This document shows, in pieces, positions 1 to 64,000 of a stretch of 64,000 bases of DNA. The DNA is from Planctomycetaceae bacterium (GTDB lineage: Bacteria; Planctomycetota; Planctomycetia; Planctomycetales; Planctomycetaceae). Below the pieces are notes generated by a model. The model ran no database searches and had not been told where the DNA came from. It saw only the letters and a list, made by a program, of their open reading frames with translations. Both the position numbers and the translations under genes were made by a program. The first letter of the stretch is position 1; every line of letters starts with the position of its first letter. The stretch covers positions 8,594 to 72,593 of the forward strand of contig JAEUII010000128.1 of NCBI GenBank assembly GCA_016795145.1, written 5' to 3'.

Positions 1-250
1 GCGCCTTCGCGAGATCCAGAACACACGTCACGGTCGGTCTCGCCAAGGCGCCGAGAGACAAAGTGGGCCTGAATCGTAACAAGTCAGGGCGAATTACCTT
101 ATCCACCTTGATCCTTGATCCATCAGATCCTGGTTTCGTGCTGTCGCCGCTTCGCGGCTGATCGGATTTCGATCACGCTGTTCCTCGGGCTTGCGCCCGA
201 GGCTATTTGCTGGCGCTGCTTCGCCGCTCAAAACACTGTTCAATGAGCAT

Positions 251-297
251 TGGTTCTTGGTTGTTGGTTGTTGGTTCCTCGTTCTTTGTTCTTTATT
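251..297. repeat. G/T-rich low-complexity element (A/C-rich on the other strand)
   Basis: The element reads tggttcttggttgttggttgttggttcctcgttctttgttctttatt. It shares the blocks tggttcttggttgtt and cgttctttgttctt with 22807-22861. Related copies lie at 36368-36400 and, inverted, at 28841-28865. Confidence 0.7.
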
Positions 298-331
298 CAT
301 TTGCATGGGTACCAAATGGCCGCTCCATTTG

Positions 332-520
332 GGAGCCGTTGATTCGTGTTGTTGCGATCTAGCCAGGTCGACCGCACGCTCCCGTCGGGCAAGGGTGGGG
401 AATCAGGTTCCCGAGTAGCCTGCGAACCGTGGCTTCAGACGGGGCAAGCCCGTCGGGGAGCTGTTGATTCGCGTTGTTGCGATCTGCTAGCTTGCGAGCC
501 GTTCGCTCCAGTCGGGCGAG
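332..520. repeat. Local imperfect tandem duplication with a period of about 125 bp
   Basis: ggagcYgttgattcgYgttgttgcgatct occurs at 332 and 457. The segment contains a 49-nt element (397-445) that recurs at 1294-1342. The ORFs 191..418 and 346..624 translate this repeat. Confidence 0.7.
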
Positions 521-640
521 CCGACTGGGGGCGAGTTTTTCAACCCAGAAATCGATCGGCGTATGCCGGGCGATTCATCCACGTATTTGAACGAGACCAC
601 TGGATCTCGGAAAGAATGTTCTAAGTAGAGGGCATCCCCC

Positions 641-1132
641 ATGATGGATTCCGTTGAGCTTCTGGTTCGGATTCTGAACGAAGCGTTTGAACGCAAATCG
701 TGGCACGGAACGAATCTGAAAGGATCGATTCGCGGTCTGACTTTCAAGCACGTTTCTTGGCGTCCTCAGCCTGAGCGTCACAACATCTGGGAGCATGTGC
801 TTCACTGTGCCTACTGGAAGTACACCGTCAGAAGGCGACTCACAGGTGAAAAGCGAGGTTCGTTTTCGTTGAAGGGGTCGAACTGGTTCGAACGACCAGT
901 TCCCGGATGCCAGGATCAGTCCGCATGGGACGACTCAGTCGAACTGCTCACGGAGACTCATCGATCGCTGGTTGCGGTCATCCAGTCGCTTTCTCCTGAT
1001 CAGTTGAACAAACCGGCAGCGGGTGGTGAAACGTCGATCCTGACACTCATCACGGGCATCGCTGCTCATGACACGTACCACGCGGGGCAAATTCAATTAC
1101 TGAAGAAACTGATGAACGCGAAGAAATCGTAG
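641..1132 (+). CDS. DinB-superfamily protein
   Basis: 163-aa ORF with an ATG start. The C-terminal AAHDTYHAGQIQLL motif and an N-terminal WHG segment are typical of DinB/YfiT-like four-helix-bundle proteins. Confidence 0.65.
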   Translation: MMDSVELLVRILNEAFERKSWHGTNLKGSIRGLTFKHVSWRPQPERHNIWEHVLHCAYWKYTVRRRLTGEKRGSFSLKGSNWFERPVPGCQDQSAWDDSVELLTETHRSLVAVIQSLSPDQLNKPAAGGETSILTLITGIAAHDTYHAGQIQLLKKLMNAKKS

Positions 1133-1293
1133 AGACCTCCCGGAGTTGGAAAACGGTGCGGAAAACGGTGCCATCCGTCCGCCACGATTCTGGGAGTCGG
1201 CCCACTGGAGCTTTGTTGGAGCAACTGGAAATCTCGGCGGAGCTGTGGGCGGACTATGTGAAGAATTTCCGCCTGCTTGTGAGATTTTGCTCT

Positions 1294-1342
1294 GGGGAAT
1301 CAGGCACCCGAGTAGCCTGCGAACCGTGGCTTCAGACGGGGC
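1294..1342. repeat. Second copy of the 49-nt dispersed element
   Basis: ggggaatcaggcacccgagtagcctgcgaaccgtggcttcagacggggca differs from 397-445 at only 2 positions. Confidence 0.8.
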
Positions 1343-1412
1343 ACGCCGATGAATCCAGTGAGGAAGGTGTGCTCACCAGGGTTTCAGGCGGTCGTGCTAC
1401 CCTTTGGATGTG

Positions 1413-1769
1413 CTATCCAAGTTCGGCTGTGAGCTTCTTTACCAGCTTCGCAAGCGACCTCGAATAATCGGCGAGTTCCGAATCGAGCCTTTGGCGGGGG
1501 ACGATGACGATGTCGAGCCCGGAAGGAAGATCATGTTGCAGTCGACGGAAGGCTTCTTTCAGTCGTCGCCGTTTGAGATTCCGAACAACTGCTGATCCAT
1601 GTTTTCGCGAAACGCTGACGCCAAGCCGAGTAGACGATGTGCCGTTCCTCAGCACGAACACCAGCAAATGTCCGTCGCCCGCTCGGAGACCGCGATCATA
1701 GATCTGCTCAAAGTCCAGCGACTTTCTCAGTCGCTGCTCGCGGGTGAATTTGTATCGTCGTCGCTCCAT
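1413..1769 (-). CDS. rnpA: Ribonuclease P protein component
   Basis: 118 aa and basic. It contains RLRKSLDFEQIY...RLGVSVSRKHGSAVVRNLKRRRLKEAFR, which matches the RnpA signature region. Confidence 0.8.
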   Translation of the reverse strand: MERRRYKFTREQRLRKSLDFEQIYDRGLRAGDGHLLVFVLRNGTSSTRLGVSVSRKHGSAVVRNLKRRRLKEAFRRLQHDLPSGLDIVIVPRQRLDSELADYSRSLAKLVKKLTAELG

Positions 1770-1822
1770 CGACGGAGCTTAGCAGGAATTCCGGATGCGA
1801 ACATGGCTCCGGGGCAATGACA

Positions 1823-2113
1823 TCAATGGCGAGATCGCTTCGTCCAGTCCTTCGTAAACGAGTAGAAGACGCAACTGATGATCACGAGTCCAATGCCTGT
1901 CTCCATCTCACCAAAGGCAAACTGGAACACTGCGGACATCGCAAAGAGGACACTGAAGCCGGTCAGGATCCATCCAAGAGTCTGTTGAAGTCGTGTCGGC
2001 GAATCTGTCACCACCGCAGATTCTGCCACCGCCTCACGTGCCCATTTCTCAGGTGTCCTGACGGGCTGTTGAGACTCTTCGGGCATCTGAAAACCTGCGA
2101 AAGCGAGCTTCAT
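1823..2113 (-). CDS. Hypothetical small membrane protein
   Basis: 96 aa with two hydrophobic helices (GWILTGFSVLFAMSAVFQFAF and GIGLVIISCVFYSF). A 111-aa ORF overlaps it on the plus strand, so the call is uncertain. Confidence 0.35.
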   Translation of the reverse strand: MKLAFAGFQMPEESQQPVRTPEKWAREAVAESAVVTDSPTRLQQTLGWILTGFSVLFAMSAVFQFAFGEMETGIGLVIISCVFYSFTKDWTKRSRH

Positions 2114-2169
2114 GAAAACATGGCGACACTGCGATCGCGTTCTCGAAACTGACGCACGCTTGCCGACGG

Positions 2170-2979
2170 CTACTTTCGTCCGCAGTCAGCCGTGAACCGA
2201 TGAGGCATGCCGCGACGTTCGAGTTCTGCGTTGAGCACACTGTGATAGTGGGCCAGCCGAATGTTGGCATCGTCGAGTGTTCCGCCGAACGAACGCTTTT
2301 CGTCGGTGTAGATTCGAGGCACGGCAAACTCACGGATCCGCCAGTTCAGGTTGGCGGCCTGGACCCACAACTGCAGTGGCATCGCGTAACCTGTCACGGT
2401 GATGTCAAGATCCGCGAGGGCAGAGACGCGATAGGCCTTGAAGCCACAAAAGGCATCCGTGATGTTCAGTCCGAGCTTTTCGTTGATACACGCGGTGATG
2501 CGAGAATTGATCTGACGGCGGTCGGCCGGAGCAAAACTGTCCCCGTGAAATTCCTTCAGATAGCGCGAGCCGGAGATCATGTCCGCCGGAGCGTATTCGT
2601 CATCAATCAGCTCTGCGATGTTTCGAACGTAGCGAGGCTGATGCTGACCATCGCAATCCATCGTGACAAGGATGTCGTAACCAAATCTCTGAGCGTAATC
2701 GAAGGCCGTTCTGAGAGCTGCGCCATAACCCTGATTGGGAATGTGGCGCTCGACATTCACCTGAGGAAACTGCTGGAGGATGTCGGCAGTTCCGTCGGTG
2801 GAACCGTCATCGACGACAAGCACATCATCCACATGCTGCAGCAATTCTGTGAGAACCGAGGCCACGTGAGTGACTTCGTTGTACACCGGCAAAGCTGTCA
2901 AAAGTCGAGCATTCATACGAGCCATCCTAGGCGGCAGGGGCAGAAAGTCAATTGGCGGCTTTCCGTCGATCCGGTACAC
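2170..2979 (-). CDS. Family 2 glycosyltransferase (dolichyl/polyprenyl-phosphate sugar transferase-like)
   Basis: It carries LPVYNE...VLVVDDGSTDGT...MDCDGQHQP, the GT2 DxD-type motifs. The true start may be the internal MARMNARLL at about 2925. Confidence 0.8.
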   Translation of the reverse strand: MYRIDGKPPIDFLPLPPRMARMNARLLTALPVYNEVTHVASVLTELLQHVDDVLVVDDGSTDGTADILQQFPQVNVERHIPNQGYGAALRTAFDYAQRFGYDILVTMDCDGQHQPRYVRNIAELIDDEYAPADMISGSRYLKEFHGDSFAPADRRQINSRITACINEKLGLNITDAFCGFKAYRVSALADLDITVTGYAMPLQLWVQAANLNWRIREFAVPRIYTDEKRSFGGTLDDANIRLAHYHSVLNAELERRGMPHRFTADCGRK

Positions 2980-3166
2980 AATACCCGATCGGACGGTCCG
3001 GTTTTGATGGATTCGACCATTTCTGAAAAACTCGGCAAAATTGTCATTCCGGAGTCAGTTGAGCCAATGGGGCATGACCGTAGAATGCCGACTAGTTGAA
3101 CCCATGGTTCGTGGAACAGTTGCGGCGAAGAACTTCGCCCGTTTGCAATCATCACAGGAGTTGTCG

Positions 3167-3778
3167 ATGCCCTACACACTGCCCAAGCTTCCTTACGCCT
3201 ACAATGCCCTCGAGCCACACATTGATGCTCGCACGATGGAAATCCATCACACCAAGCATCACCAGGCCTACATCAACAATGTGAACACAGCTCTCGAAGG
3301 TTCCCCACTGGCAGACAAGTCCGTCGAAGATCTGGTAAAGGACCTGAACGCCGTACCAGAAGCCATCCGTACTGTTGTTCGCAACAATGGTGGCGGCCAC
3401 TACAACCATTCGCTGTTCTGGACAATCCTGTCACCAACCGGTGGCGGCGCTCCAACGGGCGACATCGCAGCGGCCATCAATGCTGCTTTCGGCACCTTCG
3501 ATCATTTCAAGGAGCAGTTCAACAAGGCCGCAACAACTCGTTTCGGCAGCGGCTGGGCGTGGTTGAGCGTTCGCGCTGACGGGACTCTGGTCGTTGAAAG
3601 CACAGCGAACCAGGACACTCCGCTGTCAGAAGGTCGTACTCCAATTCTTGGCCTCGACGTCTGGGAACACGCATACTACCTGAACTACCAGAATCGACGT
3701 CCGGACTACATCGGCGCGTTCTGGAACCTGGTCAACTGGGAAGAAGTCACTCGCCGCTTCAAGGCAGCGAAGGGCTAA
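3167..3778 (+). CDS. sodA: Superoxide dismutase, Mn-type
   Basis: [54 protein letters not shown] and [19 protein letters not shown] are Fe/Mn-SOD signatures with Mn-type residues. The ATG at 3167 lies inside the longer ORF 3041..3778. Confidence 0.9.
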
Positions 3779-3852
3779 TCGAACCGGTTGATGCTCGTTG
3801 GAGTTCGCAGTTCACAACGGCGATGTCAACGAACGATGGATGAATGATGCAA

Positions 3853-3886
3853 GGCGATGACCATGATGTTGGTCATCGCCTTTTTC
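3853..3886 (+). terminator. Rho-independent terminator downstream of sodA
   Basis: A perfect 10-bp stem (ggcgatgacc / ggtcatcgcc) with an 8-nt loop is followed by tttttct. Confidence 0.75.
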
Positions 3887-4210
3887 TACGTCTACACATG
3901 CGCAACCTGGTGAAGAAAAACCTCCAGGGAATGTCCCTGGGAGCGTGTTTGCTCATGCGGCAAAACTCCTACTCCCTGGGAGGAAATTTACTATCCTTCT
4001 TGTATGATTTTTCCAACGAAAACCTACGTCACTCGTACTTTCTTCCTATGTGCTCGAAAAGCACAGCCCGCGACTTGTCAACTGTCGTGAATACAGCAGA
4101 ATTCGGAACAGCTCACACAAGTCCCCCGCATCTCAGCCCTCCTTCTGTGAGCGAGTCATTTGCGTTTGCCATTGTGACGTCTGATATTTTCAAAGGGTTG
4201 AGGCTTTTTC

Positions 4211-4522
4211 ATGGCACGAACTTACACGTTTCCTCGCACCAGCCGTGGTTCCAAAATCTTCCGTGTTGAATGGAAGAAGGACAATCCGTGGATTGCTGAA
4301 TACACCGTTCAGACGGCAGCAACATCATCGGTCGTTGTCCATGACGCGTCCGGCAAAGAACAGATTCTGATGGGCAAGGAGACGCTGCGTCAGTTTGCAT
4401 CGACTCCTGAAGAAGCCGTCTGCCGCGAATTCCAGCGCATTGCAAACAAGGTTTCTCGCCACGGTGCAGATGCAAAGGCAGCTGTTCTGCAGGCCGCAAA
4501 ACTCGGAACGCTGTTGAAGTAG
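4211..4522 (+). CDS. Hypothetical small protein
   Basis: 103-aa ORF with an ATG start and balanced composition. Hairpins follow at 4532-4553 and 4572-4589. No recognisable motif. Confidence 0.45.
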   Translation: MARTYTFPRTSRGSKIFRVEWKKDNPWIAEYTVQTAATSSVVVHDASGKEQILMGKETLRQFASTPEEAVCREFQRIANKVSRHGADAKAAVLQAAKLGTLLK

Positions 4523-4654
4523 TTCGTCTAAGTGCCGCGAGCCGTCGTGGCACTGGCAAACGGGAGGCGATGGGATCTTTAGCAAGATCCACTACCACTC
4601 GAGCTCTTTTGATTTGGAGTCGCAGTAACAGTGAAGCGACTCGTGGGTCATTGA

Positions 4655-5485
4655 TTACGGGATCACGAAGATGAACCCGGTCACTGCAGCAGCTTCCACG
4701 GCGACTGCCTTGACGGTAGGGCGAGGCATATAGGCGTTTGGTCCGAACGACGATCCCGTGGGGCAATCCTTCAGAGCACGCACCGTCTTGTGCGGATTGT
4801 CTGAAGCCATCATGTAGGGCAGCAACGGAATGCGCCCGGCAAAGTGAGCGATGCTGACAGCTTCGGTCAGGCATCCATAGGACTCACCACAACGTTCGAG
4901 ATTTGGATCCTCGAAGTAAAGTGGCTGATGTCGGAACGGAAACGAGTTTCGAGGCGGATGAGTCACATACCACGGAAGTGGAACGAACTGTTCCTCAACG
5001 CGCCGACCATCCAAAGAGACGACTGACTGCGGTGTCGCAAGAGGCTTTCCGTCTTCTGTCTTCGCAGACGTTGCATCAAACAGATTGACGGCCTGCAGAG
5101 ATCGAATGGCGACCGCGGATGAACGAGGCTCGTTCGCCTGAGCGGCCTCAACGGGTTGCGCTCCGTTTGGCTGTGCGCTATGCGGCTCGCCGGCGGATAC
5201 CTGCGATGCAGCCTGGTCGCCCGGCGCGGCAGCTTCGGGCATCGGCAGTACAGGAACCGTAGCCGATTCCGGCTGAGTCACGGGTTCCTGGTTCGCAGGA
5301 ACGGTCATGACGACCAGCAAAGTTTCTCCCTCAAACGCTTCATCGGCTGTCATCCGGGAGTAGTTCAAATGCAGGAACTCGGGCGGTTCAGAGTCGTCCG
5401 CATGGACAGCCGCACCGACGCTGCCAAGTAGGCCTGCGAGTGTGCAGACGAGCAGGGCTCGGATGGAGCCAAAGCGAACATCCAT
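4655..5485 (-). CDS. Hypothetical secreted protein
   Basis: The internal ATG at 5485 gives MDVRFGSIRALLVCTLAGLLGSVGAAVHA, a signal-peptide-like N-terminus. It contains a YFEDPNLERCGESYG...LLPY motif and a hydrophobic C-terminal tail. The upstream part of ORF 4655..5923 looks non-coding. Confidence 0.55.
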   Translation of the reverse strand: MDVRFGSIRALLVCTLAGLLGSVGAAVHADDSEPPEFLHLNYSRMTADEAFEGETLLVVMTVPANQEPVTQPESATVPVLPMPEAAAPGDQAASQVSAGEPHSAQPNGAQPVEAAQANEPRSSAVAIRSLQAVNLFDATSAKTEDGKPLATPQSVVSLDGRRVEEQFVPLPWYVTHPPRNSFPFRHQPLYFEDPNLERCGESYGCLTEAVSIAHFAGRIPLLPYMMASDNPHKTVRALKDCPTGSSFGPNAYMPRPTVKAVAVEAAAVTGFIFVIP

Positions 5486-5903
5486 GTTGCAATCCTGTTC
5501 AACAAGCCCGAAACCTGCGTCTGGCCGAATCCTTCCATGGATTCCTGCGAACCTCTGGTCCGGGGCGTCTGCCCAGACACGGGAGCCCCGAAACTCGACA
5601 GGCGCAGAGGACCCTGGTGAACTTTTCGGTATCGACGAACAGTGAAAGGGGGAATGAAACTCTGTGCTTTCCGTGGTGCAATCGTTACTTTTGGCAGGAC
5701 TCGTTCGTCTGTAATAATCGGGACAGATTGTCGCTATGAATCTGTTCAGTAAAGAAGAGGTCTGAGTCGGCGGACGAAGATCGACAGATGTCAGGGAAAA
5801 TACCGATTTTCCAGTAGCGGAACGCAGGTTGCGGAAGCATCCCGCCAGGGAAGTACGGGAAGGCAACTGATCGCGTCCACTGAACGAAGGTGCGGCACAA
5901 CTC

Positions 5904-8900
5904 ATGACGATACGCGCATTCATCCATCGCCTGCGTCGTTCATTTCAATTCTGGCTGGAGCAGCAACAGCGACACCGCGAACGCCGATTCCAGCCAGTCA
6001 GGCTGGAAGACCGTCGGCTGCCTGATGCCAGCTTTGCTCTGACAGGAACTGCTCTGGCCGTTGATAGTTTTGACGCGGGTGATTCGCTCCAGATTTCGTA
6101 CGATCCAGGCACCGGCCCTGGCACCGAGTCTTTTCAGTTGCAGTTGACCAGCGGAATCTGGGACGTCGCGGATCTTCCTGGTGGCCCCTTCGCACTGTCT
6201 CCGGATCTTCACACTCTGACCGTCGGGGCTTCATCGCTGAGTCAGCTGACCGTTGATGCCACCGGCAACGCGCTCGCCACAGTGACTCAGGGAACCGCGT
6301 TTGCCGCCGGGCAACTGACAATCCTGAGCGGTGGACAGGTTCAACTGAACGCCGCCGCAAACGACTTCGATCAGATCGCGGTCAACTCCGACTCGGCCGT
6401 TGTCTACGACGCAGATGACCTGTCGGTGACGCAACTTCAGACCACCGGCGATGCAACTCTGCATGCCGTCGGCGCACTCGACAACACCGCCGGCGCGCAG
6501 ATCGACGTTGGAGGACACGCGGAGTTTGAAGGAAGCCAGATCACACTGGGGACACACCTCGGGGATGTCGTTCAGTCGGCATCGCTCCAGTTTCATTCTG
6601 CAGGAACCGTCGAGATTCATGCAGATGCTGACGTCATGCTTTCGGGCAGCAGTGAAGCGAACTCACTTCTGCTGGAGTCTTCCGGCAGCATCACGAATGC
6701 AGCCGGTGCCACCATCGATGTGACCAATGAGGCAAACTTCCTGGCGACATCCGTGCGACTTGGCTTCGAAGTCGGTGATGACGTGAAGCTCGGGCAGTTC
6801 TCAGCCACGACAACCAGCGCTGCGGAATTGTCGGAAGACGACAGCACGACGTTCGGTGCTCAGGTCCATTCTGATTCACTGCATGTGATCAGCCAGGGCG
6901 AAATCACGAACTCGGCAGGCAGCAGCATTCATGTCACGAACAACGCAGACTTCGAAGGAAACTCACTGTCGCTCGGATTTCAGGCGGGTGACGACGTCGA
7001 GCTGGGATCACTCTCTGCAATCACAACCGGGGCCGCGGAACTTTCCGAAGATGACAGCACGCTCATCTCCGGAACACTGCAGTCCAGCACCTTGAAAGTG
7101 ATCAGCACGAGCGACATTACGAACGCCGACAACTCCAGTGTTTCTGTGACTGGACTCGCCGCGTTTGAAGGCAATTCTCTGACTCTTGGATTTGCCGCCG
7201 CAGACACAGTGAACCTTGGAAGCATTTCTTCAACGACGACGCTGGGAACAAGCCTCTCAGAAAACAGCGCAACGCTGATTGAAGGAACCCTTCAGGCTGC
7301 TGCAGTTAACCTGATCAGCGCAGGTGCCATTACGAATGCGGCAAATTCCAATGTCACCGTTACTGGAAATGCTGCGTTTGATGGCACGAACCTGAACCTC
7401 GGCTTTGCGAACAATGACACCATTCAGCTTGGTTCATTCTCGTCCAACACAACTGGAGCAACGGAACTGTCGGAAGACGACAGCACGCTCATCACAGGAA
7501 CAGTCCAGGCGGCTTCGCTCAACGTGGTGAGTACTGGCGCAATCACGAATGCAGCGGCTTCGACAGTGAGCGTGACTGGCAACGCGTCATTCAAAGGGAC
7601 AAGTCTCAGCCTCGGTTTTGCCAACAATGACACAGTGCAGCTTGGTTCATTCTCGTCAAACACAACCGGTGCGACCGATCTGTCTGAAGATGACAGCACA
7701 CTGATCTCCGGAACCGTCAGCGCTGCTTCTCTCACTATTGTCAGCGCCGGTTCGATCTCGGATGCGGCGAATGCAGCGGTCAGCATCACTGGTCATGCCG
7801 CGTTTGACGGAACCAGCCTGAATCTCGGCTTCGCCAACAATGACAGCGTCACACTGGGATCATTCTCTTCGACCACAACAGGAGCAACGAACCTGTCCGA
7901 GAATGACGGCTCGCTGATCTCAGGAACGGTGCAGGCCGCTTCATTGAATCTCATCAGCACGGGCACAATTTCGAACTCAGCAGCATCCACGGTCAGTGTT
8001 TCCGGCAACGCCTCATTCGACGGCACAAATATCAGCATCGGCGTTGCCAACAATGATGTCGTGACCCTGGGATCGTTTTCTGCCAATACGCCAGGAGCAG
8101 CATCGCTGTCGGAGGATGACAGCACATCCATCGAAGGTACGGTTCAGGCGGCGTCGCTCAACATTGTCAGCGCTGGTTCAATCACCAATGCGGCAACATC
8201 AACCGTCAACATCTCGGGCAATGCGTCGTTCAGTGGGACAAGTTTGAGCCTGGGTTTTGCAAATAATGATACTGTGCAGCTTGGTTCGCTTTCATCGAGC
8301 ACCACGGGCAGCACAGCGGTCTCCGAAGACAGCAGCACTCTGTTGGAAGGCATAGTGCAGGCCTCCACGCTGAATATTGTCAGCACAGGTTCAATCACGA
8401 ATGCCGCAAACTCAACAGTGAACATCGCCGGTAACGCCTCTTTCCGAGGAACAAGCCTGAACCTGGGATTTGCAAGTAATGACAGCGTCACGCTGGGGTC
8501 GTTTTCATCCAACACGACTGGTGCATCAGAACTCTTCGAGAATGATGGGACGTTGATTTCAGGAACCGTTCAGGCCGATTCACTGAAGATTGTCAGCGTT
8601 AGCGCCATTTCAAATGCCGCCAATTCAACGGTTAACGTCACGAACAACGCGTCGTTCAATGGCACCAGCTTGAATCTGGGTTTTGCGAACAACGATAACA
8701 TCCAACTTGGCTCGTTCTCCTCCACGACAACTGGTGCTGCAGCATTGTCAGAAAATGACAGCACTCTGATCGAAGGAACAGTCCAGGCCGCTTCACTGAA
8801 TCTCGTCAGCGCGGGCTCAATCACCAACGCAGCGAACGCGGGCATCAACGTCACGAATAACGCCTCGTTCAATGGCGCTAGTCTGAATCTGGGCTTTGCG

Positions 8901-11900
8901 AACAATGACAATGTGACGTTGGGCTCGTTCTCGTCCAGCACAGCCGGCGCGACAGCGTTGTCGGAAAACGACAGCACGCTGATCGAAGGAACCGTTCAGG
9001 CCGCTTCATTGAACCTGGTCAGCACCAGTTCAATGACCAACGCGGCAAACGCCATCGTCAACATCACGAGTAACGCTTCATTCACCGGCGCCAGCCTGAA
9101 CCTGGGATTTGCGAATAACGACAGCGTGACACTCGGATCTTTCTCATCCAACACGACCGGTGCGACAACGCTGTCAGAGAATGACAGCACGCTGATTGAA
9201 GGAACAGTTCAGGCAGCCTCGCTCAATATCGTCAGTGCTGGTTCGATCTCCAACGCTGCGAACTCCGGCGTCAACATCACCAACAATGCCTCGTTCAACG
9301 GCGCCAGTCTGGACCTCGGCTTTGCGAACAATGACAACGTGACGCTTGGCTCATTCTCGTCCAGCACAACCGGCGCGACAGCGCTGTCGGAAAATGACAG
9401 CACGCTGATCGAAGGGACCGTTCAGGCAGCCTCGCTGAACCTGGTCAGTACTGGCTCAATGACCAACGCGGCAAACTCCGTCGTCAATATTACTAACAAC
9501 GCGTCGTTCAATGGCGCGAGTTTGAACCTGGGGTTTGCGAATAATGACAACGTGACGCTGGGCTCTTTCTCCGCCACAACGACCGGAGCGACTGCACTTT
9601 CGGAGAACGACAGCACGCTGATCGAAGGAACGGTGCAGGCAGCCTCGCTGAATATCGTCAGCACCGGATCGATTACGAATGCAGCGAACTCCAGCGTGAG
9701 CGTCACCAACAACGCTTCCTTCAGTGGTGTCAGCCTGAACCTGGGCAACGCGAATAACGACAACATCCAGCTTGGTTCATTCTCGTCTAACACGACTGGA
9801 GCGACAGTGCTGTCGGAGAATGACAGCACGCTGATTGAAGGAACCGTTCAAGCCGCTTCGCTCAACATCGCCAGTTCGGGTTCCATCACAAACTCAGCGA
9901 ACTCCAGCGTCAGCATCACGAACAACGCTTCGTTCAACGGAACCAGTCTGAACCTGGGATTTGCGAACAACGACCAGGTGACGCTGGGATCGTTTTCATC
10001 TACGACAACCGGTGCAACAGCGCTGTCAGAAAACGACAACACTCTGATCGAAGGGACCGTTCAGGCGGCTTCGCTCAATATCGTCAGCACGGGATCGATC
10101 TCGAACGCAGCGAACTCAAACGTCAGCATCACCAACAACGCTTCGTTCAACGGAACCAGCCTGAACCTGGGATTTGCGAACAACGACCAGGTGACGCTGG
10201 GATCGTTTTCATCTACGACAACCGGTGCGACAGCGCTATCAGAAAATGACGGCACGCTGATCGAAGGAACAGTTCAGGCCGCATCACTGAATCTCGTCAG
10301 CACAGGTTCGATCTCGAACGCAGCGAACTCAAACGTCAGCATCACCAACAACGCTTCGTTCAACGGAACCAGCCTGAATCTGGGTTTTGCGAACAATGAC
10401 AACGTGACGCTTGGCTCTTTCACATCCACCACGACTGGTGCTGCGGAACTCTCAGAAAATGACAGCACACTGATCGAAGGAACCTTGCAGGCGGCTTCGC
10501 TGAATATCGTCAGCACTGGATCGATCTCGAACGCAGCAAGTTCAAGCGTCAGCATCACGAATAACGCCTCGTTCAACGGCACCAGCTTGAACCTGGGTTT
10601 TGCGAACAATGACAACGTGACGCTCGGCTCGTTTTCATCCAGCACGACTGGTGCGACGGCGTTGTCGGAGAATGACAGCACGCTCATCGAAGGGACCGTG
10701 CAGGCGGCTTCGCTGAACATGGTCAGCACCGGCTCCATTACCAATGCGGACAGCTCCAGCATTAACGTCACGAACAACGCTTCATTCGTTGGCACCAGTC
10801 TGAACCTGGGGTTTGCGAATAATGACAACGTCCAACTCGGTTCATTCTCCTCCAACACAACTGGTGCGACAGTGCTGTCAGAAAACAACAGCACGCTGAT
10901 CGAAGGAACCGTACAAGCCGCTTCGCTGAATCTCGTCAGCGCTGGATCGATCTCGAACGCAGCAAACTCAAACGTCAACATCACCAACAATGCCTCGTTC
11001 AACGGCACCAGTCTGAACCTTGGTTTCGCAAACAACGATAGCATCACTCTGGGATCGTTCTCCTCTAACACCACAGGTGCGACGGCGCTGTCCGAAAATG
11101 GAGATACGCTGTTAGACAGTCAGTTGCAGGCCGGCTCGGCTCTGATTCGTTCGACAGGAAACATCACCAATTCCCCGGGCCTGGCAGTCAACGTCACCGG
11201 GCTGCTGGACCTGTCCGCAAATACGATCACGCTGGGCAACAATCCTTCAGATTCCGTCACGATGGGGTCACTGCATTTTCAGTCGACCGGTGCCACAACG
11301 ATCACGGCCAACGGCATTGTGCTGGAATCCGGCAATCAGGCTCAAACGGTTCAGTTGAACTCTCTTTCCGGGATATCAGCTGTCTCATCGGCGTCAACCA
11401 CGATCACCGCGGACACGACAACCCTGGTCGCAACTAATGGAATCGGCACGGCATCTGTCAGAGTCGTCCTGGATACTGACCAGCTTCAAACACAAACCGG
11501 GGCGTCACAGTTTCTGCGCCTGACAGGTTCGACCACTCTGAATCTGCTGAAGTCGGATTCTGGATCAATCGACATCGTGGGAACGGACCTGATCGACGGA
11601 AATGGAACCAACGTCAATCTCGACGCAGCCATCGGATCGATTCAACTTCAACTGACAGGAGACGCGGGACAGGTTCCTGCTGATGTGTTCAAACCTGGAT
11701 TACTCGATGTGATCGAAACTCGCAGCCAGCAGCTGAGCTTCCAGACTCCTGGCGACATAGCGATCCGTGCTCTGCAGAATGTGAGCCTTGGGAACATCTC
11801 CGGCCGCAATATCTGGCTGACGGGTGACGGCAATCTCAATCTGTCATCAGCGAGTGTCACAGCAACAAATCTGGGACTGATCGCGGTCAACGGAGTAGTG

Positions 11901-14321
11901 ACGCTGTCGAACACACTGCAGGCTCAGCAGGACCTGACTGTCCAGACGCGAGATCTGTTGCCGACGAACGGAACATCAACGCTCGTCGCCGATCGGCTTC
12001 TTCTGAAGTCACAGAATTCTGCCACCGTACAAATCGATACTCGGCAGCTGGATGCCTCGTCGAACCAAAGCCTCACGTTGCTGAATCGACGTGCTTCTCT
12101 TGAACTTCAGGATCTCGACTGTGACCTGGTCGCCATCTCCACGCCAGGCGGATTCACGGAGCTTCGCAGTACCGGCTTGTTGCCTTCTTCGATCACTCAG
12201 GCACTGCCGATCACGGCTCAGCAGAATTCTCGCATCCTTGCGGACGGACTGCTGCTGACGGGCAATGCAGATGTTCTTCTTTCCAACTCAACGAATGACA
12301 TCAACACTCTGGCGTCGCAGCATTCAGGGCGACTGACTCTGGTTGACGTCGACGACCTGACGATTGGCACGGTGCGATCGACAGCAGGTGTTACTTCCGA
12401 TGATCACGATGTTCTGCTGGAAACAGGCGGTGCTCTGCAACTGACACAGGGAATCGATGCCGCAGACTCCGACATTCGCCTGCTCGTGACAGGTTCCATC
12501 CAGCAAACCGGTGGTTCGCTGATTGGCAATCATCTGGGAATTCATCAGCAGAAGACTCAGTCCAGCGACATCATTCTGAATTCCACAAACGATGTGAACA
12601 TCCTGGCAGTCCGCAATGACTCCCGAGGTGACATTCAGTTCAATGACACTGACGATCTGGTCATCGACAGTGTTTCGCGGCAGTCTCACGGGACAGTTCT
12701 GTTCGGTGGTGTGTCTGGCCTCACAAGCGCCGGAGGTGACATCATCGTTCAGGCCAACAATGATCTCACCATTCTGAAGTCTGTTGTCACGGGAGACGGC
12801 GTCGAAGACATAACATCAGCAACCGGGGAAACGATTCGATTGTCATCCGTCGATGGCAATCTCATTGTCGATGCGACGGCAGGAGCCATCGTGATCTCGA
12901 CGGACGAAAACCTTCTTCAGTCCAATGCTGAGACCGGCGACCGGATTCAACTGATTGCCGACTCGAATGGCTCTTACAACGGAGACCTCGACGGCGATTC
13001 GATTGGCGACGAACTCGATCCTGACATGGACGGCGACACGATCCCGAACGATCTCGACGGCACAGCCGACGGGGCCGTTGAAGGACGGATCACTCTGACC
13101 GGTGATGTGACTCTGCGCAGTGATGGAGGCGTGGCGCATCGCTTTGGTCCTCGCCCGTCTGTCGGTCAGCTCAATACGGCGTTCTTTGAGTTCATCACGG
13201 ATCCGCTTCCGCTGGCACTTGATAACAGCAACGCTGCGTGGAACAACGCGAATGCTTACATCGATGCGTTCTATGCGGTGATTGGTGCGTCGGGTGAGGA
13301 GAATCTTCTCGTGTCGCTCGACTGGCAGGATCCTGTCAGTGAACATCGAGTACTCACTGACGCGCTGACTCAGCAGATTGCCCAGAACCTGGGTGTGACA
13401 AGCCCGGTATCATCGGATCGTATCCAGCAGTATCTGGTGGAACAGGGTGGCCTTCGAAACATGATTGGTCACCTTTACACATCATTGGATATGACGCTGT
13501 TCCAGACTCAGCTTCGACAGACAACGATCCATGTGGAGCTGAGCGTTTCGCAGCATCCATCGCTTGCAGTCACGGGTTCCTGGATTGAACAGACGGGAAC
13601 AACTCAGGCTGTGCCGGGGAGAGACGTTGCGTCTTCCGACAATGCACTGACGGGTCCGAACGTGTTCGAAAACGGGCATGCCCAGTTTCGTATTCCGACC
13701 GTGACCCCAGCTCCTCCAGCGCTGTTCAGTGGGGCACCAGTACAACAGTTTGAGCGGCTTGTGGTGCCGGCCCCGCCGGAGGTTCAGGTGACGCCGGATC
13801 CACCAGTCTCTGCGGAACTGGGTGGCGGAGCAGTCTCGGGTTCTGCATTCTCAACGGACGTGTTCTTCCAGATTCGTCGGCAGTTTGAAGCCGACCAGCC
13901 GGCGGAAGTCGTGATCGAGCGACTCACGAACAGTCGTCTCATTTCTTCCAGAGAAGCTCTGGAAAAGTTCATTGCGCAAAACCCGGAACTCCAGGACGGT
14001 GCCGGCTATGAAATCTGGCTGATCTCCGAAACAGGCGGACGCAAGGTGGAACGTCCAATTGTGGAATTCGAAATCACGGGCGGCCATCCGGGACCAGCTC
14101 GTGAACAGTCGTCAGATTCCGAGGGACAGATGCAGCTCATTGATCTGCCGTTCGAACTTCCAAAAGAACCAGACTCGCCACCACCCAACAACAATGCGGT
14201 GCCGGGAAATGAAACGCCTCAGGCGGCAGTGGATCCGGAACATCTTCTGGACATCATTCAGGCAGGCGTGGCTCAGTTACAGATGTTGGCAGGAACAGTC
14301 GGTGCAGAGGTGACACGATGA
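5904..14321 (+). CDS. Giant (2805 aa) repeat-rich surface or adhesin-like protein
   Basis: The N-terminus is basic with RLEDRRLPDASF. About 22 tandem 71-aa N/S/T/G/A-rich units follow, with no Cys. A D-rich DLDGDSIGDELDPDMDGDTIPNDLDG motif (thrombospondin type-3-like, calcium-binding style) lies near 12981-13075. The C-terminal 500 aa are unique. Confidence 0.85.
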   Translation: MTIRAFIHRLRRSFQFWLEQQQRHRERRFQPVRLEDRRLPDASFALTGTALAVDSFDAGDSLQISYDPGTGPGTESFQLQLTSGIWDVADLPGGPFALSPDLHTLTVGASSLSQLTVDATGNALATVTQGTAFAAGQLTILSGGQVQLNAAANDFDQIAVNSDSAVVYDADDLSVTQLQTTGDATLHAVGALDNTAGAQIDVGGHAEFEGSQITLGTHLGDVVQSASLQFHSAGTVEIHADADVMLSGSSEANSLLLESSGSITNAAGATIDVTNEANFLATSVRLGFEVGDDVKLGQFSATTTSAAELSEDDSTTFGAQVHSDSLHVISQGEITNSAGSSIHVTNNADFEGNSLSLGFQAGDDVELGSLSAITTGAAELSEDDSTLISGTLQSSTLKVISTSDITNADNSSVSVTGLAAFEGNSLTLGFAAADTVNLGSISSTTTLGTSLSENSATLIEGTLQAAAVNLISAGAITNAANSNVTVTGNAAFDGTNLNLGFANNDTIQLGSFSSNTTGATELSEDDSTLITGTVQAASLNVVSTGAITNAAASTVSVTGNASFKGTSLSLGFANNDTVQLGSFSSNTTGATDLSEDDSTLISGTVSAASLTIVSAGSISDAANAAVSITGHAAFDGTSLNLGFANNDSVTLGSFSSTTTGATNLSENDGSLISGTVQAASLNLISTGTISNSAASTVSVSGNASFDGTNISIGVANNDVVTLGSFSANTPGAASLSEDDSTSIEGTVQAASLNIVSAGSITNAATSTVNISGNASFSGTSLSLGFANNDTVQLGSLSSSTTGSTAVSEDSSTLLEGIVQASTLNIVSTGSITNAANSTVNIAGNASFRGTSLNLGFASNDSVTLGSFSSNTTGASELFENDGTLISGTVQADSLKIVSVSAISNAANSTVNVTNNASFNGTSLNLGFANNDNIQLGSFSSTTTGAAALSENDSTLIEGTVQAASLNLVSAGSITNAANAGINVTNNASFNGASLNLGFANNDNVTLGSFSSSTAGATALSENDSTLIEGTVQAASLNLVSTSSMTNAANAIVNITSNASFTGASLNLGFANNDSVTLGSFSSNTTGATTLSENDSTLIEGTVQAASLNIVSAGSISNAANSGVNITNNASFNGASLDLGFANNDNVTLGSFSSSTTGATALSENDSTLIEGTVQAASLNLVSTGSMTNAANSVVNITNNASFNGASLNLGFANNDNVTLGSFSATTTGATALSENDSTLIEGTVQAASLNIVSTGSITNAANSSVSVTNNASFSGVSLNLGNANNDNIQLGSFSSNTTGATVLSENDSTLIEGTVQAASLNIASSGSITNSANSSVSITNNASFNGTSLNLGFANNDQVTLGSFSSTTTGATALSENDNTLIEGTVQAASLNIVSTGSISNAANSNVSITNNASFNGTSLNLGFANNDQVTLGSFSSTTTGATALSENDGTLIEGTVQAASLNLVSTGSISNAANSNVSITNNASFNGTSLNLGFANNDNVTLGSFTSTTTGAAELSENDSTLIEGTLQAASLNIVSTGSISNAASSSVSITNNASFNGTSLNLGFANNDNVTLGSFSSSTTGATALSENDSTLIEGTVQAASLNMVSTGSITNADSSSINVTNNASFVGTSLNLGFANNDNVQLGSFSSNTTGATVLSENNSTLIEGTVQAASLNLVSAGSISNAANSNVNITNNASFNGTSLNLGFANNDSITLGSFSSNTTGATALSENGDTLLDSQLQAGSALIRSTGNITNSPGLAVNVTGLLDLSANTITLGNNPSDSVTMGSLHFQSTGATTITANGIVLESGNQAQTVQLNSLSGISAVSSASTTITADTTTLVATNGIGTASVRVVLDTDQLQTQTGASQFLRLTGSTTLNLLKSDSGSIDIVGTDLIDGNGTNVNLDAAIGSIQLQLTGDAGQVPADVFKPGLLDVIETRSQQLSFQTPGDIAIRALQNVSLGNISGRNIWLTGDGNLNLSSASVTATNLGLIAVNGVVTLSNTLQAQQDLTVQTRDLLPTNGTSTLVADRLLLKSQNSATVQIDTRQLDASSNQSLTLLNRRASLELQDLDCDLVAISTPGGFTELRSTGLLPSSITQALPITAQQNSRILADGLLLTGNADVLLSNSTNDINTLASQHSGRLTLVDVDDLTIGTVRSTAGVTSDDHDVLLETGGALQLTQGIDAADSDIRLLVTGSIQQTGGSLIGNHLGIHQQKTQSSDIILNSTNDVNILAVRNDSRGDIQFNDTDDLVIDSVSRQSHGTVLFGGVSGLTSAGGDIIVQANNDLTILKSVVTGDGVEDITSATGETIRLSSVDGNLIVDATAGAIVISTDENLLQSNAETGDRIQLIADSNGSYNGDLDGDSIGDELDPDMDGDTIPNDLDGTADGAVEGRITLTGDVTLRSDGGVAHRFGPRPSVGQLNTAFFEFITDPLPLALDNSNAAWNNANAYIDAFYAVIGASGEENLLVSLDWQDPVSEHRVLTDALTQQIAQNLGVTSPVSSDRIQQYLVEQGGLRNMIGHLYTSLDMTLFQTQLRQTTIHVELSVSQHPSLAVTGSWIEQTGTTQAVPGRDVASSDNALTGPNVFENGHAQFRIPTVTPAPPALFSGAPVQQFERLVVPAPPEVQVTPDPPVSAELGGGAVSGSAFSTDVFFQIRRQFEADQPAEVVIERLTNSRLISSREALEKFIAQNPELQDGAGYEIWLISETGGRKVERPIVEFEITGGHPGPAREQSSDSEGQMQLIDLPFELPKEPDSPPPNNNAVPGNETPQAAVDPEHLLDIIQAGVAQLQMLAGTVGAEVTR
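6576..11292 (+). repeat. In-frame tandem array of 213-bp (71-aa) units, about 22 copies
   Basis: The consensus unit is GTVQAASLNIVSTGSITNAANSNVSITNNASFNGTSLNLGFANNDNVTLGSFSSTTTGATALSENDSTLIE. Antisense ORF starts recur at 8996, 9209, 9422, 9848, 10061 and 10274, all multiples of 213 bp apart. Confidence 0.95.
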
Positions 14322-17300
14322 CAAAGAAGTCCACTGGATCGTCCGATGAAAATAACCAGCCAGATCTGGACAAGACATTTGTCGGGCCCATGAATTCACA
14401 TGGGAGCAGCGACCAGGAATCGCAGGCCGACTCAGCGCCTTCGGCAGCCGACCAGACGTTCGTGCCGTCGCGGCCAGCATCCGACAGTTCGGACGATCTG
14501 GACGACTCCGACGAACAGCCGGGCAGTTCCAATATCGACACTACCTTTGTACCACCAGCAAGGGACATGGACGATCAGTCTGAGGCGACCATCGTTCCTG
14601 TTCGTCGAACGCCGGCATCAGGAATTGACGCAACGATCATTCCTCCATCGCCTGCTGAGAAGGATGAAGCAGACCTTCAGGCCAATTCAACCTTCGTGAT
14701 GCCAAAGTCGGCGCTGCCTCAGTCCGATGACGAAGACGCCGAAGTCACTCAGGTTCGTCCTCGCACTCCACCACGCGAAGAGCCTGCAGCCTCTGGCGAA
14801 GAACTCAACGCCGATGCGACGGCCGTGTTCTCCAGATCCATTGGGAATCGTCCGCCGGAGGATGATGACAGTGAAGGGGAAACTCTGGAACGAGGTCCGC
14901 AGTCACCAAAGACTCGAGCCAATATCCAGGGCCGTACGATTAGCCCCAAGGGTCCAGGCGCAGGCTCACAGATCTGGAATGCAGCTTCAAAAGGAGGACT
15001 TGAAAACTCAATCTCACTTCGAAAACGCGCGGTCTCCGGCAGCGGCGCAGGGCCCTTCATTCCGACGGACGACGCCGACTTCGAAGTCGTCCAGAAGCTG
15101 GCCGAAGGCGGAATGGGTGTTGTCTATGTGGCTCGCCAGAAATCGTTGAACCGCGAACTTGCGATCAAGACACTGAAAGTTCAGGGGCGTTCGGGACAGG
15201 GAACTCGAGGGCAGGGTGCGCCTTCACAGCTGACAAGGGCCGAGCGTCAGAAGCGCGAGATGTTCCTTTCGGAAGCTCTCGTGACCGCGAACCTGGTTCA
15301 CCCGAACATCATCCCGATCCATGAACTCGCGGAAACCAACGACGGCGTTCCCTATTATGTGATGAAGCGAGTCCATGGCATTCCGTGGAACAAGCGCATT
15401 CGTGAAATGTCGCTGGCACAGAATCTGGATGTGCTCCACAAAGTCTGTGACGCGATGGCGTATGCTCATCATCACGGCGTCATCAATCGCGACCTGAAAC
15501 CCGAGAATATTATGCTCGGGGAGTTCGGAGAAGTTCTGGTGCTCGACTGGGGACTCGCCGTCCCCGCGCCTCATGCCGTCGACAAGAACTTTCGCTCGCC
15601 GGCGGCATCCTTCGGAGCAGGCACGCCGGCTTACATGGCTCCGGAACTATGGACGGGGCCGGAAACTGCTATCGGTGAAGCGTCCGACATTTATCTGCTT
15701 GGCGCGATCCTCTTTGAGATCATGACGCACCTGCCGCCGCACGAGTTTCCCTCGATGCCTGCTCGCGGCACGAACATCGACATGATGAAAGTGATCGATG
15801 GGGTTCTGAGAGACAACCGAATTCGTTCAACAACTGAGTCCGGAGAATTGATGGATATCGCTATGAAGGCGATGCGGACCGATCCGGATAAACGATTTGG
15901 CAGTGTGCTGGAGTTTCAGTTTGCTGTTCGAAATTTTCAGCGGCATGAGGAAAGCCGACGACTCAGCAATCGCGCTGGCGAACTGCTCGACAGTAAAGAC
16001 GCAGCGAGGGAATATCATACCTACCAGACCGCCGCGGCACTGTTTGAGGAATCTCTGCGTACGTGGAAGAACAATGGTCCCGCGCGCAACGGCCTCCGCA
16101 CGACTCGTCTTCGCTACGCAGAACTTGCCAGCAGCAAAGGCGACTATGACCTCGGTCTTCAGATTGCCTCCCAGGAATCCGACAATGAGTTTCTTGCTCT
16201 GCAGCGGCGGCTTGTCACCGCAAGGCGCTTACGAGCCAGCGTGAAGTGGGCAGCCGTCGCAGCGATGGTCTGCGTCATTCTTCTGGGTGTGAAATCCATC
16301 TACGACAACGGCATCATCACAAACCTGAATGCGGAGGTGGAAAGTCGCCAGAAGGAAGCGGCAGACCTGATCGCAAAAGCCGAAACAGCGCGTGAAACTG
16401 CCGTGGCGGCAGAACGCGAAGCGGGGATTGCGACAGAAGCCGCTGATGCCGCGCGGAAGCAGGCAGACATGGCGATCGCCGATGCCGACTCGGCCAAGAA
16501 AACGGCCGAACAGGCGAGTAAAGAGGCGGCTCAGTCAGCAGCTCTTGCCGCCACAGAAAAGAAGAACGCCGAGGCGGCTCAGAAGATGGCCGCCGATGCA
16601 ACTCAACAGGCCGATGCGGCGCGCAAAGAAGCCATGACGGCAAAAGCCGAAGTGGCGGCGGCGACAGTTCAGGTGGCCATGGCGAAAGAACAACTGGCAG
16701 ACGCGGAAGAAAAAACGAAAGTGGCGGTCCAGCAGCAGCAACAGGCGGAGACCGCGGCCAAAGTCGCTCAGGTGGAGATTCAATCGCAGTCAATCCGAGG
16801 TCTGACGCTCAGCGAAAACTACTCCGATGCACTTCGCGAGGTAGATCGTTTGCTGGAGGGCAACCTTCTTCAACAGTTGCCGGAAGAAGTTCAACGCCAG
16901 AGACGCGCGGAGCTGGAAGCACAGCGAGATCAGCTTCTTCGCAGAACGAAGCAGTCTGATTCCCCCATTCAGTCGCAGGTGGTCAGTCCTGATGGTTCGA
17001 TCCTGGTCACAGGCGATCGCGATGGTCGCGTCGAGGTTCTTGCGAATCCCGCGGCACAGATGCAGTGGCCGAAAGACGCTGCCAGAAAACACCAGTTTGC
17101 GTCTGAAATCCTTCGGATGAAGTTTAGTGACAATCAGCGTCTCTTCATTGCGGTCGGCAATGACATTCATCTGTGGGATCTGAGCAACGGTGAGCCACGC
17201 AAGGTCTGTTCGCATTCCGAAAAGGTCTGCGGTCTTGACGTGGATTCGCGCTTCCTGATCTCAGGTGATTCTTCCGGACTCATTCTGGTCCATGATGCTC

Positions 17301-20300
17301 AAACGCTGCAACCTGTCAGTCGACTGGCGGCACTGACTCGCCTTCAGGACATTGCGATCGTCCCGGATTCAAGCGAATTCATTTACGCCGGCTCGCGCGG
17401 TGGACAGTCGGCGGACATCCTTGCCTATCGACTTCCTGAACAGGGTTCACAAGACTCCAGACCAAAGCGACTTGGACAGCTTCGACTCAGTCGTGATCAG
17501 AATGAACCACCCGCAGCGCTCGCCATTTCTCCGAATGGACAGTTTCTGACGATCAGCAACCAAACGAATGGCGAAGTCTGGGTGCTGCCACGATCGAAAG
17601 ATCCGGAGTCATCCGGGTTCCCATTTCAGCATCCGGCTGACCTTGAGCAATCAGGACAAAAGGGCTGGAAGCTGACTCGACACTTAAGACCTGTGAACGA
17701 TCTTCGCTGGTCGTCCGACAGTCTGCACCTGCTGACAGCGTCAGATGATCGTTCGATCGGTCTCTGGGATCGCCGCGAGACTGGCCAGTTGCAGCTTCGC
17801 GGTTTGATCCGTGGCCATGGGGCTCGAGTTTTGCAGTGCCTGTTTCTGAATGCGGATGCAACTCGCATCGCTTCCAGCAGCGCGGATCTTCAAAGTCGCC
17901 TGTGGGATCTGAAGACACTGGAATCTGATACGAAGCAGCTTCGCAAGGCGTTTCACCTTTCGAAGTGCGATTCGGCGGAGTCGCAGATTCGCCAGCGTGC
18001 ACTCGCGAGTTATGTTCCTGTGGCTCTGTTTCGCAACCCGCCGGAGGGTACTCCAGAGGCAGAGCAGGGCGGCGAGCCCTCCGAAGAGGATCCGATTGTT
18101 CGCCTGCCGGATGCCCCGTCGGACAGCAGAAAATCCATCACGGCCGCGGAGTCAAAAGTCCTGGAGACAATCTCCACGGCGGGACCAGTCCGAGCACTGC
18201 GCTTCGATTCGAAGGGCGGCCGACTGCTTGGCGGAACTTCCGACGGAACGCTGATCCTCTGGAACACCGAATCCGGTGAACGACTCCTCTCCGCTTCCGG
18301 CCAGGAAACGCTGCGAGAAGGCCACGAGTTTCATATTGCTCAGATGGCCGTGGCAGGAGCCGATCACAATGTTCTGATCACCGCGGGATACGATGGTACT
18401 CTTCGCCTTTGGGACTTAAGCGCTTCCGGGCGGACGGGAATTCAAAAGCAGGTTCTGAGCGGCATTGGACTGGTGAATGCGTTTGCTGCGTCCGCCGATG
18501 GCAGATGGCTGGCAACGACAGTTTCAACGGCCAGAAACGTGCAGCCAGACGGCAGCGAAAAATCCAGCGATGAACAGTTTGGTTGTCAGCTTTGGAACAT
18601 CGAGAATCTGCTGAAGCAGGAACGTCCTCAGCCTCATGCAAATCTGGGTGGCGTTCATAAGTCTGAACTCACATCGCTGTCGTTTTCTCCAAATGGTCAG
18701 TACCTCGCCACGGGAGGCCGTGACGGAGTTCTGGCCATCTGGGATCTCGCAACGAATCAGCTTCTGACTCAGACACGAGCACATCGCAGGAACACGATCA
18801 TCAGCTCACTCAACTGGCTCGACGATCAGCACATCGTGTCGGCCGGGATGGATGGTCAGTTGCTGACCTGGGCTCTCACAACGTCAGCCAAAGAAAATTC
18901 CTCCACAGAGCTGACTCGTCAATCATCCATGGAACGCGATCAAACGCCGATCGAACGAGTTTCTGTTTCGCCCGATCGTACTCAGATGCTGGTGATCTCG
19001 GTCGATACCGACAGAAAAACGCGGCAGACGAAATCGACTGTGGAACTTCGAAGCACCAAAGACGGCAGTGTCCGGCAGCCTCTGATTCTTGCGAACGTCG
19101 AAGGCCGCGCGCCGACTCAGATCTCGGCGGCGCAATGGTCTCTGAATGGACAGCAGGTGCTGTTGGCCACGAACGTTGGGATTCAGGAAGTTCGATCGCC
19201 GGAATGGAAAGTCGTTCGAGTCTTCAGTGCGGGGTCGGGTGTTTCAGACGCCCAGTTTGTCCCTCACACCGGAGATGCAAAACCTCAGGAGCAGGATTCC
19301 AACATTCTGACATTCGACGGGAACACGGCCCGACTGTGGAACAATCAGAGTCGGAAACAGATCGCTTCCTTCCGAGGCCCGTTTCCAATTCGAGATGTTG
19401 CACTCACCAGTGGCGAATCGCCTCTTGCTGTCAGCGCTGGACTGACACTTCGCATTTTTGATGGAACGATGACCGCGGGGCAGGGCGGTAAGCCTTTGTT
19501 TCGACTACCGGAAGAACAGGGCGTTGAGGTGACATGTCTGGCTCCCGATGAACAGACGTCGTCGCGACTGGCCTTCGCGGATTCTACAGGAGTCATCCGT
19601 CTGGGGCAGTGGGATCAGGCCACAAACACATTGATGATTCGATGGAGTTTCAAGGCTGTTGAATCGCCTGTCGTCGCACTTCGCTGGACGCCTCAGCATG
19701 ATCAACTGGCCGTTGTTTCGATACTGGGAGAAGTCGTTCTGCTGAATACCGATGGCGTCGCCACTGCTCGCACAACGATTCCCGACAACCAGTCGTATCG
19801 CATTTCCAGCGCGGATATCGACAGCACCGGACGAATGCTCTCTCTCGCCGGCGAGCGAGTTTCCACGTCGGAATCCATCGGCTGGATCCTGAGCGATCTG
19901 ATTGCGGACCACACTGAACAGAACGTTGTGAATGAGCCGATCGCCGCGAAGCCAGCAAACATCGTCTGTCAGTTCTCAGGCCACAGCGCGGGTGGAATCA
20001 CGGCCGTGCGATTCATCCCTTCGTCGCCGTACTTGATCTCCGGCGGACACGACGGAGCCATCATCATCTGGAACTGGCAAAACCCACTCCCCGGCGCGGT
20101 GCCGTCAGCGTACGAAGCCTTTCGGTTCCTGTCACAGACACTACCCTCCGCCCACGCCGCTCCCGTCACATCGCTGGATGTTTCATCATCGCATCTCGCC
20201 AGCGCGGGTGAAGATGGCAAAGTGATTCTCTGGAACCTGCCCGAGTCCATTACCGCCGTTCGCGCCGCCGCCGCGGACATCGGACAGGAAATGAGTGACG

Positions 20301-20308
20301 GAAAATAA
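14318..20308 (+). CDS. Ser/Thr protein kinase with a disordered N-terminus, single TM, coiled coil and WD40 repeats (1996 aa)
   Basis: The Hanks kinase motifs are GGMGVVYVA, AIKTLK, NRDLKPEN, DWG and AYMAPE (nt about 15080-15940). A TM segment KWAAVAAMVCVILLGV lies near 16244-16303. An A/E/K-rich coiled coil spans about 16320-16790. Many WD40-type blades are present (SGDSSGLILVHD, TASDDRSIGLWD, TAGYDGTLRLWD, SGGHDGAIIIWN). The ATG overlaps the upstream stop codon as ATGA. Confidence 0.9.
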   Translation: MTKKSTGSSDENNQPDLDKTFVGPMNSHGSSDQESQADSAPSAADQTFVPSRPASDSSDDLDDSDEQPGSSNIDTTFVPPARDMDDQSEATIVPVRRTPASGIDATIIPPSPAEKDEADLQANSTFVMPKSALPQSDDEDAEVTQVRPRTPPREEPAASGEELNADATAVFSRSIGNRPPEDDDSEGETLERGPQSPKTRANIQGRTISPKGPGAGSQIWNAASKGGLENSISLRKRAVSGSGAGPFIPTDDADFEVVQKLAEGGMGVVYVARQKSLNRELAIKTLKVQGRSGQGTRGQGAPSQLTRAERQKREMFLSEALVTANLVHPNIIPIHELAETNDGVPYYVMKRVHGIPWNKRIREMSLAQNLDVLHKVCDAMAYAHHHGVINRDLKPENIMLGEFGEVLVLDWGLAVPAPHAVDKNFRSPAASFGAGTPAYMAPELWTGPETAIGEASDIYLLGAILFEIMTHLPPHEFPSMPARGTNIDMMKVIDGVLRDNRIRSTTESGELMDIAMKAMRTDPDKRFGSVLEFQFAVRNFQRHEESRRLSNRAGELLDSKDAAREYHTYQTAAALFEESLRTWKNNGPARNGLRTTRLRYAELASSKGDYDLGLQIASQESDNEFLALQRRLVTARRLRASVKWAAVAAMVCVILLGVKSIYDNGIITNLNAEVESRQKEAADLIAKAETARETAVAAEREAGIATEAADAARKQADMAIADADSAKKTAEQASKEAAQSAALAATEKKNAEAAQKMAADATQQADAARKEAMTAKAEVAAATVQVAMAKEQLADAEEKTKVAVQQQQQAETAAKVAQVEIQSQSIRGLTLSENYSDALREVDRLLEGNLLQQLPEEVQRQRRAELEAQRDQLLRRTKQSDSPIQSQVVSPDGSILVTGDRDGRVEVLANPAAQMQWPKDAARKHQFASEILRMKFSDNQRLFIAVGNDIHLWDLSNGEPRKVCSHSEKVCGLDVDSRFLISGDSSGLILVHDAQTLQPVSRLAALTRLQDIAIVPDSSEFIYAGSRGGQSADILAYRLPEQGSQDSRPKRLGQLRLSRDQNEPPAALAISPNGQFLTISNQTNGEVWVLPRSKDPESSGFPFQHPADLEQSGQKGWKLTRHLRPVNDLRWSSDSLHLLTASDDRSIGLWDRRETGQLQLRGLIRGHGARVLQCLFLNADATRIASSSADLQSRLWDLKTLESDTKQLRKAFHLSKCDSAESQIRQRALASYVPVALFRNPPEGTPEAEQGGEPSEEDPIVRLPDAPSDSRKSITAAESKVLETISTAGPVRALRFDSKGGRLLGGTSDGTLILWNTESGERLLSASGQETLREGHEFHIAQMAVAGADHNVLITAGYDGTLRLWDLSASGRTGIQKQVLSGIGLVNAFAASADGRWLATTVSTARNVQPDGSEKSSDEQFGCQLWNIENLLKQERPQPHANLGGVHKSELTSLSFSPNGQYLATGGRDGVLAIWDLATNQLLTQTRAHRRNTIISSLNWLDDQHIVSAGMDGQLLTWALTTSAKENSSTELTRQSSMERDQTPIERVSVSPDRTQMLVISVDTDRKTRQTKSTVELRSTKDGSVRQPLILANVEGRAPTQISAAQWSLNGQQVLLATNVGIQEVRSPEWKVVRVFSAGSGVSDAQFVPHTGDAKPQEQDSNILTFDGNTARLWNNQSRKQIASFRGPFPIRDVALTSGESPLAVSAGLTLRIFDGTMTAGQGGKPLFRLPEEQGVEVTCLAPDEQTSSRLAFADSTGVIRLGQWDQATNTLMIRWSFKAVESPVVALRWTPQHDQLAVVSILGEVVLLNTDGVATARTTIPDNQSYRISSADIDSTGRMLSLAGERVSTSESIGWILSDLIADHTEQNVVNEPIAAKPANIVCQFSGHSAGGITAVRFIPSSPYLISGGHDGAIIIWNWQNPLPGAVPSAYEAFRFLSQTLPSAHAAPVTSLDVSSSHLASAGEDGKVILWNLPESITAVRAAAADIGQEMSDGK

Positions 20309-20337
20309 TCGCCGACCCGTTCCGTCGGCCCCGGGCA

Positions 20338-20790
20338 CATTTGTAACGCCGGAAAGGCAGATTGCGCCACGCGGCAGAAAAACGCCTGGTTCGCAGAGCG
20401 AACCGCGACTTAGTCGTTGTTCGCTCCGCCGAACAGAACGCCCGTCACACGGTCAACGTTTCCAGAGATCTCTCGCGAGTCAAACGCTACGCCAAAACTG
20501 AGGCGCTGTTAACTCCGCCGAACAGTCCGCATTTGTAACGCCGGAAAGGCAGATTGCGCCACGCGGTAGAAAACGCCTGGTTCGCGGAGCGAACCGCGAC
20601 TTAGTCGTTGTTCGCTCCGCCGAACAGAACGCCCGGCACACGCTCAACGTTTCCAGAGATCTCTCGCGAGTCAAACGCTACGCCAAAACTGAGGCGCTGT
20701 TAACTCCGCCGAACAGTACGCATTTGTAATGCCGGAAAGGCAGATTGCGCCACGCGGCAGAAAAACGCCTGGTTCGACGGAGCGAACCGC
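20338..20790. repeat. Tandem repeat, 191-192 bp unit, about 2.4 copies, between convergent gene ends
   Basis: catttgtaaYgccggaaaggcagattgcgccacgcgg recurs at 20338, 20530 and 20721. Each unit holds three hairpins built on gttcg-N5/6-cgaac. Partial inverted copies lie at 30408-30450 and 42514-42652. Confidence 0.9.
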
Positions 20791-20792
20791 GA

Positions 20793-21950
20793 CTATGACT
20801 TCGCCGCCGCCAAAACCGATTCACCGACGGTCCAGTTGCGACCGTTGCGGATGACTCGACGATAAAGCGTGTCGCGTTCCATGGGGACTCGGCCGGCTTC
20901 ACGAATCAGCCGGTGAAGCTGCTCGACCGTCATGCCTTCAGGAGTCTTTGCTCCGGCATCGTGATAGATCAGTTCATGGACCACGGTGCCGTCAATGTCG
21001 TCCGCACCGTAGCTCAGAGCAAGCTGAGCTGTCTGTTCGCCCAGCATGATCCAGTAGGCTTTGATGTGGTCGAAGTTGTCGAGCATCAGGCGAGCCAGCG
21101 CCATGGTGCGCAGGTCCATTAGAGCATCCGGCTTTCGGATGTCAGACAGTTCCGTATTGTCCGGATGGAAAGCCAGAGGAATGAAGGTCTGGAACCCGCC
21201 GGTTTCATCCTGAAGATCTCGCAGTCGGATCAGATGGTCAATCCGGTGCTTTGCCTTTTCGACGTGTCCATACAGCATCGTTGCGTTCGAACGCAGCCCG
21301 AGCGAATGAGCAGTCCGGTGAACATCAAACCAAACATCGCTGTCAGCTTTGTGCTCACAAATCTGACGTCGAACCTCTTCGTCAAAGATCTCGGCACCGC
21401 CGCCAGGCATGCTGCCGAGTCCTGCTTCGACCATCTGTTCCAGCACCCACTGGATCGGCTTCTTCGTGATGAACCCGAACCAGAAAATCTCAACCGGAGT
21501 CCACGCTTTGATGTGAATCTCCGGGCAGGTTTCGTGGATCACTCGAACGACATTCAGGTACCAGTCGAAACTCTTCTTATGATGCAGACCACCGACAACA
21601 TGAATCTCCGTGGCCCCGGCAGCTCGACCTTCCAGAACGCGTTCACGGATCATGTCGTCGGTGAACGTGTACGCTTTTTCGTCCTTCAAGTCGGCTCGAA
21701 ACGCGCAGAAGCGGCAGCGGTAGACACAAACGTTGGTCGGGTTCAAATGAATGTTGGTGTTGTAATACGCAACGTTGCCGTTCTTGCGTTCTCGCACCAG
21801 ATTGGCGAGGCGACCCAGAGTATGAAGTTCTGCCTTCTCATCCAGCAGTACTCCTTCATCAAAGGTCAGCCGCTCACCCGCCTGAACTTTTTCAGCGATT
21901 GCCTGAATGGCTTTGTTGTCTGTTGAAGATGTCATGGTCAAAGTATCCAC
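20793..21950 (-). CDS. Radical SAM menaquinone-biosynthesis enzyme, MqnE/MqnC family (futalosine pathway)
   Basis: It carries the NPTNVCVYRCRFCAF radical-SAM CxxxCxxC cluster, then GATEIHVVGGLH and GGFQTFIPLAFHP. The start is either GTG at 21950 or ATG at 21935. It is adjacent to a UbiA prenyltransferase. Confidence 0.75.
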   Translation of the reverse strand: MDTLTMTSSTDNKAIQAIAEKVQAGERLTFDEGVLLDEKAELHTLGRLANLVRERKNGNVAYYNTNIHLNPTNVCVYRCRFCAFRADLKDEKAYTFTDDMIRERVLEGRAAGATEIHVVGGLHHKKSFDWYLNVVRVIHETCPEIHIKAWTPVEIFWFGFITKKPIQWVLEQMVEAGLGSMPGGGAEIFDEEVRRQICEHKADSDVWFDVHRTAHSLGLRSNATMLYGHVEKAKHRIDHLIRLRDLQDETGGFQTFIPLAFHPDNTELSDIRKPDALMDLRTMALARLMLDNFDHIKAYWIMLGEQTAQLALSYGADDIDGTVVHELIYHDAGAKTPEGMTVEQLHRLIREAGRVPMERDTLYRRVIRNGRNWTVGESVLAAAKS

Positions 21951-22804
21951 AGGTCAATACATCCCAGCACCAGAATTCCGAAGCTGATGATGGCGTTGAC
22001 ATTGAAGAAGGCAATATTGACGCGAGTCAGATCGTCCGGCCGCACCAGTGAATGCTCATAGAGCAGCAGGAGACTGATCAGGATAATTCCGGCCAGAAAG
22101 ATCCAGCCAAGTCCTGCTATTTTCCAAAGCACCAGCAGCATCGCAATGGTCAGCAGATGACTGACGAACGCGATTCGCAGAGCTGAGCGGATTCCATACT
22201 TTGCCGGAATACTGTTCAGCTTCTGGCTGCGATCGAAATCCGCATCCTGGCAGGCATACAGAATGTCGAACCCGCCGACCCAGAAAAAGATGACACCCGC
22301 CAATGCTGCAGGGATCACGGAGAACTCATCACGCACGGCGATCCATGCGGCAATCGGTGACAGCATCAGCGCGGTTGAAAGCCAGTAATGACAGAAACTG
22401 GTGAATCGCTTGGACAGAGAATATCCCAGCAGGAACAATAGCACCGGCACGGACAATCGAAGAGGCCATTGCTTGGGAAAGAACAAGGTTGTCGAAGCCA
22501 CAAACACGATGCTCATCCCGACCGTGAAGATCCAGACGGCTTTGACTGACAGCAGTCCGGCGGGAATGTGACGCTTCGCCGTTCGAGGATTCCCGGCATC
22601 GATCTTCCGGTCGACGAGTCGATTGAACGCCATCGCCGCGGAACGAGCTGTCACCATGCAAACCAGAATCCCCACCAGGTCCCTCCATCGAAACAGACTG
22701 TCCGGCTGACTCCACGCAATCACCGCCGCCAGCAACGCAAAGGGCAGGGCGAAGATCGTGTGGCTGAACCGAATCAGCTCGAGAAAATGACGGACGGAGG
22801 ACAT
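21938..22804 (-). CDS. UbiA-family aromatic prenyltransferase (MqnP-like)
   Basis: 288 aa and polytopic. It has NRLVDRKIDAGNPRTAKRHIP (UbiA NxxxDxxxD motif) and a second D-rich loop, CQDADFDR. It abuts the mqn radical-SAM gene. Confidence 0.8.
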   Translation of the reverse strand: MSSVRHFLELIRFSHTIFALPFALLAAVIAWSQPDSLFRWRDLVGILVCMVTARSAAMAFNRLVDRKIDAGNPRTAKRHIPAGLLSVKAVWIFTVGMSIVFVASTTLFFPKQWPLRLSVPVLLFLLGYSLSKRFTSFCHYWLSTALMLSPIAAWIAVRDEFSVIPAALAGVIFFWVGGFDILYACQDADFDRSQKLNSIPAKYGIRSALRIAFVSHLLTIAMLLVLWKIAGLGWIFLAGIILISLLLLYEHSLVRPDDLTRVNIAFFNVNAIISFGILVLGCIDLWIL

Positions 22805-22806
22805 GC

Positions 22807-22861
22807 GTTTTTGGTTCTTGGTTGTTCGTTCTTTGTTCTTGGTTCGTTGTTATTGGTTTGG
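22807..22861. repeat. G/T-rich low-complexity element directly upstream of the UbiA start
   Basis: The element reads gtttttggttcttggttgttcgttctttgttcttggttcgttgttattggtttgg. On the coding (minus) strand it is A/C-rich (CAAAGAACGAACAACCAAGAACC) and ends 2 nt before the ATG. Confidence 0.75.
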
Positions 22862-22911
22862 AGAGTCTTCGTTTCAGTTAGCGGCACGGCGCGAGCCATG
22901 GGGTGACAAGA

Positions 22912-23113
22912 GGGCTGGGAAGCCCGAAACATCCCCTGCCGGGGCCGTGAGGCCCCGGAGTGCATTGGATCAGTTGGAAGGCCCAGCGGGCCGACACAAC
23001 ACAAACAGTTCGAACGCTGATCCCGTTGTGTCGACCCTCCGGGCCTCTCCTTTTGTTGAGCCAACTACCGGTGGCTCACGCCACCGGCAAGGGTTATTCC
23101 GACCCTCCGGGCC
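22912..23113. other. Densely structured intergenic segment (candidate leader or ncRNA)
   Basis: Five GC-rich hairpins fall within about 180 nt. They are gggct-ggga-agccc (22912-22925), ccggggcc-gtga-ggccccgg (22939-22958) and ggccc-agc-gggcc (22980-22992). The others are cgacacaac...gttgtgtcg (22992-23033) and ccggtggc-tcac-gccaccgg (23068-23087). gaccctccgggcc is repeated at 23033 and 23101. Confidence 0.3.
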
Positions 23114-23136
23114 TTAAGCACAGAAACACAGGAACA

Positions 23137-23198
23137 TTTTCGGCTTTCCGCTCTCCGCTTTCGGTTTTCCCCACCCGGCTTTCCGCTTTCGCTTCTCC
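23137..23198. repeat. Short-period ggctttccgctttcg-type repeat, downstream flank of the E1-like gene
   Basis: The element reads ttttcggctttccgctctccgctttcggttttccccacccggctttccgctttcgcttctcc. A related copy lies at 24278-24323. Confidence 0.7.
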
Positions 23199-23208
23199 AA
23201 TCCGCAAC

Positions 23209-24267
23209 TCAGGACCCGATGTAACGCGCGTAAAGGCTTCTGGCAACTGCGGGGTCGCTGGTTCCCCGGATGATGGCTCGGCCATCGGGAAAAACCGTCA
23301 TTTCGTACGGCTCTTTATCCGCAGATTCCGTCTCCGGTTTGGGAACGGTCAGCCGAATCAGGAACCCGTTTGCGACGACTTTCCCGGAGGCTCGCAGCTT
23401 TTCGGCAAGTTCGGGCAATGTCAGAGTCGGGCGTTCTGCGGGAGTCACCTGCACGGCATTTCGCCCGCAGAGAATCGACGATGCGGCTCGCTGAGTCCCA
23501 TGAAGCCAGAGCCGTTCGCCCTGATGGCAGGCGGGGCACGAAGTGGATTCGCGGAGGTTGCTCAAGTCAATATTTCGGAACGAACCGTTCCAGACATCGA
23601 CGATCAGCAGTTGACTCGTCACGCTGTCCGCATGCCCGGTCAGGATCTTGAGAGCAATTGCCGCCTGAACGGACGCGACGACTCCAATTGCCGGCCCGAG
23701 AACTCCCGCGGTGTCACACGTCTCCGTCGTTCCCGGTGGCGGTGGTGTCGTCATCAGACAGCGAAGACACGCCGTTCGTCCTGGTATCACAGGCATGACC
23801 TGACCACTGGCTCCCGTACATCCCGTAAAGATCCAGGGAATGCCAAGCGTGAGCGACACATCGTTGATAAGATAACGAATCTCAAAGTTGTCGGTCCCGT
23901 CGAGTATCAAGTCGCGATCTCGAGCAAACTCGGTGATGTTCCCAAAGTCCACGTCCGCGACGATACTCTCAATCTGAACTTCAGAGTTCACTGCCTGGAG
24001 CCGACGCTGAGCAGCCACGGCCTTTGGAAGATGATCCGCCACATCCTGTTCGGTGAAAAGAACCTGTCGCTGAAGATTGCTGAGTTCCACGAAGTCGCGA
24101 TCGACGATGCGAACGTGTCCGACTCCAGCGCGGACCATCGCATCCGCAAGCACACACCCCAGCGCGCCGCAGCCCACGAGCAGAACCTTCGACTCCGCCA
24201 GCCGCCGCTGCCCCTCCTGGCCAATCCCAGCCACCAACATCTGCTTGTGATAACGACCTGGAATCAC
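23209..24267 (-). CDS. ThiF/MoeB/HesA-family E1-like adenylyltransferase (probable molybdopterin-synthase adenylyltransferase, long form)
   Basis: It carries RYHKQMLVAGIGQEGQRRL..VLLVGCGALGC..VDRDFVELSNLQRQ (Rossmann GxGxxG). Two CxxC pairs (CLRC, CPAC) are present. A roughly 100-aa C-terminal extension lacks a rhodanese CxxGxR loop. The start is GTG. Confidence 0.8.
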   Translation of the reverse strand: MIPGRYHKQMLVAGIGQEGQRRLAESKVLLVGCGALGCVLADAMVRAGVGHVRIVDRDFVELSNLQRQVLFTEQDVADHLPKAVAAQRRLQAVNSEVQIESIVADVDFGNITEFARDRDLILDGTDNFEIRYLINDVSLTLGIPWIFTGCTGASGQVMPVIPGRTACLRCLMTTPPPPGTTETCDTAGVLGPAIGVVASVQAAIALKILTGHADSVTSQLLIVDVWNGSFRNIDLSNLRESTSCPACHQGERLWLHGTQRAASSILCGRNAVQVTPAERPTLTLPELAEKLRASGKVVANGFLIRLTVPKPETESADKEPYEMTVFPDGRAIIRGTSDPAVARSLYARYIGS

Positions 24268-24277
24268 TGCGCCTCAT

Positions 24278-24323
24278 CCCCCACTTTCCGGCTTTCCGCT
24301 TTCGGCTTTCCACTTTTCTTCCC
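24278..24323. repeat. Short-period ggctttcc repeat, upstream flank of the E1-like gene
   Basis: The plus strand reads ccccactttccggctttccgctttcggctttccacttttcttccc. The coding strand reads GGAAAGCCGAAAGCGGAAAGCCGGAAAGTGG. Confidence 0.7.
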
Positions 24324-24328
24324 AAGCG

Positions 24329-25927
24329 TCAGCGGCTCAGGAACTTTCTTATCACATTCGCCGTAACGCGTGAAATCGCATCATCCACCGGCAGCGAAGC
24401 AACATAGTTGATCGAGCCGACAGAAAAGACACGGCCACCGGAAGGCGTTTCGAAGATGACCATTTCCGCGCCGCCGTCGTCGGGATTCAGTCCTCGAGCC
24501 AGCACATGAGTATTCGCGGGGGAGCTTGCAGACCGTTTGTCGGTTTCATGCCCAGAGGCTCCGCCGGGACAGCGTTTATGAAGGCTCGCTTCGCCAAACA
24601 GTTGTCCGTTCTTCAGCCCAGTCCCTTCGAAGACCCAGTGGTCCGCATCGACCGTTTGATACGGAGCCCCCGTCATCGCGCCGGATGGTGTGAAGACGAC
24701 ACCAAGCAGGCTGGCTTCTGATTCATGACGCACGGCGAAGCGGCTGTCACATCCTCCCATGCCCGTGCTCCAGAGCGATGTGATACTGCCATTATGAACG
24801 GTCATCGTTGCGTTGTCGTGCAGATCCACTTCGCAGTTCAGTCCGTTCCCGCCGAGATACATCAGGCGGCCTCCCTGTTCGAAGACCCACGTCTTCAGCC
24901 GATCGTACATGCGGCGAGTCCAGTATTCGGGATGAACACAGATGATCAGAATATCGTAGGCCGAAAGATCCAGAGTGCCGTCGTCGAGCTGAGTCTCTGC
25001 GTAGTAGTCGTATGCAAAGCTCTCCCGCTCCATCCAACCGAGCAGTCGCCATTCTGCAGGTGCCAGATGACACGCCTGACGACCTTCAATCGGGTCCGTA
25101 ATCTTCTCATCAAAGTCGATGTGACAGAACGGTTCAGGTCGTTCGAACGAAAGAGGAGCGTAGGCAGAATAGCCCCACGTACCATGCTCCGCGTCGATGT
25201 AGCGCCGGAGTTCCTGACGCGAGTTCACCGTGGGTGTCGGAGGCAACTGATCTGCATGAATGTAGTTGCTGCGACCTCCGAAGGCGTTGTAGGCATTCCA
25301 TGTGATGTTGGAGGCCAGAATGGCGATGCGAGCATCCGGCTGCCGCGGTGCAACAATCCACGGGAACGAAAACTGCCGGCCCGATCGCGTGTCGGCTCGA
25401 AAATAATACAGACCACTTCGATCCGGCGCCTTCACGAACTGACGATGCGTGGGAGACACATAGCCCACCTTGTTCCATTCACATCCGCTGCGAGTATAGT
25501 CGCCATCAGGAGTCACCTGCATGGTAGCTCGCGGACCATGTTCATCGTGCCAGCCAAGCGGACGAACTCGTTCAGGTTCAAGCCCATAACGCCAGAGTTC
25601 CAGGCGATAAGGTTCCACCGAGTGAACTCGGAACTCGGACTCTTCTCCGGCTCGCACCCACTTCGGCCATGCATAACCCAGAAGCCCGTCCGTCAGAAGG
25701 CGAAACTGGAAAGGTTGGGTGCATGGAAGGCACACACGAGTCACCTTGGAACCGTATCCAGGCTTCTGCAGGATGACTCGATAATCGCCAGGCGGCAGAT
25801 CTGCGAACACAGCACCGCTCGCGCGCGAACGAGCTTCCCATGAGCGTCCCTGTTCGTCGATGAACTCCAGAACGACGTCGGCCAGTGCAACGTATCGCTC
25901 ATCGCTGACGTAACCGATCCGATTCAT
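24329..25927 (-). CDS. N,N-dimethylformamidase large-subunit-like protein with an N-terminal carboxypeptidase-regulatory-like domain
   Basis: Motifs are LPPGDYRVILQKPGYGS, ILASNITWNAYNAFGGRSNY and VHPEYWTRRMYDRLKTWVFEQGGRLMYLGGNG. The family assignment is from memory of these motifs. The probable start is MNRIGY at 25927. Confidence 0.5.
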   Translation of the reverse strand: MNRIGYVSDERYVALADVVLEFIDEQGRSWEARSRASGAVFADLPPGDYRVILQKPGYGSKVTRVCLPCTQPFQFRLLTDGLLGYAWPKWVRAGEESEFRVHSVEPYRLELWRYGLEPERVRPLGWHDEHGPRATMQVTPDGDYTRSGCEWNKVGYVSPTHRQFVKAPDRSGLYYFRADTRSGRQFSFPWIVAPRQPDARIAILASNITWNAYNAFGGRSNYIHADQLPPTPTVNSRQELRRYIDAEHGTWGYSAYAPLSFERPEPFCHIDFDEKITDPIEGRQACHLAPAEWRLLGWMERESFAYDYYAETQLDDGTLDLSAYDILIICVHPEYWTRRMYDRLKTWVFEQGGRLMYLGGNGLNCEVDLHDNATMTVHNGSITSLWSTGMGGCDSRFAVRHESEASLLGVVFTPSGAMTGAPYQTVDADHWVFEGTGLKNGQLFGEASLHKRCPGGASGHETDKRSASSPANTHVLARGLNPDDGGAEMVIFETPSGGRVFSVGSINYVASLPVDDAISRVTANVIRKFLSR

Positions 25928-25968
25928 GATCTGTTCCTTCTGAGATTTCGATGCCAGCTGCGAGCATT

Positions 25969-26814
25969 TCATCGCTGTGTCAGAGCATCTCGAATGAACG
26001 CTGGTCGATTGGTTGTGATGCCCACTGCACCGAGGTCGCGATAGAATTGAGCATCCTTCGGGTCATCCAGAGTCCACACGTGGAATTCCTTGAGACCATG
26101 CTGCTTGAGTCCGTCGAGGAATTCTGCCGTCACAACTTCGCGTCGCCCCTGAAATCCGATGCCGTCGGCTCCCGTTTCCTTCAACGACGTGGCGACATCC
26201 GTGGCCGTTGGCGACCATTTGCCAGTCACTTTGTCCTGCTTGAATCCCGTCAGCCAGTGAGTCCTGATCGCCGGAAGCTGCTGCTTCACCGCTTTCACCG
26301 TGTCTTTATTGAACGCGATAATCAGCAGATCTTTGGCTGATGGCTTCAGCCGATCGAGTTCAGCCTTCAGCAGCGGCACAATCTCAGGACCGGTCTTGAG
26401 TTCAATGACGAACATGCGGGCTTCCGGAATGACGGCCATGACTTCGGCGAACGTCGGAATCGGTTCGCCCTTGAATCGAGCATCCTTCCAGCTTCCATAT
26501 TCCAGCTGTCGCAGTTCATCCAGCGTCGAATCGGCAACGACCAGATTCTTCCCAGCCGTTCGTTTGGTGTCCTTGTCATGGATGCAGACAATCTGCTGAT
26601 CCTTCGTCACGTAGAAATCCGCCTCGACACCATCGGCAGCCTGAGCCCACGCCTCACGAAACGCCGAAATCGTATTCTCCGGAGCATCGTATGACGCACC
26701 TCGATGAGCAACGATGACCTGAGCATTGCTGGTCGGCGCAGCAAGCAACAGAGAACCAAGCAGGGCAAACAGCAGGGTGAAAGACTTCACGTGAAAAACT
26801 CCAAAGGCCAACAA
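25969..26814 (-). CDS. Glycerophosphodiester phosphodiesterase, secreted
   Basis: It has a signal-like N-terminus followed by VIVAHRGASYDAPENTISAF...GVEADFYVTKDQQIVCIHD, the GDPD catalytic motifs. The start is TTG at 26814 or GTG at 26790. Confidence 0.85.
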   Translation of the reverse strand: MLAFGVFHVKSFTLLFALLGSLLLAAPTSNAQVIVAHRGASYDAPENTISAFREAWAQAADGVEADFYVTKDQQIVCIHDKDTKRTAGKNLVVADSTLDELRQLEYGSWKDARFKGEPIPTFAEVMAVIPEARMFVIELKTGPEIVPLLKAELDRLKPSAKDLLIIAFNKDTVKAVKQQLPAIRTHWLTGFKQDKVTGKWSPTATDVATSLKETGADGIGFQGRREVVTAEFLDGLKQHGLKEFHVWTLDDPKDAQFYRDLGAVGITTNRPAFIRDALTQR

Positions 26815-27026
26815 TCATCATCTCAAGTCAAACTGGAGGAAGCTCAACTTCCTGACGGCTCGTTCAAACCGCATCGTAGTGTCCTGAAGAGCGCTTGTCC
26901 CTTGTTCAACAGGCAGCACCGCCGAAGCGTATATGCCGCAGGCTCCGGAAGCCCTCGTGTGCACGTCTCCCCCACCGGGTTCACCCCAGTGGAAAACGGC
27001 CTCTGCACTACAGCGTGCCCCAGTAT

Positions 27027-27155
27027 CATCGGGTAGCACGTACGCAGTGCGTGCGCCCCAGGCGCCGGAAGCCCAAGTGTGCACGAGGTAAAACCAACGC
27101 AGTCGCAATGAGTACTAAGGTCGGACAAAAAGTGAGTGTCAAAAAACAAGGCGAG
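27027..27155 (+). repeat. Dispersed repeat family B, full copy 1
   Basis: It runs catcgggtagcacgtacgcagtgcgtg..caggcgccggaagcccaagtgtgc..gcagtcgcaatga..ggtcggacaaaaagtgagtgtcaaaaaacaaggcga. By eye it is about 85 percent identical to 28265-28392, in the same orientation. Confidence 0.85.
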
Positions 27156-27232
27156 TGGGCGGACGTCTTTCCCCTGATTGCGATTTCCTCACATCGCTGC
27201 AACCCTCGATTATGGGCCGCTTGCTAAGAGCG

Positions 27233-28012
27233 TCATACACGTTGATCACCTGGCTCGGCCCGAATCTCGACTCGCTTGAACGCGGCTAATGTTTCTTCTT
27301 CCGAAGGCGGACAAAGTACATGTCGTCTCGCAAACTGTTCGGCGTCGGGGTAACCAGTGGCTGAAACACGTCTGGCGGCTTCATCGAGATCGTATTCAGT
27401 TCGCCGGAAATCGATCTCTGAACCCAGGAGAATCCAGCAGGCACCGGGATTTCCAAAAGGCATTCCGACGCTACCCGCATTCACAACGCGTGTCTGACCG
27501 ATTCGGCGGTCAAACTGCATGTGCGTGTGCCCACAAACGACAATGGGCACATTATGTGGCTCGAAAACTGGCAACAGCGACTCAGACGCTGTCACCCGAG
27601 TGAAGATTTCGGTGTCGCTCCGCGGTGTCGCATGACAAAACAATACGTCTCCCAAACCATCAATCCACAACTGGCATGTTGAAGGCCATGAAGCCAGCAG
27701 TGCTTGATCCTGCGTCCGTAGTTGTTCCGCCGACCATTGAATTGGCCGACGCCACAGTTCCATTGCGGAACGATACCACTCTGTTTCTGTGCCTTGCATC
27801 CGAGCAAGTACCTCCCGGTCGCCGTTTCCGCGAATGAACGTTACCGGTACGTCGAGGTCAAGCAAACACTCGAGCGTTTCGGCAGGCATGGGCCCCGGAA
27901 AGACATCGCCGCCAACGACGATCCTATCTACGTTCTCTTGCCGCACGTTTAGCAGTACCGCTTCAAGCGCTGGAAGATTTCCGTGGATGTCGTAGATTGC
28001 CGCAACGCGCAT
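27233..28012 (-). CDS. Calcineurin-like metallophosphoesterase
   Basis: Motifs are AIYDIHGN, VVGGDVF, GNGDRE and VVCGHTHMQF, the MPP metal-ligand set. Confidence 0.85.
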   Translation of the reverse strand: MRVAAIYDIHGNLPALEAVLLNVRQENVDRIVVGGDVFPGPMPAETLECLLDLDVPVTFIRGNGDREVLARMQGTETEWYRSAMELWRRPIQWSAEQLRTQDQALLASWPSTCQLWIDGLGDVLFCHATPRSDTEIFTRVTASESLLPVFEPHNVPIVVCGHTHMQFDRRIGQTRVVNAGSVGMPFGNPGACWILLGSEIDFRRTEYDLDEAARRVSATGYPDAEQFARRHVLCPPSEEETLAAFKRVEIRAEPGDQRV

Positions 28013-28264
28013 GATCAGACGTTTTTCTGCCCTGTGCTGAGCGAATTGCGATCTATGCGGCAGGCGATTAGCCGACGTGTAGATCGTGCGTTGAACTTTG
28101 CCGCGCTATCAACGGTACGGGCTCTTGTGGGAATCATCACAGCGAAGAATCCTCCGGTCGAGGAATCTAACAATCGGGGACGTTGTTGTCACCGGTTGTT
28201 GAGGCGCCCGATGTTCCCGCACGGGAACCCAGCACCACGCGTTGGATCCTCGCATGAACGCACC

Positions 28265-28392
28265 CATCGGGTAGGACGCACGAAGTGCGTGTGCCGCAGG
28301 CGCCGGAAACCCAAGTGCGCTCGTCGCGAAACCAATGCAGTCGCAATGAAAACAATGGTCGGACAAAAAATGAGTGACAAAAAATAAGGCGA
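28265..28392 (+). repeat. Dispersed repeat family B, full copy 2
   Basis: Direct-repeat partner of 27027-27155. It includes the hairpin acgcac-gaa-gtgcgt. The core caggcgccggaaRcc also occurs at 26938, 30507 and 31941. Confidence 0.85.
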
Positions 28393-28406
28393 ACGCATTT
28401 TGAAAC

Positions 28407-28450
28407 CGCAGATGAACGCAGATACTCGCAGATAACGCAAAGCACTCGCA
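28407..28450. repeat. Helically phased CGCAGAT array
   Basis: CGCAGAT occurs at 28407, 28417 and 28427, exactly 10 bp apart. Degenerate CGCA copies follow at 28436 and 28447. Confidence 0.7.
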
Positions 28451-28840
28451 TCCACCCGTTCCGTCGCTCTTGCACAGACGAAGCAGCAATGGGCGTCTTG
28501 TCTGCTGTGGTCCCGCATCGGGCTGAGGACCAGCTTACAGCGACCACGGCCAGACTGTGTTGATTCCTTTACACTTTGGACAGGATACGCCGCCGTGAAG
28601 AGCGAATCAGGGGGCAAGAGCGAATCAGGGGGCCATCCATCTGTAGATTGGAGTGCGGGAAACGAGGGCCCTCTGTCTCCCGTTTGGCGCCGTTTGTCAG
28701 TTCCGCAACGCTCGGCCAAATGACTTGAGAAGCTTTAGGTTCAGGGTGTTGGACTGAGCGAATGACTTCCGCAAGTGGTTCCGCGCCAGAGTGGGACGTC
28801 GGCATTGGTGGATGGTGAAACGCTCAACCAACCGTCCTCA

Positions 28841-28865
28841 ACCACGAACAAAGAACAAAGAACCC
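28841..28865. repeat. A/C-rich element, inverted member of the G/T-rich family
   Basis: accacgaacaaagaacaaagaaccc is the reverse complement of the gttctttgttctttgttcgtgg-type motif. Confidence 0.6.
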
Positions 28866-28875
28866 TTCAAACAAC

Positions 28876-28936
28876 ATGTCCTCTACGCGGACAAATCCAG
28901 TTACTGAAGAAACTGATGAGCGCGAAGAAATCGTAA
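28876..28936 (+). pseudogene. Remnant of the 3-prime end of a DinB-family paralogue
   Basis: 28892-28936 (caaatccagttactgaagaaactgatgagcgcgaagaaatcgtaa, encoding QIQLLKKLMSAKKS*) matches 1088-1132 of the intact DinB gene at 41 of 45 nt. Upstream similarity is broken by indels and no gene body remains. Confidence 0.6.
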
Positions 28937-29098
28937 AGGCCTCTCAGAAAGGCCAAAGATCGGGGCGGCTTGAGGAGGAAAGCTGGACCGTCGGCATTCT
29001 GGAGCGTACTATTGGCCCTGTCGTGAGCCTGTCCGGATGTCTGGCTACACTGCCTGAATTGCCCGGATTTCCAGTACTTGCGGAATGAGGATCTTTCA

Positions 29099-29353
29099 AT
29101 GACGTCGGCTCGTCGAATTTCGTCGCTTCCGACGGACTCATCGTCCGAAGGCATGGCCACGGTTGAGGTGACACGCGGGCCGGTTCCGGTCGCTGATCCT
29201 CCTGTTGAGTCTCCAATCTCCCCGGCCGAAGAACAGCAGCTGCGCGAAGAAAAGCTGGCAGCCATTCGTCGAGCGATTGATGCCGGTGCGTACGATTCGG
29301 ATGAGATCCTGGAAAAGGCGCTCAGCCGAATGCTGGAGACTCTGGAAGATTAG
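29099..29353 (+). CDS. flgM: Anti-sigma-28 factor FlgM-like protein
   Basis: 84 aa. The C-terminus REEKLAAIRRAIDAGAYDSDEILEKALSRMLE fits the FlgM C-terminal helix pattern. The ATG at 29099 is preceded by gagga 8 nt upstream. Confidence 0.65.
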   Translation: MTSARRISSLPTDSSSEGMATVEVTRGPVPVADPPVESPISPAEEQQLREEKLAAIRRAIDAGAYDSDEILEKALSRMLETLED

Positions 29354-29873
29354 TGCTTTGTCAGAGCCATGACGGAAGAGTTCGTGAGTAATCGTCCAGT
29401 TTCGATCTCGTTGACCGGTTTCTTGCGAGGTAAACGGCCGCCCCTGTGGGGCTTTGAAATCAAGGCAAATCAAAAACCTGGGCCGAGTGGCCCAGGCTAG
29501 GTAAATGGCTGGACCTTTGGCCCGGAACTGCACGAGACCATTTCAAAAATTTGCATTGTGTTATTCGCATTGATTCGCGTCCATTCGCGGTTTCGAATCG
29601 AATTGCTGGGTTCCCGCCTGCGCGGGAATGACGGCTTAACCCAAAATGATGCTTTGACCGAGTGGGTCAGGGTTTTGCGGAAGATGGGAGCGGGTACGAC
29701 TGAGGACAGTCGATTTACACAGGCGGCTCACCCAAACTCGGAAGAAACCTGCATTCCGGGACGCTGCCTGATGACAAGCCTACAATTGTCGGGCAAACTG
29801 TAACGCTGAACCGGCGCAGCTCTCTGAACACTGAACACTGATGGCTGCGCTGGGCAGGTGGATTTCTGCGTGA

Positions 29874-30407
29874 TTGACGACGAGGCGGTTTGTGAACGAT
29901 TCTGCGGTCAAAGATCTTGAACGTCACGAGGTGACGGTGTCCCCGGTCGAGAAGTTCCGTGAGTATCTCGGCACGCGCGGCAAACGATTGACTCAGGAAC
30001 GTGAGACGATCGTCCGTGAGATCTTTGCGGAACATGAACACTTTGATTCCGACCAGATCGTTTCACGTCTGACTCAGCCTCGCCGTGACGGTGGCCGCGT
30101 GAGTCGAGCTACCGTCTATCGAACACTCAGCCAGCTTGAGGAAGCGGGACTCATTCGCAAAGTCGCTCGCTCAAACGACCGCGAAGTGTACGAACATGAT
30201 TACGGCTATCCGCAGCATGATCATTTCATCTGCGAGAAGTGTCAGGAGCTCGTCGAGTTTCGGAATGATGAAATCTCCGCGGTGCTTGAACGCGTCGCTG
30301 CCGAACATGGCTTCCGCATGAGCGGCCATCGTCTGGAAGTGCACGGCATCTGCTCCGCCTGTGCGAAGCCTCCGACTCGCCGGCATCGCAAGCTGGATAT
30401 GATCTAG
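29874..30407 (+). CDS. Fur-family metalloregulator (Fur/Zur/PerR type undetermined)
   Basis: It has a winged-helix segment, RVSRATVYRTLSQLEEAGLIRKV. The HDH cluster HDYGYPQHDHFICEKC and the C-terminal HGICSAC give two CxxC pairs. The start is TTG at 29874 or GTG at 29892. Confidence 0.85.
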   Translation: MTTRRFVNDSAVKDLERHEVTVSPVEKFREYLGTRGKRLTQERETIVREIFAEHEHFDSDQIVSRLTQPRRDGGRVSRATVYRTLSQLEEAGLIRKVARSNDREVYEHDYGYPQHDHFICEKCQELVEFRNDEISAVLERVAAEHGFRMSGHRLEVHGICSACAKPPTRRHRKLDMI

Positions 30408-30450
30408 AGTCGCGGTTCGCTCCGCCGAACCAGGCGCTTATCTGCCGCGT
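30408..30450. repeat. Partial inverted copy of the 191-bp unit, directly after the fur stop codon
   Basis: agtcgcggttcgctccgccgaaccaggcgcttatctgccgcgt contains the hairpin ggttcg-ctccgc-cgaacc and matches the reverse complement of part of the 20338-20790 unit. Confidence 0.8.
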
Positions 30451-30490
30451 CCAAGTTGGATGCTGCAAACGGCAGCGTATCACGCGCGGC

Positions 30491-30728
30491 GGTAGGGCGA
30501 CTGCCGCAGGCGCCGGAAGCCGAAGGGTGAATAAAGTCTTGCCGAGACCGCATGCACTGAAACCGTTACGCCAGCACTTTTGCTTCCGGTCGCTGCGCGT
30601 CACAGGCTTTGCCTGTGCTCCCCGGGGCTGTGGCACTGCGTGTGACTTTGCCACGTTGTCCTGCGAGAGATTGAGACATCGTCAGGTCGCTGGTCGCGGC
30701 GAAGTGCTGCTCGGCAAGCAGCACCTAC
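30491..30728 (+). repeat. Composite repeat (B-core + C + D), copy 1
   Basis: It contains the hairpins cacaggc-ttt-gcctgtg (30601-30617) and gtgctgc-tcggcaa-gcagcac (30703-30723). It ends on the stop codon of the 30725..31663 gene. By eye it is about 80-85 percent identical to 31913-32171. Confidence 0.85.
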
Positions 30729-31663
30729 ATTTCTTCCATCAACCGTGCGATCTCTTCATACGATGAATACACGTCATTGACGTTCCAGTAATCATCGGGT
30801 TTCAGATAGAGGCGGCGAACGGGTTCGAGTTCTTCGTCGTGCGAACTGTCGGCTTCGTCGCCTGCTGCGTCGCGAATCACAAGCAGGTAAGTTGGTGTTC
30901 GAAGGGCTCGCCAGTCGGGTCCGTTCAGTTCCAGAATTCGCTCTGCGGTTTCTTCCGCAGCAAGCACCAGGAGTGATTGGCCTGAAGTGTCCGATGGTTC
31001 GAAAAACATGACGCCTGTGAGCTCGGCCAGCGTCGGAGCCATGTCGCGACTTCCGCAGACGACCTGAGTGCGCCGAGCTGGCAGCTGTGGCGAATAGATC
31101 CAAAGCGGCAAGTGAATGACCGATTGATTGAGAGCCGAATCGAAGGATGTTGGCAGAGTCCGCTCGATCCCTCGTGATGCTGTGACGATCAGATTGATGT
31201 TTCGATTTGGCTCAGTTGAATCAAGCGATGATGACATCGGCAACACTACAAGGTCTTCAAGAACTCGTTGCAGAAGGGAATCTGCGAGAGAAGCGCTCGA
31301 TGTGGCGTCGCTGTTTGAATTGTGGAGCCTGATGATAACGATGTCTGCATTGGCGAGATCTGCACGAGTCTCCGCGGAGACATCTTCAGGCGAATGGATG
31401 TGCAGTTCACTGATATTGCGACCCGCTTGTTTGGCGGCTCGAATTAGTTCAGGAAGGACACCGGAGTACGGGCAGGAAGATTCGCCGGTTGAATCGTCAC
31501 AGTCCTGGCGATGAAACTGCTCATAGACAAGCGAATGAGTTTCCAGCCAGTCGAACGGACGAAAAACGGTCGTGCCATCATCGTTCGGTGAATTGGCTGC
31601 GATCAGGCTATGGCTCAACTGGTCAAAAATCACCAGCCAGGTTTGTGCGGTATTGGAAGTCAC
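30725..31663 (-). CDS. Sulfatase-like (alkaline-phosphatase superfamily) protein, probably catalytically degenerate
   Basis: Two segments resemble sulfatase C-terminal regions: HLPLWIYSP...GSRDMAPTLAELTG and RLYLKPDDYWNVNDV. No C/S-x-P-x-R active-site motif is present, and the N-terminal LVIFDQLSHS replaces the usual ADD metal site. Confidence 0.4.
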   Translation of the reverse strand: MTSNTAQTWLVIFDQLSHSLIAANSPNDDGTTVFRPFDWLETHSLVYEQFHRQDCDDSTGESSCPYSGVLPELIRAAKQAGRNISELHIHSPEDVSAETRADLANADIVIIRLHNSNSDATSSASLADSLLQRVLEDLVVLPMSSSLDSTEPNRNINLIVTASRGIERTLPTSFDSALNQSVIHLPLWIYSPQLPARRTQVVCGSRDMAPTLAELTGVMFFEPSDTSGQSLLVLAAEETAERILELNGPDWRALRTPTYLLVIRDAAGDEADSSHDEELEPVRRLYLKPDDYWNVNDVYSSYEEIARLMEEM

Positions 31664-31728
31664 TCGGTGGGGTTGTCCTGTTTTCTGTTGTCGTTGAGCT
31701 GAAAGGAAAGCATAGCAGATTATCGAGT

Positions 31729-31778
31729 AGGTCGCGCCTGCCGGGCGAGACTTTCGCCGTCAGGCGAACCTTGTTCTG
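31729..31778 (-). repeat. Two-hairpin element upstream of a minus-strand gene, copy 1
   Basis: aggtcgcgcctgccgggcgagactttcgccgtcaggcgaaccttgttct includes a perfect ttcgcc-gtca-ggcgaa hairpin. It is near-identical to 58161-58210. Confidence 0.75.
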
Positions 31779-31779
31779 T

Positions 31780-32171
31780 CGTGTGGTATTGCCGAGATCT
31801 GGTGCACTGGAACCATCACGCGTTCACTTTTGCTTCCGGCCGCTGCGCGGCACAGGCTTTGCCTGTAGTACCCGGGGAATGGGTGCGTAACGTATGAAGG
31901 CTGCTTTGCACTGGGTAGCACGTACGAAGTGCGTGTGCCGCAGGCGCCGGAAGCCGAAGTGTGAATGTGGTATTTCCGAATCCTGGTGCACTGAAACCAT
32001 CACGCATGCACTTTGGCTTCCGGCCGCTGCGCGGCACAGGCTTTGCCTGTGCTACCCGGGGCTATGGTACTGGGTGCGACTTTGCCACGTTCTCCTGCGA
32101 GAGATTGTAACGTCGTCAGTTCGCGGGTCGCGGCGTGGGCCGCGAGGTGCTGCTCGGCAAGCAGCACCTAC
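31780..32171 (+). repeat. Repeat cluster: C copy 2 (31804-31883) followed by composite B-core + C + D copy 2 (31913-32171)
   Basis: gcactgRaaccatcacgc...ttccggccgctgcgcggcacaggctttgcctgt occurs twice. It is followed by gactttgccacgttctcctgcgagagattg...gtgctgctcggcaagcagcacctac. Confidence 0.85.
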
Positions 32172-32270
32172 TCCCGACACTCGTCCGGAGCAAGTCCGAC
32201 GGTTATAGTTCCGATTGCTGCATTCAGGGGAATCGCGGCATTGTTGTTTTCCTTCCGACAGAGCATCCGT

Positions 32271-34439
32271 ATGTCCCACCGCTCACTTGCCTTCCTGTTC
32301 GTTGCACTTCTTTCCGGTTTTGGACACAGCGTGTTCGCCGATGTTCGGCTGCCCGCAATCTTTAGTGACCATATGGTGATCCAGCAGCAGCAGGACATCA
32401 AAGTCTGGGGCTGGGCAGAACCTGGTGAATCCGTCACGGTCACGATTGGCCAGAATTCCAAAGAGACCAAGGCGGCTCCGGATGGAAAATGGAGCGTCAT
32501 GCTTCCTGCCATGACCGCAACAAAGACGCCGACGAAGATCACGGTGAAGGGCAAGACGACCATCGAGATTCAGGATGTGCTCGTGGGAGAAGTCTGGTTG
32601 TGTTCCGGCCAGTCGAACATGGAATGGCCGGTCGCCGCCTGCTCGGATGCTCAAAAGGACATCGAAGCAGCGAAGTTCCCGAACATCCGTCATATCAAAG
32701 TTCCTCTCGTGCCATCAACGACTCCGCTGGAAGACTTCAAGTCGTCCTGGCAGGTTTGCTCGCCCGAGACTGCAGGTGGCTTCACCGCCTGTGGCTTCTT
32801 CATGGCTCGTCAGCTTCAGAAGGAGCTCGATGTTCCCATCGGTCTGATCAATTCTTCGTGGGGCGGGACACGCGTTGAGCCCTGGACTCCGCCGGTTGGA
32901 TTCCAGCAGGTTCCCGCGCTGCAGGACATCTATCAGTCTGTCATCGGTCGCACTCCCGGAACACCTCAGTTCAGAGAACGTCTGAGTGCTCATATTCGCG
33001 CGACTGAAGAATGGACAGCGAAGGCGAAGACAGCTCTTGCTCATGATGAAGCCATCGCTCCGAGTCCGGCGTATCCGGCCGAGCTGGTTCCGTTCGGAAG
33101 CAATCAGGATCCAACGATGTTGTACAACGGAATGATTCACGCCGTTGTCGGATATGGCATTCGTGGTGCGATCTGGTACCAGGGCGAATCCAATCACGGC
33201 GAAGGAATGTTGTACCTGGAAAAGAAGAAGGCACTCATCGGTGGATGGCGAAAACTGTGGGGGCAGGAGTTTCCGTTTTACTACGTCCAGATTGCTCCGT
33301 TCCGATATGGCAATGAAGACCCAACCATTTTGGCTCGCTTCTGGGAAGCTCAGGCGGCCGTTCAGTCGATTCCAAAGACCGGCATGATTGTGATCAATGA
33401 CATCGCGACGATTAATGATATTCATCCGCCGAACAAGCAGGATGTTGGTCACCGCCTGGCACTACTGGCTCTGAAGAATGACTACGGGAAAAAGGACCTG
33501 GTCGCCAACAGTCCCGAAGTGGATCACATGGATGTTCAGCCGGGCCAGTTGAAGGTGACGTTCCGAAACGCTGGTGGTGGTTTGAAGACTCGCGATGGAA
33601 AGCCTGCGACTCATTTTGAAGTTGTCGGCGTTGGATCAAACGGATTTCAGGCCGCCGATGTGAAGATCGAAGGCGACTCCGTGATTCTGACCTCATCGAA
33701 GGTGAAGGATCCAGTGGCATTCCGTTTTGCGTGGCACATGCTGGCCGAACCAAATCTGTGTGGCGGAACGGGATTGCCCGTTGGAGCCTGCCGTGCTGGG
33801 GAGATTCCGGACTTCATGAGTTCACTGCCGATCAGCAAAGAATACGCGCTGGTCTATGACATGGACCTTAGCAAGTTGGCTCATGACATTCGTTACGACG
33901 CAGACCACAGCAGCACAGTCGGAAAGTTTGACCGTGTCGGATATCTCGTGGATCTCGGGCAGGGCGACGGTGAAGAGCGACACGTCTTTGTTTCGATGGA
34001 CGCATTCACAAATGATGTGAAGAAGATTGGCATTCCGACAATGGCATCAGGAGCACGCTTTCAGCAGAAGGTAAAGTCGCTGGATGTGTTCAGCAACGTG
34101 CCGGATCTGAAAACGGGAACTGGCATCGCCACAGGCAACATCGAGTTCTGGCCGGACAACTATGGAATGCCGAATGCGGCCAACGTCGAAGGAGCATCGT
34201 CAGACATCTACGACTTTGGTGATGAACTGGCTGTGCCGGGAGACGGCTATGGTTCGATGCAGGTCCATAACTACGGCGCGAAGCAGACGCTGTTCGCGAT
34301 CAATCACTGGGTCGCCGGTGGCGGAGCGGATCTGGGAATCGGCAACAGTCCCGGGAATACTCGCGACTGGACCTTCACCGCAAACGCGGGCAGCTATTCG
34401 ACAAAGCGACTGCGTGTTTATGTTCGTCCTGTGAAGTGA
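32271..34439 (+). CDS. Sialate O-acetylesterase-like SGNH hydrolase with a long C-terminal extension
   Basis: The signal peptide is [36 protein letters not shown] and [16 protein letters not shown] (the GQSNM nucleophile motif) follow. The C-terminal 250 aa are unassigned. The ATG at 32271 lies inside ORF 32013..34439. Confidence 0.8.
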
Positions 34440-34467
34440 TCGAATCCGCTTGAACAGGGAGAACTTC

Positions 34468-35628
34468 ATGCTGCGGTCGATGGTCTTCATATTGCTGACT
34501 GTCAGTGTTGCCTGCGGACCATTCGAGCCACTCGCAGCACAGCAGGAGTCTGCAATTCGCACCGGCAAGGCGCGAGAGAAGGCCATGTCGACTCAGGTGA
34601 ACTGGTCTGTTTCCAATTCGCCGGTTCAGGATCAATTGAGGCTGTTGTCTGAACAGACGCAGACAGTTATTGTTCTTGACCGGCGAATCGATCCAGGCTT
34701 TCCGCTTTCGCTCGACACGGGATTTGTGCCTCGCTGGCAGGTCGTGCAGAAGATCTCCGCTGCGATCCCCAGTGCGGGAGCTGTGGATGTTGCGGACATG
34801 ACGCTGGTCGGTCCTTATCAGTCCGTTCGCCGCATCCCTGTTTTGATGGCGGTCTGTGATGATACTCTTCCGCGATGGAAGAAGTCGCTTTCGAATGATG
34901 AGTATCGGAAGGTCACGCAGGTGTCCGCTCGCGAATGGCCGATGCTTGCGGAACCTCGCCAGTTACTTGTGGATGCCGCACGTGCAGCAGGAGTGACGAT
35001 TCGGAACCCTGAGGCTGTTCCGCATGATCTTTGGGATGAAGGGAGACTCACGCGACTTTCCTTTCTGGACTTCTCGTGCGTCGTCCTTGCTCAGTTTGAT
35101 CTCCAGCCGGTTCTGGATGAATCAAAAGCGACTATCAGTCTTGAGCCTGTCGATGCGACGGCGAAGATCACTCATAAGTATTCCATCACTGCAGCAGATA
35201 AGCCCAGAGTGGCTCAGGCCTGGCAGGCACTTCATCCGGACCTCGCCCTGCGCTGGACGGGGAACTCGACGACAATCACTGCGTCTGTTGATCAGCATGC
35301 GGACATGATGGAGATCCTGTCGTTCCTCAATCGCCCCGCGACCAGTGCTGATTCCGGGGGGTCGCAGGAATCACTGAGGACTCGCAAGTTCCAGCTGAAA
35401 GCGTCACGGACGACGGTCGCAGATCTGATTCAGTTCTTTGCAAACAACTCGGTCAGGATTGAGATCGCAAACCCTGAATCTCCCGAAGCCAAAGCCCTGC
35501 TGCGAAAGCTGGTGGATCTCGGATCGCTGACCGAAAAGATGCCAGGCCGCGAGTTCTTTCCGGCCCTGTTTGGCGATCACGTTCGGGAAGTGAACGTTCA
35601 GGATGATCGAGTCATCCTGACGCCGTAG
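34468..35628 (+). CDS. Hypothetical secreted protein
   Basis: The ATG at 34468 has aggga upstream. The N-terminus MLRSMVFILLTVSVACGPFEPLAAQ is signal-like. No recognisable catalytic motif. Confidence 0.55.
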   Translation: MLRSMVFILLTVSVACGPFEPLAAQQESAIRTGKAREKAMSTQVNWSVSNSPVQDQLRLLSEQTQTVIVLDRRIDPGFPLSLDTGFVPRWQVVQKISAAIPSAGAVDVADMTLVGPYQSVRRIPVLMAVCDDTLPRWKKSLSNDEYRKVTQVSAREWPMLAEPRQLLVDAARAAGVTIRNPEAVPHDLWDEGRLTRLSFLDFSCVVLAQFDLQPVLDESKATISLEPVDATAKITHKYSITAADKPRVAQAWQALHPDLALRWTGNSTTITASVDQHADMMEILSFLNRPATSADSGGSQESLRTRKFQLKASRTTVADLIQFFANNSVRIEIANPESPEAKALLRKLVDLGSLTEKMPGREFFPALFGDHVREVNVQDDRVILTP

Positions 35629-35746
35629 AGCTCCAGCGTAGAACGATTGTCCTCAATCGACTTGCGGTTCTGGTGCGTAACAACGAGTTGCAGTGAGGTG
35701 TTCCAGAGTGGATCTCTCACGAATGCACGACGATGGCCATAAGCAC

Positions 35747-36232
35747 TTAAGTCTCTGGTTGCCTCGGAACACCTTCCACAGTAAAGCCTTCCTCTTCCGC
35801 CCAGGCGAGAAGAGCGGCTTCTGTCGCTGCCTGTTCGAATTTGTACCATTCTTCAAGCTTGCCGAGGTCTGCCAGCAGGTCTTTGAATCGGCGATACGCG
35901 CCTCGGTGGCGAAAAATGTCGTAGACTTCATGCTGATGATCCGGCATTCGCTCTTCCGCGAATCGGCGTACCAGGTGACTGCCCAGATCAAGGGAATCCT
36001 TGTTCGGTACCATGCAGTAGCGGGTCTCATCGTCGTAGTCTACGTCAGGACGTGCTTCGTCTGAGTCATCATCTTCTTCTTCGTCGTCGCTCCAGTCATC
36101 ACTCTCCATGTAGTCGGGAGATTGATAGATCATTTTGCCTGTCGCCCGGCAAATGTAAACGGCGTTGTCGCTCATCGCCGCGTCGACGAAGCCATAGGCA
36201 AATTCAAGGTCAGTATATTGAATGGTTGGCAA
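35747..36232 (-). CDS. Hypothetical acidic cytoplasmic protein
   Basis: 161 aa with an ATG start and a DDWSDDEEEDDDSDE acidic insert. No recognised domain. Confidence 0.55.
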   Translation of the reverse strand: MPTIQYTDLEFAYGFVDAAMSDNAVYICRATGKMIYQSPDYMESDDWSDDEEEDDDSDEARPDVDYDDETRYCMVPNKDSLDLGSHLVRRFAEERMPDHQHEVYDIFRHRGAYRRFKDLLADLGKLEEWYKFEQAATEAALLAWAEEEGFTVEGVPRQPET

Positions 36233-36367
36233 GGCTGTTCCTTTGTGTGATTGAGCTTCGCTTCTGACGAACGCGTTCCGTGTCTTATCACAGATTAGGG
36301 TATGACAAAAGGATTACGTCGCCACTGGTTGTCCTGTCACGGCGAGCGGAAGGTGTCAGCCTTCCGA

Positions 36368-36400
36368 GGTTTTGTTGGTTCTTGTTGATTTCTTGCTTGG
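36368..36400. repeat. G/T-rich low-complexity element
   Basis: ggttttgttggttcttgttgatttcttgcttgg belongs to the same family as 251-297 and 22807-22861. It lies upstream of the minus-strand gene that starts at 36232. Confidence 0.55.
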
Positions 36401-36456
36401 AATGGAATCGCGGGAATCGCACTCGGCGGGCTCACGCCGCACCGCTCGCCTTTGTC

Positions 36457-36891
36457 CTACCCGGGCAGCTTGACGAAATCGCACAATGGCACCGGGCCGG
36501 GGCGGGACTTCAGGAGCTGGCCGATCGTGACGCCTGCGAAGGCGGCTTCTGTTGCGGCGTAGGCTCGGTCGAGTTCTTTGTGCAGGGGGCAGAGGGTGGT
36601 ATGTGAGGGCAGGCCGAGCGGACAATGCCGAATGCGCTCCAGTGGTGACACGGCATTGATCACGTCCAGAATGGAAACCTTGTCCGCATCACCGGACAGC
36701 ATGTAGCCGCCACCGGGGCCCGGTCGAGAACCCACAAGTTCAGCCGCTGACAGATCCTGAAGAACCTTGTGCAGGTAGCGGCGAGGTACCTGAGTTTCTG
36801 CGGCAAGCACGTCCGCCGATTTTGGTGTTTCCGGGTCCTGCGCGAGGCAGGCGACGGCTCGAAGTGCATATTCAGCGGTTTTCGGAAGCAT
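36457..36891 (-). CDS. Rrf2-family transcriptional regulator
   Basis: [17 protein letters not shown]...[27 protein letters not shown] is the Rrf2 wHTH signature. It carries a C-terminal [16 protein letters not shown] motif. The ATG is at 36891. Confidence 0.85.
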
Positions 36892-37048
36892 GACGAGAAT
36901 CCCTTTCCTATTTTCGACGGAATCAATTCTACACCTTGACATGCATAATTCAAGCCGCCATCTTTGACGATACCAGAAACAGGGCAGGGGACTGATTCCG
37001 AAGAGGGCGGTGAACCTGTTCAGAGTCCGCGAAATACGGGGACGGGAG

Positions 37049-38368
37049 ATGGCGATGAACCAGATCAGGACTTACGGCATTTTGGTTGCGGCTTTGCTGA
37101 GCACTCCTGGGTATTCAGCCCCCGCCTTGATGGCTCAGGATGATTTCGAAGGGCCGCCGATCTCCTACAGTGAAACGACGCCCGACAACTGCATCAGCCG
37201 ATTGCAGGATCGACTGAACAAGGGCGAAGTTGTTCTGGAGCACGACAATCACTTTGGGTACGTCAAAGCGGTTCTGCAGGCTCTGAATGTGCCGCTGGAA
37301 TCGCAGTCGCTTGTGTTCTCCAAGACCAGCCTTCAGCTTCGTCGGATCAATCCGAAGACGCCGCGAGCGATCTACTTCAACTCGGACGTCTACATTGGCT
37401 TTTGCCAAAATGGCGACGTGATGGAAGTGTCTGCCGTCGACCCGAAGCTTGGCACCGTCTTCTACACGATGGACCAGAAGAAGTCGGATGGCGTTCCGCA
37501 GTTTGATCGTCGAACGGATAACTGCCTTGTCTGCCACAGTTCTTCACGGACCGAAGGAGTTCCAGGGCATCTGGTGCGATCACTTCTGACGGATGCCGGA
37601 GGACAGCCATTGCTCGCGGCCGGAAGCAAGAACGTCAATCATTCCACTCCGATCGAAGAACGCTGGGGTGGCTGGTATGTGACCGGACTTGCAGGTTCCC
37701 AGAAGCACATGGGAAACCTGATCATGTCCCGTGATGAGGTGCCGGAGAAGATTGATAACACGGCCGGACAGAACGTCACCGATCTGTCGGACCGTTTTTC
37801 CGTGTCTCAGTATCTGACGCCTCACAGTGACATTGTCGCCTTGATGGTTCTGGAACATCAGGTGCTGGTTCACAACCGCATTGCTCGTGCAAGCTTTGCT
37901 GTTCGTGAAGCGCTGCATTACGAAACGATGCTGAATGAAGCACTGAAGAACCCCGCGGGAACTCGACTTGAAAGCACGACTCGCCGGATTCAAAGCGCCG
38001 GGGATCGGCTGGTGGAAGCACTGCTGTTCAGCGGCGAAGCGAAAATCACTGAAGAGATTAAGGGCACTTCCGGCTATGCGGAGATCTTTGCGAAGAACGT
38101 ACCTCATGATTCCACGGGGCGTTCCCTGTACGATCTTGATCTGAAGTCACGGATGTTCCAGTACCCCTGCAGCTACCTTGTCTATTCAGAAGCCTTCAAT
38201 GCTCTGCCGGCCGACATGAAGACCTACGTCTGGCAGAAACTCTGGGACGTTCTGAACGGCAAAGACACAAGCGGCAAGTATGCTCACCTGACCGAAGCGG
38301 ACCGGACGGCGATTCTGGAGATCCTGCGGGCCACCAAGACGGACCTGCCTGATTACTGGCGATCGTGA
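37049..38368 (+). CDS. Hypothetical secreted protein with a single CXXCH haem-c motif
   Basis: The N-terminus is signal-like ([29 protein letters not shown]). It has one DNCLVCHSS motif. The start may instead be the ATG at 37055. Confidence 0.6.
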
Positions 38369-38372
38369 TTCA

Positions 38373-38438
38373 CAGTTTTCAGTTTTCAGTTTTCAGTTTT
38401 CAGTTTTCAGTTTTCAGGTTTCAGTGTTCAGGTTTCAG
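38373..38438. repeat. Heptanucleotide microsatellite (CAGTTTT)5 plus 4 degenerate units
   Basis: cagtttt x5 is followed by caggttt, cagtgtt, caggttt and cagcgtt. It starts 5 nt after the stop codon at 38366-38368. Confidence 0.9.
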
Positions 38439-38562
38439 CGTTCAGCGACGCTTTGTGGCCCGCCCCCGAGCTTGCTGGCGCTCGCTCGACCCCTCCGAAA
38501 CGAGGTTTGGGTGGGGAGGAATTCAATGTATTGCTGCCGACGCTCGGGGCCAGCAGGGAAAC

Positions 38563-38597
38563 AAAAAAACGCCAACGAGTGTTCGTTGGCGTTTTTT
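38563..38597. terminator. Bidirectional rho-independent terminator between convergent genes
   Basis: An 11-bp perfect stem (aacgccaacga / tcgttggcgtt) with loop gtgt is flanked by an A7 run upstream and a T-run downstream. Confidence 0.8.
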
Positions 38598-38622
38598 GTA
38601 TTTTGGTCCTGGTCAAACCTGA

Positions 38623-39387
38623 TTAGCGATCGGCGAATGCGACTGCTTTGAGGTATTCTCGGTTCAGGCGGGCGATGTGGGCGACGGACACTTCAGCCGG
38701 GCATGCTGCTTCACACTCGGAGGTGTTGGTGCAGGATCCGAAGCCTTCTTTGTCCATCTGAGCCACCATGCCAAGGACTCGGCTTGTTCGTTCCGGATGT
38801 CCCTGAGGCAGGACGGCCAGTTGAGAAACCTTGGCTGACACGAACAGCATCGCAGACGCATTCTTGCAGGCGGCCACACAGGCTCCACAGCCGATGCAGG
38901 CTGCGGCGTCCATTGCGACTTCCTGGCGAGCACCTGGAACCGGAATGCAGTTTCCGTCCGGAGCATTTCCTGTGTTCACAGACACGTAGCCGCCGGAAGC
39001 GATGATCCGGTCAAATGCGGATCGATCCACAACCAGGTCTCGCACCACTGGAAACGCGGCCGCTCGCCATGGTTCGATGGTGATGACCTGACCGTTCTGG
39101 AATCGTCGCATATGCAGCTGACAGGTCGTCGTTCCCTTGTCGGGACCGTGAGCCTGGCCGTTGATCATCAGGCTGCACATACCACAGATGCCTTCGCGGC
39201 AGTCGTGGTCGAACGCCACAGGTTCCTGCCCATCCGCAATCAGCTGTTCGTTCAGAACGTCCAGCATCTCAAGGAAGGACATGTGAGTATTCACGCCGTT
39301 CAGGCGATACTCTTTGAATGCTCCCTGAGTATTTGGACCAGGCTGTCGCCACACACGCAGAGTCAGATTGAGTGTCTCGCTGCTCAT
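38623..39387 (-). CDS. sdhB: Succinate dehydrogenase/fumarate reductase iron-sulfur subunit
   Basis: The Cys clusters are [20 protein letters not shown] and [12 protein letters not shown]. The stop of sdhA lies 2 nt upstream. Confidence 0.9.
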
Positions 39388-39389
39388 GG

Positions 39390-41321
39390 TTATTTGTAGC
39401 TCCTGGTCGAAGGCTTCACATTTTCGAAGATCAGCGGTTCTTTGTGCAGGACAGGCTCATTGCCCGCACCCTGGAATTCCCAGCCCGATACATAGCTAAA
39501 CTGATCATCATTTCGCTTGGCTTCACCGTCGTCTGTCTGGTGTTCTTCACGGAAGTGACCACCACACGATTCTTCGCGGTGAAGAGCATCCACGGCCAGC
39601 AGTTCGGCGAACTCCATGAAGTCCGCGACTCGACCAGCCTTCTCAAGGCTCTGGTTGAGCGATTCACCGGAACCCAGTACGCGCACGTCTTTCCAGAACT
39701 GTTCTCGCAGGTCGCGAATTTTCGGGATGGCGTCTTCAAGGCCAGCCTTGTTGCGAGCCATACCGCACTTGTCCCACATCAGCAGGCCAAGTTCGCGATG
39801 GAATGAATCGACGCTTCGTCGACCTCGGATGTTCAGCAGCTTGCTGATTCGGTCCTCTGCGTCTTTCTTCGCAGCGACGCACGCCGGATGATCTTCTGCG
39901 ACCTTTTCAAACTTCGAAGAAGCGAGGTAATCACCGATCGTATAAGGAATCACGAAGTAACCATCGGAGAGACCCTGCATCAAAGCACTCGCTCCGAGGC
40001 GGTTTGCACCGTGGTCGGAGAAGTTGGCTTCACCCAGAACATAAAGTCCCGGCAGGTTGCTCATCAGGTTGTAATCCACCCACAGACCACCCATCGTGTA
40101 GTGGACCGCGGGGTAGATTCGCATCGGAGTCTGGTAAGGATTCTCCGCTGTGATCTTTTCATACATGTGGAACAGGTTGCCGTATCGCTTACGAACAGCA
40201 TCTTCTCCGTCACGCTTAATTGCATCACGGAAGTCGAGGTACACCGCGAGTCCCGAATCGCCGACACCGAACCCTGCGTCACAGCGTTCCTTGGCAGCTC
40301 GTGATGAAATGTCGCGAGGTGCCAGGTTGCCGAACGATGGGTAGCGTCGTTCCAGATAGTAGTCTCGTTCGTCATCCGGGATCTGGCCAGGGGCTCGCTT
40401 GTCACCCTTGGATTTCGGAACCCAGACTCGCCCGTCGTTTCGAAGGCTTTCGCTCATCAGAGTCAGCTTGGACTGATAGTCACCACTGACCGGGATGCAC
40501 GTTGGATGAATCTGTGTGTAGCAGGGATTGGCGAAGTAAGCACCGCGGCGATGACATCGCCAGGCAGCCGTGACGTTGCAGCCTTTGGCATTTGTCGACA
40601 GGTAGTAAACGTTGCCGTAACCACCGGTACACAACACGACCGCATCGGCGGTGTGAACTTCCAGCTGACCGTTGGACAGATTTCGAACAACGATCCCTCG
40701 CGCGACACCGTCGATCACGACAAGTTCAACCATCTCGCGACGGCCGTACATCTTGACCTTGCCCGTCGACACCTGACGCATCAGTGCCTGGTAGGCACCA
40801 AGCAGAAGCTGCTGTCCGGTTTGGCCACGGCAATAGAATGTTCGGGACAGCTGAGCACCGCCGAAGGAGCGATTTGCCAGCGCGCCACCGTACTCTCGAG
40901 CAAACGGAACACCCTGAGCCACGCACTGATCGATGATGTTGTTCGCGACCTGAGCCAGGCGATACACGTTGGCTTCGCGAGCGCGATAGTCGCCGCCTTT
41001 CAGAGTGTCGTAGAACAGTCGATAAATGCTGTCGCCGTCATTCGGATAGTTCTTGGCCGCATTGATCCCGCCCTGAGCGGCGATCGAGTGTGCTCGACGA
41101 GGACTGTCCTGAAAACAGAACGCCTTGACGTTATAGCCGAGTTCCCCCAGCGACGCCGCGGCCGAGCCGCCAGCCAGTCCGGTTCCCACCACAATCACGC
41201 TGTACTTGCGTTTGTTGGCCGGGTTCACCAGCTTCATATTGAACCGATGCTTGTCCCACTTCTGCTGAAGCGGACCGTCGGGAACTCGCGAGTTCAGCTG
41301 ATCACTTGCCACGCGAAACAT
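39390..41321 (-). CDS. sdhA: Succinate dehydrogenase/fumarate reductase flavoprotein subunit
   Basis: [14 protein letters not shown] is the FAD-binding motif. [14 protein letters not shown] contains the covalent-FAD His context. Other matches are HPTCIP and [10 protein letters not shown]. Confidence 0.9.
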
Positions 41322-41391
41322 CGGAAGACCTCAAACTCTGCGATAAAGAATCAGAAAAACGCAGCTCAAACCGGAACGACCGCAGTTCACA

Positions 41392-42147
41392 TCAGCTCTT
41401 ATGAGCAAACGCCCATGCGATCAGGCTGATGAATCCGCCTGCGATTGCCCACGCAAACAGGAAACCTGTCCAGCGGAGAATGAAGTTCCAGTTCTTATGA
41501 TTCAGCCCCAGCGTCTGCAGTGCACTGCGAACACCATGGCTCAAATGGATACCAAGTGCGATCAGTCCAATCAGATAGATCAATGCGTGTAGCGGGTGAG
41601 ACAGGACAGCTTTCACAGCCTGAAATTCGTTGTCTGCAACCTTCTCCGCATTCAAAGCAGCGGTGTAATCAACGCCGATGCCTTTCTTGAACTTCATGTC
41701 GACGATGTGAACGACGAGGAACGCAAGAATCACAAAGCCGGTTACGACCATCCAGCTGAAGGCTCCGCCGGGGATGATGAAAATTCCCTGTTTGGATTCC
41801 TTCATCGCATAGGACTGTCCTCGAGCCACTCGGTTCATCGCACCGGTTGAAATCGCCAGGCCGATGTGGAATGCAAAAGTGGCAAACAGACCGATCTCGG
41901 CCGCCGCTAGAATCGGACCGAGGCTGTGCAGCTTATGAGCATAGTCGTTGAAGACCTGCTCCCCTGCGAACAGCTGAAGGTTGCCCGCAAGATGGGCGAT
42001 AAGGAATCCGCAAAGCGAAAGTCCGGTGATCGCCATGACCACCTTTTGACCTACGGATGTCGAACAGGCTCGAATCACGGGACCAAGCCCGGGAACCTTT
42101 GACAGGACTTGAGCCGGCACGCTGAGAAATCGAAGCAGAGCGTTCAA
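41392..42147 (-). CDS. sdhC: Succinate dehydrogenase cytochrome b subunit (b558-type, five TM)
   Basis: It is polytopic, with GQKVVMAITGLSLCGFLIAHLAGNL and conserved His in the TM helices. It lies immediately upstream of sdhA. The start is TTG and the exact start is uncertain. Confidence 0.7.
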   Translation of the reverse strand: MNALLRFLSVPAQVLSKVPGLGPVIRACSTSVGQKVVMAITGLSLCGFLIAHLAGNLQLFAGEQVFNDYAHKLHSLGPILAAAEIGLFATFAFHIGLAISTGAMNRVARGQSYAMKESKQGIFIIPGGAFSWMVVTGFVILAFLVVHIVDMKFKKGIGVDYTAALNAEKVADNEFQAVKAVLSHPLHALIYLIGLIALGIHLSHGVRSALQTLGLNHKNWNFILRWTGFLFAWAIAGGFISLIAWAFAHKS

Positions 42148-42513
42148 GAGCTATGCTCCTCCCGGAGAAAGACGGTCAAATGAAGGGTGTCTGGAAATCC
42201 GCACGCAAGACTCCGGATTTCGCAGGATTCCTCGGATTATAGGAGCCCCCATCTGAACTGCAACGAGCCGCAAATCCTCTCTTTCCTCCGAGAGTTTCCG
42301 CGCCGCTCCGGGAACTCACGCAACCGTTCTGCGTGTTTCATCCGCTAAGAAGTGATCGAATTGACTCCCTGGCGTACCCGTTTTCGCTCGTATCCTGTCG
42401 ACGATCCCAACCCGCTGCGTCAGCGAGGGATCACCGTGGGGACCTGCATTCGTTGGATCCCTCACTGACGTTTCGGTTTACGAAGTGTCAGCAAGTGAAT
42501 GCCTGCCAGTCCA

Positions 42514-42652
42514 AAGTCGCGGTTCGCTCCGTCGAACCGAGCGTTTATCTACCGCGTGGCGCAGTGTGCCTTATCGGTGTTGCAAAGCTGCGCGGGGCTG
42601 TGTGCTGGTCGGAGTGCTTGGGGCGTTCTGTTCGACGGAGCGAACAACGACT
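42514..42652. repeat. Inverted, shortened copy of the 191-bp unit, directly downstream of the lysA stop
   Basis: aagtcgcggttcgctccgtcgaaccgagcgtttatctaccgcgtggcgca and ggggcgttctgttcgacggagcgaacaacgactc match the reverse complement of the 20338-20790 unit. Confidence 0.8.
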
Positions 42653-42656
42653 CTGG

Positions 42657-43910
42657 CTACCCCTTTAGCCCGCTAAAGTCCACGGTCGCGAAATAGTCTT
42701 CGGCGGTTTCCGCCCGGCGGATCATCTTCACGCTTCCGTCTTCTTTCAGCAGCAGTTCCGCACAACGAAGCTTGCCGTTGTACTGGAAGCCCATTGCGTG
42801 ACCATGAGCACCCGCATCATGAATCACGAGCAGGTCACCTCGTTCGACCTTTGGCAGTGGACGCTGGATGGCAAACTTGTCGTTGTTCTCACACAGTGAC
42901 CCGACGACGTCGACAATTTGATCACAAGGAGCATTCTCCTTACCCAGCACCGAAATGTGATGGTACGCACCATACATGCCTGGTCGCATCAGGTTGGCCA
43001 TGCAGGCATCGACACCGACATAGTTGCGGTAGATGTTCTTGTGATGCACGGCTGCGGTGACCAGGAACCCATGAGGTCCTGTGATCATGCGTCCGTTTTC
43101 CATCTTGATCTGAAGAGGATGCAGGGCGGTTCCTGCGATCATCGAATCGTACAACGCCTTGACTCCCTGGCCGACGGCTTTCAGGTCGACAGGCTGTTGT
43201 TCCGGTCGGTATGGAATGCCAATGCCGCCGCCGAGGTTGACGAATTCGATACGGATGCCAACCTGAGCATAAAGCCGCTGTGCCAGTTCAAACAGCATAC
43301 GAGCTGTCTCAACGAAGAACTCGCCCTTCAGCTCATTCGATGCAACCATGGTGTGAAGACCGAATCGCTTCACGCCGGCATCACGCAGTTTTCGGTAACC
43401 GTCGAACAGCTGCTCTTCGGTAAAGCCGTACTTGGCTTCTTCCGGCTTGCCGATGATCACATTGCCCTCGCGAGCCGAGCCTGGGTTGTAACGGAAGCAC
43501 AGAAGTTCCGGCAGTCCGACGTGCTCTTTGAGGTAGTCGATATGTGTCAGGTCGTCCAGATTGACGATGGCTCCCAGTTCGACCGCCTTACGATATTCAT
43601 GAGCAAGCGTGTTGTTGGACGTGAACATAATGTCCTCGCCCGTCAAACCAACTCGCTCCGAGATCATCAGTTCAGGAAGGCTGGAACAGTCTGCTCCGAG
43701 ACCTTCTTCCTTCAGCACCTGAACGATGTAAGGATTCGGCAGTGCCTTGACAGCATAGTACTCGCGAAATCCCGGGTTCCATGCGAACGCCGCGTTCAGA
43801 TCGCGCGCTGATTTGCGAATCCCTTTTTCGTCGTACAGATAAAACGGAGTCGGGTACTTCTCAGCGATCTTTCGAACAAGAGCGGCGTCAAAGGGCAGAG
43901 GCTTTTGCAT
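42657..43910 (-). CDS. lysA: Diaminopimelate decarboxylase-family PLP enzyme
   Basis: Motifs are YPTPFYLYDE, YAVKALPN (the PLP Lys), GGGIGIPY and GSLCENND. These are alanine-racemase-fold group IV decarboxylase motifs. Confidence 0.7.
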   Translation of the reverse strand: MQKPLPFDAALVRKIAEKYPTPFYLYDEKGIRKSARDLNAAFAWNPGFREYYAVKALPNPYIVQVLKEEGLGADCSSLPELMISERVGLTGEDIMFTSNNTLAHEYRKAVELGAIVNLDDLTHIDYLKEHVGLPELLCFRYNPGSAREGNVIIGKPEEAKYGFTEEQLFDGYRKLRDAGVKRFGLHTMVASNELKGEFFVETARMLFELAQRLYAQVGIRIEFVNLGGGIGIPYRPEQQPVDLKAVGQGVKALYDSMIAGTALHPLQIKMENGRMITGPHGFLVTAAVHHKNIYRNYVGVDACMANLMRPGMYGAYHHISVLGKENAPCDQIVDVVGSLCENNDKFAIQRPLPKVERGDLLVIHDAGAHGHAMGFQYNGKLRCAELLLKEDGSVKMIRRAETAEDYFATVDFSGLKG

Positions 43911-44128
43911 GGACGAGGAACTTTCCCGAGTAAATAAAGACTCGACAGACGCGTCGAATCACCAGAACTGCGAACCGCGTAGGATGCCGATCGCGGGCGA
44001 AACTGCCAGAGAATCGGGCGGAGAATCTTACTGAATGCACTGACATCCCGTCACAGCCGCATGAAACCCATGAACGATTTCCATCGATGAGAGTCGAGAA
44101 TGCAAAGTGCGAAGGGATCCGAAATCGT

Positions 44129-45259
44129 TCACGGCTTCTGCCAGAACTTCCACCATGGCCGATCAGGCAGCTGTTCACTGACGGGCGGGGCGGAATCAAG
44201 GTTCAGCGTCTTCCACCATTCCTGGACCGTTTCTTCCGAAAGAGTTTCCTGAATGGTGAGGCTCGATGGGGCTGCGTAGAGTGGCGGACCGAAGAAACCC
44301 GCATCCCAAACACGACTCTGCATGATTGGCGGCCACAGAAGGATGACGGCTTCACCTCGAACTTCCGGGATCGCTGCCGGTGACCCTTCGCCCCAGATCG
44401 ATTCCATCAAATCAGGTCGAGGACTAGTGCCGGCTCCGTAATGCCACCAGGCTTCGTCTGATCCTTCAGCAGGACACTCGCCCGAGGCGACTTCGAGCAT
44501 TTCCTTCGTAGGCTGACGACAGTTGGGCAAAAGCTTCGATAACGCACACTGCAAGAGTGTGAAGAGATGAAAGCAGTTGCCGAGGTTGTTATAGCGAACT
44601 CGAAATCCCCTTCGAGATTCCACGTGGAAGACAAGAATGCTGCCACTGCATCGCCGCAGGAGCTCCAGTACCCAGACCGGACCAACAGAAAAACTGGCGG
44701 CTCGTTCCAGCAGATCATGCACATCAGCCTGGGCCGCGAGTTCAAGTCGCGCCGCTTCGGAATGGGCCAGGTGAGCAACGATCGACTGCCCCAGATACTC
44801 CAGTCCTATTTCAAGCTCTGCCGGGACCTCAAGATCATTCTCATCCAGGTCCTCATCCTCGTCTTCATCTTCGTCCTCATCCTCATGCAGATCCTCATCC
44901 TCATCCTGCTCGTCCGATGAGACTGCTGACTGGGGATTCTGCTGCTCATGTTCCAGATAGATGCGTTCCAGTTCACCGCACCATCGAAGAAATGTCTCCC
45001 AGATAGCCGGCAGAGACGTTTCCGGATCTGCACCGTTCTCAACCGATGCTCCAAACCAGACAGCCAGAAACCCCGCGCCGGCCGGCGCGTTGATTTGTGG
45101 AAGCTCGGCAATGATCAGTGATCGAATGCTGCTTCCGTGTTCGTGTTCCTGAACAGCGCTCAGGGCTTCTCGCAGTGCGAACTCCGGCTCTCGTTCGGTC
45201 TGTTCGTTGGCTGCAGCGATCACAGCCTGAGCCAGCTGCTGAATCTCATTCACATCCAC
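44129..45259 (-). CDS. Hypothetical protein with a long acidic tract
   Basis: 376 aa. It contains DEQDEDEDLHEDEDEDEDEDEDLDENDLE (nt about 44829-44918). It starts 5 nt after the upstream gene's stop codon. Confidence 0.6.
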   Translation of the reverse strand: MDVNEIQQLAQAVIAAANEQTEREPEFALREALSAVQEHEHGSSIRSLIIAELPQINAPAGAGFLAVWFGASVENGADPETSLPAIWETFLRWCGELERIYLEHEQQNPQSAVSSDEQDEDEDLHEDEDEDEDEDEDLDENDLEVPAELEIGLEYLGQSIVAHLAHSEAARLELAAQADVHDLLERAASFSVGPVWVLELLRRCSGSILVFHVESRRGFRVRYNNLGNCFHLFTLLQCALSKLLPNCRQPTKEMLEVASGECPAEGSDEAWWHYGAGTSPRPDLMESIWGEGSPAAIPEVRGEAVILLWPPIMQSRVWDAGFFGPPLYAAPSSLTIQETLSEETVQEWWKTLNLDSAPPVSEQLPDRPWWKFWQKP

Positions 45260-45264
45260 GGTGA

Positions 45265-46494
45265 CTATTCCTGAAGCAACAGCAGTTTCGCGTCCGCCAA
45301 ATCCAGCCAGTCGCAGATGCTCTCCCCATCGCCATAATCAACCGTCACATGAAGAGTCGAGACTCCTTCGACGGACAGCTGCACCGGAATGGGTTCATCC
45401 GTCGAAGTGATCATCCGGTCAAACAGCACTTTGTCATCGCCCCGGATGATCAGCTGCACTGCGTGAGTTCCGTTCGATGCAACTTCATCATCAATGCCCG
45501 CCAGGCATTCAAGGCTGCGATACTTTTGATCGAGTGCCCACGACATCTCTGTCTTCGAATGAATGCAGAGGCCCTTCGAGAATTCTCGCCCGCGAAGTCG
45601 CAGCTTCGACTGACGCTGGATGGTGATGTCTCGACGCGGACCAAACAGTAATTGCTGCTGTTCTTCGGTTGCCAGCCCGGAGAGCAGGCTATTCTCCGGA
45701 TCCGCGCCAAGGAACTTTTCTTCCAGAGCCGCAAGATCCGACAGGTAGGCTAGTCGGCCGCCACTCAGATCAATCTGGCGCACTGCGTCGAGTGGAACAG
45801 GAAGCGTCTGGCCCCACGTGGTGACAACCTGCAACTGTCCAGCGGCCGATGTGAACTCCTTCATGGCCAGCTGATCGCCTGTGCCGAGCGATAGTTTGCC
45901 AGCGGGCATCGCACTCGGTGCCGCCCCGTCGGCTTTCCCGAAGACAACTCCGTAAACGCGTGCAAGTGGCACAGGAACTGTTTCGCCGTCCAGTAGAAAT
46001 TCCAGCTTCTCGCTGTCGAATGAAGAGACCACTCCAGCCAGAAAATCGAGGCCAGACCCGTCACGCTTGGCGACGATCAAAAGGTCCTTCGTCGTTTCAC
46101 GCTTTCGAAATGTTTCCCACTGCGGCCGAAAGGTGGGGTTGTCCGCCTGAAGACGAATGCTCTCCACAGCATCGACAGGAATCTCGATCGCTCCGAGTCC
46201 GCCGGACGTCAGTGAAACGGCTTTTGCAGTTCGGCTGCCCGCTGTGCCGGAAATCTCCGAGCCGTCGCGAAGGATCAAACGCTGTGGATCCGCTGATGCC
46301 GCGCCTGCTCCGCCTGGCATCGTGATGAGCAGCAGGTCGCTCACGGGAATGGTGACGCTTTGTCCGCCTGACTGCATCAGAAGTGATTCGGTGCTGATTG
46401 ATTCGAGCTTACCCGTTTCGGATGCGCCGCTGAGCCGAGTGATCTGGACATCCGTGGGAAGGGCGATGCACAACGACAGGAATAACGTAAACAT
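45265..46494 (-). CDS. Hypothetical exported protein with a C-terminal NPCBM-like domain
   Basis: The C-terminus is FSKGLCIHSKTEMSWALDQKYRSLECLAGIDDEV...VQLIIRGDDKVLFD...LHVTVDYGDGESICDWLDLADAKLL. It resembles the NPCBM/NEW2 carbohydrate-binding module pattern. The ATG at 46494 gives MFTLFLSLCIALP. Confidence 0.6.
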   Translation of the reverse strand: MFTLFLSLCIALPTDVQITRLSGASETGKLESISTESLLMQSGGQSVTIPVSDLLLITMPGGAGAASADPQRLILRDGSEISGTAGSRTAKAVSLTSGGLGAIEIPVDAVESIRLQADNPTFRPQWETFRKRETTKDLLIVAKRDGSGLDFLAGVVSSFDSEKLEFLLDGETVPVPLARVYGVVFGKADGAAPSAMPAGKLSLGTGDQLAMKEFTSAAGQLQVVTTWGQTLPVPLDAVRQIDLSGGRLAYLSDLAALEEKFLGADPENSLLSGLATEEQQQLLFGPRRDITIQRQSKLRLRGREFSKGLCIHSKTEMSWALDQKYRSLECLAGIDDEVASNGTHAVQLIIRGDDKVLFDRMITSTDEPIPVQLSVEGVSTLHVTVDYGDGESICDWLDLADAKLLLLQE

Positions 46495-46537
46495 CGGACC
46501 GGGCACTCCGTTCGTCTCGCAGGCACAAGATTCCGAA

Positions 46538-47695
46538 CTACTTTTTCTGTTCGGCGATGCGACGAGTATAGCGACTGATGGCGTCAAGGAAATTGGGCGG
46601 GAACTGCTGACGAATCAACTCACGCGCCTGAGCTTCCTGCTGCTTATCCAGCATGCCCCAGGCTCCGTTTTCCGTCAGCTCTTTTCGATCTGCATTTCCT
46701 TCACCCGCAGACCCCTTCACGCCACTGGAACCGGCTGGCTGAGTCGACGGCTGGTTTGATCCGCCGCCACTGTTACCGTTTTGCTGTTGTTGCTGTTGCT
46801 GCTGCTGTTGTTCCATGTCCTTCAGCAGCTTATCGAGCGCCGCAATGACTTCTTCTTCACGCTTCTGAACCGGATCATCAGACTTGCCCAGATCCAGTCG
46901 TCGCTGGACATCGGACATCAATCGAGCAATCTGAGGAAGTCCGTCCGCGGGAATGCCCGCTTCTTCCCGCATCATTTCCGCGACGGCTCGAAAACGCGCC
47001 GGGACGTCGGTTGTGTTATTCAACAGAAGGACCAGATCATCCGCTGCCTGATCCGGCTTCAGCAATCGCAGTCGACAAACCGCGCGGTAAAAGAACAGGC
47101 TGGCAGGATCAGCAATTTCTTCCGGCTTCAAAGGCTCAAGAAGTGTTAGAGCATCATCGTAAAGGCGATGCTGTGTTAACCAGCGAGCGTACCACAGCTG
47201 CACATGGTTTCGGTAAAAGCTCTCAGATCGAACACCTTCAAAATTCAGGACCGGTCGAGGACCCCCGGTGCGGCAGGAATCCACAAGCTGCTGAACCGAA
47301 TCGTCAACCATTGCGAACGATGCAATCAGTCGGTCGAGTGTTTCTTCCGCTGACATCGCAGCCACGACGCTCTGATCCGCCCAAAGCTGCAGCGCCTTGG
47401 CGGACTCAGCCTGATCTGCCTTGCTTAGCGCGAGCCAGCCGATGAGATTTTCATGGACCTGCTCCGGAGGCATTCGGACAAAGGCGGCCTTCGCCGGAGC
47501 GGCAGCAGGGTTAGCAGCAGGAGTTGCGGGTGCCGCGGCTGGTGGTGTTTCCTGAGCGGCCTGAACCGCGATGACCGAAGATGATCGGGCAGTCACACCG
47601 CGATCAGATTCCATGGCCACTGTTTCGGAGAGCAGGCCGGGACAGTTCCCTGCCAATCCCAGAACGACACACAATGCAGCACTGCGACTCATCAT
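46538..47695 (-). CDS. Hypothetical exported protein with a poly-Q tract
   Basis: The N-terminus MMSRSAALCVVLGLAGN is signal-like. It has a Q10 run (46781-46810) followed by a G/S-rich segment. The C-terminus is FPPNFLDAISRYTRRIAEQKK. Its ATG overlaps the rimO stop codon as ATGA. Confidence 0.6.
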   Translation of the reverse strand: MMSRSAALCVVLGLAGNCPGLLSETVAMESDRGVTARSSSVIAVQAAQETPPAAAPATPAANPAAAPAKAAFVRMPPEQVHENLIGWLALSKADQAESAKALQLWADQSVVAAMSAEETLDRLIASFAMVDDSVQQLVDSCRTGGPRPVLNFEGVRSESFYRNHVQLWYARWLTQHRLYDDALTLLEPLKPEEIADPASLFFYRAVCRLRLLKPDQAADDLVLLLNNTTDVPARFRAVAEMMREEAGIPADGLPQIARLMSDVQRRLDLGKSDDPVQKREEEVIAALDKLLKDMEQQQQQQQQQQNGNSGGGSNQPSTQPAGSSGVKGSAGEGNADRKELTENGAWGMLDKQQEAQARELIRQQFPPNFLDAISRYTRRIAEQKK

Positions 47696-49152
47696 TCGCC
47701 ATCCTCATCAGTGTCGTCGTAATCATCATCATCATCGCCGAATGAAACCATGCCGGCCAGGTCGTAGTCTTCCCGATCCATGATTTCGACGGGAACCATG
47801 TCACCAACCTGCAGTTCGGCTCCTGTGACGATCACGTTCGCATCAATCTCAGGAGCATCCGCGAAGGTGCGACCGACATAAACGCCGTCGCCCAGGTCTT
47901 CGTCAATCAGCACATCCAGTTCGTAGCCGATGAACTTCTCTGCATGTTCAAACGCAATTTCCTGCTGCAGTGCCATCAGTTCATCGCGACGCGATTCTTT
48001 GACGTCTTCCGGCAGATGACCGTCCAGCTTCACGGCCGGAGTTCCCGGTTCCAGTGAATAAGTGAAGACGCCCATTCGTTCGAATCGAGTCTCTTCGACA
48101 AACTTGCGAAGCTCTTCAAACTGCTCATCAGTTTCACCCGGAAAGCCCGTGATGAACGTCGTGCGAAGAACACAGTTTGGAATGCGCTCACGCAACTTGC
48201 CGACCAGTTCTTTTGTCTGCTCGGAGTTGACTCGACGCTGCATTCTCTTCAACACTGGCGAACTAATGTGCTGCAGAGGCATGTCGAGATAAGGAAGGAT
48301 CACGGGCGATTCTGCGATCACATCAATCAACTCGTCAGAGAAGTTGATCGGGTACAGATACATCAGGCGGATCCAGTCCAGTCCGTCGACCTTCTCCAGC
48401 TCTCGCAGCAGCTGTGCCAGTCGGACTTCGCCGTACAGATCCATGCCGTAGTAGGTTGTGTCCTGAGCCACCAGGATCAATTCTCTTACGCCGTCTTCAA
48501 CCAGTTCGCGTGCTTCGTCGATGACCATTTCGATCGGCTTCGTTACGTGCTTGCCACGCATCGACGGGATCGAACAGAAGGTACAGGTTCGGTCGCAGCC
48601 TTCGGAAATCTTCAGATACGCATAATGCGATGGCGTAATGCGCAGGCGAGCCTGATCGTTGAGAGCCTTGATGGGGGCAGGGCGGAAGAGTTCACGCTGC
48701 TCACGCGTCCCGCCAACAAGTCGATCCGCCACCTTGGTGATTTCGTCACGACCGAAGACGCCGACGACATGGTCAATCTCGGGCATCTCTTTCAGAAGGC
48801 CGCCCTCGTTTTCCAGTCGCTGAGGAAGACAGCCGGCGACGATCACGCCCTTCGTCTTTCCTGCCTTCTTAAGGTCCAGCATCTCCTGAATGACCGAACG
48901 CGATTCAGCTCGTGAGCTTTCGATGAAGCCGCAGGTGTTCACAATGACGAAGTCCGCACCTTCCGGTTCGGACACAAGTGAGTAGCCGTCCAGCGACAGG
49001 GAGCCCAGCATCTTTTCGCTGTCCACCAGATTCTTCGGGCAGCCAAGGCTGACAAACGCGTACGTCCCCTTCGTAAGCCGAGGATCCAGAGGTTCTCCCT
49101 TGAGCGTCGGAGAATTGGAAGAAGAAAGGTCGATGATCGGGAGCGAAGACAT
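47692..49152 (-). CDS. rimO: Ribosomal protein S12 methylthiotransferase
   Basis: It has the MTTase N-domain (YAFVSLGCPKNLVDSE...VNTCGFI) and the radical-SAM CDRTCTFC motif. A TRAM-like C-terminus and an acidic DDDDDYDDTDEDGE tail follow. The probable start is the ATG at 49152. Confidence 0.85.
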   Translation of the reverse strand: MSSLPIIDLSSSNSPTLKGEPLDPRLTKGTYAFVSLGCPKNLVDSEKMLGSLSLDGYSLVSEPEGADFVIVNTCGFIESSRAESRSVIQEMLDLKKAGKTKGVIVAGCLPQRLENEGGLLKEMPEIDHVVGVFGRDEITKVADRLVGGTREQRELFRPAPIKALNDQARLRITPSHYAYLKISEGCDRTCTFCSIPSMRGKHVTKPIEMVIDEARELVEDGVRELILVAQDTTYYGMDLYGEVRLAQLLRELEKVDGLDWIRLMYLYPINFSDELIDVIAESPVILPYLDMPLQHISSPVLKRMQRRVNSEQTKELVGKLRERIPNCVLRTTFITGFPGETDEQFEELRKFVEETRFERMGVFTYSLEPGTPAVKLDGHLPEDVKESRRDELMALQQEIAFEHAEKFIGYELDVLIDEDLGDGVYVGRTFADAPEIDANVIVTGAELQVGDMVPVEIMDREDYDLAGMVSFGDDDDDYDDTDEDGE

Positions 49153-49464
49153 TCTGCAATTACTCGATTTCGTACGCTCGGCGCTTTGCCTGAACCGCAA
49201 AGCTCACCAAGTCTGAACAGGTCTGAACAACCACGACACATGTTCAGCCGAGGACGTTGATCCTGTGACGGCTGAAAACTCCTTCTCGTGGAGCCGCAAA
49301 GTCTACTCGGAATTCAGTTTTCGGCCACAGCCTGCTTTTGTTTTCGACCGGGATTCCGGGCGGAAATGGAAATTTCCAGATTTCCTGTAACCTTAGCGCG
49401 GGAAATCTGAATCCACTCCGGACACCATATTCAGACGTTATTCAGACGTTTCCGGAGAACTCGT

Positions 49465-52400
49465 GTGACGAATCAGCCAGCCTGCTGTCCTCAATGCCAA
49501 AAACCGCTCGCAAGCGACGCGCCGCTGGGAATTTGCCCATCGTGTCTGCTGGGTGCTGCGGCACAGGCTCCGGTTTTGCCATTCAGTCCGCCTCAGGCCG
49601 GCGCAATTTCCGGACTCGAACGTTTTCTTTCGCCGACGACGCCAAGCCAGTATCGATTTGTGCCTCCGAGTGCTCAGGATCTGGCACCGTTCTTCCCGGC
49701 CCTGGAGATTTTGGAACTGATTGGCTTCGGAGGCATGGGTGCCGTCTACAAGGCTCGTCAAATCAAGCTGGACCGACTCGTTGCCCTGAAGATCATTCGG
49801 CCCGAAGCTCAGGCCGATCCCACATTCGCTGAACGATTTAACCGCGAAGCCCGAACGCTGGCGCGACTGAGTCATCCCGGAATTGTGGCGATTCATGACT
49901 TTGGCGAAGTCTCCGGAGAAATCACCGGCGCAGCACCTTTGTACTACTTTGTGATGGAGTATGTGGATGGAACCAACCTGCGTCAGCTGCTGCGGAACCC
50001 GATGGATCCTGCTCAGGCGTTGACGGTCATTCCACAGGTTTGTGACGCCCTCCAGTATGCTCATCAGGAAGGCGTCGTTCATCGTGACATCAAGCCGGAG
50101 AACATCCTGATCGATGTTCGGGGCCGAGTCAAAATTGCGGACTTCGGACTCGCGCGAGTGGTTGTTGGCAGTGCAGAAGAATGGACGCTGACGGGAACTC
50201 ATCAGGTGATGGGCACACCGCGCTACATGGCGCCGGAACAGATGGAAGGATCCCATTCGGTCGACCATCGCGCGGATATTTATTCGCTCGGCGTTGTGTT
50301 CTATGAAATGCTGACAGGGCAAATTCCCGCCGGACATTTTGAGCCACCGTCACGGAAGGCCAAGGTTCATCCGGGACTCGACGGCATCGTCCTTCGAGCC
50401 ATGGCGCGTGAGCCTGAGCGACGCTTTCAGAGCATCAGTGAGCTGCGTGTCCAGGTCGAGAAGTTTGCCAGCGCCCCTGCGGCCTTCCGCACAGCTTCGT
50501 ACGGTTTTCATGATGACCAGACCGGCATCGCCGGGCAGAGCGATGACTCCTATGCGAACGCGTCAGGCATGTCCGCCATCATGAGCCGGGAAGCAATGGC
50601 CGCGATGCGATTTGTTGTCGGGCCGTCCACGGAAAAGGCATCGTCGCGAGCACCCCGTTTTTTAATGCTGCTGCTGGCGCTTGTTCCTTTTGCGATGCTG
50701 TTCTTTCCGTGGTTTGATGTCTATGTCACCGACGTGGAAGCCACGCGAGGGATGCCGGAACATCTCCGCGAGGTCTACAACAACGTGCCGGCCCGGCACC
50801 TGGTCCTGATGCCAATTCAGATGGCCTCGGGAATCACGTTCATTGTTTTCATGGTGTTTGTCGTCGCGCTTCAGGCCGTATCATTAGGACTGCAGCGACC
50901 AATGGTTCGCACTGCATTGCCGGGTCTGCTCTTTCTGGCCCTGGCGATTCTGTTTCTGTTGATTCACCGGTCGGAACTCCGTTACCAGTTTGTCCCGGTT
51001 TACGCTGACCCGGTGACAGGTGCAATCCCGCACAACGCCATGACATTTTCAAATGGCGAGGGGCGATCATTCCTGGGGCCGCTGACACACGAGGTTGTCT
51101 ATCGCCCTGCGTTTTTCGCAACATTTGCCTGTTGCGTGGTCCTTCTGGTCTTTTCTGCGTCAGAAGTTCGTCATGCCTTTGCCGCACTGCTACGGCGCCG
51201 CGCCGAACGGCGAGCGATGGAGGGACCGGACTCAGTGGAAACACGAGCGGGGCGGTATCTGCTGATCCTGTCAGTCCTCATCTTTATTTCCGGAGGAATC
51301 ACGTTCACGATCATTGTGGACGACGGGGATCTTAGAGATGAGGCGCTGTACTTCGTCGCAACACTACAGGTTGCATGCCTGCCCGTTACGATCTTTGCGT
51401 TGCTGGCGGGCTTCACTCTGAAGCAGCAACATGTCACCCAGACCGTCCGCATTGCATTAATTCTGTTGCTGCTCCCTCTGACACCAGCGTCTGTGATCAG
51501 CATACCAGTTGCCGCATGGTGTCTTGCCGCGCTTCGAAATCGAACTCAGCAGGTCACATCGCCGCAACAGCAAGGGCGCGATGTCCCGGCAGCGGCAGTC
51601 GTCATCCGTGACACGAAAAAGAGACTTGGCTCTGCGCTGAACAAAACTGGTGTCCTGTTAATGTTCACTGCGGCACTTTTCTTTTTGCTCTCGTTCATGG
51701 CGTCAACGGTGCAAACCATCGGCCCAGGGGAAGTGGCCGCTGCACCGGCGAAGGGTCCTCTGATGATCGTGCTGGGTTCGCTGCTGGCCACAGTGTCTCT
51801 CAGCATCTGGTCACTGATGGCGGCCACTTCGCTGCGACGCGGGACCACAAACCAGATGGCACGTCGTGTTGCCTTCGCGTACCTGCTGCCAATGACACCG
51901 GCATGGCCGATCACGTTCTTTGTCGGTCTGCATTGCCGACAACTGCTTGATGATTTGCAGAATGAAAGTCCAGGCTCCTCAGGTGAGGCCGGGGCAGAGC
52001 CCACGGCTGAATTCGCGCAAGACGCAGACCAAGGCGGCACCGGGGCGTCGTTGGCGAATACCGAACGAGTATCAAACTTGGATGACCGCTATTGGCAGCG
52101 ACGCGGCCTTCAGGCGGCCTTTGTCGTTTCGCTGCTGATGTTCCTGACGATTCGGACTGATTTTTCAACCGGCTTGTTTGAAGATGGTAAGCAGGTTTTG
52201 TCTCGCAGTCAGGTGACTCGCGTCGGTCTTCCTGAGCCGTGGTTTGTCAGCGAAACAGTTGACGACGCAAGTGGTCAAAGTACGCGTCATCAGTTTCGAT
52301 GGCTTGGTCATTCGCTCTGGATCATGGTCGCAGGACTGGTGTGTTACTTTGTCGCAGACCGGATGGCTCCAGCGGATGGAAATCGGCGAAAGCGATGGAT

Positions 52401-53928
52401 TAAGTCGCCTGCCGCAATGACGGGCCTGACACTGGTGCTCGCTACCTGGATGGCTTTCCTGAGCACCTGGTCCAGCACGTCTGGTGGAGTCCGAAACGCC
52501 CTGTTCGGAGATCCTCGCCCGGAACTTCTTCAGGCGGTGCAGAATTCGAATCAGCCTGCCGTTCAGCGTCTTTTGGAAAACGGCAATTCGGCAAACCCGC
52601 CGCTGCCAGAAGGTTTCAATAGTCCTCTCTGGTGGGCGGTTGCTGAAAATGACTCCATGATCACAGCGATGTTACTGGTGTATCAGGCCGACGTGAATTT
52701 CAGCAGCAAGGAAGGAATCACTCCGCTGATGCTGGCCGCCTGCAAGGGCGATGTGGCAACCTGTGGTTCGTTGATCAATCAGGGAGCCAGCATCAATGCT
52801 CAGGATTCCGTTTCTTCGTCTGAACAGCACACGATCCTCACAACTTCCAGCACCATCTACTGGCCGGGAGCACGAATGACGCCACTGATGCTGGCGGCAT
52901 GGTACGGTCATGAGCCTGTTGCCAAGCTGCTGCTGGAACGCGGCGCGGACCCGATGCTGCGAGATGCCTCCGGAAGAACAGCCTACGAGATCGCGGATGC
53001 TCGAAGCTTCATGAGCATCCACAATCTGATTCTGGGATCGATAAAGCCGGCCGTTGAGATTCCGGCCAGCGAGTCGACATCATTCGGACCAGCGATGCCG
53101 GAGGAAGCACTCGCCCTGATGTTTGCCAAAGCGATGATGGACGACGATCTGGACTCGGTCAAGGCCTGGAAGATGAATGGGGGCTCCGTGCAGCGAGCAA
53201 ATTCTTCGGGCCAGACCGCCCTGATGCAGGCCGCAGCCGCTGGACGTGAACGCATTGCCGCCTGGCTGATGCTGGCTGGTTCCGATCCGTTGCAGCGTGA
53301 TCCGAACGGACAGACTCCCCTGATGATCGCCGCAGCGGCCGGTCATGCGCTGACAGTAGAAATGATTCTGAGACTGGAACAGATTGGCTTCGATGAAGAG
53401 CTTCAGTTTCGTATGTCGCAGATGGCGTCGGATCTTCCCGGTGGTTTTGATTTTCAACGCTATCATTTCGACGCAGGAATCGATCAGGCAGATTTCAGCG
53501 GAGAAACTGCATGGATGAAAGCAGCTGCCGGCGGACATCTGCAGGCCTTTGAGATTCTGTCGGAAATGACGTTAGCGGAGAAACTGACGCCGGACGGCAA
53601 GAGCTGGCTGTCGATGGCCGTTGAGAACAAGCAGGAATCGTTGCTCTGTTCATTGCTCGACAAGGCCATTGCTCAAATGGAGTACATTCAGAAAGGTCAT
53701 GTTTCGTCTTCGCGAATCACTCCTGGCCTCATGTGTCTCACGGATGCCGCCAACCGCAATCCCCTGGAACGTGCAAAGGAACTCGGGCTCTCAAAGGTCG
53801 TCGAAAAGATGGAGACTTACTGCCAGCTGCTCATCAAATCGATGGATCAGCATCTGCAGGAAGTGCCAGATGACCAGTCTGCGGCAGAGGTGAAAGCAAA
53901 GTGTCTGAAGACTCTGGGGCAAAACTGA
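49465..53928 (+). CDS. Ser/Thr protein kinase with an N-terminal zinc ribbon, polytopic membrane region and C-terminal ankyrin repeats (1487 aa)
   Basis: The N-terminus is CCPQCQKPL...GICPSCLL. Kinase motifs are GFGGMGAVYKA, VALKII, HRDIKPEN, DFGLA and PRYMAPE (about 49700-50460). About 13 hydrophobic segments span about 50650-52470. Ankyrin units include TPLMLAACKGD..., TPLMLAAWYGHEPVAKLLLERGADP and GQTPLMIAAAAGH. The start is GTG. Confidence 0.9.
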   Translation: MTNQPACCPQCQKPLASDAPLGICPSCLLGAAAQAPVLPFSPPQAGAISGLERFLSPTTPSQYRFVPPSAQDLAPFFPALEILELIGFGGMGAVYKARQIKLDRLVALKIIRPEAQADPTFAERFNREARTLARLSHPGIVAIHDFGEVSGEITGAAPLYYFVMEYVDGTNLRQLLRNPMDPAQALTVIPQVCDALQYAHQEGVVHRDIKPENILIDVRGRVKIADFGLARVVVGSAEEWTLTGTHQVMGTPRYMAPEQMEGSHSVDHRADIYSLGVVFYEMLTGQIPAGHFEPPSRKAKVHPGLDGIVLRAMAREPERRFQSISELRVQVEKFASAPAAFRTASYGFHDDQTGIAGQSDDSYANASGMSAIMSREAMAAMRFVVGPSTEKASSRAPRFLMLLLALVPFAMLFFPWFDVYVTDVEATRGMPEHLREVYNNVPARHLVLMPIQMASGITFIVFMVFVVALQAVSLGLQRPMVRTALPGLLFLALAILFLLIHRSELRYQFVPVYADPVTGAIPHNAMTFSNGEGRSFLGPLTHEVVYRPAFFATFACCVVLLVFSASEVRHAFAALLRRRAERRAMEGPDSVETRAGRYLLILSVLIFISGGITFTIIVDDGDLRDEALYFVATLQVACLPVTIFALLAGFTLKQQHVTQTVRIALILLLLPLTPASVISIPVAAWCLAALRNRTQQVTSPQQQGRDVPAAAVVIRDTKKRLGSALNKTGVLLMFTAALFFLLSFMASTVQTIGPGEVAAAPAKGPLMIVLGSLLATVSLSIWSLMAATSLRRGTTNQMARRVAFAYLLPMTPAWPITFFVGLHCRQLLDDLQNESPGSSGEAGAEPTAEFAQDADQGGTGASLANTERVSNLDDRYWQRRGLQAAFVVSLLMFLTIRTDFSTGLFEDGKQVLSRSQVTRVGLPEPWFVSETVDDASGQSTRHQFRWLGHSLWIMVAGLVCYFVADRMAPADGNRRKRWIKSPAAMTGLTLVLATWMAFLSTWSSTSGGVRNALFGDPRPELLQAVQNSNQPAVQRLLENGNSANPPLPEGFNSPLWWAVAENDSMITAMLLVYQADVNFSSKEGITPLMLAACKGDVATCGSLINQGASINAQDSVSSSEQHTILTTSSTIYWPGARMTPLMLAAWYGHEPVAKLLLERGADPMLRDASGRTAYEIADARSFMSIHNLILGSIKPAVEIPASESTSFGPAMPEEALALMFAKAMMDDDLDSVKAWKMNGGSVQRANSSGQTALMQAAAAGRERIAAWLMLAGSDPLQRDPNGQTPLMIAAAAGHALTVEMILRLEQIGFDEELQFRMSQMASDLPGGFDFQRYHFDAGIDQADFSGETAWMKAAAGGHLQAFEILSEMTLAEKLTPDGKSWLSMAVENKQESLLCSLLDKAIAQMEYIQKGHVSSSRITPGLMCLTDAANRNPLERAKELGLSKVVEKMETYCQLLIKSMDQHLQEVPDDQSAAEVKAKCLKTLGQN

Positions 53929-54062
53929 AGACCAGCCTTCACTGATCAGGAAACCCGGAATTCAGGTGACTCGCCGGGATTTTAGCGAACCTTTTGCATG
54001 TGAATCGGCTCGCACAACTCATACCGTATTGCGACATCTATCAACCACCGAAGGCATTCTGC

Positions 54063-54539
54063 ATGACAATTCTCACGACGGCTCGCCTGACGCTGAAGAA
54101 CAAGACTCCAGACGAAGTTCGTGAGATGCTTGACGCGATGCCGCCAGAAGTTCGCAAGGAGGTGGCTCAGTGGTGGGTCGACCGAGCCCTGAATGCTCCG
54201 GCCCCGGATCCGTGGATTCATGGTTTTACGATCATTCGCACGGTTGACCAGCAGGCTGTCGGCTTCGGTGGTTTTAAGGGACCGCCGAATGACGAAGGTC
54301 TTGTGGAGCTGGCCTATGGGGTCGATGAAGAATTTCAGAATCAGGGCTATGCAACGGAGATGACGGAGGCTCTGACAAAATTCGCCAAAGAACATCCGTT
54401 CGTCACGATGGTGATTGCTCACACACTGCCCAGTAACGGCCCCTCGCAGCGGGTTCTGACCAAATGCGGCTTCCAGAATGTCGGTGAGCATATGGATCCG
54501 GAAGACGGGCTCGTCTGGCGCTGGGAGTCTCGAAGGTAG
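54063..54539 (+). CDS. GNAT-family N-acetyltransferase
   Basis: The N-terminus is MTILTTARLTL. VELAYGVDEEFQNQGYATE is the acetyl-CoA Q/RxxGxG/A-type motif. VLTKCGF is also present. Confidence 0.8.
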   Translation: MTILTTARLTLKNKTPDEVREMLDAMPPEVRKEVAQWWVDRALNAPAPDPWIHGFTIIRTVDQQAVGFGGFKGPPNDEGLVELAYGVDEEFQNQGYATEMTEALTKFAKEHPFVTMVIAHTLPSNGPSQRVLTKCGFQNVGEHMDPEDGLVWRWESRR

Positions 54540-54800
54540 CGGCGGATGCAAGTACAGGCCGTAGTTTCGATGCTCGTCGTCAACCACTCAATGTTCCTTC
54601 GTCATCCTCGCGCAGGCGGGGACCCAGTCGTTTCGACCGTTGATGCGATTTCCCACATCTGCAGGCCGTCAATGTTACTGTCCTGTGTGAACGGTCTTGT
54701 CCCGCGTTACTTCGAATGACTGTGTTTTCCTTCGCCGTTCGATATCCTGCCGCTCCACCAAGTTTTAAATCAATCCATAATCCCTGCTGGCAAGTCCTGC

Positions 54801-55928
54801 ATGCGTGCGCTTGAACTACTCCGCGAACTGATCGCGTTTCCGACGGTCAGTTCTGATTCGAACAGTGCAATCAGCGATCTTATTCAGGGTTGGCTGACGA
54901 ACCTGGGATTCGAAACGGAGCGAGTCGATTATCTGGATGATCGCGGTGTGCGAAAGTCCAATGTGCTTGGGCGAAAAGGACCTGCTGGCAAAGGCCTGGC
55001 CTGGTTTGGTCACACCGACGTTGTTCCGGTGAACTCGTGGAGCTTTCCCGCGGCCGGTCCATGGACGCCACACGTCGAGAACGGTCGCATCTATGGACGT
55101 GGCTCCTGCGATATGAAAGGGCCTGTCTGCTGCATGCTGGCTGCGCTTGAAGCCACACAGGACGTCGCTCTGAAGGCTCCGCTGTACTTCACCGTTACCG
55201 CAGATGAAGAAGTCGGCATGCCTGGTGCTCGCAAGGTTGTGGAATTGTCGAGGTTCTATCGCGAGATCGTGGCGACTCAAACAAACGCGATCATCGGAGA
55301 ACCCACCAGCCTCGACATCGTCTATGCTCACAAAGGCGGTCGAGCAGTCAAAGTCACGTCCGTAGGAAGGGCCGCGCATTCCAGTACCGGGTTGGGTATC
55401 AATGCCAACATGGCTTTGATTCCGTTCCTGATGGAAGTGAAGAAAATCAATGACGAAATGGAGTCACAGCCGGAATGGAGCGACGCTCGCTTCTCGCCAC
55501 CGACGCCCACTTTGAACCTTGTCATTCGCGATACAAACACCGGTCTGAATATCACTTCGGCTCAATCAGAGTGTCTGGTTTATTTTCGACCGATGCCGGG
55601 ACAGAACGCGGACGGAATGGTTGAGAGACTCCGGCAGCTTGCGGAACACATGGGGCTGAAGTTTGAGATCATTTTCTCCGGTTCGCCGCTGTTCACAGAC
55701 CCGTCGACACCATTCATCCAGGAACTGCTGCAACTGACCGGACGAACTTCGGCAAGAACCGTTGCCTATGGCACTGACGGTGCGGTGTTCACAGAACTTC
55801 GCAACATCGCCGTCTTCGGTCCCGGCGATATCGCTCAGGCTCACACGGATGATGAGTGGATCAGTCTGGAACAACTGGGAATGGGGACACAGTTGTACTG
55901 CGACGCGATCCGTCGCTGGTGCTGCTGA
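54801..55928 (+). CDS. M20-family metallohydrolase, acetylornithine deacetylase (ArgE)-like
   Basis: Motifs are LLRELIAFPTVSSDSN, FGHTDVVP, GRGSCDMKG and TADEEVG. Confidence 0.75.
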   Translation: MRALELLRELIAFPTVSSDSNSAISDLIQGWLTNLGFETERVDYLDDRGVRKSNVLGRKGPAGKGLAWFGHTDVVPVNSWSFPAAGPWTPHVENGRIYGRGSCDMKGPVCCMLAALEATQDVALKAPLYFTVTADEEVGMPGARKVVELSRFYREIVATQTNAIIGEPTSLDIVYAHKGGRAVKVTSVGRAAHSSTGLGINANMALIPFLMEVKKINDEMESQPEWSDARFSPPTPTLNLVIRDTNTGLNITSAQSECLVYFRPMPGQNADGMVERLRQLAEHMGLKFEIIFSGSPLFTDPSTPFIQELLQLTGRTSARTVAYGTDGAVFTELRNIAVFGPGDIAQAHTDDEWISLEQLGMGTQLYCDAIRRWCC

Positions 55929-55956
55929 CCGTTCTTTCGTCTTTCCCGCAGAGCGA

Positions 55957-57315
55957 CTATTGATCGAGCTGCAGACACGACAGAGTACTGCCAATTCGCA
56001 GGAACAGTGACTTACCAACAAGCGCCGGATGAGACATCACCTGGACGTTGTCGTCCGTCAGCGAAAGCCGCGACAGGATCTTTGGGGCGTCTCCTTCGGT
56101 TGAAATCAGCAGCAGCTCGCCCTCGATCGTCAGGGCCAGAAGACGGTTGGTACTGGCAATCAGACAGCCATAGCCAGTGAAGGCGTCGTCTTGCAATGCG
56201 TTGCGAGTCTTCAGATCGGCTGCGGGATCCAGTTCATACAGATCGTCCCAGATTCCATAGATTCTTCCCTGTGATTCCACGGGAGTATGAGAGTCAGGCT
56301 TCAGATCATCGTTCTGTGCATCCGGCTCCGGGTTCAGCGTTCCATCTTCGTTGAAGTGATAGATTCGAGTCCCGTTGTTCTCGGACGAAACCAGCAGCCG
56401 TTCACCCAGCACTACAGGAGTCGGCACGTTGAAGTCTCCGTGCTCCGGAGGGACAAGGGACCACAGTCTTTTTCCTGTCGCTGCGTCCCAGCCGCCCAGC
56501 GACTTTGCGTCGTAGCCGATAACTTGCTCGATCTTTCCCGTCTTCATTGAGACGAATGAAGAATATGAGGCATCGATGCCCGGTGTTGTCCAGACGTCTT
56601 CGCCTGTCTCAGGATCCAGTGCGACCAGCGACGCCTTCTTTCCGCCAGGCTGCACGATCAGGTGACCGCCGGCCATCAAAGGAGATCCGGAGTGTCCCCA
56701 GATCATATGGGGCGACTGAAAGTCCGCGGCCAGATTTCGTTGCCACAGAACGATTCCGGATTCCAGTTCCAGACAGCACAAATGACCGAACGCCCCAAGC
56801 GTGTAAACGCAGTCTTCGTGAATCAGCGGCGTTGCTCGCGGTGAGTTTCCGTAATCCAGCTTTCCCGAGACCGGGTACAGGTGCTGCCAGACCAGCGTGC
56901 CATCTTTTGCGTCGAAGCACTGAAACACGTCATGGCGGTCCAGTGCATCGCGACTACCCGTCACGACGAAACCCTTCCCCGCTGCGATGCCGCCAAGTCC
57001 GTCACCGCTCAGTTCGGCACTCCATGCGTATTCCGGAGACTTAGGAAGGCTGTCCGGCAACCAGGCAACTTTGCCGTCTCGCGATGCTCCCCGCCATCCC
57101 GTCCACTCGGCGGCCGAGTCACTCGTCTTATCATCGGGCACCAATGAACACAGGGCATACGTCCCTGAAGAAGAACGATGCCCTGTGAGATTTGAACTTG
57201 TGAGATTTGAAATCGCAGCGACGCGAACAGCGAAGGCGAGTTTCTCAGCCCTCGTCAGTCCTTTTTTTTTGAGCTGACTGAAGCAGCTGGCGCGGCAGGA
57301 GCCTCTTCCTTCCAC
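55957..57315 (-). CDS. PQQ-like (BamB-type) beta-propeller repeat protein; start undefined
   Basis: It has AEWTGWRGASRDG and repeated blades (DGTLVWQ, GIVLWQ, GEDVWT, GKRLWS). The ORF opens with GTG at 57315, overlaps the upstream gene by 61 nt, and shows no ATG or signal peptide before the propeller. Confidence 0.75.
   Translation of the reverse strand: MEGRGSCRASCFSQLKKKGLTRAEKLAFAVRVAAISNLTSSNLTGHRSSSGTYALCSLVPDDKTSDSAAEWTGWRGASRDGKVAWLPDSLPKSPEYAWSAELSGDGLGGIAAGKGFVVTGSRDALDRHDVFQCFDAKDGTLVWQHLYPVSGKLDYGNSPRATPLIHEDCVYTLGAFGHLCCLELESGIVLWQRNLAADFQSPHMIWGHSGSPLMAGGHLIVQPGGKKASLVALDPETGEDVWTTPGIDASYSSFVSMKTGKIEQVIGYDAKSLGGWDAATGKRLWSLVPPEHGDFNVPTPVVLGERLLVSSENNGTRIYHFNEDGTLNPEPDAQNDDLKPDSHTPVESQGRIYGIWDDLYELDPAADLKTRNALQDDAFTGYGCLIASTNRLLALTIEGELLLISTEGDAPKILSRLSLTDDNVQVMSHPALVGKSLFLRIGSTLSCLQLDQ
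57231..57270 (-). promoter_or_regulatory. Candidate slippage or -1 frameshift site (A9G tract plus downstream hairpin)
   Basis: The minus strand reads TCA AAA AAA AAG GAC TGA in the frame of the binding-protein gene, so A_AAA_AAG lies in the zero frame. The -1 frame is the PQQ-propeller ORF. Six nt downstream a 7-bp stem forms (CGAGGGC / GCCUUCG, one G-U pair) with a 10-nt loop. Confidence 0.3.
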
Positions 57316-58154
57316 GGAACGAAGCCAGATGCGGTCTCCATGTCGATCAGCATCTGAGCATCCAGGCCCACTTCCTCCAGCGCGGCGGACAGTGCCTTCT
57401 GATCTGCTGCAGGCATTTCAGACTTTACGAACAGAGTGATGAATGGGACTGGCTTGCTTTCTCCGATGACGCGAAGATCGCCCTTCGCCACTTTGCCACA
57501 GCCTTCAAGCAGAGGGCCGGCATAGCTGGAAATGATCGCAGCGGCCTTCGCATCCTTCGGCAATTCCATCAGCATGACCGCAGCATTACTGCACGACGGA
57601 GCAGTCTCGATGGTTGAAGGCAGGGCGACACCTTTTTCCTTCATGAATGCCATCGGGGCTGCTGACTTTTCGTCACAGTCTTCAGGACCAAAGAAGATGC
57701 GGTATCCCTTCAGGTCTTCAACGGTCTTTGCCGGATCGTTTGCTCGCACGACGAACAAACCCGTCTGAACGACTTTGTCCTTTAGGTCGGTTAAGCGTGC
57801 CAGAGGAATCACGCTCAGCTTTGAGTCTTTTGCGTCGGACAATACGACAGAGTGTTTTCCGACGATGATGTCGACCTTACCCTCAGACTTCTCCATCGCT
57901 GATTCGAGCGTCTCGCCCCAAACAACGTTCACCTTCCGAGAAAGGTGCTTCGTCAGAAACTCACCCAGTTTTTCGTACTTTCTTTGTGCATACCCTTTGA
58001 CACAGTCACACGCCAAAGGACCTGCAAGAGGATCCATGACCACCAGAGTCAGTTCCGGTGATTTGTCTTCAAACGCCGATACCGTGGCACCTGAAGCCAA
58101 TAGGACGAGTGCCGAGAAGAGGCTGAACAATCGGAACATCATAGTTTCACCCAT
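57255..58154 (-). CDS. PhnD/SsuA-like periplasmic substrate-binding protein
   Basis: The signal peptide is MFRLFSLFSALVLLASGATVSA. The body is type-2 SBP-like (TLVVMDPLAGPLACDCVKGYAQRKY..., GLFVVRANDP, YRIFFGPEDC). The tail is P/A/K-rich (EEAPAAPAASVSSKKKD). Alternative ATGs lie at 58142 and 58139. Confidence 0.6.
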   Translation of the reverse strand: MGETMMFRLFSLFSALVLLASGATVSAFEDKSPELTLVVMDPLAGPLACDCVKGYAQRKYEKLGEFLTKHLSRKVNVVWGETLESAMEKSEGKVDIIVGKHSVVLSDAKDSKLSVIPLARLTDLKDKVVQTGLFVVRANDPAKTVEDLKGYRIFFGPEDCDEKSAAPMAFMKEKGVALPSTIETAPSCSNAAVMLMELPKDAKAAAIISSYAGPLLEGCGKVAKGDLRVIGESKPVPFITLFVKSEMPAADQKALSAALEEVGLDAQMLIDMETASGFVPWKEEAPAAPAASVSSKKKD

Positions 58155-58160
58155 TCTTGT

Positions 58161-58210
58161 AGGTCCCCGCTGCCGAGCGGGACTTTCGCCGTCAGGCGAA
58201 CCTTGTTTCT
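58161..58210 (-). repeat. Two-hairpin element upstream of a minus-strand gene, copy 2
   Basis: aggtccccgctgccgagcgggactttcgccgtcaggcgaaccttgtttct matches 31729-31778. It lies 7 nt upstream of the longest ATG of the SBP gene. Confidence 0.75.
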
Positions 58211-58288
58211 TCAGTCATCATCAACCATACCCGGTTGCCACCTTCACCAGCGCGAAAGTGGCAACCATGAGTATTAGACTTGCTTCAT

Positions 58289-60061
58289 CTACTTCTGTTC
58301 AGCCGCTGGTTCAGCCTTCGCCTCTGGCGCCGCTGGTTCTTCCTTCTTTTCTTCTGCGGCAAGTTCGTCCTTCACTCGCTTGTAGCGATTGCTGGACAGA
58401 ACACTTTCGTTGAACATCAGAGTGATGGTCGCCTCGTCATCGTTCACGAATTCGATCTTGTAGTCGTAATACTGAATCTGATCCTGAAGCTGTGAAACGA
58501 TCAGTGTGTTGCCGTCCTGAGAGACTGCTTCCCAGCCATTGTCGCCACCTTCAAACATTCCACCAGACATCGACAGTTTGCCGTCTTCGTGGAAGTGAAG
58601 ATATGACGATCCATACGGATCATCGCTGACTGCCGCTTCACCACCGTCGCCACCGAGCAATCCGCCGATCAGAGCACCCAGGCCGGATGCTGCAGGCTTT
58701 GCGTCTGCCTTGCGCTTACCGTTCAGGGACCATTCACCGACCAGCTTCTTTCCAAGGCCTTCGCGAGCTGCCTTGGCCAGAACTTCTTCCGGAGTTGTCT
58801 CTGGTGCTTCCGCGTTTGGAACAAGAACGCAGATGTGAGACTTGTCGACATTCATCATGTAATAGCGATTGCGCTGTTCATCGAAGCCCAGTGCGACGTG
58901 CTTACATCCGCCGCCGATTTTGGCCTTACCAACCACTCCCAGCAGTTTACCTTTGTCGTTGAATCGCTTGATGGTGCCGATGCTGGACTCCGCTGTCAGA
59001 ATATCACCATTGTTGCAGCAGCGGACATTCATCGGATTGCAGCAGCTTCCGAATCCATCCACTGCCTTACGATCACCCTTGCCGAAGTCGAACACTCGAT
59101 TGCCATCACGGTCCAGCAGGCCAACCTTGAACTTAGTATTCTCTGCAAGAATCAAATGTTCTTCGTTGGCCTGAATGTCGCACTGTCCACAGCAACCACC
59201 AAGTTCTGCAACGACTTTCTTTGGCTCTGAAAACTCATGGTTCATGCGCCAGACTTCGTAGCCATAACCTTCGATCGCGTTGCAGCAGACGAAAATGTCT
59301 TTGGACGTCACGGCCAGCGCGGTGATTCCGAGCTTGGAATCCAGCATCTGATCACCTGCGAACATGTCCTTGTACATGGATTCCTGCGACTTCAGTTGCT
59401 CTTCATAAAGAGCCTTCTGCTCTTCATAGGTCTCCAGTCTCTTTCGGTCCTTGTCTGTGATCTCCGCTTCAGGCTTTTCCTTCAGCTTCGCGATGCGTTC
59501 GTCAATTCGTTTGATCTGATCACGAAACTGCTGAGTAAACTCTTCGACCTGCTTGCGGGCACCGGCTTCAACACGCTCCTTGAACGTTGCCATGTCGCCA
59601 ATATGCGGTGAATCAGCGGTCGACAGCACTTTGCCATCGCTGCTGACCTTGGCAACCTTGCCGTGACCAGCCACAAAGATGGTGCCGTCGCTGGTGAGGT
59701 TGATTGCCGTCGGAGCAAACGTCAGCTCGATCTCTTTCTTCAGTTCTCCGTCCGGCGAATAGACCTGGATCAGTTTTGGAGCCGGAATGGTCTTTATCTG
59801 CTGCGTCCCGTCGGCGTTCATTACGGCTTCAACGTTGTCGCCACCCACACACGCCAGGATATTGCCATCCTTGTCCAGACAGTACGTATGGAGAGCAATC
59901 GGCTTGCCGTCGTGCAGAGGCTTGATGATCCGAGCCTGCTTGTGAGTACTTGTGAATTCCCCCTTTGGCGTGTCGCCTTCACCAGCGACGACAGAATTCA
60001 GGGAGAAAACTCCCAGCATCAGTGCCAGGGCAGTCCCCAGACAGAAAGCTCGAAGACGCAT
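58289..60061 (-). CDS. Hypothetical secreted propeller-like protein with an inserted coiled coil and vicinal Cys pairs
   Basis: The ATG at 60061 gives MRLRAFCLGTALALMLGVFSLNSVVA. Blades are NHL/propeller-like (DGNILAC, DGTIFVAGHG, DGKVLS, DGNRVFDF, NGDILTA). The coiled coil runs KERVEAGARKQVEEF...YEEQLKSQ. Four CC pairs are present, and the tail is P/A/E/K-rich. Confidence 0.65.
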   Translation of the reverse strand: MRLRAFCLGTALALMLGVFSLNSVVAGEGDTPKGEFTSTHKQARIIKPLHDGKPIALHTYCLDKDGNILACVGGDNVEAVMNADGTQQIKTIPAPKLIQVYSPDGELKKEIELTFAPTAINLTSDGTIFVAGHGKVAKVSSDGKVLSTADSPHIGDMATFKERVEAGARKQVEEFTQQFRDQIKRIDERIAKLKEKPEAEITDKDRKRLETYEEQKALYEEQLKSQESMYKDMFAGDQMLDSKLGITALAVTSKDIFVCCNAIEGYGYEVWRMNHEFSEPKKVVAELGGCCGQCDIQANEEHLILAENTKFKVGLLDRDGNRVFDFGKGDRKAVDGFGSCCNPMNVRCCNNGDILTAESSIGTIKRFNDKGKLLGVVGKAKIGGGCKHVALGFDEQRNRYYMMNVDKSHICVLVPNAEAPETTPEEVLAKAAREGLGKKLVGEWSLNGKRKADAKPAASGLGALIGGLLGGDGGEAAVSDDPYGSSYLHFHEDGKLSMSGGMFEGGDNGWEAVSQDGNTLIVSQLQDQIQYYDYKIEFVNDDEATITLMFNESVLSSNRYKRVKDELAAEEKKEEPAAPEAKAEPAAEQK

Positions 60062-60331
60062 ACGCAGTCCTTTCTCAGGTCGAACACAAAACGGAAGCAC
60101 AGGAACGCCGAAGCAATGCTGTTGCCGATGGACGGGACGGGCCAACATCGGACTTCGGGAAAGTTGAAGCCGACAATTGGCAGGCAGCCAGAATTGGGGC
60201 AGATGGGATGTGGCCATCTTACCCCTCGGGAGTCCGCTCAAAAAGGGGACCCGAAAAAAATCTCTCCGACTGCCCCAACCAGAATGGTTCAGGAGCACTT
60301 CGGTTCGCAGCTTTGTCTGATTTCTCAGCGA

Positions 60332-62347
60332 CTATTCATCGCCATCCACAAGATCCCAGAATTCTGCTTCGCTCGTGTCCAGACGCTCAGTCCGCCGTGC
60401 CTTTCGCGGTGGTGGGTCGCTCGCCGCGCTCGGTCGCGCCCCCGCTGCGCCGGGCGGCTTGGCTCGCTTTGGCGCGGTGGGCTTAGTCTGTTGTCTGGGG
60501 CGTTTCGGGGCGGCTGATTCAGCACCGCATTCTGCGCAGACTCCGCCTCGCCCCAGCGCTGCCCCGCAGCTGTTGCACAAAAGGACAGGCTGATCTCCAA
60601 TTACGTCTGCTTTGTCGGAGCTTGCATTCCACGCCGACAGTTCATGCAGGGCGTCAAATTCCGGATCGCCAATTCGAGCGCCTTTCACTGGCTGTCCTGC
60701 GTCCGCTTTAGAAGTCTGCGGTGCACTATTGGCGTTGGCTGATGGTCCAGTTGCGGGTGCGTTCGGCGGAGCAAGTTCTGAAAGCTCGACGGGCGGAAGA
60801 GTATCCTCCGTGGATTCGCGCTTCTGTTCCAGCTGAGCGTTCACGTTTTCCTGTCGAATGATCTCCACTTCAGCGTGCCGACCACTGCTCAGTTCTCGCG
60901 CGGACACATGGACTCGAGCCTGATGGTCGTAACTGATCGTGACTTCGATCTCAGTTCCTTCCGGCAAATTCGGAGGAAGATCGGTGACGACACAATCTCC
61001 CAGAACGGTCGGCGGACGGTCTGCTCCAGCACCGCTTTCGACGATGCGAACATGTACGCGAGTCTGGTTGGCCACAACGGTGCCAAACAGATGTGTTCGT
61101 GAAACGGGCAGGGCAGTGTTCGCCGGAATCAGGTAATGAGGAACGCGCTGGCCGGATTCTTCATCGCGGATCAGAATTCCCAGTGAGCGAGCATTCACGC
61201 TTTGCTGACGCACTCTTGCCAGTCGTGAAGACGCTTTGCTGTTGAAGACAGTGCGGACGTATTCCTGATTCGCGAGCAGCATGCCGGCATAGTAGGCCGC
61301 TCCGTGAGCGATTGACTGATCGGGCGACAGAGAAGTATTCAGTGTTCGACCACTGAGCTTCTTCAGAGAATCTCTGATCATCGGCATGCGAGACGCACCG
61401 CCGGTTGTCAGCACGACATCCACATGCGCCCAGCCGAACTTGTTATCCTTCAGAATGCGTCGAGTCACCTCTTCGCATCGCTGGACCAGTCGCCTTGCGG
61501 CCTTTTCAAACTCCGCCTGTTCAATCTGGAACGTCTTCAGCAGGCCCTCATGACGAACAGTGATCGCTGCTCGAGGTCGAACGGACAAACTTCGCTTGGC
61601 TTGTTCTGCTTCGATCGTCAGGAACTGGAGACTCTCACGACTGGTTCGAGGATCCTTACCGAATTCGGCGATGAACTTTTCTGCGGCGAGATCCACCAGC
61701 GTCTTCGTCCAGTCCAGACCACCAAGTTCCAGGTCGCCGTCCGAGGCCACAACTTTCACTTCATTCTGACGATACCGAACAATCGCCAGGTCCAGAGTTC
61801 CGCCGCCCAGGTCAAACACAAGCAGTTGCTGATCGATGGCGAGTTCCGTGAATGCGAGACCTTCGTTGCCTAGAACGTGGCACAGCGCCGCCGCCACGGG
61901 CTCATTAATCATCTCAATGCGTTCAAGTCCCGCGGCGTGACCAGCCAGCAGTGTCGCATGTCGCTGCGCATCACTGAACTGGGCAGGCACGGTAATGACT
62001 GCTTCACGAATCTCACCGATCTGTTCCTGCGCCGCTGCGATCAGCTTGCGAAGGATCAGGCCGGAGATATGAACGGGTGAGAATCGAGCATCGCCGATCT
62101 TCCAGAACTTATTCGCATCCCCCATGTAACGCTTGGCATGCTGAACCACACGATCGGGTGCCGCGATGGCATTCCTGAGCGCTTCGGTGCCAACAATCGG
62201 CTGGCCGCCGTCGAAGAACACGACTGACGGAGTGGAGAGCTCACCTTCCTGATTGGGAATCGTGACCGGCTGGCCATGTTCATTCAGCCAGGCAATACAC
62301 GAATAGGTCGTGCCCAGGTCAATTCCAACCGCTTGAGTCTGTTTCAT
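60332..62347 (-). CDS. Atypical Hsp70-family ATPase with a C-terminal zinc ribbon and basic tail
   Basis: Nucleotide-binding-domain motifs are AVGIDLGTTYSCIA, VITVPAQFSDAQR, LVFDLGGGTLDLAIV and VVLTTGGASRMP. A beta-sandwich-like segment follows, with no helical lid or EEVD. Then come CNSCGAALGRGGVCAECG and a PKRPRQQTKPTAPKRAKPP tail. Confidence 0.85.
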   Translation of the reverse strand: MKQTQAVGIDLGTTYSCIAWLNEHGQPVTIPNQEGELSTPSVVFFDGGQPIVGTEALRNAIAAPDRVVQHAKRYMGDANKFWKIGDARFSPVHISGLILRKLIAAAQEQIGEIREAVITVPAQFSDAQRHATLLAGHAAGLERIEMINEPVAAALCHVLGNEGLAFTELAIDQQLLVFDLGGGTLDLAIVRYRQNEVKVVASDGDLELGGLDWTKTLVDLAAEKFIAEFGKDPRTSRESLQFLTIEAEQAKRSLSVRPRAAITVRHEGLLKTFQIEQAEFEKAARRLVQRCEEVTRRILKDNKFGWAHVDVVLTTGGASRMPMIRDSLKKLSGRTLNTSLSPDQSIAHGAAYYAGMLLANQEYVRTVFNSKASSRLARVRQQSVNARSLGILIRDEESGQRVPHYLIPANTALPVSRTHLFGTVVANQTRVHVRIVESGAGADRPPTVLGDCVVTDLPPNLPEGTEIEVTISYDHQARVHVSARELSSGRHAEVEIIRQENVNAQLEQKRESTEDTLPPVELSELAPPNAPATGPSANANSAPQTSKADAGQPVKGARIGDPEFDALHELSAWNASSDKADVIGDQPVLLCNSCGAALGRGGVCAECGAESAAPKRPRQQTKPTAPKRAKPPGAAGARPSAASDPPPRKARRTERLDTSEAEFWDLVDGDE

Positions 62348-62715
62348 GGCAGGTCTTTCAAACACATCCACAGTCAATCTGTCACCCAGCCAACACATCC
62401 GAACCATTCCAGCGTTCCGGCCGCGATGGTTACAGGGTGAACCAGACCCCGGTTATGGTAGTGGCCAGTGCCCTGGTTCTCTAATGTTAGTTCGCAGAAT
62501 CCACAGTGTTTGCCCCCGGGAAACGCGTCATTTCACTGAAAACGAAAATTCGGCTGCCGATTCAAGTCGCTACCAGAAATGTTCTGCGATTTGCTCGAAC
62601 GGTTGCAGCAACCAGACTTCGATTGCCCGGTTTGACAGTCGTTCGAGTCAGCCTGTGACTCGTTCACGAACTCCTGATGTCCAACGACAAGCGACACCGC
62701 GGCAGAAACTCGGGC

Positions 62716-63846
62716 TTAGGTCATTGAATGCGATGATGTTCGACAAGTCATCAGCTGGGCTTCGACTTCGTTCCAGAGCAGTTCGGAAGAGCTGTGAATG
62801 ATCTCCAGCCGGCTGTCTCTGCGCCAGGCGGAGCGGCGGAGGGTGGTGTCGTTGCCGGAGCGGTTGATGGTCCACCAGTCGTCCTGACAGTGGAAGACGC
62901 CCTTGAGCCGCTGAACTGAACGAAGGCTGCCGAGCAGGTCCATCAACTGATAACGGTCGAAGCATTCGTCTCGGTGGAAGATCCAGCCGCACGCCCATTG
63001 TCCCTGACCGCTGTTTTCCAGTCGGATCGGCTGGCCTGGAAGGGCCGTTTGTTTGATCTGAATAACGGGTTCACTGACGGGCCGAGTGCCAAGCGATACG
63101 AGCACCGGCGCGGCGTGGTTTGTTGCGGATGCAGGGTTTGTTGGACTGCCTGTTGATGTGAGTTCTTCAGCAGAGCCATGTCGGTGCGCATGATCATGAC
63201 TGTGGTGAGCATCCGGGAATTTTGGCGGACGAACAATCGTACCATCAAGTTCCAGCCATGCGGGATCAAGCTTGCCGAATGACGTTTCCGTGATCAGCAA
63301 CTTCGGTGGTTCAAATCCTTCGACCCAGGCACGACATCGAGCCATACAGTCGGCATCTCGGTGATCTGCATGGTTGAGGACGACAACGTCAGCCATTTCA
63401 ATCTGATCATGAAAGACGGGATTCTCTTTCGTCCTTGGATTATCAAAGTCTTTTGGATCCACGATGCAGATCGTCGCTCGAACGTCCAGATGATCATGAA
63501 AGAAACGGGATTCTCGCAGGCCGTCAAGAACGCTGGCCGGATGACCCGCGCCGCTGGGTTCGATCAACAGTCGGTCAGGCCGAGAACGCTTCAGGAATTG
63601 AACGAGCATCGGTTTGAACAGAGCCGCAGTCTCGCAGCAGAAACATCCGCCCGCCAGTTCCTGGACGAACACATCTTCAACGCCGTCCTGTTCCAGAAGG
63701 GCCTCATCCATCGACACCATACCATACTCATTGATGAAGATGGCCCAGCGTTCCCCCGGAGGTCTCTGGTCAAGCAGAGCACGGATGGCGGTTGTTTTTC
63801 CGGTGCCTAGAAAGCCGGTGATCAGGTTCGCGGGAATTCGTTTCAT
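62716..63846 (-). CDS. COG0523 / CobW-family G3E GTPase (putative metallochaperone)
   Basis: The P-loop is GFLGTGKTT. The metal motif is GGCFCCE (CxCC). A His-rich stretch, DAHHSHDHAHRHG, is present. The C-terminal domain is CobW_C-like. Confidence 0.85.
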   Translation of the reverse strand: MKRIPANLITGFLGTGKTTAIRALLDQRPPGERWAIFINEYGMVSMDEALLEQDGVEDVFVQELAGGCFCCETAALFKPMLVQFLKRSRPDRLLIEPSGAGHPASVLDGLRESRFFHDHLDVRATICIVDPKDFDNPRTKENPVFHDQIEMADVVVLNHADHRDADCMARCRAWVEGFEPPKLLITETSFGKLDPAWLELDGTIVRPPKFPDAHHSHDHAHRHGSAEELTSTGSPTNPASATNHAAPVLVSLGTRPVSEPVIQIKQTALPGQPIRLENSGQGQWACGWIFHRDECFDRYQLMDLLGSLRSVQRLKGVFHCQDDWWTINRSGNDTTLRRSAWRRDSRLEIIHSSSELLWNEVEAQLMTCRTSSHSMT

Positions 63847-63894
63847 GGAGGCAATGATCTGGCAAAGATGCTGTTGAGACCTTCTGGCAGCGAC

Positions 63895-63999
63895 TCAGTT
63901 GCTTCTGCGTCGAAGTTCGGTCTGCAGCAAAGTCACTCGGTTCCGCAGCGTCTCCGGGTCGGTAGCGAGCAAGTCGGATTTGTCTGTCGCTGGTAATCC
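63895..63999 (-). CDS. 3-prime end of an unidentified gene running off the window
   Basis: The open frame reads GLPATDKSDLLATDPETLRNRVTLLQTELRRRSN* and its stop codon lies 48 nt upstream of the COG0523 start. It is too short to identify. Confidence 0.3.
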   Translation of the reverse strand, partial: GLPATDKSDLLATDPETLRNRVTLLQTELRRRSN

Positions 64000-64000
64000 C

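Follow-up and report, generated by a model that had tools for sequence, protein, structure and literature searches.

Giant surface proteins and bitopic kinases have each been described in better-known bacterial systems. In Pseudomonas fluorescens (LapA/LapD/LapG), the giant repeat adhesin LapA is controlled by LapD. In two-partner secretion (FhaB/FhaC, TpsA/TpsB), the partner is an Omp85 transporter. Among Hanks-type kinases, the sensor is a vWA domain in the PpkA-Fha1-PppA system of T6SS threonine phosphorylation and a PASTA array in PknB and StkP. The gene pair considered here, found in a 64,000-nucleotide stretch of DNA from a Planctomycetaceae bacterium (hereafter the window), resembles each of these in part. 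As in the Lap system, the fate of what appears to be a giant repeat surface protein would be tied to an inner-membrane signalling protein encoded next to it, which has a periplasmic output or input domain; however, RTX or T1SS features, a LapG-type protease and c-di-GMP domains were not detected in the cassette, and the signalling protein is a Hanks-type kinase bearing WD40 propellers. As in two-partner secretion, a giant and probably beta-helical exoprotein is encoded beside a dedicated partner gene, and the filamentous-haemagglutinin 20-aa repeat gives a match below threshold, but the TPS domain is absent, the partner is a kinase rather than an Omp85 transporter, and the gene order and N-terminal signal are unlike those of that pathway. 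The likeness to PpkA and the PASTA kinases lies in a bitopic Hanks-type kinase with an extracytoplasmic sensor domain and, for PpkA-Fha1-PppA, in the FHA-domain genes that adjoin the kinase at three related loci, with T6SS Hcp and VgrG genes nearby at two of the three. Here, by contrast, the sensor is a stalk-borne WD40 array and the conserved partner a giant protein; the NCBIfam PknB_PASTA model scored 152.9 on the window kinase, below its cut-off of 450. For the T6SS-locus proteins of one such locus (L043), FHA and Hcp among them, no homologue was detected in the window.

Within the phylum, membrane-spanning Ser/Thr kinases with C-terminal WD40 or TPR arrays have been described (Genome Biol Evol 2024, PMC11032199; Mahajan et al. 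2021, PMC8567305). The window kinase belongs to the published WD40 class, with which it shares a cytoplasmic kinase domain, a single transmembrane (TM) helix and a long, predicted-periplasmic WD40 array, a precedent missed in the earlier note on this DNA. The sub-family of about 2000 aa described here differs from the class in its dedicated and conserved upstream giant partner, its helical stalk of 170-280 aa and its acidic N-terminal region of T-F/I-V repeats. Gene neighbours or operons go unmentioned in the paper on the WD40 kinases (PMC11032199), and no description of a giant-kinase cassette was found in the literature, in keeping with the earlier statement that no system of this composition had been described. 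The giant, in turn, resembles the planctomycete cell-surface and giant proteins with an RRLxxExLExRxLLA motif (Studholme et al. 2004, as cited in PMC8567305) in carrying the motif near a basic N-terminus lacking a classical h-region, in its very large size and in a composition suggestive of an extracellular location. It differs from them in a unique 340-aa C-terminal module, usually followed by an anchor-like tail, in having a kinase neighbour as a rule (40 of 42 informative loci), and in reading LPDA, in the window copy, where the motif has LLxA.

The gene pair and its conservation

Both open reading frames lie on the plus strand and begin with ATG, the giant at 5904..14321 (2805 aa) and the kinase at 14318..20308 (1996 aa). 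Direct reading of the junction, gacacgATGAcaaag, bears out the ATGA overlap reported previously (14318..14321, plus strand), in which the kinase ATG (14318-14320) and the giant TGA (14319-14321) share 4 nt; a -4 junction is also present at 6 related loci. Taken alone, a 4-nt ATGA overlap is unremarkable, being the commonest kind of operon junction. The reported lack of a terminator or repeat between the two genes is true but trivially so, because there is no intergenic DNA to hold one; the window has intergenic repeat elements elsewhere (20338-20794, 27027/28265, 30403/42510, 30494/31928 and 31727/58159). The start at 14318, the earliest possible in the kinase frame, is supported by comparison with the two closest relatives, which keep CGATGAC at the junction and also the first TFV motif, upstream of the next Met (Met25), with synonymous third-position changes. 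A purine-rich GAGGTG stands 6 nt upstream of this ATG. Upstream of the giant, the 418 nt between the divergent genes hold a sigma-70-like promoter candidate (TTGGCA-16-AATAAT with a TG extension; 5691..5718, plus strand), the best of a consensus scan at 10/12, which is a consensus match only and carries no evidence of function. Past the kinase stop codon by 2 nt, a GC-rich hairpin (GCCGAC-CCGTTCC-GTCGGC; 20311..20329, plus strand) possibly marks the end of the transcription unit; a T-run is absent on the plus strand, hence it is not a canonical intrinsic terminator.

The earlier note had proposed comparing orthologues across genera for adjacency and overlap, and the outcome of that comparison is clear: at 40 of 42 informative loci, a gene encoding a relative of the giant's C-terminal module has a co-oriented Pkinase-TM-WD40 gene after it. 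When 185,579 species genomes were scanned, the module was placed at 37 loci in species-representative genomes; 36 of these were informative, and at 34 of them the co-oriented kinase gene is the next one downstream. All six further loci reached via kinase or giant relatives (L003, L043, L044, L045, L047 and L048) are paired as well. Junctions overlap at 15 of 34 loci, mostly by 4 or 8 nt (-4 nt at 6 and -8 nt at 7 of the related loci), and gaps of at most 135 nt occur in 18. Approached from the kinase side, the giant lies directly upstream for 7 of the 9 relatives examined, including all 7 with at least 30% identity. When the flanks of related loci were compared, no conserved gene was found downstream of the kinase, and the unit therefore ends there. 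Two metagenome-assembled genomes, STL-PLA45 (L007 and L047) and ABC1.50 (L036 and L042), carry two diverged paralogous pairs each; giant and kinase are therefore duplicated together and diverge together.

On the other side of the divergent region lies a third gene, overlooked in the earlier note ("upp"; 4655..5485, minus strand), recognised by translation of its reading frame and by its homologues at related loci. Its 276-aa product opens with a signal-peptide-like MDVRFGSIRALLVCTLAGLLG, is conserved in a C-terminal HQPLYFEDPNLERCG...LPY region and is hydrophobic at the very C-terminus; it found no match in Pfam or NCBIfam. At 11 of the 15 loci where this region is visible (the window, L006, L007, L036, L038, L039, L041, L003, L045, L047 and L048), the gene immediately upstream of the giant, on the other strand, belongs to this family. 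Giant and kinase are a conserved cassette of many planctomycete genomes, usually accompanied by this small third gene, and their functional linkage is strongly supported.

Adjacent genes share an evolutionary history in any event, and co-divergence does not amount to proof of physical interaction. The two genes might be kept together for shared regulation, for example in a cell-surface programme, or by block inheritance, with the WD40 array of the kinase sensing a different ligand in the periplasm or at the surface. Planctomycetota have many WD40 receptor kinases, the majority of them without such a neighbour (PMC11032199); the giant is absent upstream of two kinase relatives of 28-29% identity (P0088 and P0116), and two giants (L031 and L035) have no kinase downstream. 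Co-expression without interaction is nevertheless judged unlikely, as the adjacency holds despite an unconserved downstream flank and kinase identity down to 27%, survives within-genome duplication and a 6-fold change in giant length, and is accompanied by stop/start overlaps recurring in separate lineages. Tight conservation of gene order together with coupling is usual for subunits or cognate partners.

The giant protein

The conserved N-terminal region of the giant (aa 1-280; 5904..6743, plus strand), kept in all 12 visible N-termini including that of the window, is basic and bears the motif RFQPVRLEDRRLPDA at aa 28-42. Within it, RLEDRRL (RLEDRRLPDA in fuller form) occupies aa 33-39 (6000-6020), confirming the earlier observation, and the accompanying statement that this motif recurs on exported planctomycete giants agrees with the literature: RRLxxExLExRxLLA, described as a putative export signal of planctomycetes, occurs on 8 of the 10 longest T. 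immobilis proteins (PMC8567305). Hydropathy revealed no TM helix, classical signal peptide or hydrophobic h-region in the giant N-terminus. The export role of RLEDRRL-type motifs has only been proposed; in T. immobilis, 20 of 52 motif-carrying proteins were detected, 8 of the 20 only in the SDS-soluble fraction, which also yielded membrane kinases (PMC8567305).

The repeat core consists of 21 tandem units of exactly 71 aa (aa 266-1776; 6699..11231, plus strand), evident from an autocorrelation peak at lag 71, alignment of the units on a common anchor and TRF periods of 213 and 426 nt. The units are about 74% identical to one another, of all-beta character and rich in Asn, Ser and Thr (N+S+T 44%, K+R 0.5%). 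DUF5649 remained sub-threshold in the core (22.8-24.9 bits against a cut-off of 25), and its AF2 model, at pLDDT 35, is too low to use. The translation continues into a non-periodic, beta-rich region (aa 1777-2393; 11232..13082, plus strand), partly kept in closer orthologues and missing from Fuerstiella-type giants, which contains an Asp-rich, thrombospondin-type-3-like and putatively calcium-binding stretch (aa 2343-2387; 12930-13064) with a weak NCBIfam MtsC/TSP3-like match. Whole giants range from 1090 to 6828 aa with a very variable repeat core, and the N-terminal 280 aa and C-terminal 340 aa are retained throughout this range; the family is defined by these two end modules and not by its repeats, a point the earlier note had missed. 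The window giant has a pI of 4.05, 0.4% Lys and a single Cys, a composition typical of extracellular beta-fibres.

The family-defining C-terminal module (aa 2394-2735; 13083..14108, plus strand), delimited by alignments of orthologues, ends with a near-invariant DGAGYEIWL...PIVEFEITGG motif. An exhaustive HMMER search (E<=1e-3) recovered it in 262 cluster representatives, at the C-terminal end in nearly all listed full-length proteins, and the 340-aa module gave no match to Pfam, NCBIfam or PDB sequences. It is predicted by AF2 to comprise two folded sub-domains, in a model of low overall confidence (mean pLDDT 53; about 70-80 in two modules) for which Foldseek returned nothing significant against the PDB.

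The window giant closes with an acidic, Pro-rich tail and stop codon (14109..14321, plus strand), ending ...PEHLLDIIQAGVAQLQMLAGTVGAEVTR. Tail comparison shows that orthologous giants nearly all terminate in a hydrophobic patch and an Arg-rich tail with conserved ARW[RK]RRQ or RFRKRQ, plus a [ST]R.AR..R[RK] motif. Patch and tail are both missing only in the window, L006 and L007, and L016 is without the patch only. The window's lineage has lost both, and its pair may work somewhat differently from the family norm because its giant is devoid of the anchor and tail of nearly all orthologues. The anchor-like patch and basic tail of the orthologues, and their absence from the window, had also escaped the earlier note.

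It is at these tails that an inside-out arrangement has to be weighed, in which the kinase would govern export, anchoring or release of the giant from the cytoplasmic side without sensing it, by phosphorylating or binding its basic tail or the export machinery, the WD40 array serving as a periplasmic assembly scaffold. Such control would be loosely analogous to LapD acting on the giant adhesin LapA. The conserved basic tails would face the cytoplasm beside the kinase domain, where the strongly acidic kinase N-terminus (pI 4.3) could bind them, and translational coupling would supply matched amounts of the two proteins. On the other hand, the window giant and its two closest relatives are entirely tailless and yet keep an ATGA-coupled kinase, the Ser/Thr of the tail motif is not universal (L032-L034 read RR[VA]ARV), and the cassette has no conserved protease, c-di-GMP or secretion component. 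Inside-out control is regarded as possible but rather doubtful.

The kinase

The N-terminal region of the kinase (aa 1-254; 14318..15079, plus strand) is acidic (pI 4.3) and disordered, with six repeats of an acidic-x-T-[FI]-[VI]-P/G motif; most orthologues have 3-7 copies, a few two or none. The Ser/Thr kinase catalytic domain follows (aa 255-528; 15080..15901, plus strand; Pfam Pkinase, E = 9.7e-32). The 29 related kinases compared all keep EGGMGVV, LAIK, NRDLKPEN, DWG and APE, except that two have DFG or DYG for DWG and the unpaired outgroup L005 has no LAIK-type match; every catalytic motif is intact in the window kinase. In agreement with the single TM helix noted earlier, hydropathy gave a single strongly hydrophobic stretch beyond the catalytic domain (aa 640-661, ASVKWAAVAAMVCVILLGV; 16235..16300, plus strand; KD19 2.13), preceded by an Arg-rich QRRLVTARRLR. 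Its flanks have net charges of +5 (N-terminal) and -1 (C-terminal), and all orthologues have a homologous segment that is likewise basic on its N-terminal side. The hydropathy and the positive-inside rule point to an N-in/C-out topology throughout. The extracytoplasmic WD40 region postulated earlier is consistent with this and with the periplasmic arrays predicted for the published class (PMC11032199), though it stays at the level of inference.

Were the motif of the giant not an export signal, and the hydrophobic segment of the kinase non-spanning or reversed, both proteins would be cytoplasmic and the giant an intracellular scaffold bound by cytoplasmic WD40 propellers. The giant does want a hydrophobic signal sequence, the export role of its motif is a proposal, and WD40 domains are classically cytoplasmic. 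Against this stand the hydrophobic segment and Arg-rich N-flank kept in all orthologous kinases, the extreme composition of the giant (pI 4.05, 0.4% Lys, repeats 44% N/S/T), the anchor-like C-terminal segment of orthologous giants and the 8 of 20 detected T. immobilis motif proteins confined to the SDS-soluble fraction (PMC8567305), which render a wholly cytoplasmic pair very improbable.

Beyond the helix, the "coiled coil" of the earlier note holds good only as a presumed alpha-helical stalk of about 240 aa (aa 662-895; 16301..17002, plus strand), rich in Ala, Glu, Lys and Gln (A/E/K/Q/R 58%, P+G 3%); large hydrophobic residues occupy heptad a/d positions at only 0.20. Stalks of similar composition, 168-277 aa long, occur in paired orthologues. 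The remainder is a WD40 beta-propeller array (aa 896-1996 and stop; 17003..20308, plus strand; Pfam WD40, E = 2.6e-54), with WD40 or other beta-propeller families matched in number over roughly aa 1000-1996. Pfam thereby upholds both the kinase domain and the roughly 1100 aa of WD40 blades described before, a length with room for about three propellers. About 100 full-length relatives were found, of 1,560-2,640 aa, most of them about 1,900-2,250.

A working model of the cassette

An exported fibre sensed via the WD40 propellers of a receptor kinase is considered the best explanation of the cassette, and is held with roughly even confidence. Gene structures, domains, catalytic motifs and the conservation and specificity of the pairing are its observed footing, from which we infer export, topology, contact and the direction of signalling. 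The giant would be an acidic, Asn/Ser/Thr-rich beta-type fibre or adhesin, exported via the planctomycete-specific N-terminal RLEDRRL-type signal, its length set by the freely varying number of 71-aa repeats and its 340-aa C-terminal module positioned nearest the cytoplasmic membrane. In most lineages, a hydrophobic segment at its C-terminus, followed by a basic tail in the cytoplasm, would tether it there, a tether that the window's lineage has lost. The kinase would be an active Ser/Thr kinase of receptor type, its N-terminus would face the cytoplasm, and its helical stalk of about 35 nm may hold some three WD40 propellers in the periplasm. There the propellers would dock the conserved C-terminal module, in direct contact with the giant, the two proteins forming a cognate pair whose ratio is kept constant by translational coupling. 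The fibre's occupancy, load or ligand binding would then be relayed to the cytoplasmic kinase, which would signal by phosphorylation. Its targets may include the T-F/I-V repeats of its own acidic N-terminal region, and these might recruit FHA-type partners. The giant is the first candidate partner for the planctomycete WD40 receptor-kinase class.

Conservation of the giant and kinase gene pair

Two long plus-strand reading frames lie side by side in the window, one at 5904..14321 encoding the 2805-aa giant and the other at 14318..20308 encoding the 1996-aa kinase. At their junction, gacacgATGAcaaag, four nucleotides are common to the kinase ATG and the giant TGA, as had been proposed in an earlier note made from the sequence alone, which described the stop and start codons as overlapping in ATGA. 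Position 14318 is the earliest possible start in the kinase frame, and a Shine-Dalgarno-like GAGGTG is found 6 nt upstream of this ATG. The CGATGAC junction is kept in L006 and L007, the two closest relatives of the window pair, of which the giant C-terminal modules are ~85% identical to that of the window and the kinases 74% identical overall. A later kinase start at the next methionine (Met25) was ruled out because the first T-F-V motif, a coding-type motif, lies before Met25 and differs between the window and both L006 and L007 only by synonymous changes; the overlapping start is thus the real one. An overlap of 4 nt is by itself ordinary, and the value of the finding rests on the comparative data.

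The pairing was investigated from the kinase side through the gene contexts of nine kinase relatives. An upstream giant was found with a 4-nt overlap for P0003 (74% identity to the window kinase; 3378-aa giant), P0076 (35%; 6828 aa) and P0085 (30%; 2255 aa), and with a gap of 135 nt for P0008 (48%; 4437 aa) and of 101 nt for P0061 of Fuerstiella marisgermanici (36-37%), where the upstream protein has 1090 aa. P0083 and P0084 (31-32%) follow, at a gap of ~200 nt, large proteins that run off the contig end, and P0088 and P0116 (28-29%) have no giant upstream. The upstream proteins of all paired relatives were shown by BLAST to share the C-terminal region of the window giant and, where visible, its first 280 aa as well, with a freely variable stretch in between. 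The kinase family as a whole, whose members have ~2000 aa, occurs in Planctomycetaceae-type genomes and MAGs, F. marisgermanici among them; the nearest relative of the window kinase is P0001 (99%), and no exact match was found in public assemblies.

From the giant side, a profile built on the C-terminal region was run against 185,579 species, each represented by a single genome, which returned 37 loci, all in planctomycete MAGs and a few of them wrongly named. The kinase gene lies directly downstream on the same strand in 34 of the 36 informative loci, so that the orthologues do stay adjacent, and often overlapping, across genera, the comparison by which the earlier note had suggested that its proposal be checked. 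With the start placed at the first ATG, six loci have a -4 junction, seven a -8 junction and two more an overlap of another length; gaps of 1-135 nt are seen in 18, and one locus is apparently frameshifted. The two exceptions without a downstream kinase are L031, where a sulfatase gene follows the giant, and L035. The records of L006, L015, L017 and L018 are titled Chitinophaga or Candidatus Kuenenia, probably through taxonomic mislabelling or contamination of the bins.

Word-indexed protein searches with the C-terminal profile gave 5, then 13 short fragments, and the family was sized instead by an exhaustive HMMER search, in which 262 cluster representatives bear the module (171 at E<=1e-10) and the module forms the C-terminal end of nearly all listed full-length proteins, up to 7711 aa. 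Two distant HMMER members, L047 and L048, were looked up, and a Pkinase-WD40 gene follows the giant in both. L047 shares a MAG (STL-PLA45) with L007, and MAG ABC1.50 likewise carries two pairs, L036 and L042; the pairs therefore duplicate and diverge as units. The gene pair is shown to be conserved, specific and often translationally coupled, with a third gene as a frequent companion. Persistence of the coupling through deep divergence, duplication and a 6-fold change in giant length points to one hypothesis, namely that the C-terminal module of the giant is the partner of the kinase; mere co-regulation of the two genes, with no contact between their products, is considered a less likely explanation.

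A third gene and the surrounding loci

The third gene is a small one at 4655-5485 on the minus strand, divergent from the giant, and encodes a 276-aa protein that is signal-like at the N-terminus, hydrophobic at the C-terminal end and marked by a conserved ...PLYFE(D/E)xNLERCG...LPY region. The gene is present in 11 of the 15 loci with a visible upstream region, including the most distant, and its product has no family match in Pfam, NCBIfam or PDB sequence searches. Together with the C-terminal tail of the orthologous giants and the FHA-domain genes of some related loci, both discussed below, it is a feature unseen by the earlier note. In the distant locus L048, a SecA gene (5246-6967, minus strand) adjoins the small gene of the triad, which may be coincidental.

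An extension of the cassette beyond the kinase was also considered and was ruled out, no conserved gene being found there. In the window, the kinase is followed by a repeat element and by menaquinone-type radical-SAM and UbiA genes, whereas in L001, a 74%-identity relative, it is followed by two tandem ~620-aa genes (16122-19860) with weak MMR_HSR1 matches, one of them also with a faint Dynamin_N match; their products are possibly dynamin-like GTPases. The window gap after the kinase (20338-20794) contains 2.4 tandem copies of a 191-bp unit at 96% identity, each unit with a hairpin GGTTCGC...GCGAACC, and fragments of the unit are seen again near 30403 and at 42510-42663. Other dispersed intergenic repeats of 84-90% identity pair 27027-27154 with 28265-28392, 30494-30701 with 31928-32135, and 31727-31775 with 58159-58207. 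The earlier note had repeat elements filling most other junctions of the window; this agrees in part, repeats being present at several intergenic sites. The sole Rfam match in the window is an Acido-Lenti-1 sRNA (RF01687) at 183-228 on the plus strand (41.9 bits, the gathering score being 37). The plus strand at 49465-53928 encodes another large multidomain Ser/Thr kinase, of 1487 aa, with Pkinase at aa 81-293 and ankyrin repeats at ~aa 1020-1300.

Architecture and predicted topology of the two proteins

Near its N-terminus, after a basic stretch, the giant carries the motif RRFQPVRLEDRRLPDA (aa 27-42), within which RLEDRRL occupies aa 33-39; orthologous giants read R[LF][RQ]V[VM]RLEDRRLLDA, from which the window differs by LP for LL. 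In both motif and position, it resembles the proteins bearing RRLxxExLExRxLLA, the proposed planctomycete-specific export signal of cell-surface proteins (Studholme 2004, as cited in PMC8567305), which eight of the ten longest Tuwongella immobilis proteins carry (PMC8567305). The statement in the earlier note that RLEDRRL recurs at the N-termini of exported planctomycete giants matches this published motif. By hydropathy, the giant has neither a TM helix nor a classical signal peptide or hydrophobic signal sequence. N+S+T make up 34% of the giant and 44% of its repeats, and Lys 0.4%; there is a single Cys, and the pI is 4.05. This extreme composition fits that expected of an extracellular protein.

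The repeats comprise 21 tandem units of exactly 71 aa each (aa 266-1776). Window segments scored 24.9 and 22.8 bits against DUF5649 (PF18886; Pfam gathering threshold 25), for which the F. marisgermanici orthologue scored 32.3 bits, and a fil_hemag_20aa repeat match is sub-threshold (15.1 bits against 18); no significant match to the N-terminus or repeats of the giant was obtained in Pfam, NCBIfam or PDB sequence searches. Because an AF2 model of five repeats, with the window's own repeats as a pseudo-alignment, was unusable (pLDDT 35), it is from sequence periodicity that a beta-helix or solenoid fibre is inferred. The C-terminal module (aa 2394-2735) likewise has no significant Pfam, NCBIfam or PDB sequence match. 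Its AF2 model from 15 sequences has a mean pLDDT of 53, with two better sub-domains at ~70-80, of which one is beta-sandwich-like and the other is small, alpha/beta in character and bears a near-invariant DGAGYEIWL...PIVEFEITGG; a Foldseek search against the PDB gave nothing significant, the generic Ig-like/beta-sandwich similarities (E >= 0.007, TM < 0.2) being judged uninformative.

The last ~60 aa of nearly all orthologous giants contain an Ala/Gly-rich hydrophobic patch of 14-20 aa followed by ARW[RK]RRQ or RFRKRQ and, ~15 aa later, a basic [ST]R.AR..R[RK] motif, an ending noted for the giants of L002-L004, L008-L044, L045, L047 and L048. Such an ending resembles a membrane anchor followed by a tail in the cytoplasm. 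A universal phospho-acceptor Ser/Thr in the tail was ruled out, as none is conserved in all lineages. The giants of the window, L006 and L007 have neither patch nor tail; their last part is a conserved amphipathic segment of the LLDIIQAGVAQLQMLAG type. Inside-out control, in which the kinase would act on the giant through this basic tail, is the main rival to signalling from the giant to the kinase; it accords with most orthologues but less so with the window's lineage, in which the tail has been lost.

The kinase possesses a Hanks-type Pkinase domain at aa 255-528 (PF00069, E = 9.7e-32) and a long tandem WD40 array over its last ~1000-1100 aa (PF00400, E = 2.6e-54, along with more than 40 propeller families in Pfam). 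The Gly-loop EGGMGVV, LAIK, NRDLKPEN, DWG and APE are all present and essentially conserved over the 29 related kinases compared, by which a pseudokinase was ruled out. The kinase is shown to be an intact one of receptor type, and the giants, variable in length, to have conserved end-modules. The acidic, disordered-looking N-terminal region (aa 1-254, 14318-15079; pI 4.3) carries six acidic-x-T-[FI]-[VI]-P/G motifs, with 3-7 similar copies in most orthologues, two or none in a few and DTWVPP variants in Fuerstiella; these could be candidate phospho-acceptor or docking sites.

The single TM helix that the earlier note had placed after the catalytic domain is recovered by hydropathy at aa 640-661 (KD19 2.13), and a hydrophobic segment with a basic N-flank is conserved in all kinase orthologues. 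The ~240 aa that follow it (A/E/K/Q/R 58%, Pro+Gly 3%) are read as a putative helical stalk, which varies from 168 to 277 aa among paired orthologues. The flanking net charges are +5 on the N-side and -1 on the C-side, and the positive-inside rule, the one basis for this placement, would locate the WD40 array in the periplasm. That both proteins are instead fully cytoplasmic is deemed less likely.

Comparison with known systems and a possible adhesion-receptor role

Published work on Planctomycetota (PMC11032199) describes membrane-spanning Ser/Thr kinases whose WD40 arrays are predicted to be periplasmic, and the window kinase is alike in its Pkinase domain with catalytic residues, single TM segment and C-terminal WD40 array. 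No mention of a giant-kinase or three-gene cassette was found in PMC8567305, in PMC11032199 or elsewhere in the literature searched, in keeping with the remark in the earlier note that it knew of no such system. Each component is of a known kind; what is undescribed is the conserved cassette, which joins a family of giant surface proteins to one of WD40 receptor kinases.

Several better-known systems differ in their parts. Unlike the TpsA proteins of two-partner secretion, the giant has no TPS (haemagglutination activity) domain in Pfam or NCBIfam, and in place of a TpsB Omp85 transporter its neighbours are the kinase and the small protein without a family match. The RTX/T1SS, LapG protease and c-di-GMP receptor LapD domains of LapA/LapD/LapG are absent from the giant, the kinase and the neighbours examined. 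PASTA kinases (PknB/Stk1) carry extracellular PASTA repeats, of which Pfam finds none in the window kinase, and the NCBIfam NF033483 score of 152.9 bits covers the kinase domain only, against a cut-off of 450. In the T6SS threonine phosphorylation pathway (PpkA/Fha1/PppA), the kinase is encoded with FHA, PP2C and T6SS core genes and has a periplasmic vWA domain, which Pfam does not find in the window kinase. FHA-domain genes adjoin the paired kinase only in L004/L042 (L004 16253-17194), L043 and L044, and T6SS Hcp and VgrG genes lie near the FHA gene only in L043 (9644-19595) and L044 (9728-19560). A tblastn search with the FHA, Hcp and two unannotated neighbours of L043 gave no window counterpart. 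Membership of a T6SS/PpkA system was ruled out on this distribution, in few distant loci and, for the proteins searched, not in the window; in some lineages, the neighbourhood is a possible link to threonine-phosphorylation control.

The interpretation in the earlier note, that a transmembrane kinase monitors or anchors a surface fibre, is partly supported, in that the decisive comparison of loci agrees with it and its mechanistic core is what we infer. Under such a mechanism, the giant would be exported by way of its RLEDRRL-type signal-bearing N-terminus (export of this motif class being itself only proposed), the stalk and propellers would be periplasmic, the propellers would dock the C-terminal module of the giant, and the state of the fibre would be relayed to the kinase. 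A fuller reading, put forward tentatively and held to be somewhat unlikely, is that the cassette is a bacterial adhesion-receptor system, functionally comparable to eukaryotic integrin or adhesion-receptor signalling, in which a giant fibre of tunable length may act as antenna or mechanical lever, its membrane-proximal module may be read by the WD40 propellers of the cognate kinase for outside-in signalling, pairs may diversify by within-genome duplication, and the PLYFE-motif protein may serve as assembly or export factor.

Three hitherto unannotated families are defined by this work, namely the C-terminal module of the giant, its anchor and tail, and the small PLYFE-motif protein. The cultured F. 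marisgermanici NH11 has a compact 1090-aa giant beside its kinase (CP017641.1, ~4,968,660-4,978,342), so the proposed partnership of module and kinase is testable there. Giant genes are numerous in planctomycetes, which also have an expanded repertoire of membrane Ser/Thr kinases bearing WD40 arrays; none of these kinases has a known ligand or partner. If true, the adhesion-receptor reading would identify a ligand or partner of a bacterial WD40 receptor kinase for the first time, and would likewise be the first to define what a family of giant genes does in planctomycetes.

Follow-up and report, generated by a model that had tools for sequence, protein, structure and literature searches.

A conserved nine-adenine run between a secreted binding-protein gene and a start-less propeller frame in Planctomycetaceae is a probable programmed slippage site

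The locus described here raises the question of how a long propeller-coding frame that lacks a start codon is expressed from a position directly downstream of a complete gene for a secreted binding protein. Both genes lie on the minus strand of the window, by which we mean the whole 64,000-nt stretch of Planctomycetaceae DNA that was analyzed. Inspection of that strand confirmed that the binding-protein gene ends AGC TCA AAA AAA AAG GAC TGA, as a preliminary description of this DNA had stated, and that the start-less propeller ORF named there stays open across the A run in the −1 frame. The A9 run itself (57262-57270; T9 on the plus strand), which is the proposed slip site, overlaps an in-frame A_AAA_AAG heptamer (57261-57267) and includes a second in-frame heptamer, A_AAA_AAA, one codon earlier (57264-57270). 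A TGA stop in the standard frame (57255-57257) follows one codon past A_AAA_AAG, and beyond the run the −1 frame extends over 434 codons until it stops at 55957-55959. It was also correct that the stretch from the run to AEWTGWRG, the first conserved motif of the propeller (57082-57105, 52 codons past the run), lacks an ATG and that the propeller has no signal peptide; one TTG-GTG pair only stands in frame, 12-13 codons ahead of the motif, and a signal peptide is absent after it. A count over the window's genome gave 10 A9/T9 runs compared with 13 expected. Because this number matches random expectation, the argument for the site is made from conservation only; the feature that exceeds chance is the retention of the run at this junction by 89 homologous loci.

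The product of standard decoding is a binding protein of 299 aa that ends ...SSKKKD* (57255..58154, minus strand, from the ORF list). It matched the Pfam family Phosphonate-bd (PF12974, E 4.7e-21) with 75.7 bits, above the cut-off of 27, and failed both the NCBIfam PhnD model (24 bits, cut-off 261) and TIGR01098 (40.6 bits, cut-off 112). On these profile comparisons, the binding domain appears to share the fold class of PhnD and not to be a PhnD orthologue. It contains conserved Cys residues, a CxC motif among them, and a sequence search of the PDB for the closest solved structure gave no match. The protein begins with a predicted Sec-type signal peptide, MGETMMFRLFSLFSALVLLASGATVSA (58074..58154, minus strand), which, as judged from the composition of the translation, would be the sole export signal for either product of the locus. 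No database record matched the exact binding-protein sequence, and an exact-flank pattern search of metagenome and genome contigs did not find a second assembly of the same species.

Beyond the run, the −1 frame encodes a linker (GLTRAEK...DSA; 57106..57261, minus strand), which varies in length and sequence among orthologues and in the window includes a 15-nt tandem duplication at 57184-57211. The linker is followed by a predicted eight-bladed BamB/PQQ-like β-propeller that runs from AEWTGWRG to the stop at 55957-55959 (55957..57105, minus strand; Pfam PQQ_2, E 1.2e-20). The propeller scored 44.5 bits against TIGR03300 (BamB), for which the equivalog cut-off is 285, and a Foldseek comparison of the model of a homologue's propeller matched BamB with a target TM of ~0.73. 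The models thus point to a domain that is BamB-like in fold and is not a BamB orthologue. Analysis of ten pairs revealed propeller dN/dS values of 0.035-0.14, with dS from 0.6 to >1; such values indicate that the propeller is translated, and from the reading frames it is predicted to be made only as the C-terminal part of a fusion. Upstream of the binding-protein gene lies a Cys-rich propeller-like gene (58292..60061, minus strand, with a provisional start; the ORF finder gives 58289..60298) with tblastn matches in at least 40 loci. This gene is a conserved neighbour in split and fused loci alike, including in-frame fusions of other families.

Comparison of orthologous loci, which had been proposed as a check, revealed that the run is conserved and that most junctions share the state seen in the window. 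Junctions were collected by searching with both proteins within the genus, across 398 genomes of the family and across 401 genomes of the phylum, and the scored set comprised 116 homologous junctions. The propeller was split off in the −1 frame in 89/116, which represent 33 genera, including one from another family. Run lengths at these split loci were A9 in 72, A8 in 14 and A10, A7 and A6 in one each; within the window's own genus, A9 was present in 17/18 loci. When the approximately 100 run-bearing loci were considered together, 89 were in the −1 state, approximately 7 were in frame and 2 were in the +1 state. An in-frame A_AAA_AAN heptamer was kept in all 89 split loci, including the two with runs of just A6 or A7 (L067 and L071), which both hold A_AAA_AAC. 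The standard-frame stop followed the run at a median distance of 1 nt, with a maximum of 16 nt (87 loci). The direction was −1 in 89/91 loci with a split state; the remaining two, L016 (A8) and L068 (A10), need a +1 change and may be assembly errors. Two further loci were left out of the evidence as poor assembly or decay, one with several frameshifts (L140, genome G478) and one with a stop in the linker (L079, genome G761). The identical split state was found in the single-contig genomes G309, G522, G527, G476, G627, G636 and G752.

The nucleotides around the run point to selection on the run itself. The codon that precedes AAA AAA AAN was of the form NNA in approximately 80% of loci and took many identities (GCA, TCA, GTA, ACA, TTA, GGA, CCA). 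In the window's genome NNA accounts for 17% of codons, GTA for 5% of Val codons, TTA for 1.3% of Leu codons and AAA for 33% of Lys codons. Since the preceding codon varies yet keeps its third-position A, rare codons included, the run appears to be selected as nucleotides and not as Lys-Lys-Lys. Entry into the propeller frame is similarly constrained. No ATG, GTG or TTG was present in that frame ahead of the W..WRG motif in 60/89 split loci, and the linker from run to motif measured 12 codons in the median and 4 at its shortest. Many loci have the propeller frame closed by a stop, either 3-6 nt ahead of the run or within its first bases, and entry must therefore happen in the run. Stops in the +1 frame past the run, which in Thermus dnaX lie unusually close, had a median distance of 20 nt, a value not clearly distinct from the expected one.

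What the two frames would make together was addressed by querying a database with the 732 aa predicted from them. The search returned single-ORF proteins in the hundreds that combine Phosphonate-bd and PQQ_2, are 660-790 aa long and cover 95-99% of the query, with Schlesneria paludicola and Gimesia algae among the named sources. These Planctomycetota fusions of PhnD-like and BamB-like domains match the window's pair in their two domains, in domain order and in the upstream neighbour, with 43-54% identity over 95-99% of the predicted fusion; they differ from the window in that they occupy one frame without a slip site or, as in Gimesia algae, carry an in-frame A10. As they are encoded in one frame, they presumably make the fusion only. 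In-frame loci without the run occurred in other families and also inside the window's own family. A complete genome that is sister to A9 carriers (G646) has the 10-nt tract AAAAATAAAA, which locks the fusion in frame as QVKIKLVNSAWPQWRG. Both states occurred within Gimesia, with A9 split in 4 species and A10 or A8 in frame in 5. For one natural fusion, AlphaFold predicted two well-folded domains (mean pLDDT of the model 88.8), the C-terminal one a BamB-like propeller, with residues 277-296 between them as a disordered linker; the run of the split genes falls at this position. Taken together, the encoded homologues show the predicted fused architecture to be the normal form of the binding-protein/propeller pair elsewhere.

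We therefore regard the site as very probably one of programmed recoding, by polymerase or ribosome, and RNA polymerase as its likely agent, by a modest degree of confidence. Standard decoding would yield the secreted 299-aa binding protein, with its stop one codon past the run. In some transcripts RNA polymerase would realign on the nine A:T pairs and insert one untemplated A, and the resulting A10 mRNA would bring the propeller frame into phase, such that ordinary translation would produce a fusion of ~732 aa consisting of signal peptide, binding domain, disordered Lys-rich linker and eight-bladed propeller. One gene pair would in this way supply two periplasmic or secreted isoforms, with their ratio set by the run. 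We infer the slippage itself, its transcriptional level, the product ratio and the biological role of either product. The run length preferred at this junction, nine, coincides with that needed for efficient slippage by bacterial RNA polymerase, and selection against 9-nt runs has been seen in many genomes (PMC1088944, PMC5009743).

The same products would arise if the ribosome slipped, by −1 frameshifting on A_AAA_AAG or A_AAA_AAA with possible help from the adjacent stop, and we hold this to be a possible but rather unlikely route. It is consistent with the X_XXY_YYZ heptamer that is in frame in 89/89 split loci, with the −1 direction in 89/91 and with a 0-frame stop 0-1 codon past the heptamer in most loci. 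The A9 includes a perfect A_AAA_AAA heptamer for tRNA-Lys(UUU), A_AAA_AAG is also used by E. coli dnaX (PMC3711429), and the A6 and A7 runs, which are short for polymerase slippage, still hold A_AAA_AAC. Against ribosomal slippage, the elements that usually stimulate it were not conserved. The 7-bp stem with one G-U pair that had been noted 6 nt past the heptamer does exist (57248-57254 with 57231-57237; hairpin 57231..57254, minus strand), but it is probably not a stimulator: the fold (dG −16.2 kcal/mol) had a z of −1.14 and was matched in stability by 26/200 shuffles. Across 87 loci, the 50 nt past the run showed no excess of structure (mean z −0.24 compared with −0.25 and −0.31 for controls), and we dropped the hairpin as a functional element for this reason. 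No conserved upstream SD-like element was found either, with GGAG, GAGG or AGGA within 20 nt upstream in just 10/87 loci. In the window's genome, ARAGORN identified a single tRNA-Lys(CUU) alongside two tRNA-Lys(UUU), so that AAG would be decoded by a tightly pairing tRNA; this two-tRNA-Lys condition, by the same reasoning, has been linked to the use of slippage and not frameshifting in Thermus (Atkins et al. review, PMC5009743). In addition, the two A's beyond the heptamer are also under selection, the +1 change needed in L016 and L068 lies beyond a −1 shift and could come only from an mRNA population of mixed run length, and ribosome sliding in E. coli requires ~A11 (PMC4363877). The register of the run and the base that follows it were considered as a discriminator between the two mechanisms and rejected, because every A9 holds an in-frame A_AAA_AAA and the register is inherited by descent; the junction peptide ...SSKKKGLTR... 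is likewise predicted alike for both. The evidence leans to RNA polymerase over the ribosome. Of the option of programmed −1 frameshifting raised earlier, the fusion product is now strongly supported by the conserved site, the natural fusions and purifying selection, while the exclusively ribosomal view and the stimulatory stem are not.

Three other readings had been offered for the junction, and each is contradicted by the comparison of loci. Replication slippage could switch the run between A9 (binding protein only) and A10 (fusion), with assemblies showing the majority state. DNA polymerase does slip on poly-A tracts, run length has changed in evolution (A8, A9, A10, A11) and split and in-frame states occur within the one genus Gimesia. 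Contingency loci show mixed states among strains, however, and here the −1 state is shared by 89 of ~100 loci with a run, with ~7 in frame. The propeller is moreover under strong purifying selection in the genomes in which it would be off, and the same layout is fixed in the essential gene dnaX, so that we consider phase variation very improbable. We assign still lower probability to an artefact or decay, whether a one-base homopolymer miscount or a recent frameshift that killed the fusion. The window's assembly is fragmented (473 contigs) and some relatives have clear assembly problems (L140), but the same state recurs in ~89 independent assemblies, complete single-contig genomes included, the stop is conserved directly past the run, and dN/dS of 0.035-0.14 in the propeller is not that of a pseudogene. 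Two separate genes, with translation of the propeller beginning at an internal or non-canonical codon or through reinitiation past the stop, are to our judgment just as implausible. The TTG-GTG pair of the window would allow such a start, and gene callers place an upstream GTG start on homologues (P0001, 449 aa). This does not extend to the 60/89 loci that lack any possible start in linkers of median 12 and down to 4 codons. A free propeller would also lack a signal peptide, for which most loci leave no space, unlike the fused homologues, all of which export the propeller behind their binding domain.

Programmed slippage at the A9 run, as we propose it for this junction, may have counterparts in other genes of the lineage. 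The dnaX gene of the window's genome (contig C448) has an in-frame A10, with stops in the other frames 3 and 8 nt after the run, and in 28/30 genera of the family dnaX carried A9 or A10 in frame, with a stop of the −1 frame close by. A further pair on contig C351 consists of an 859-aa vWA-domain ORF that ends 9 nt past an A9 and a ~400-aa ORF that continues in the −1 frame. Examination of this vWA junction in 29 loci from different genera revealed A9 in 26, A8 in 1 and A10 in 1; most loci have the layout ...KKK and then a stop within 1-18 nt, and in many the second frame opens only at the run. By their sequences, then, at least three unrelated families (dnaX, the binding-protein/propeller pair and the vWA pair) appear to carry the device, each fixed over tens of genera. 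We suggest, tentatively and at somewhat less than even confidence, that Planctomycetaceae use A9-type slippage generally to obtain two isoforms per locus.

Among the closest known systems is dnaX of Thermus thermophilus, which produces tau and gamma by transcriptional slippage on an A9 (Larsen et al. 2000, as described in PMC1088944, PMC5009743). The two share a sense-strand A9, independence from RNA stimulators, two tRNA-Lys species, two products per locus and stops directly past the run, and the window's family carries A9 or A10 in its own dnaX. They differ in that standard reading gives the long product in Thermus and slippage the short one, whereas here the long product would need slippage; the Thermus gene encodes a replication factor and the present one a secreted two-domain protein, for which slippage is deduced from sequence. 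In Shigella flexneri mxiE, the addition of one untemplated nucleotide at a T9/U run joins two overlapping ORFs (PMC1088944, PMC5009743). As in our proposal, a +1-nt slip at a 9-nt homopolymer joins a start-less downstream ORF to yield a longer protein, and the gene is a cellular one and not that of a mobile element. However, mxiE is a plasmid-borne regulator of one genus, while the present locus is chromosomal and spans 33 genera, and here the short product already forms a full folded domain by itself. The in-frame heptamer and the −1 direction are shared with E. coli dnaX and IS911/IS3, and IS3 transposases likewise fuse an upstream to a downstream ORF, but these systems rely on two stimulators, an SD-like element upstream and a hairpin or pseudoknot downstream, neither of which is conserved here. 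The sole tRNA-Lys of E. coli (UUU) also pairs weakly with AAG, which makes A_AAA_AAG highly shifty, in contrast to the window's genome with its additional CUU species.

Deeply conserved recoding is rare in ordinary chromosomal genes of bacteria, where prfB, dnaX and a handful more are the usual cases, and most bacterial examples come from mobile elements and phages. No description of the binding-protein/propeller slip site was found in the literature searched. The GeneTack survey included two Planctomycetes genomes only and does not mention the binding-protein/propeller families (PMC3711429), and Planctomycetes are not mentioned in the 2016 review (PMC5009743). The present locus adds a secreted two-domain protein that keeps its slip site over 33 genera, with the device recurring in two further families of the lineage. 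Present annotation gives two genes, spurious propeller starts or a pseudogene, and planctomycete proteomes are consequently mis-described at this locus. Cultivable Gimesia with the split or the in-frame form offer a direct system for comparing transcriptional and ribosomal slippage outside the usual models. If A9-type slippage is indeed general in the family, isoform ratios would be tuned by run length (A8, A9, A10) and by versions fixed in frame, and transcriptional recoding would be a routine part of the expression of non-mobile genes in Planctomycetaceae and no rarity.

The genome that contains the binding-protein/propeller gene also carries homopolymer runs elsewhere, on contigs outside the window. 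The dnaX gene lies on the plus strand of contig C448 (approximately 19.7-21.8 kb) and contains an in-frame A10 run at C448:20941-20950. Stop codons follow this run at 3 nt in the -1 frame and at 8 nt in the +1 frame. Comparison of related loci (L143-L172) from 30 genera of Planctomycetaceae revealed a run at the same place in 28 of them, with A9 in 19 and A10 in nine. The dnaX run and its stops match the layout in Thermus, where slippage on A9 yields tau and gamma from one dnaX.

Analysis of contig C351 identified a gene pair on the minus strand (approximately 20332-24137) joined by an A9 run, which appears on the forward strand as T9 at C351:21573-21581. The first ORF encodes 859 aa with a vWA domain (Pfam VWA_3) and a Gly-rich tail; its C-terminus reads ...NLKKKPGQ* and its stop lies 9 nt past the run. 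Beyond the run the -1 frame is open, giving a second ORF of approximately 400 aa for which no Pfam match was found. We also examined this junction in 29 related loci, each from a different genus (L173-L202). The run was A9 in 26 of the 29 loci, with A8 and A10 each present in a single locus, from different genera. In most of the 29 the first-ORF stop was located 1-18 nt from the run, and in many the second frame opened only at the run. The C351 vWA junction is a second A9 recoding candidate in this genome, of non-dnaX origin.

An A8 run at approximately 20460 on the minus strand of contig C342 may be a further slip site. It lies in a 4.7-kb ORF that stops 3 nt past the run (...AAC AAAAAAAA GAG TAG), and the +1 frame beyond it is open for at least 500 nt; alternatively, this arrangement may have arisen by chance.

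Within the window, a 15-nt tandem duplication (57184-57211, minus strand) in the order TTCAAATCTCACA, AG, TTCAAATCTCACA, translated as SNLT-S-SNLT, sits in the linker that separates the A9 run from the propeller. The duplication is consistent with a disordered linker under free evolution, and does not fit a regulatory repeat.

Alignment of natural fusions, in which one ORF carries both domains (alignment A1), revealed invariant Cys residues in the binding domain, namely a CxC motif (MDPL..PL.C.C..GYAQR.Y) and two more Cys. The corresponding region of the window protein lies at approximately 57995-58030 (minus strand). Such invariant Cys, including the CxC, are uncommon among PhnD-type proteins and point to a metal or redox site, or to disulfides. 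Upstream of the binding-protein/propeller gene lies a Cys-rich propeller-like gene (58292-60061, minus strand). This neighbour, with counterparts in loci L021-L062, is kept in both split and in-frame lineages, other families included, and the two genes probably act jointly.
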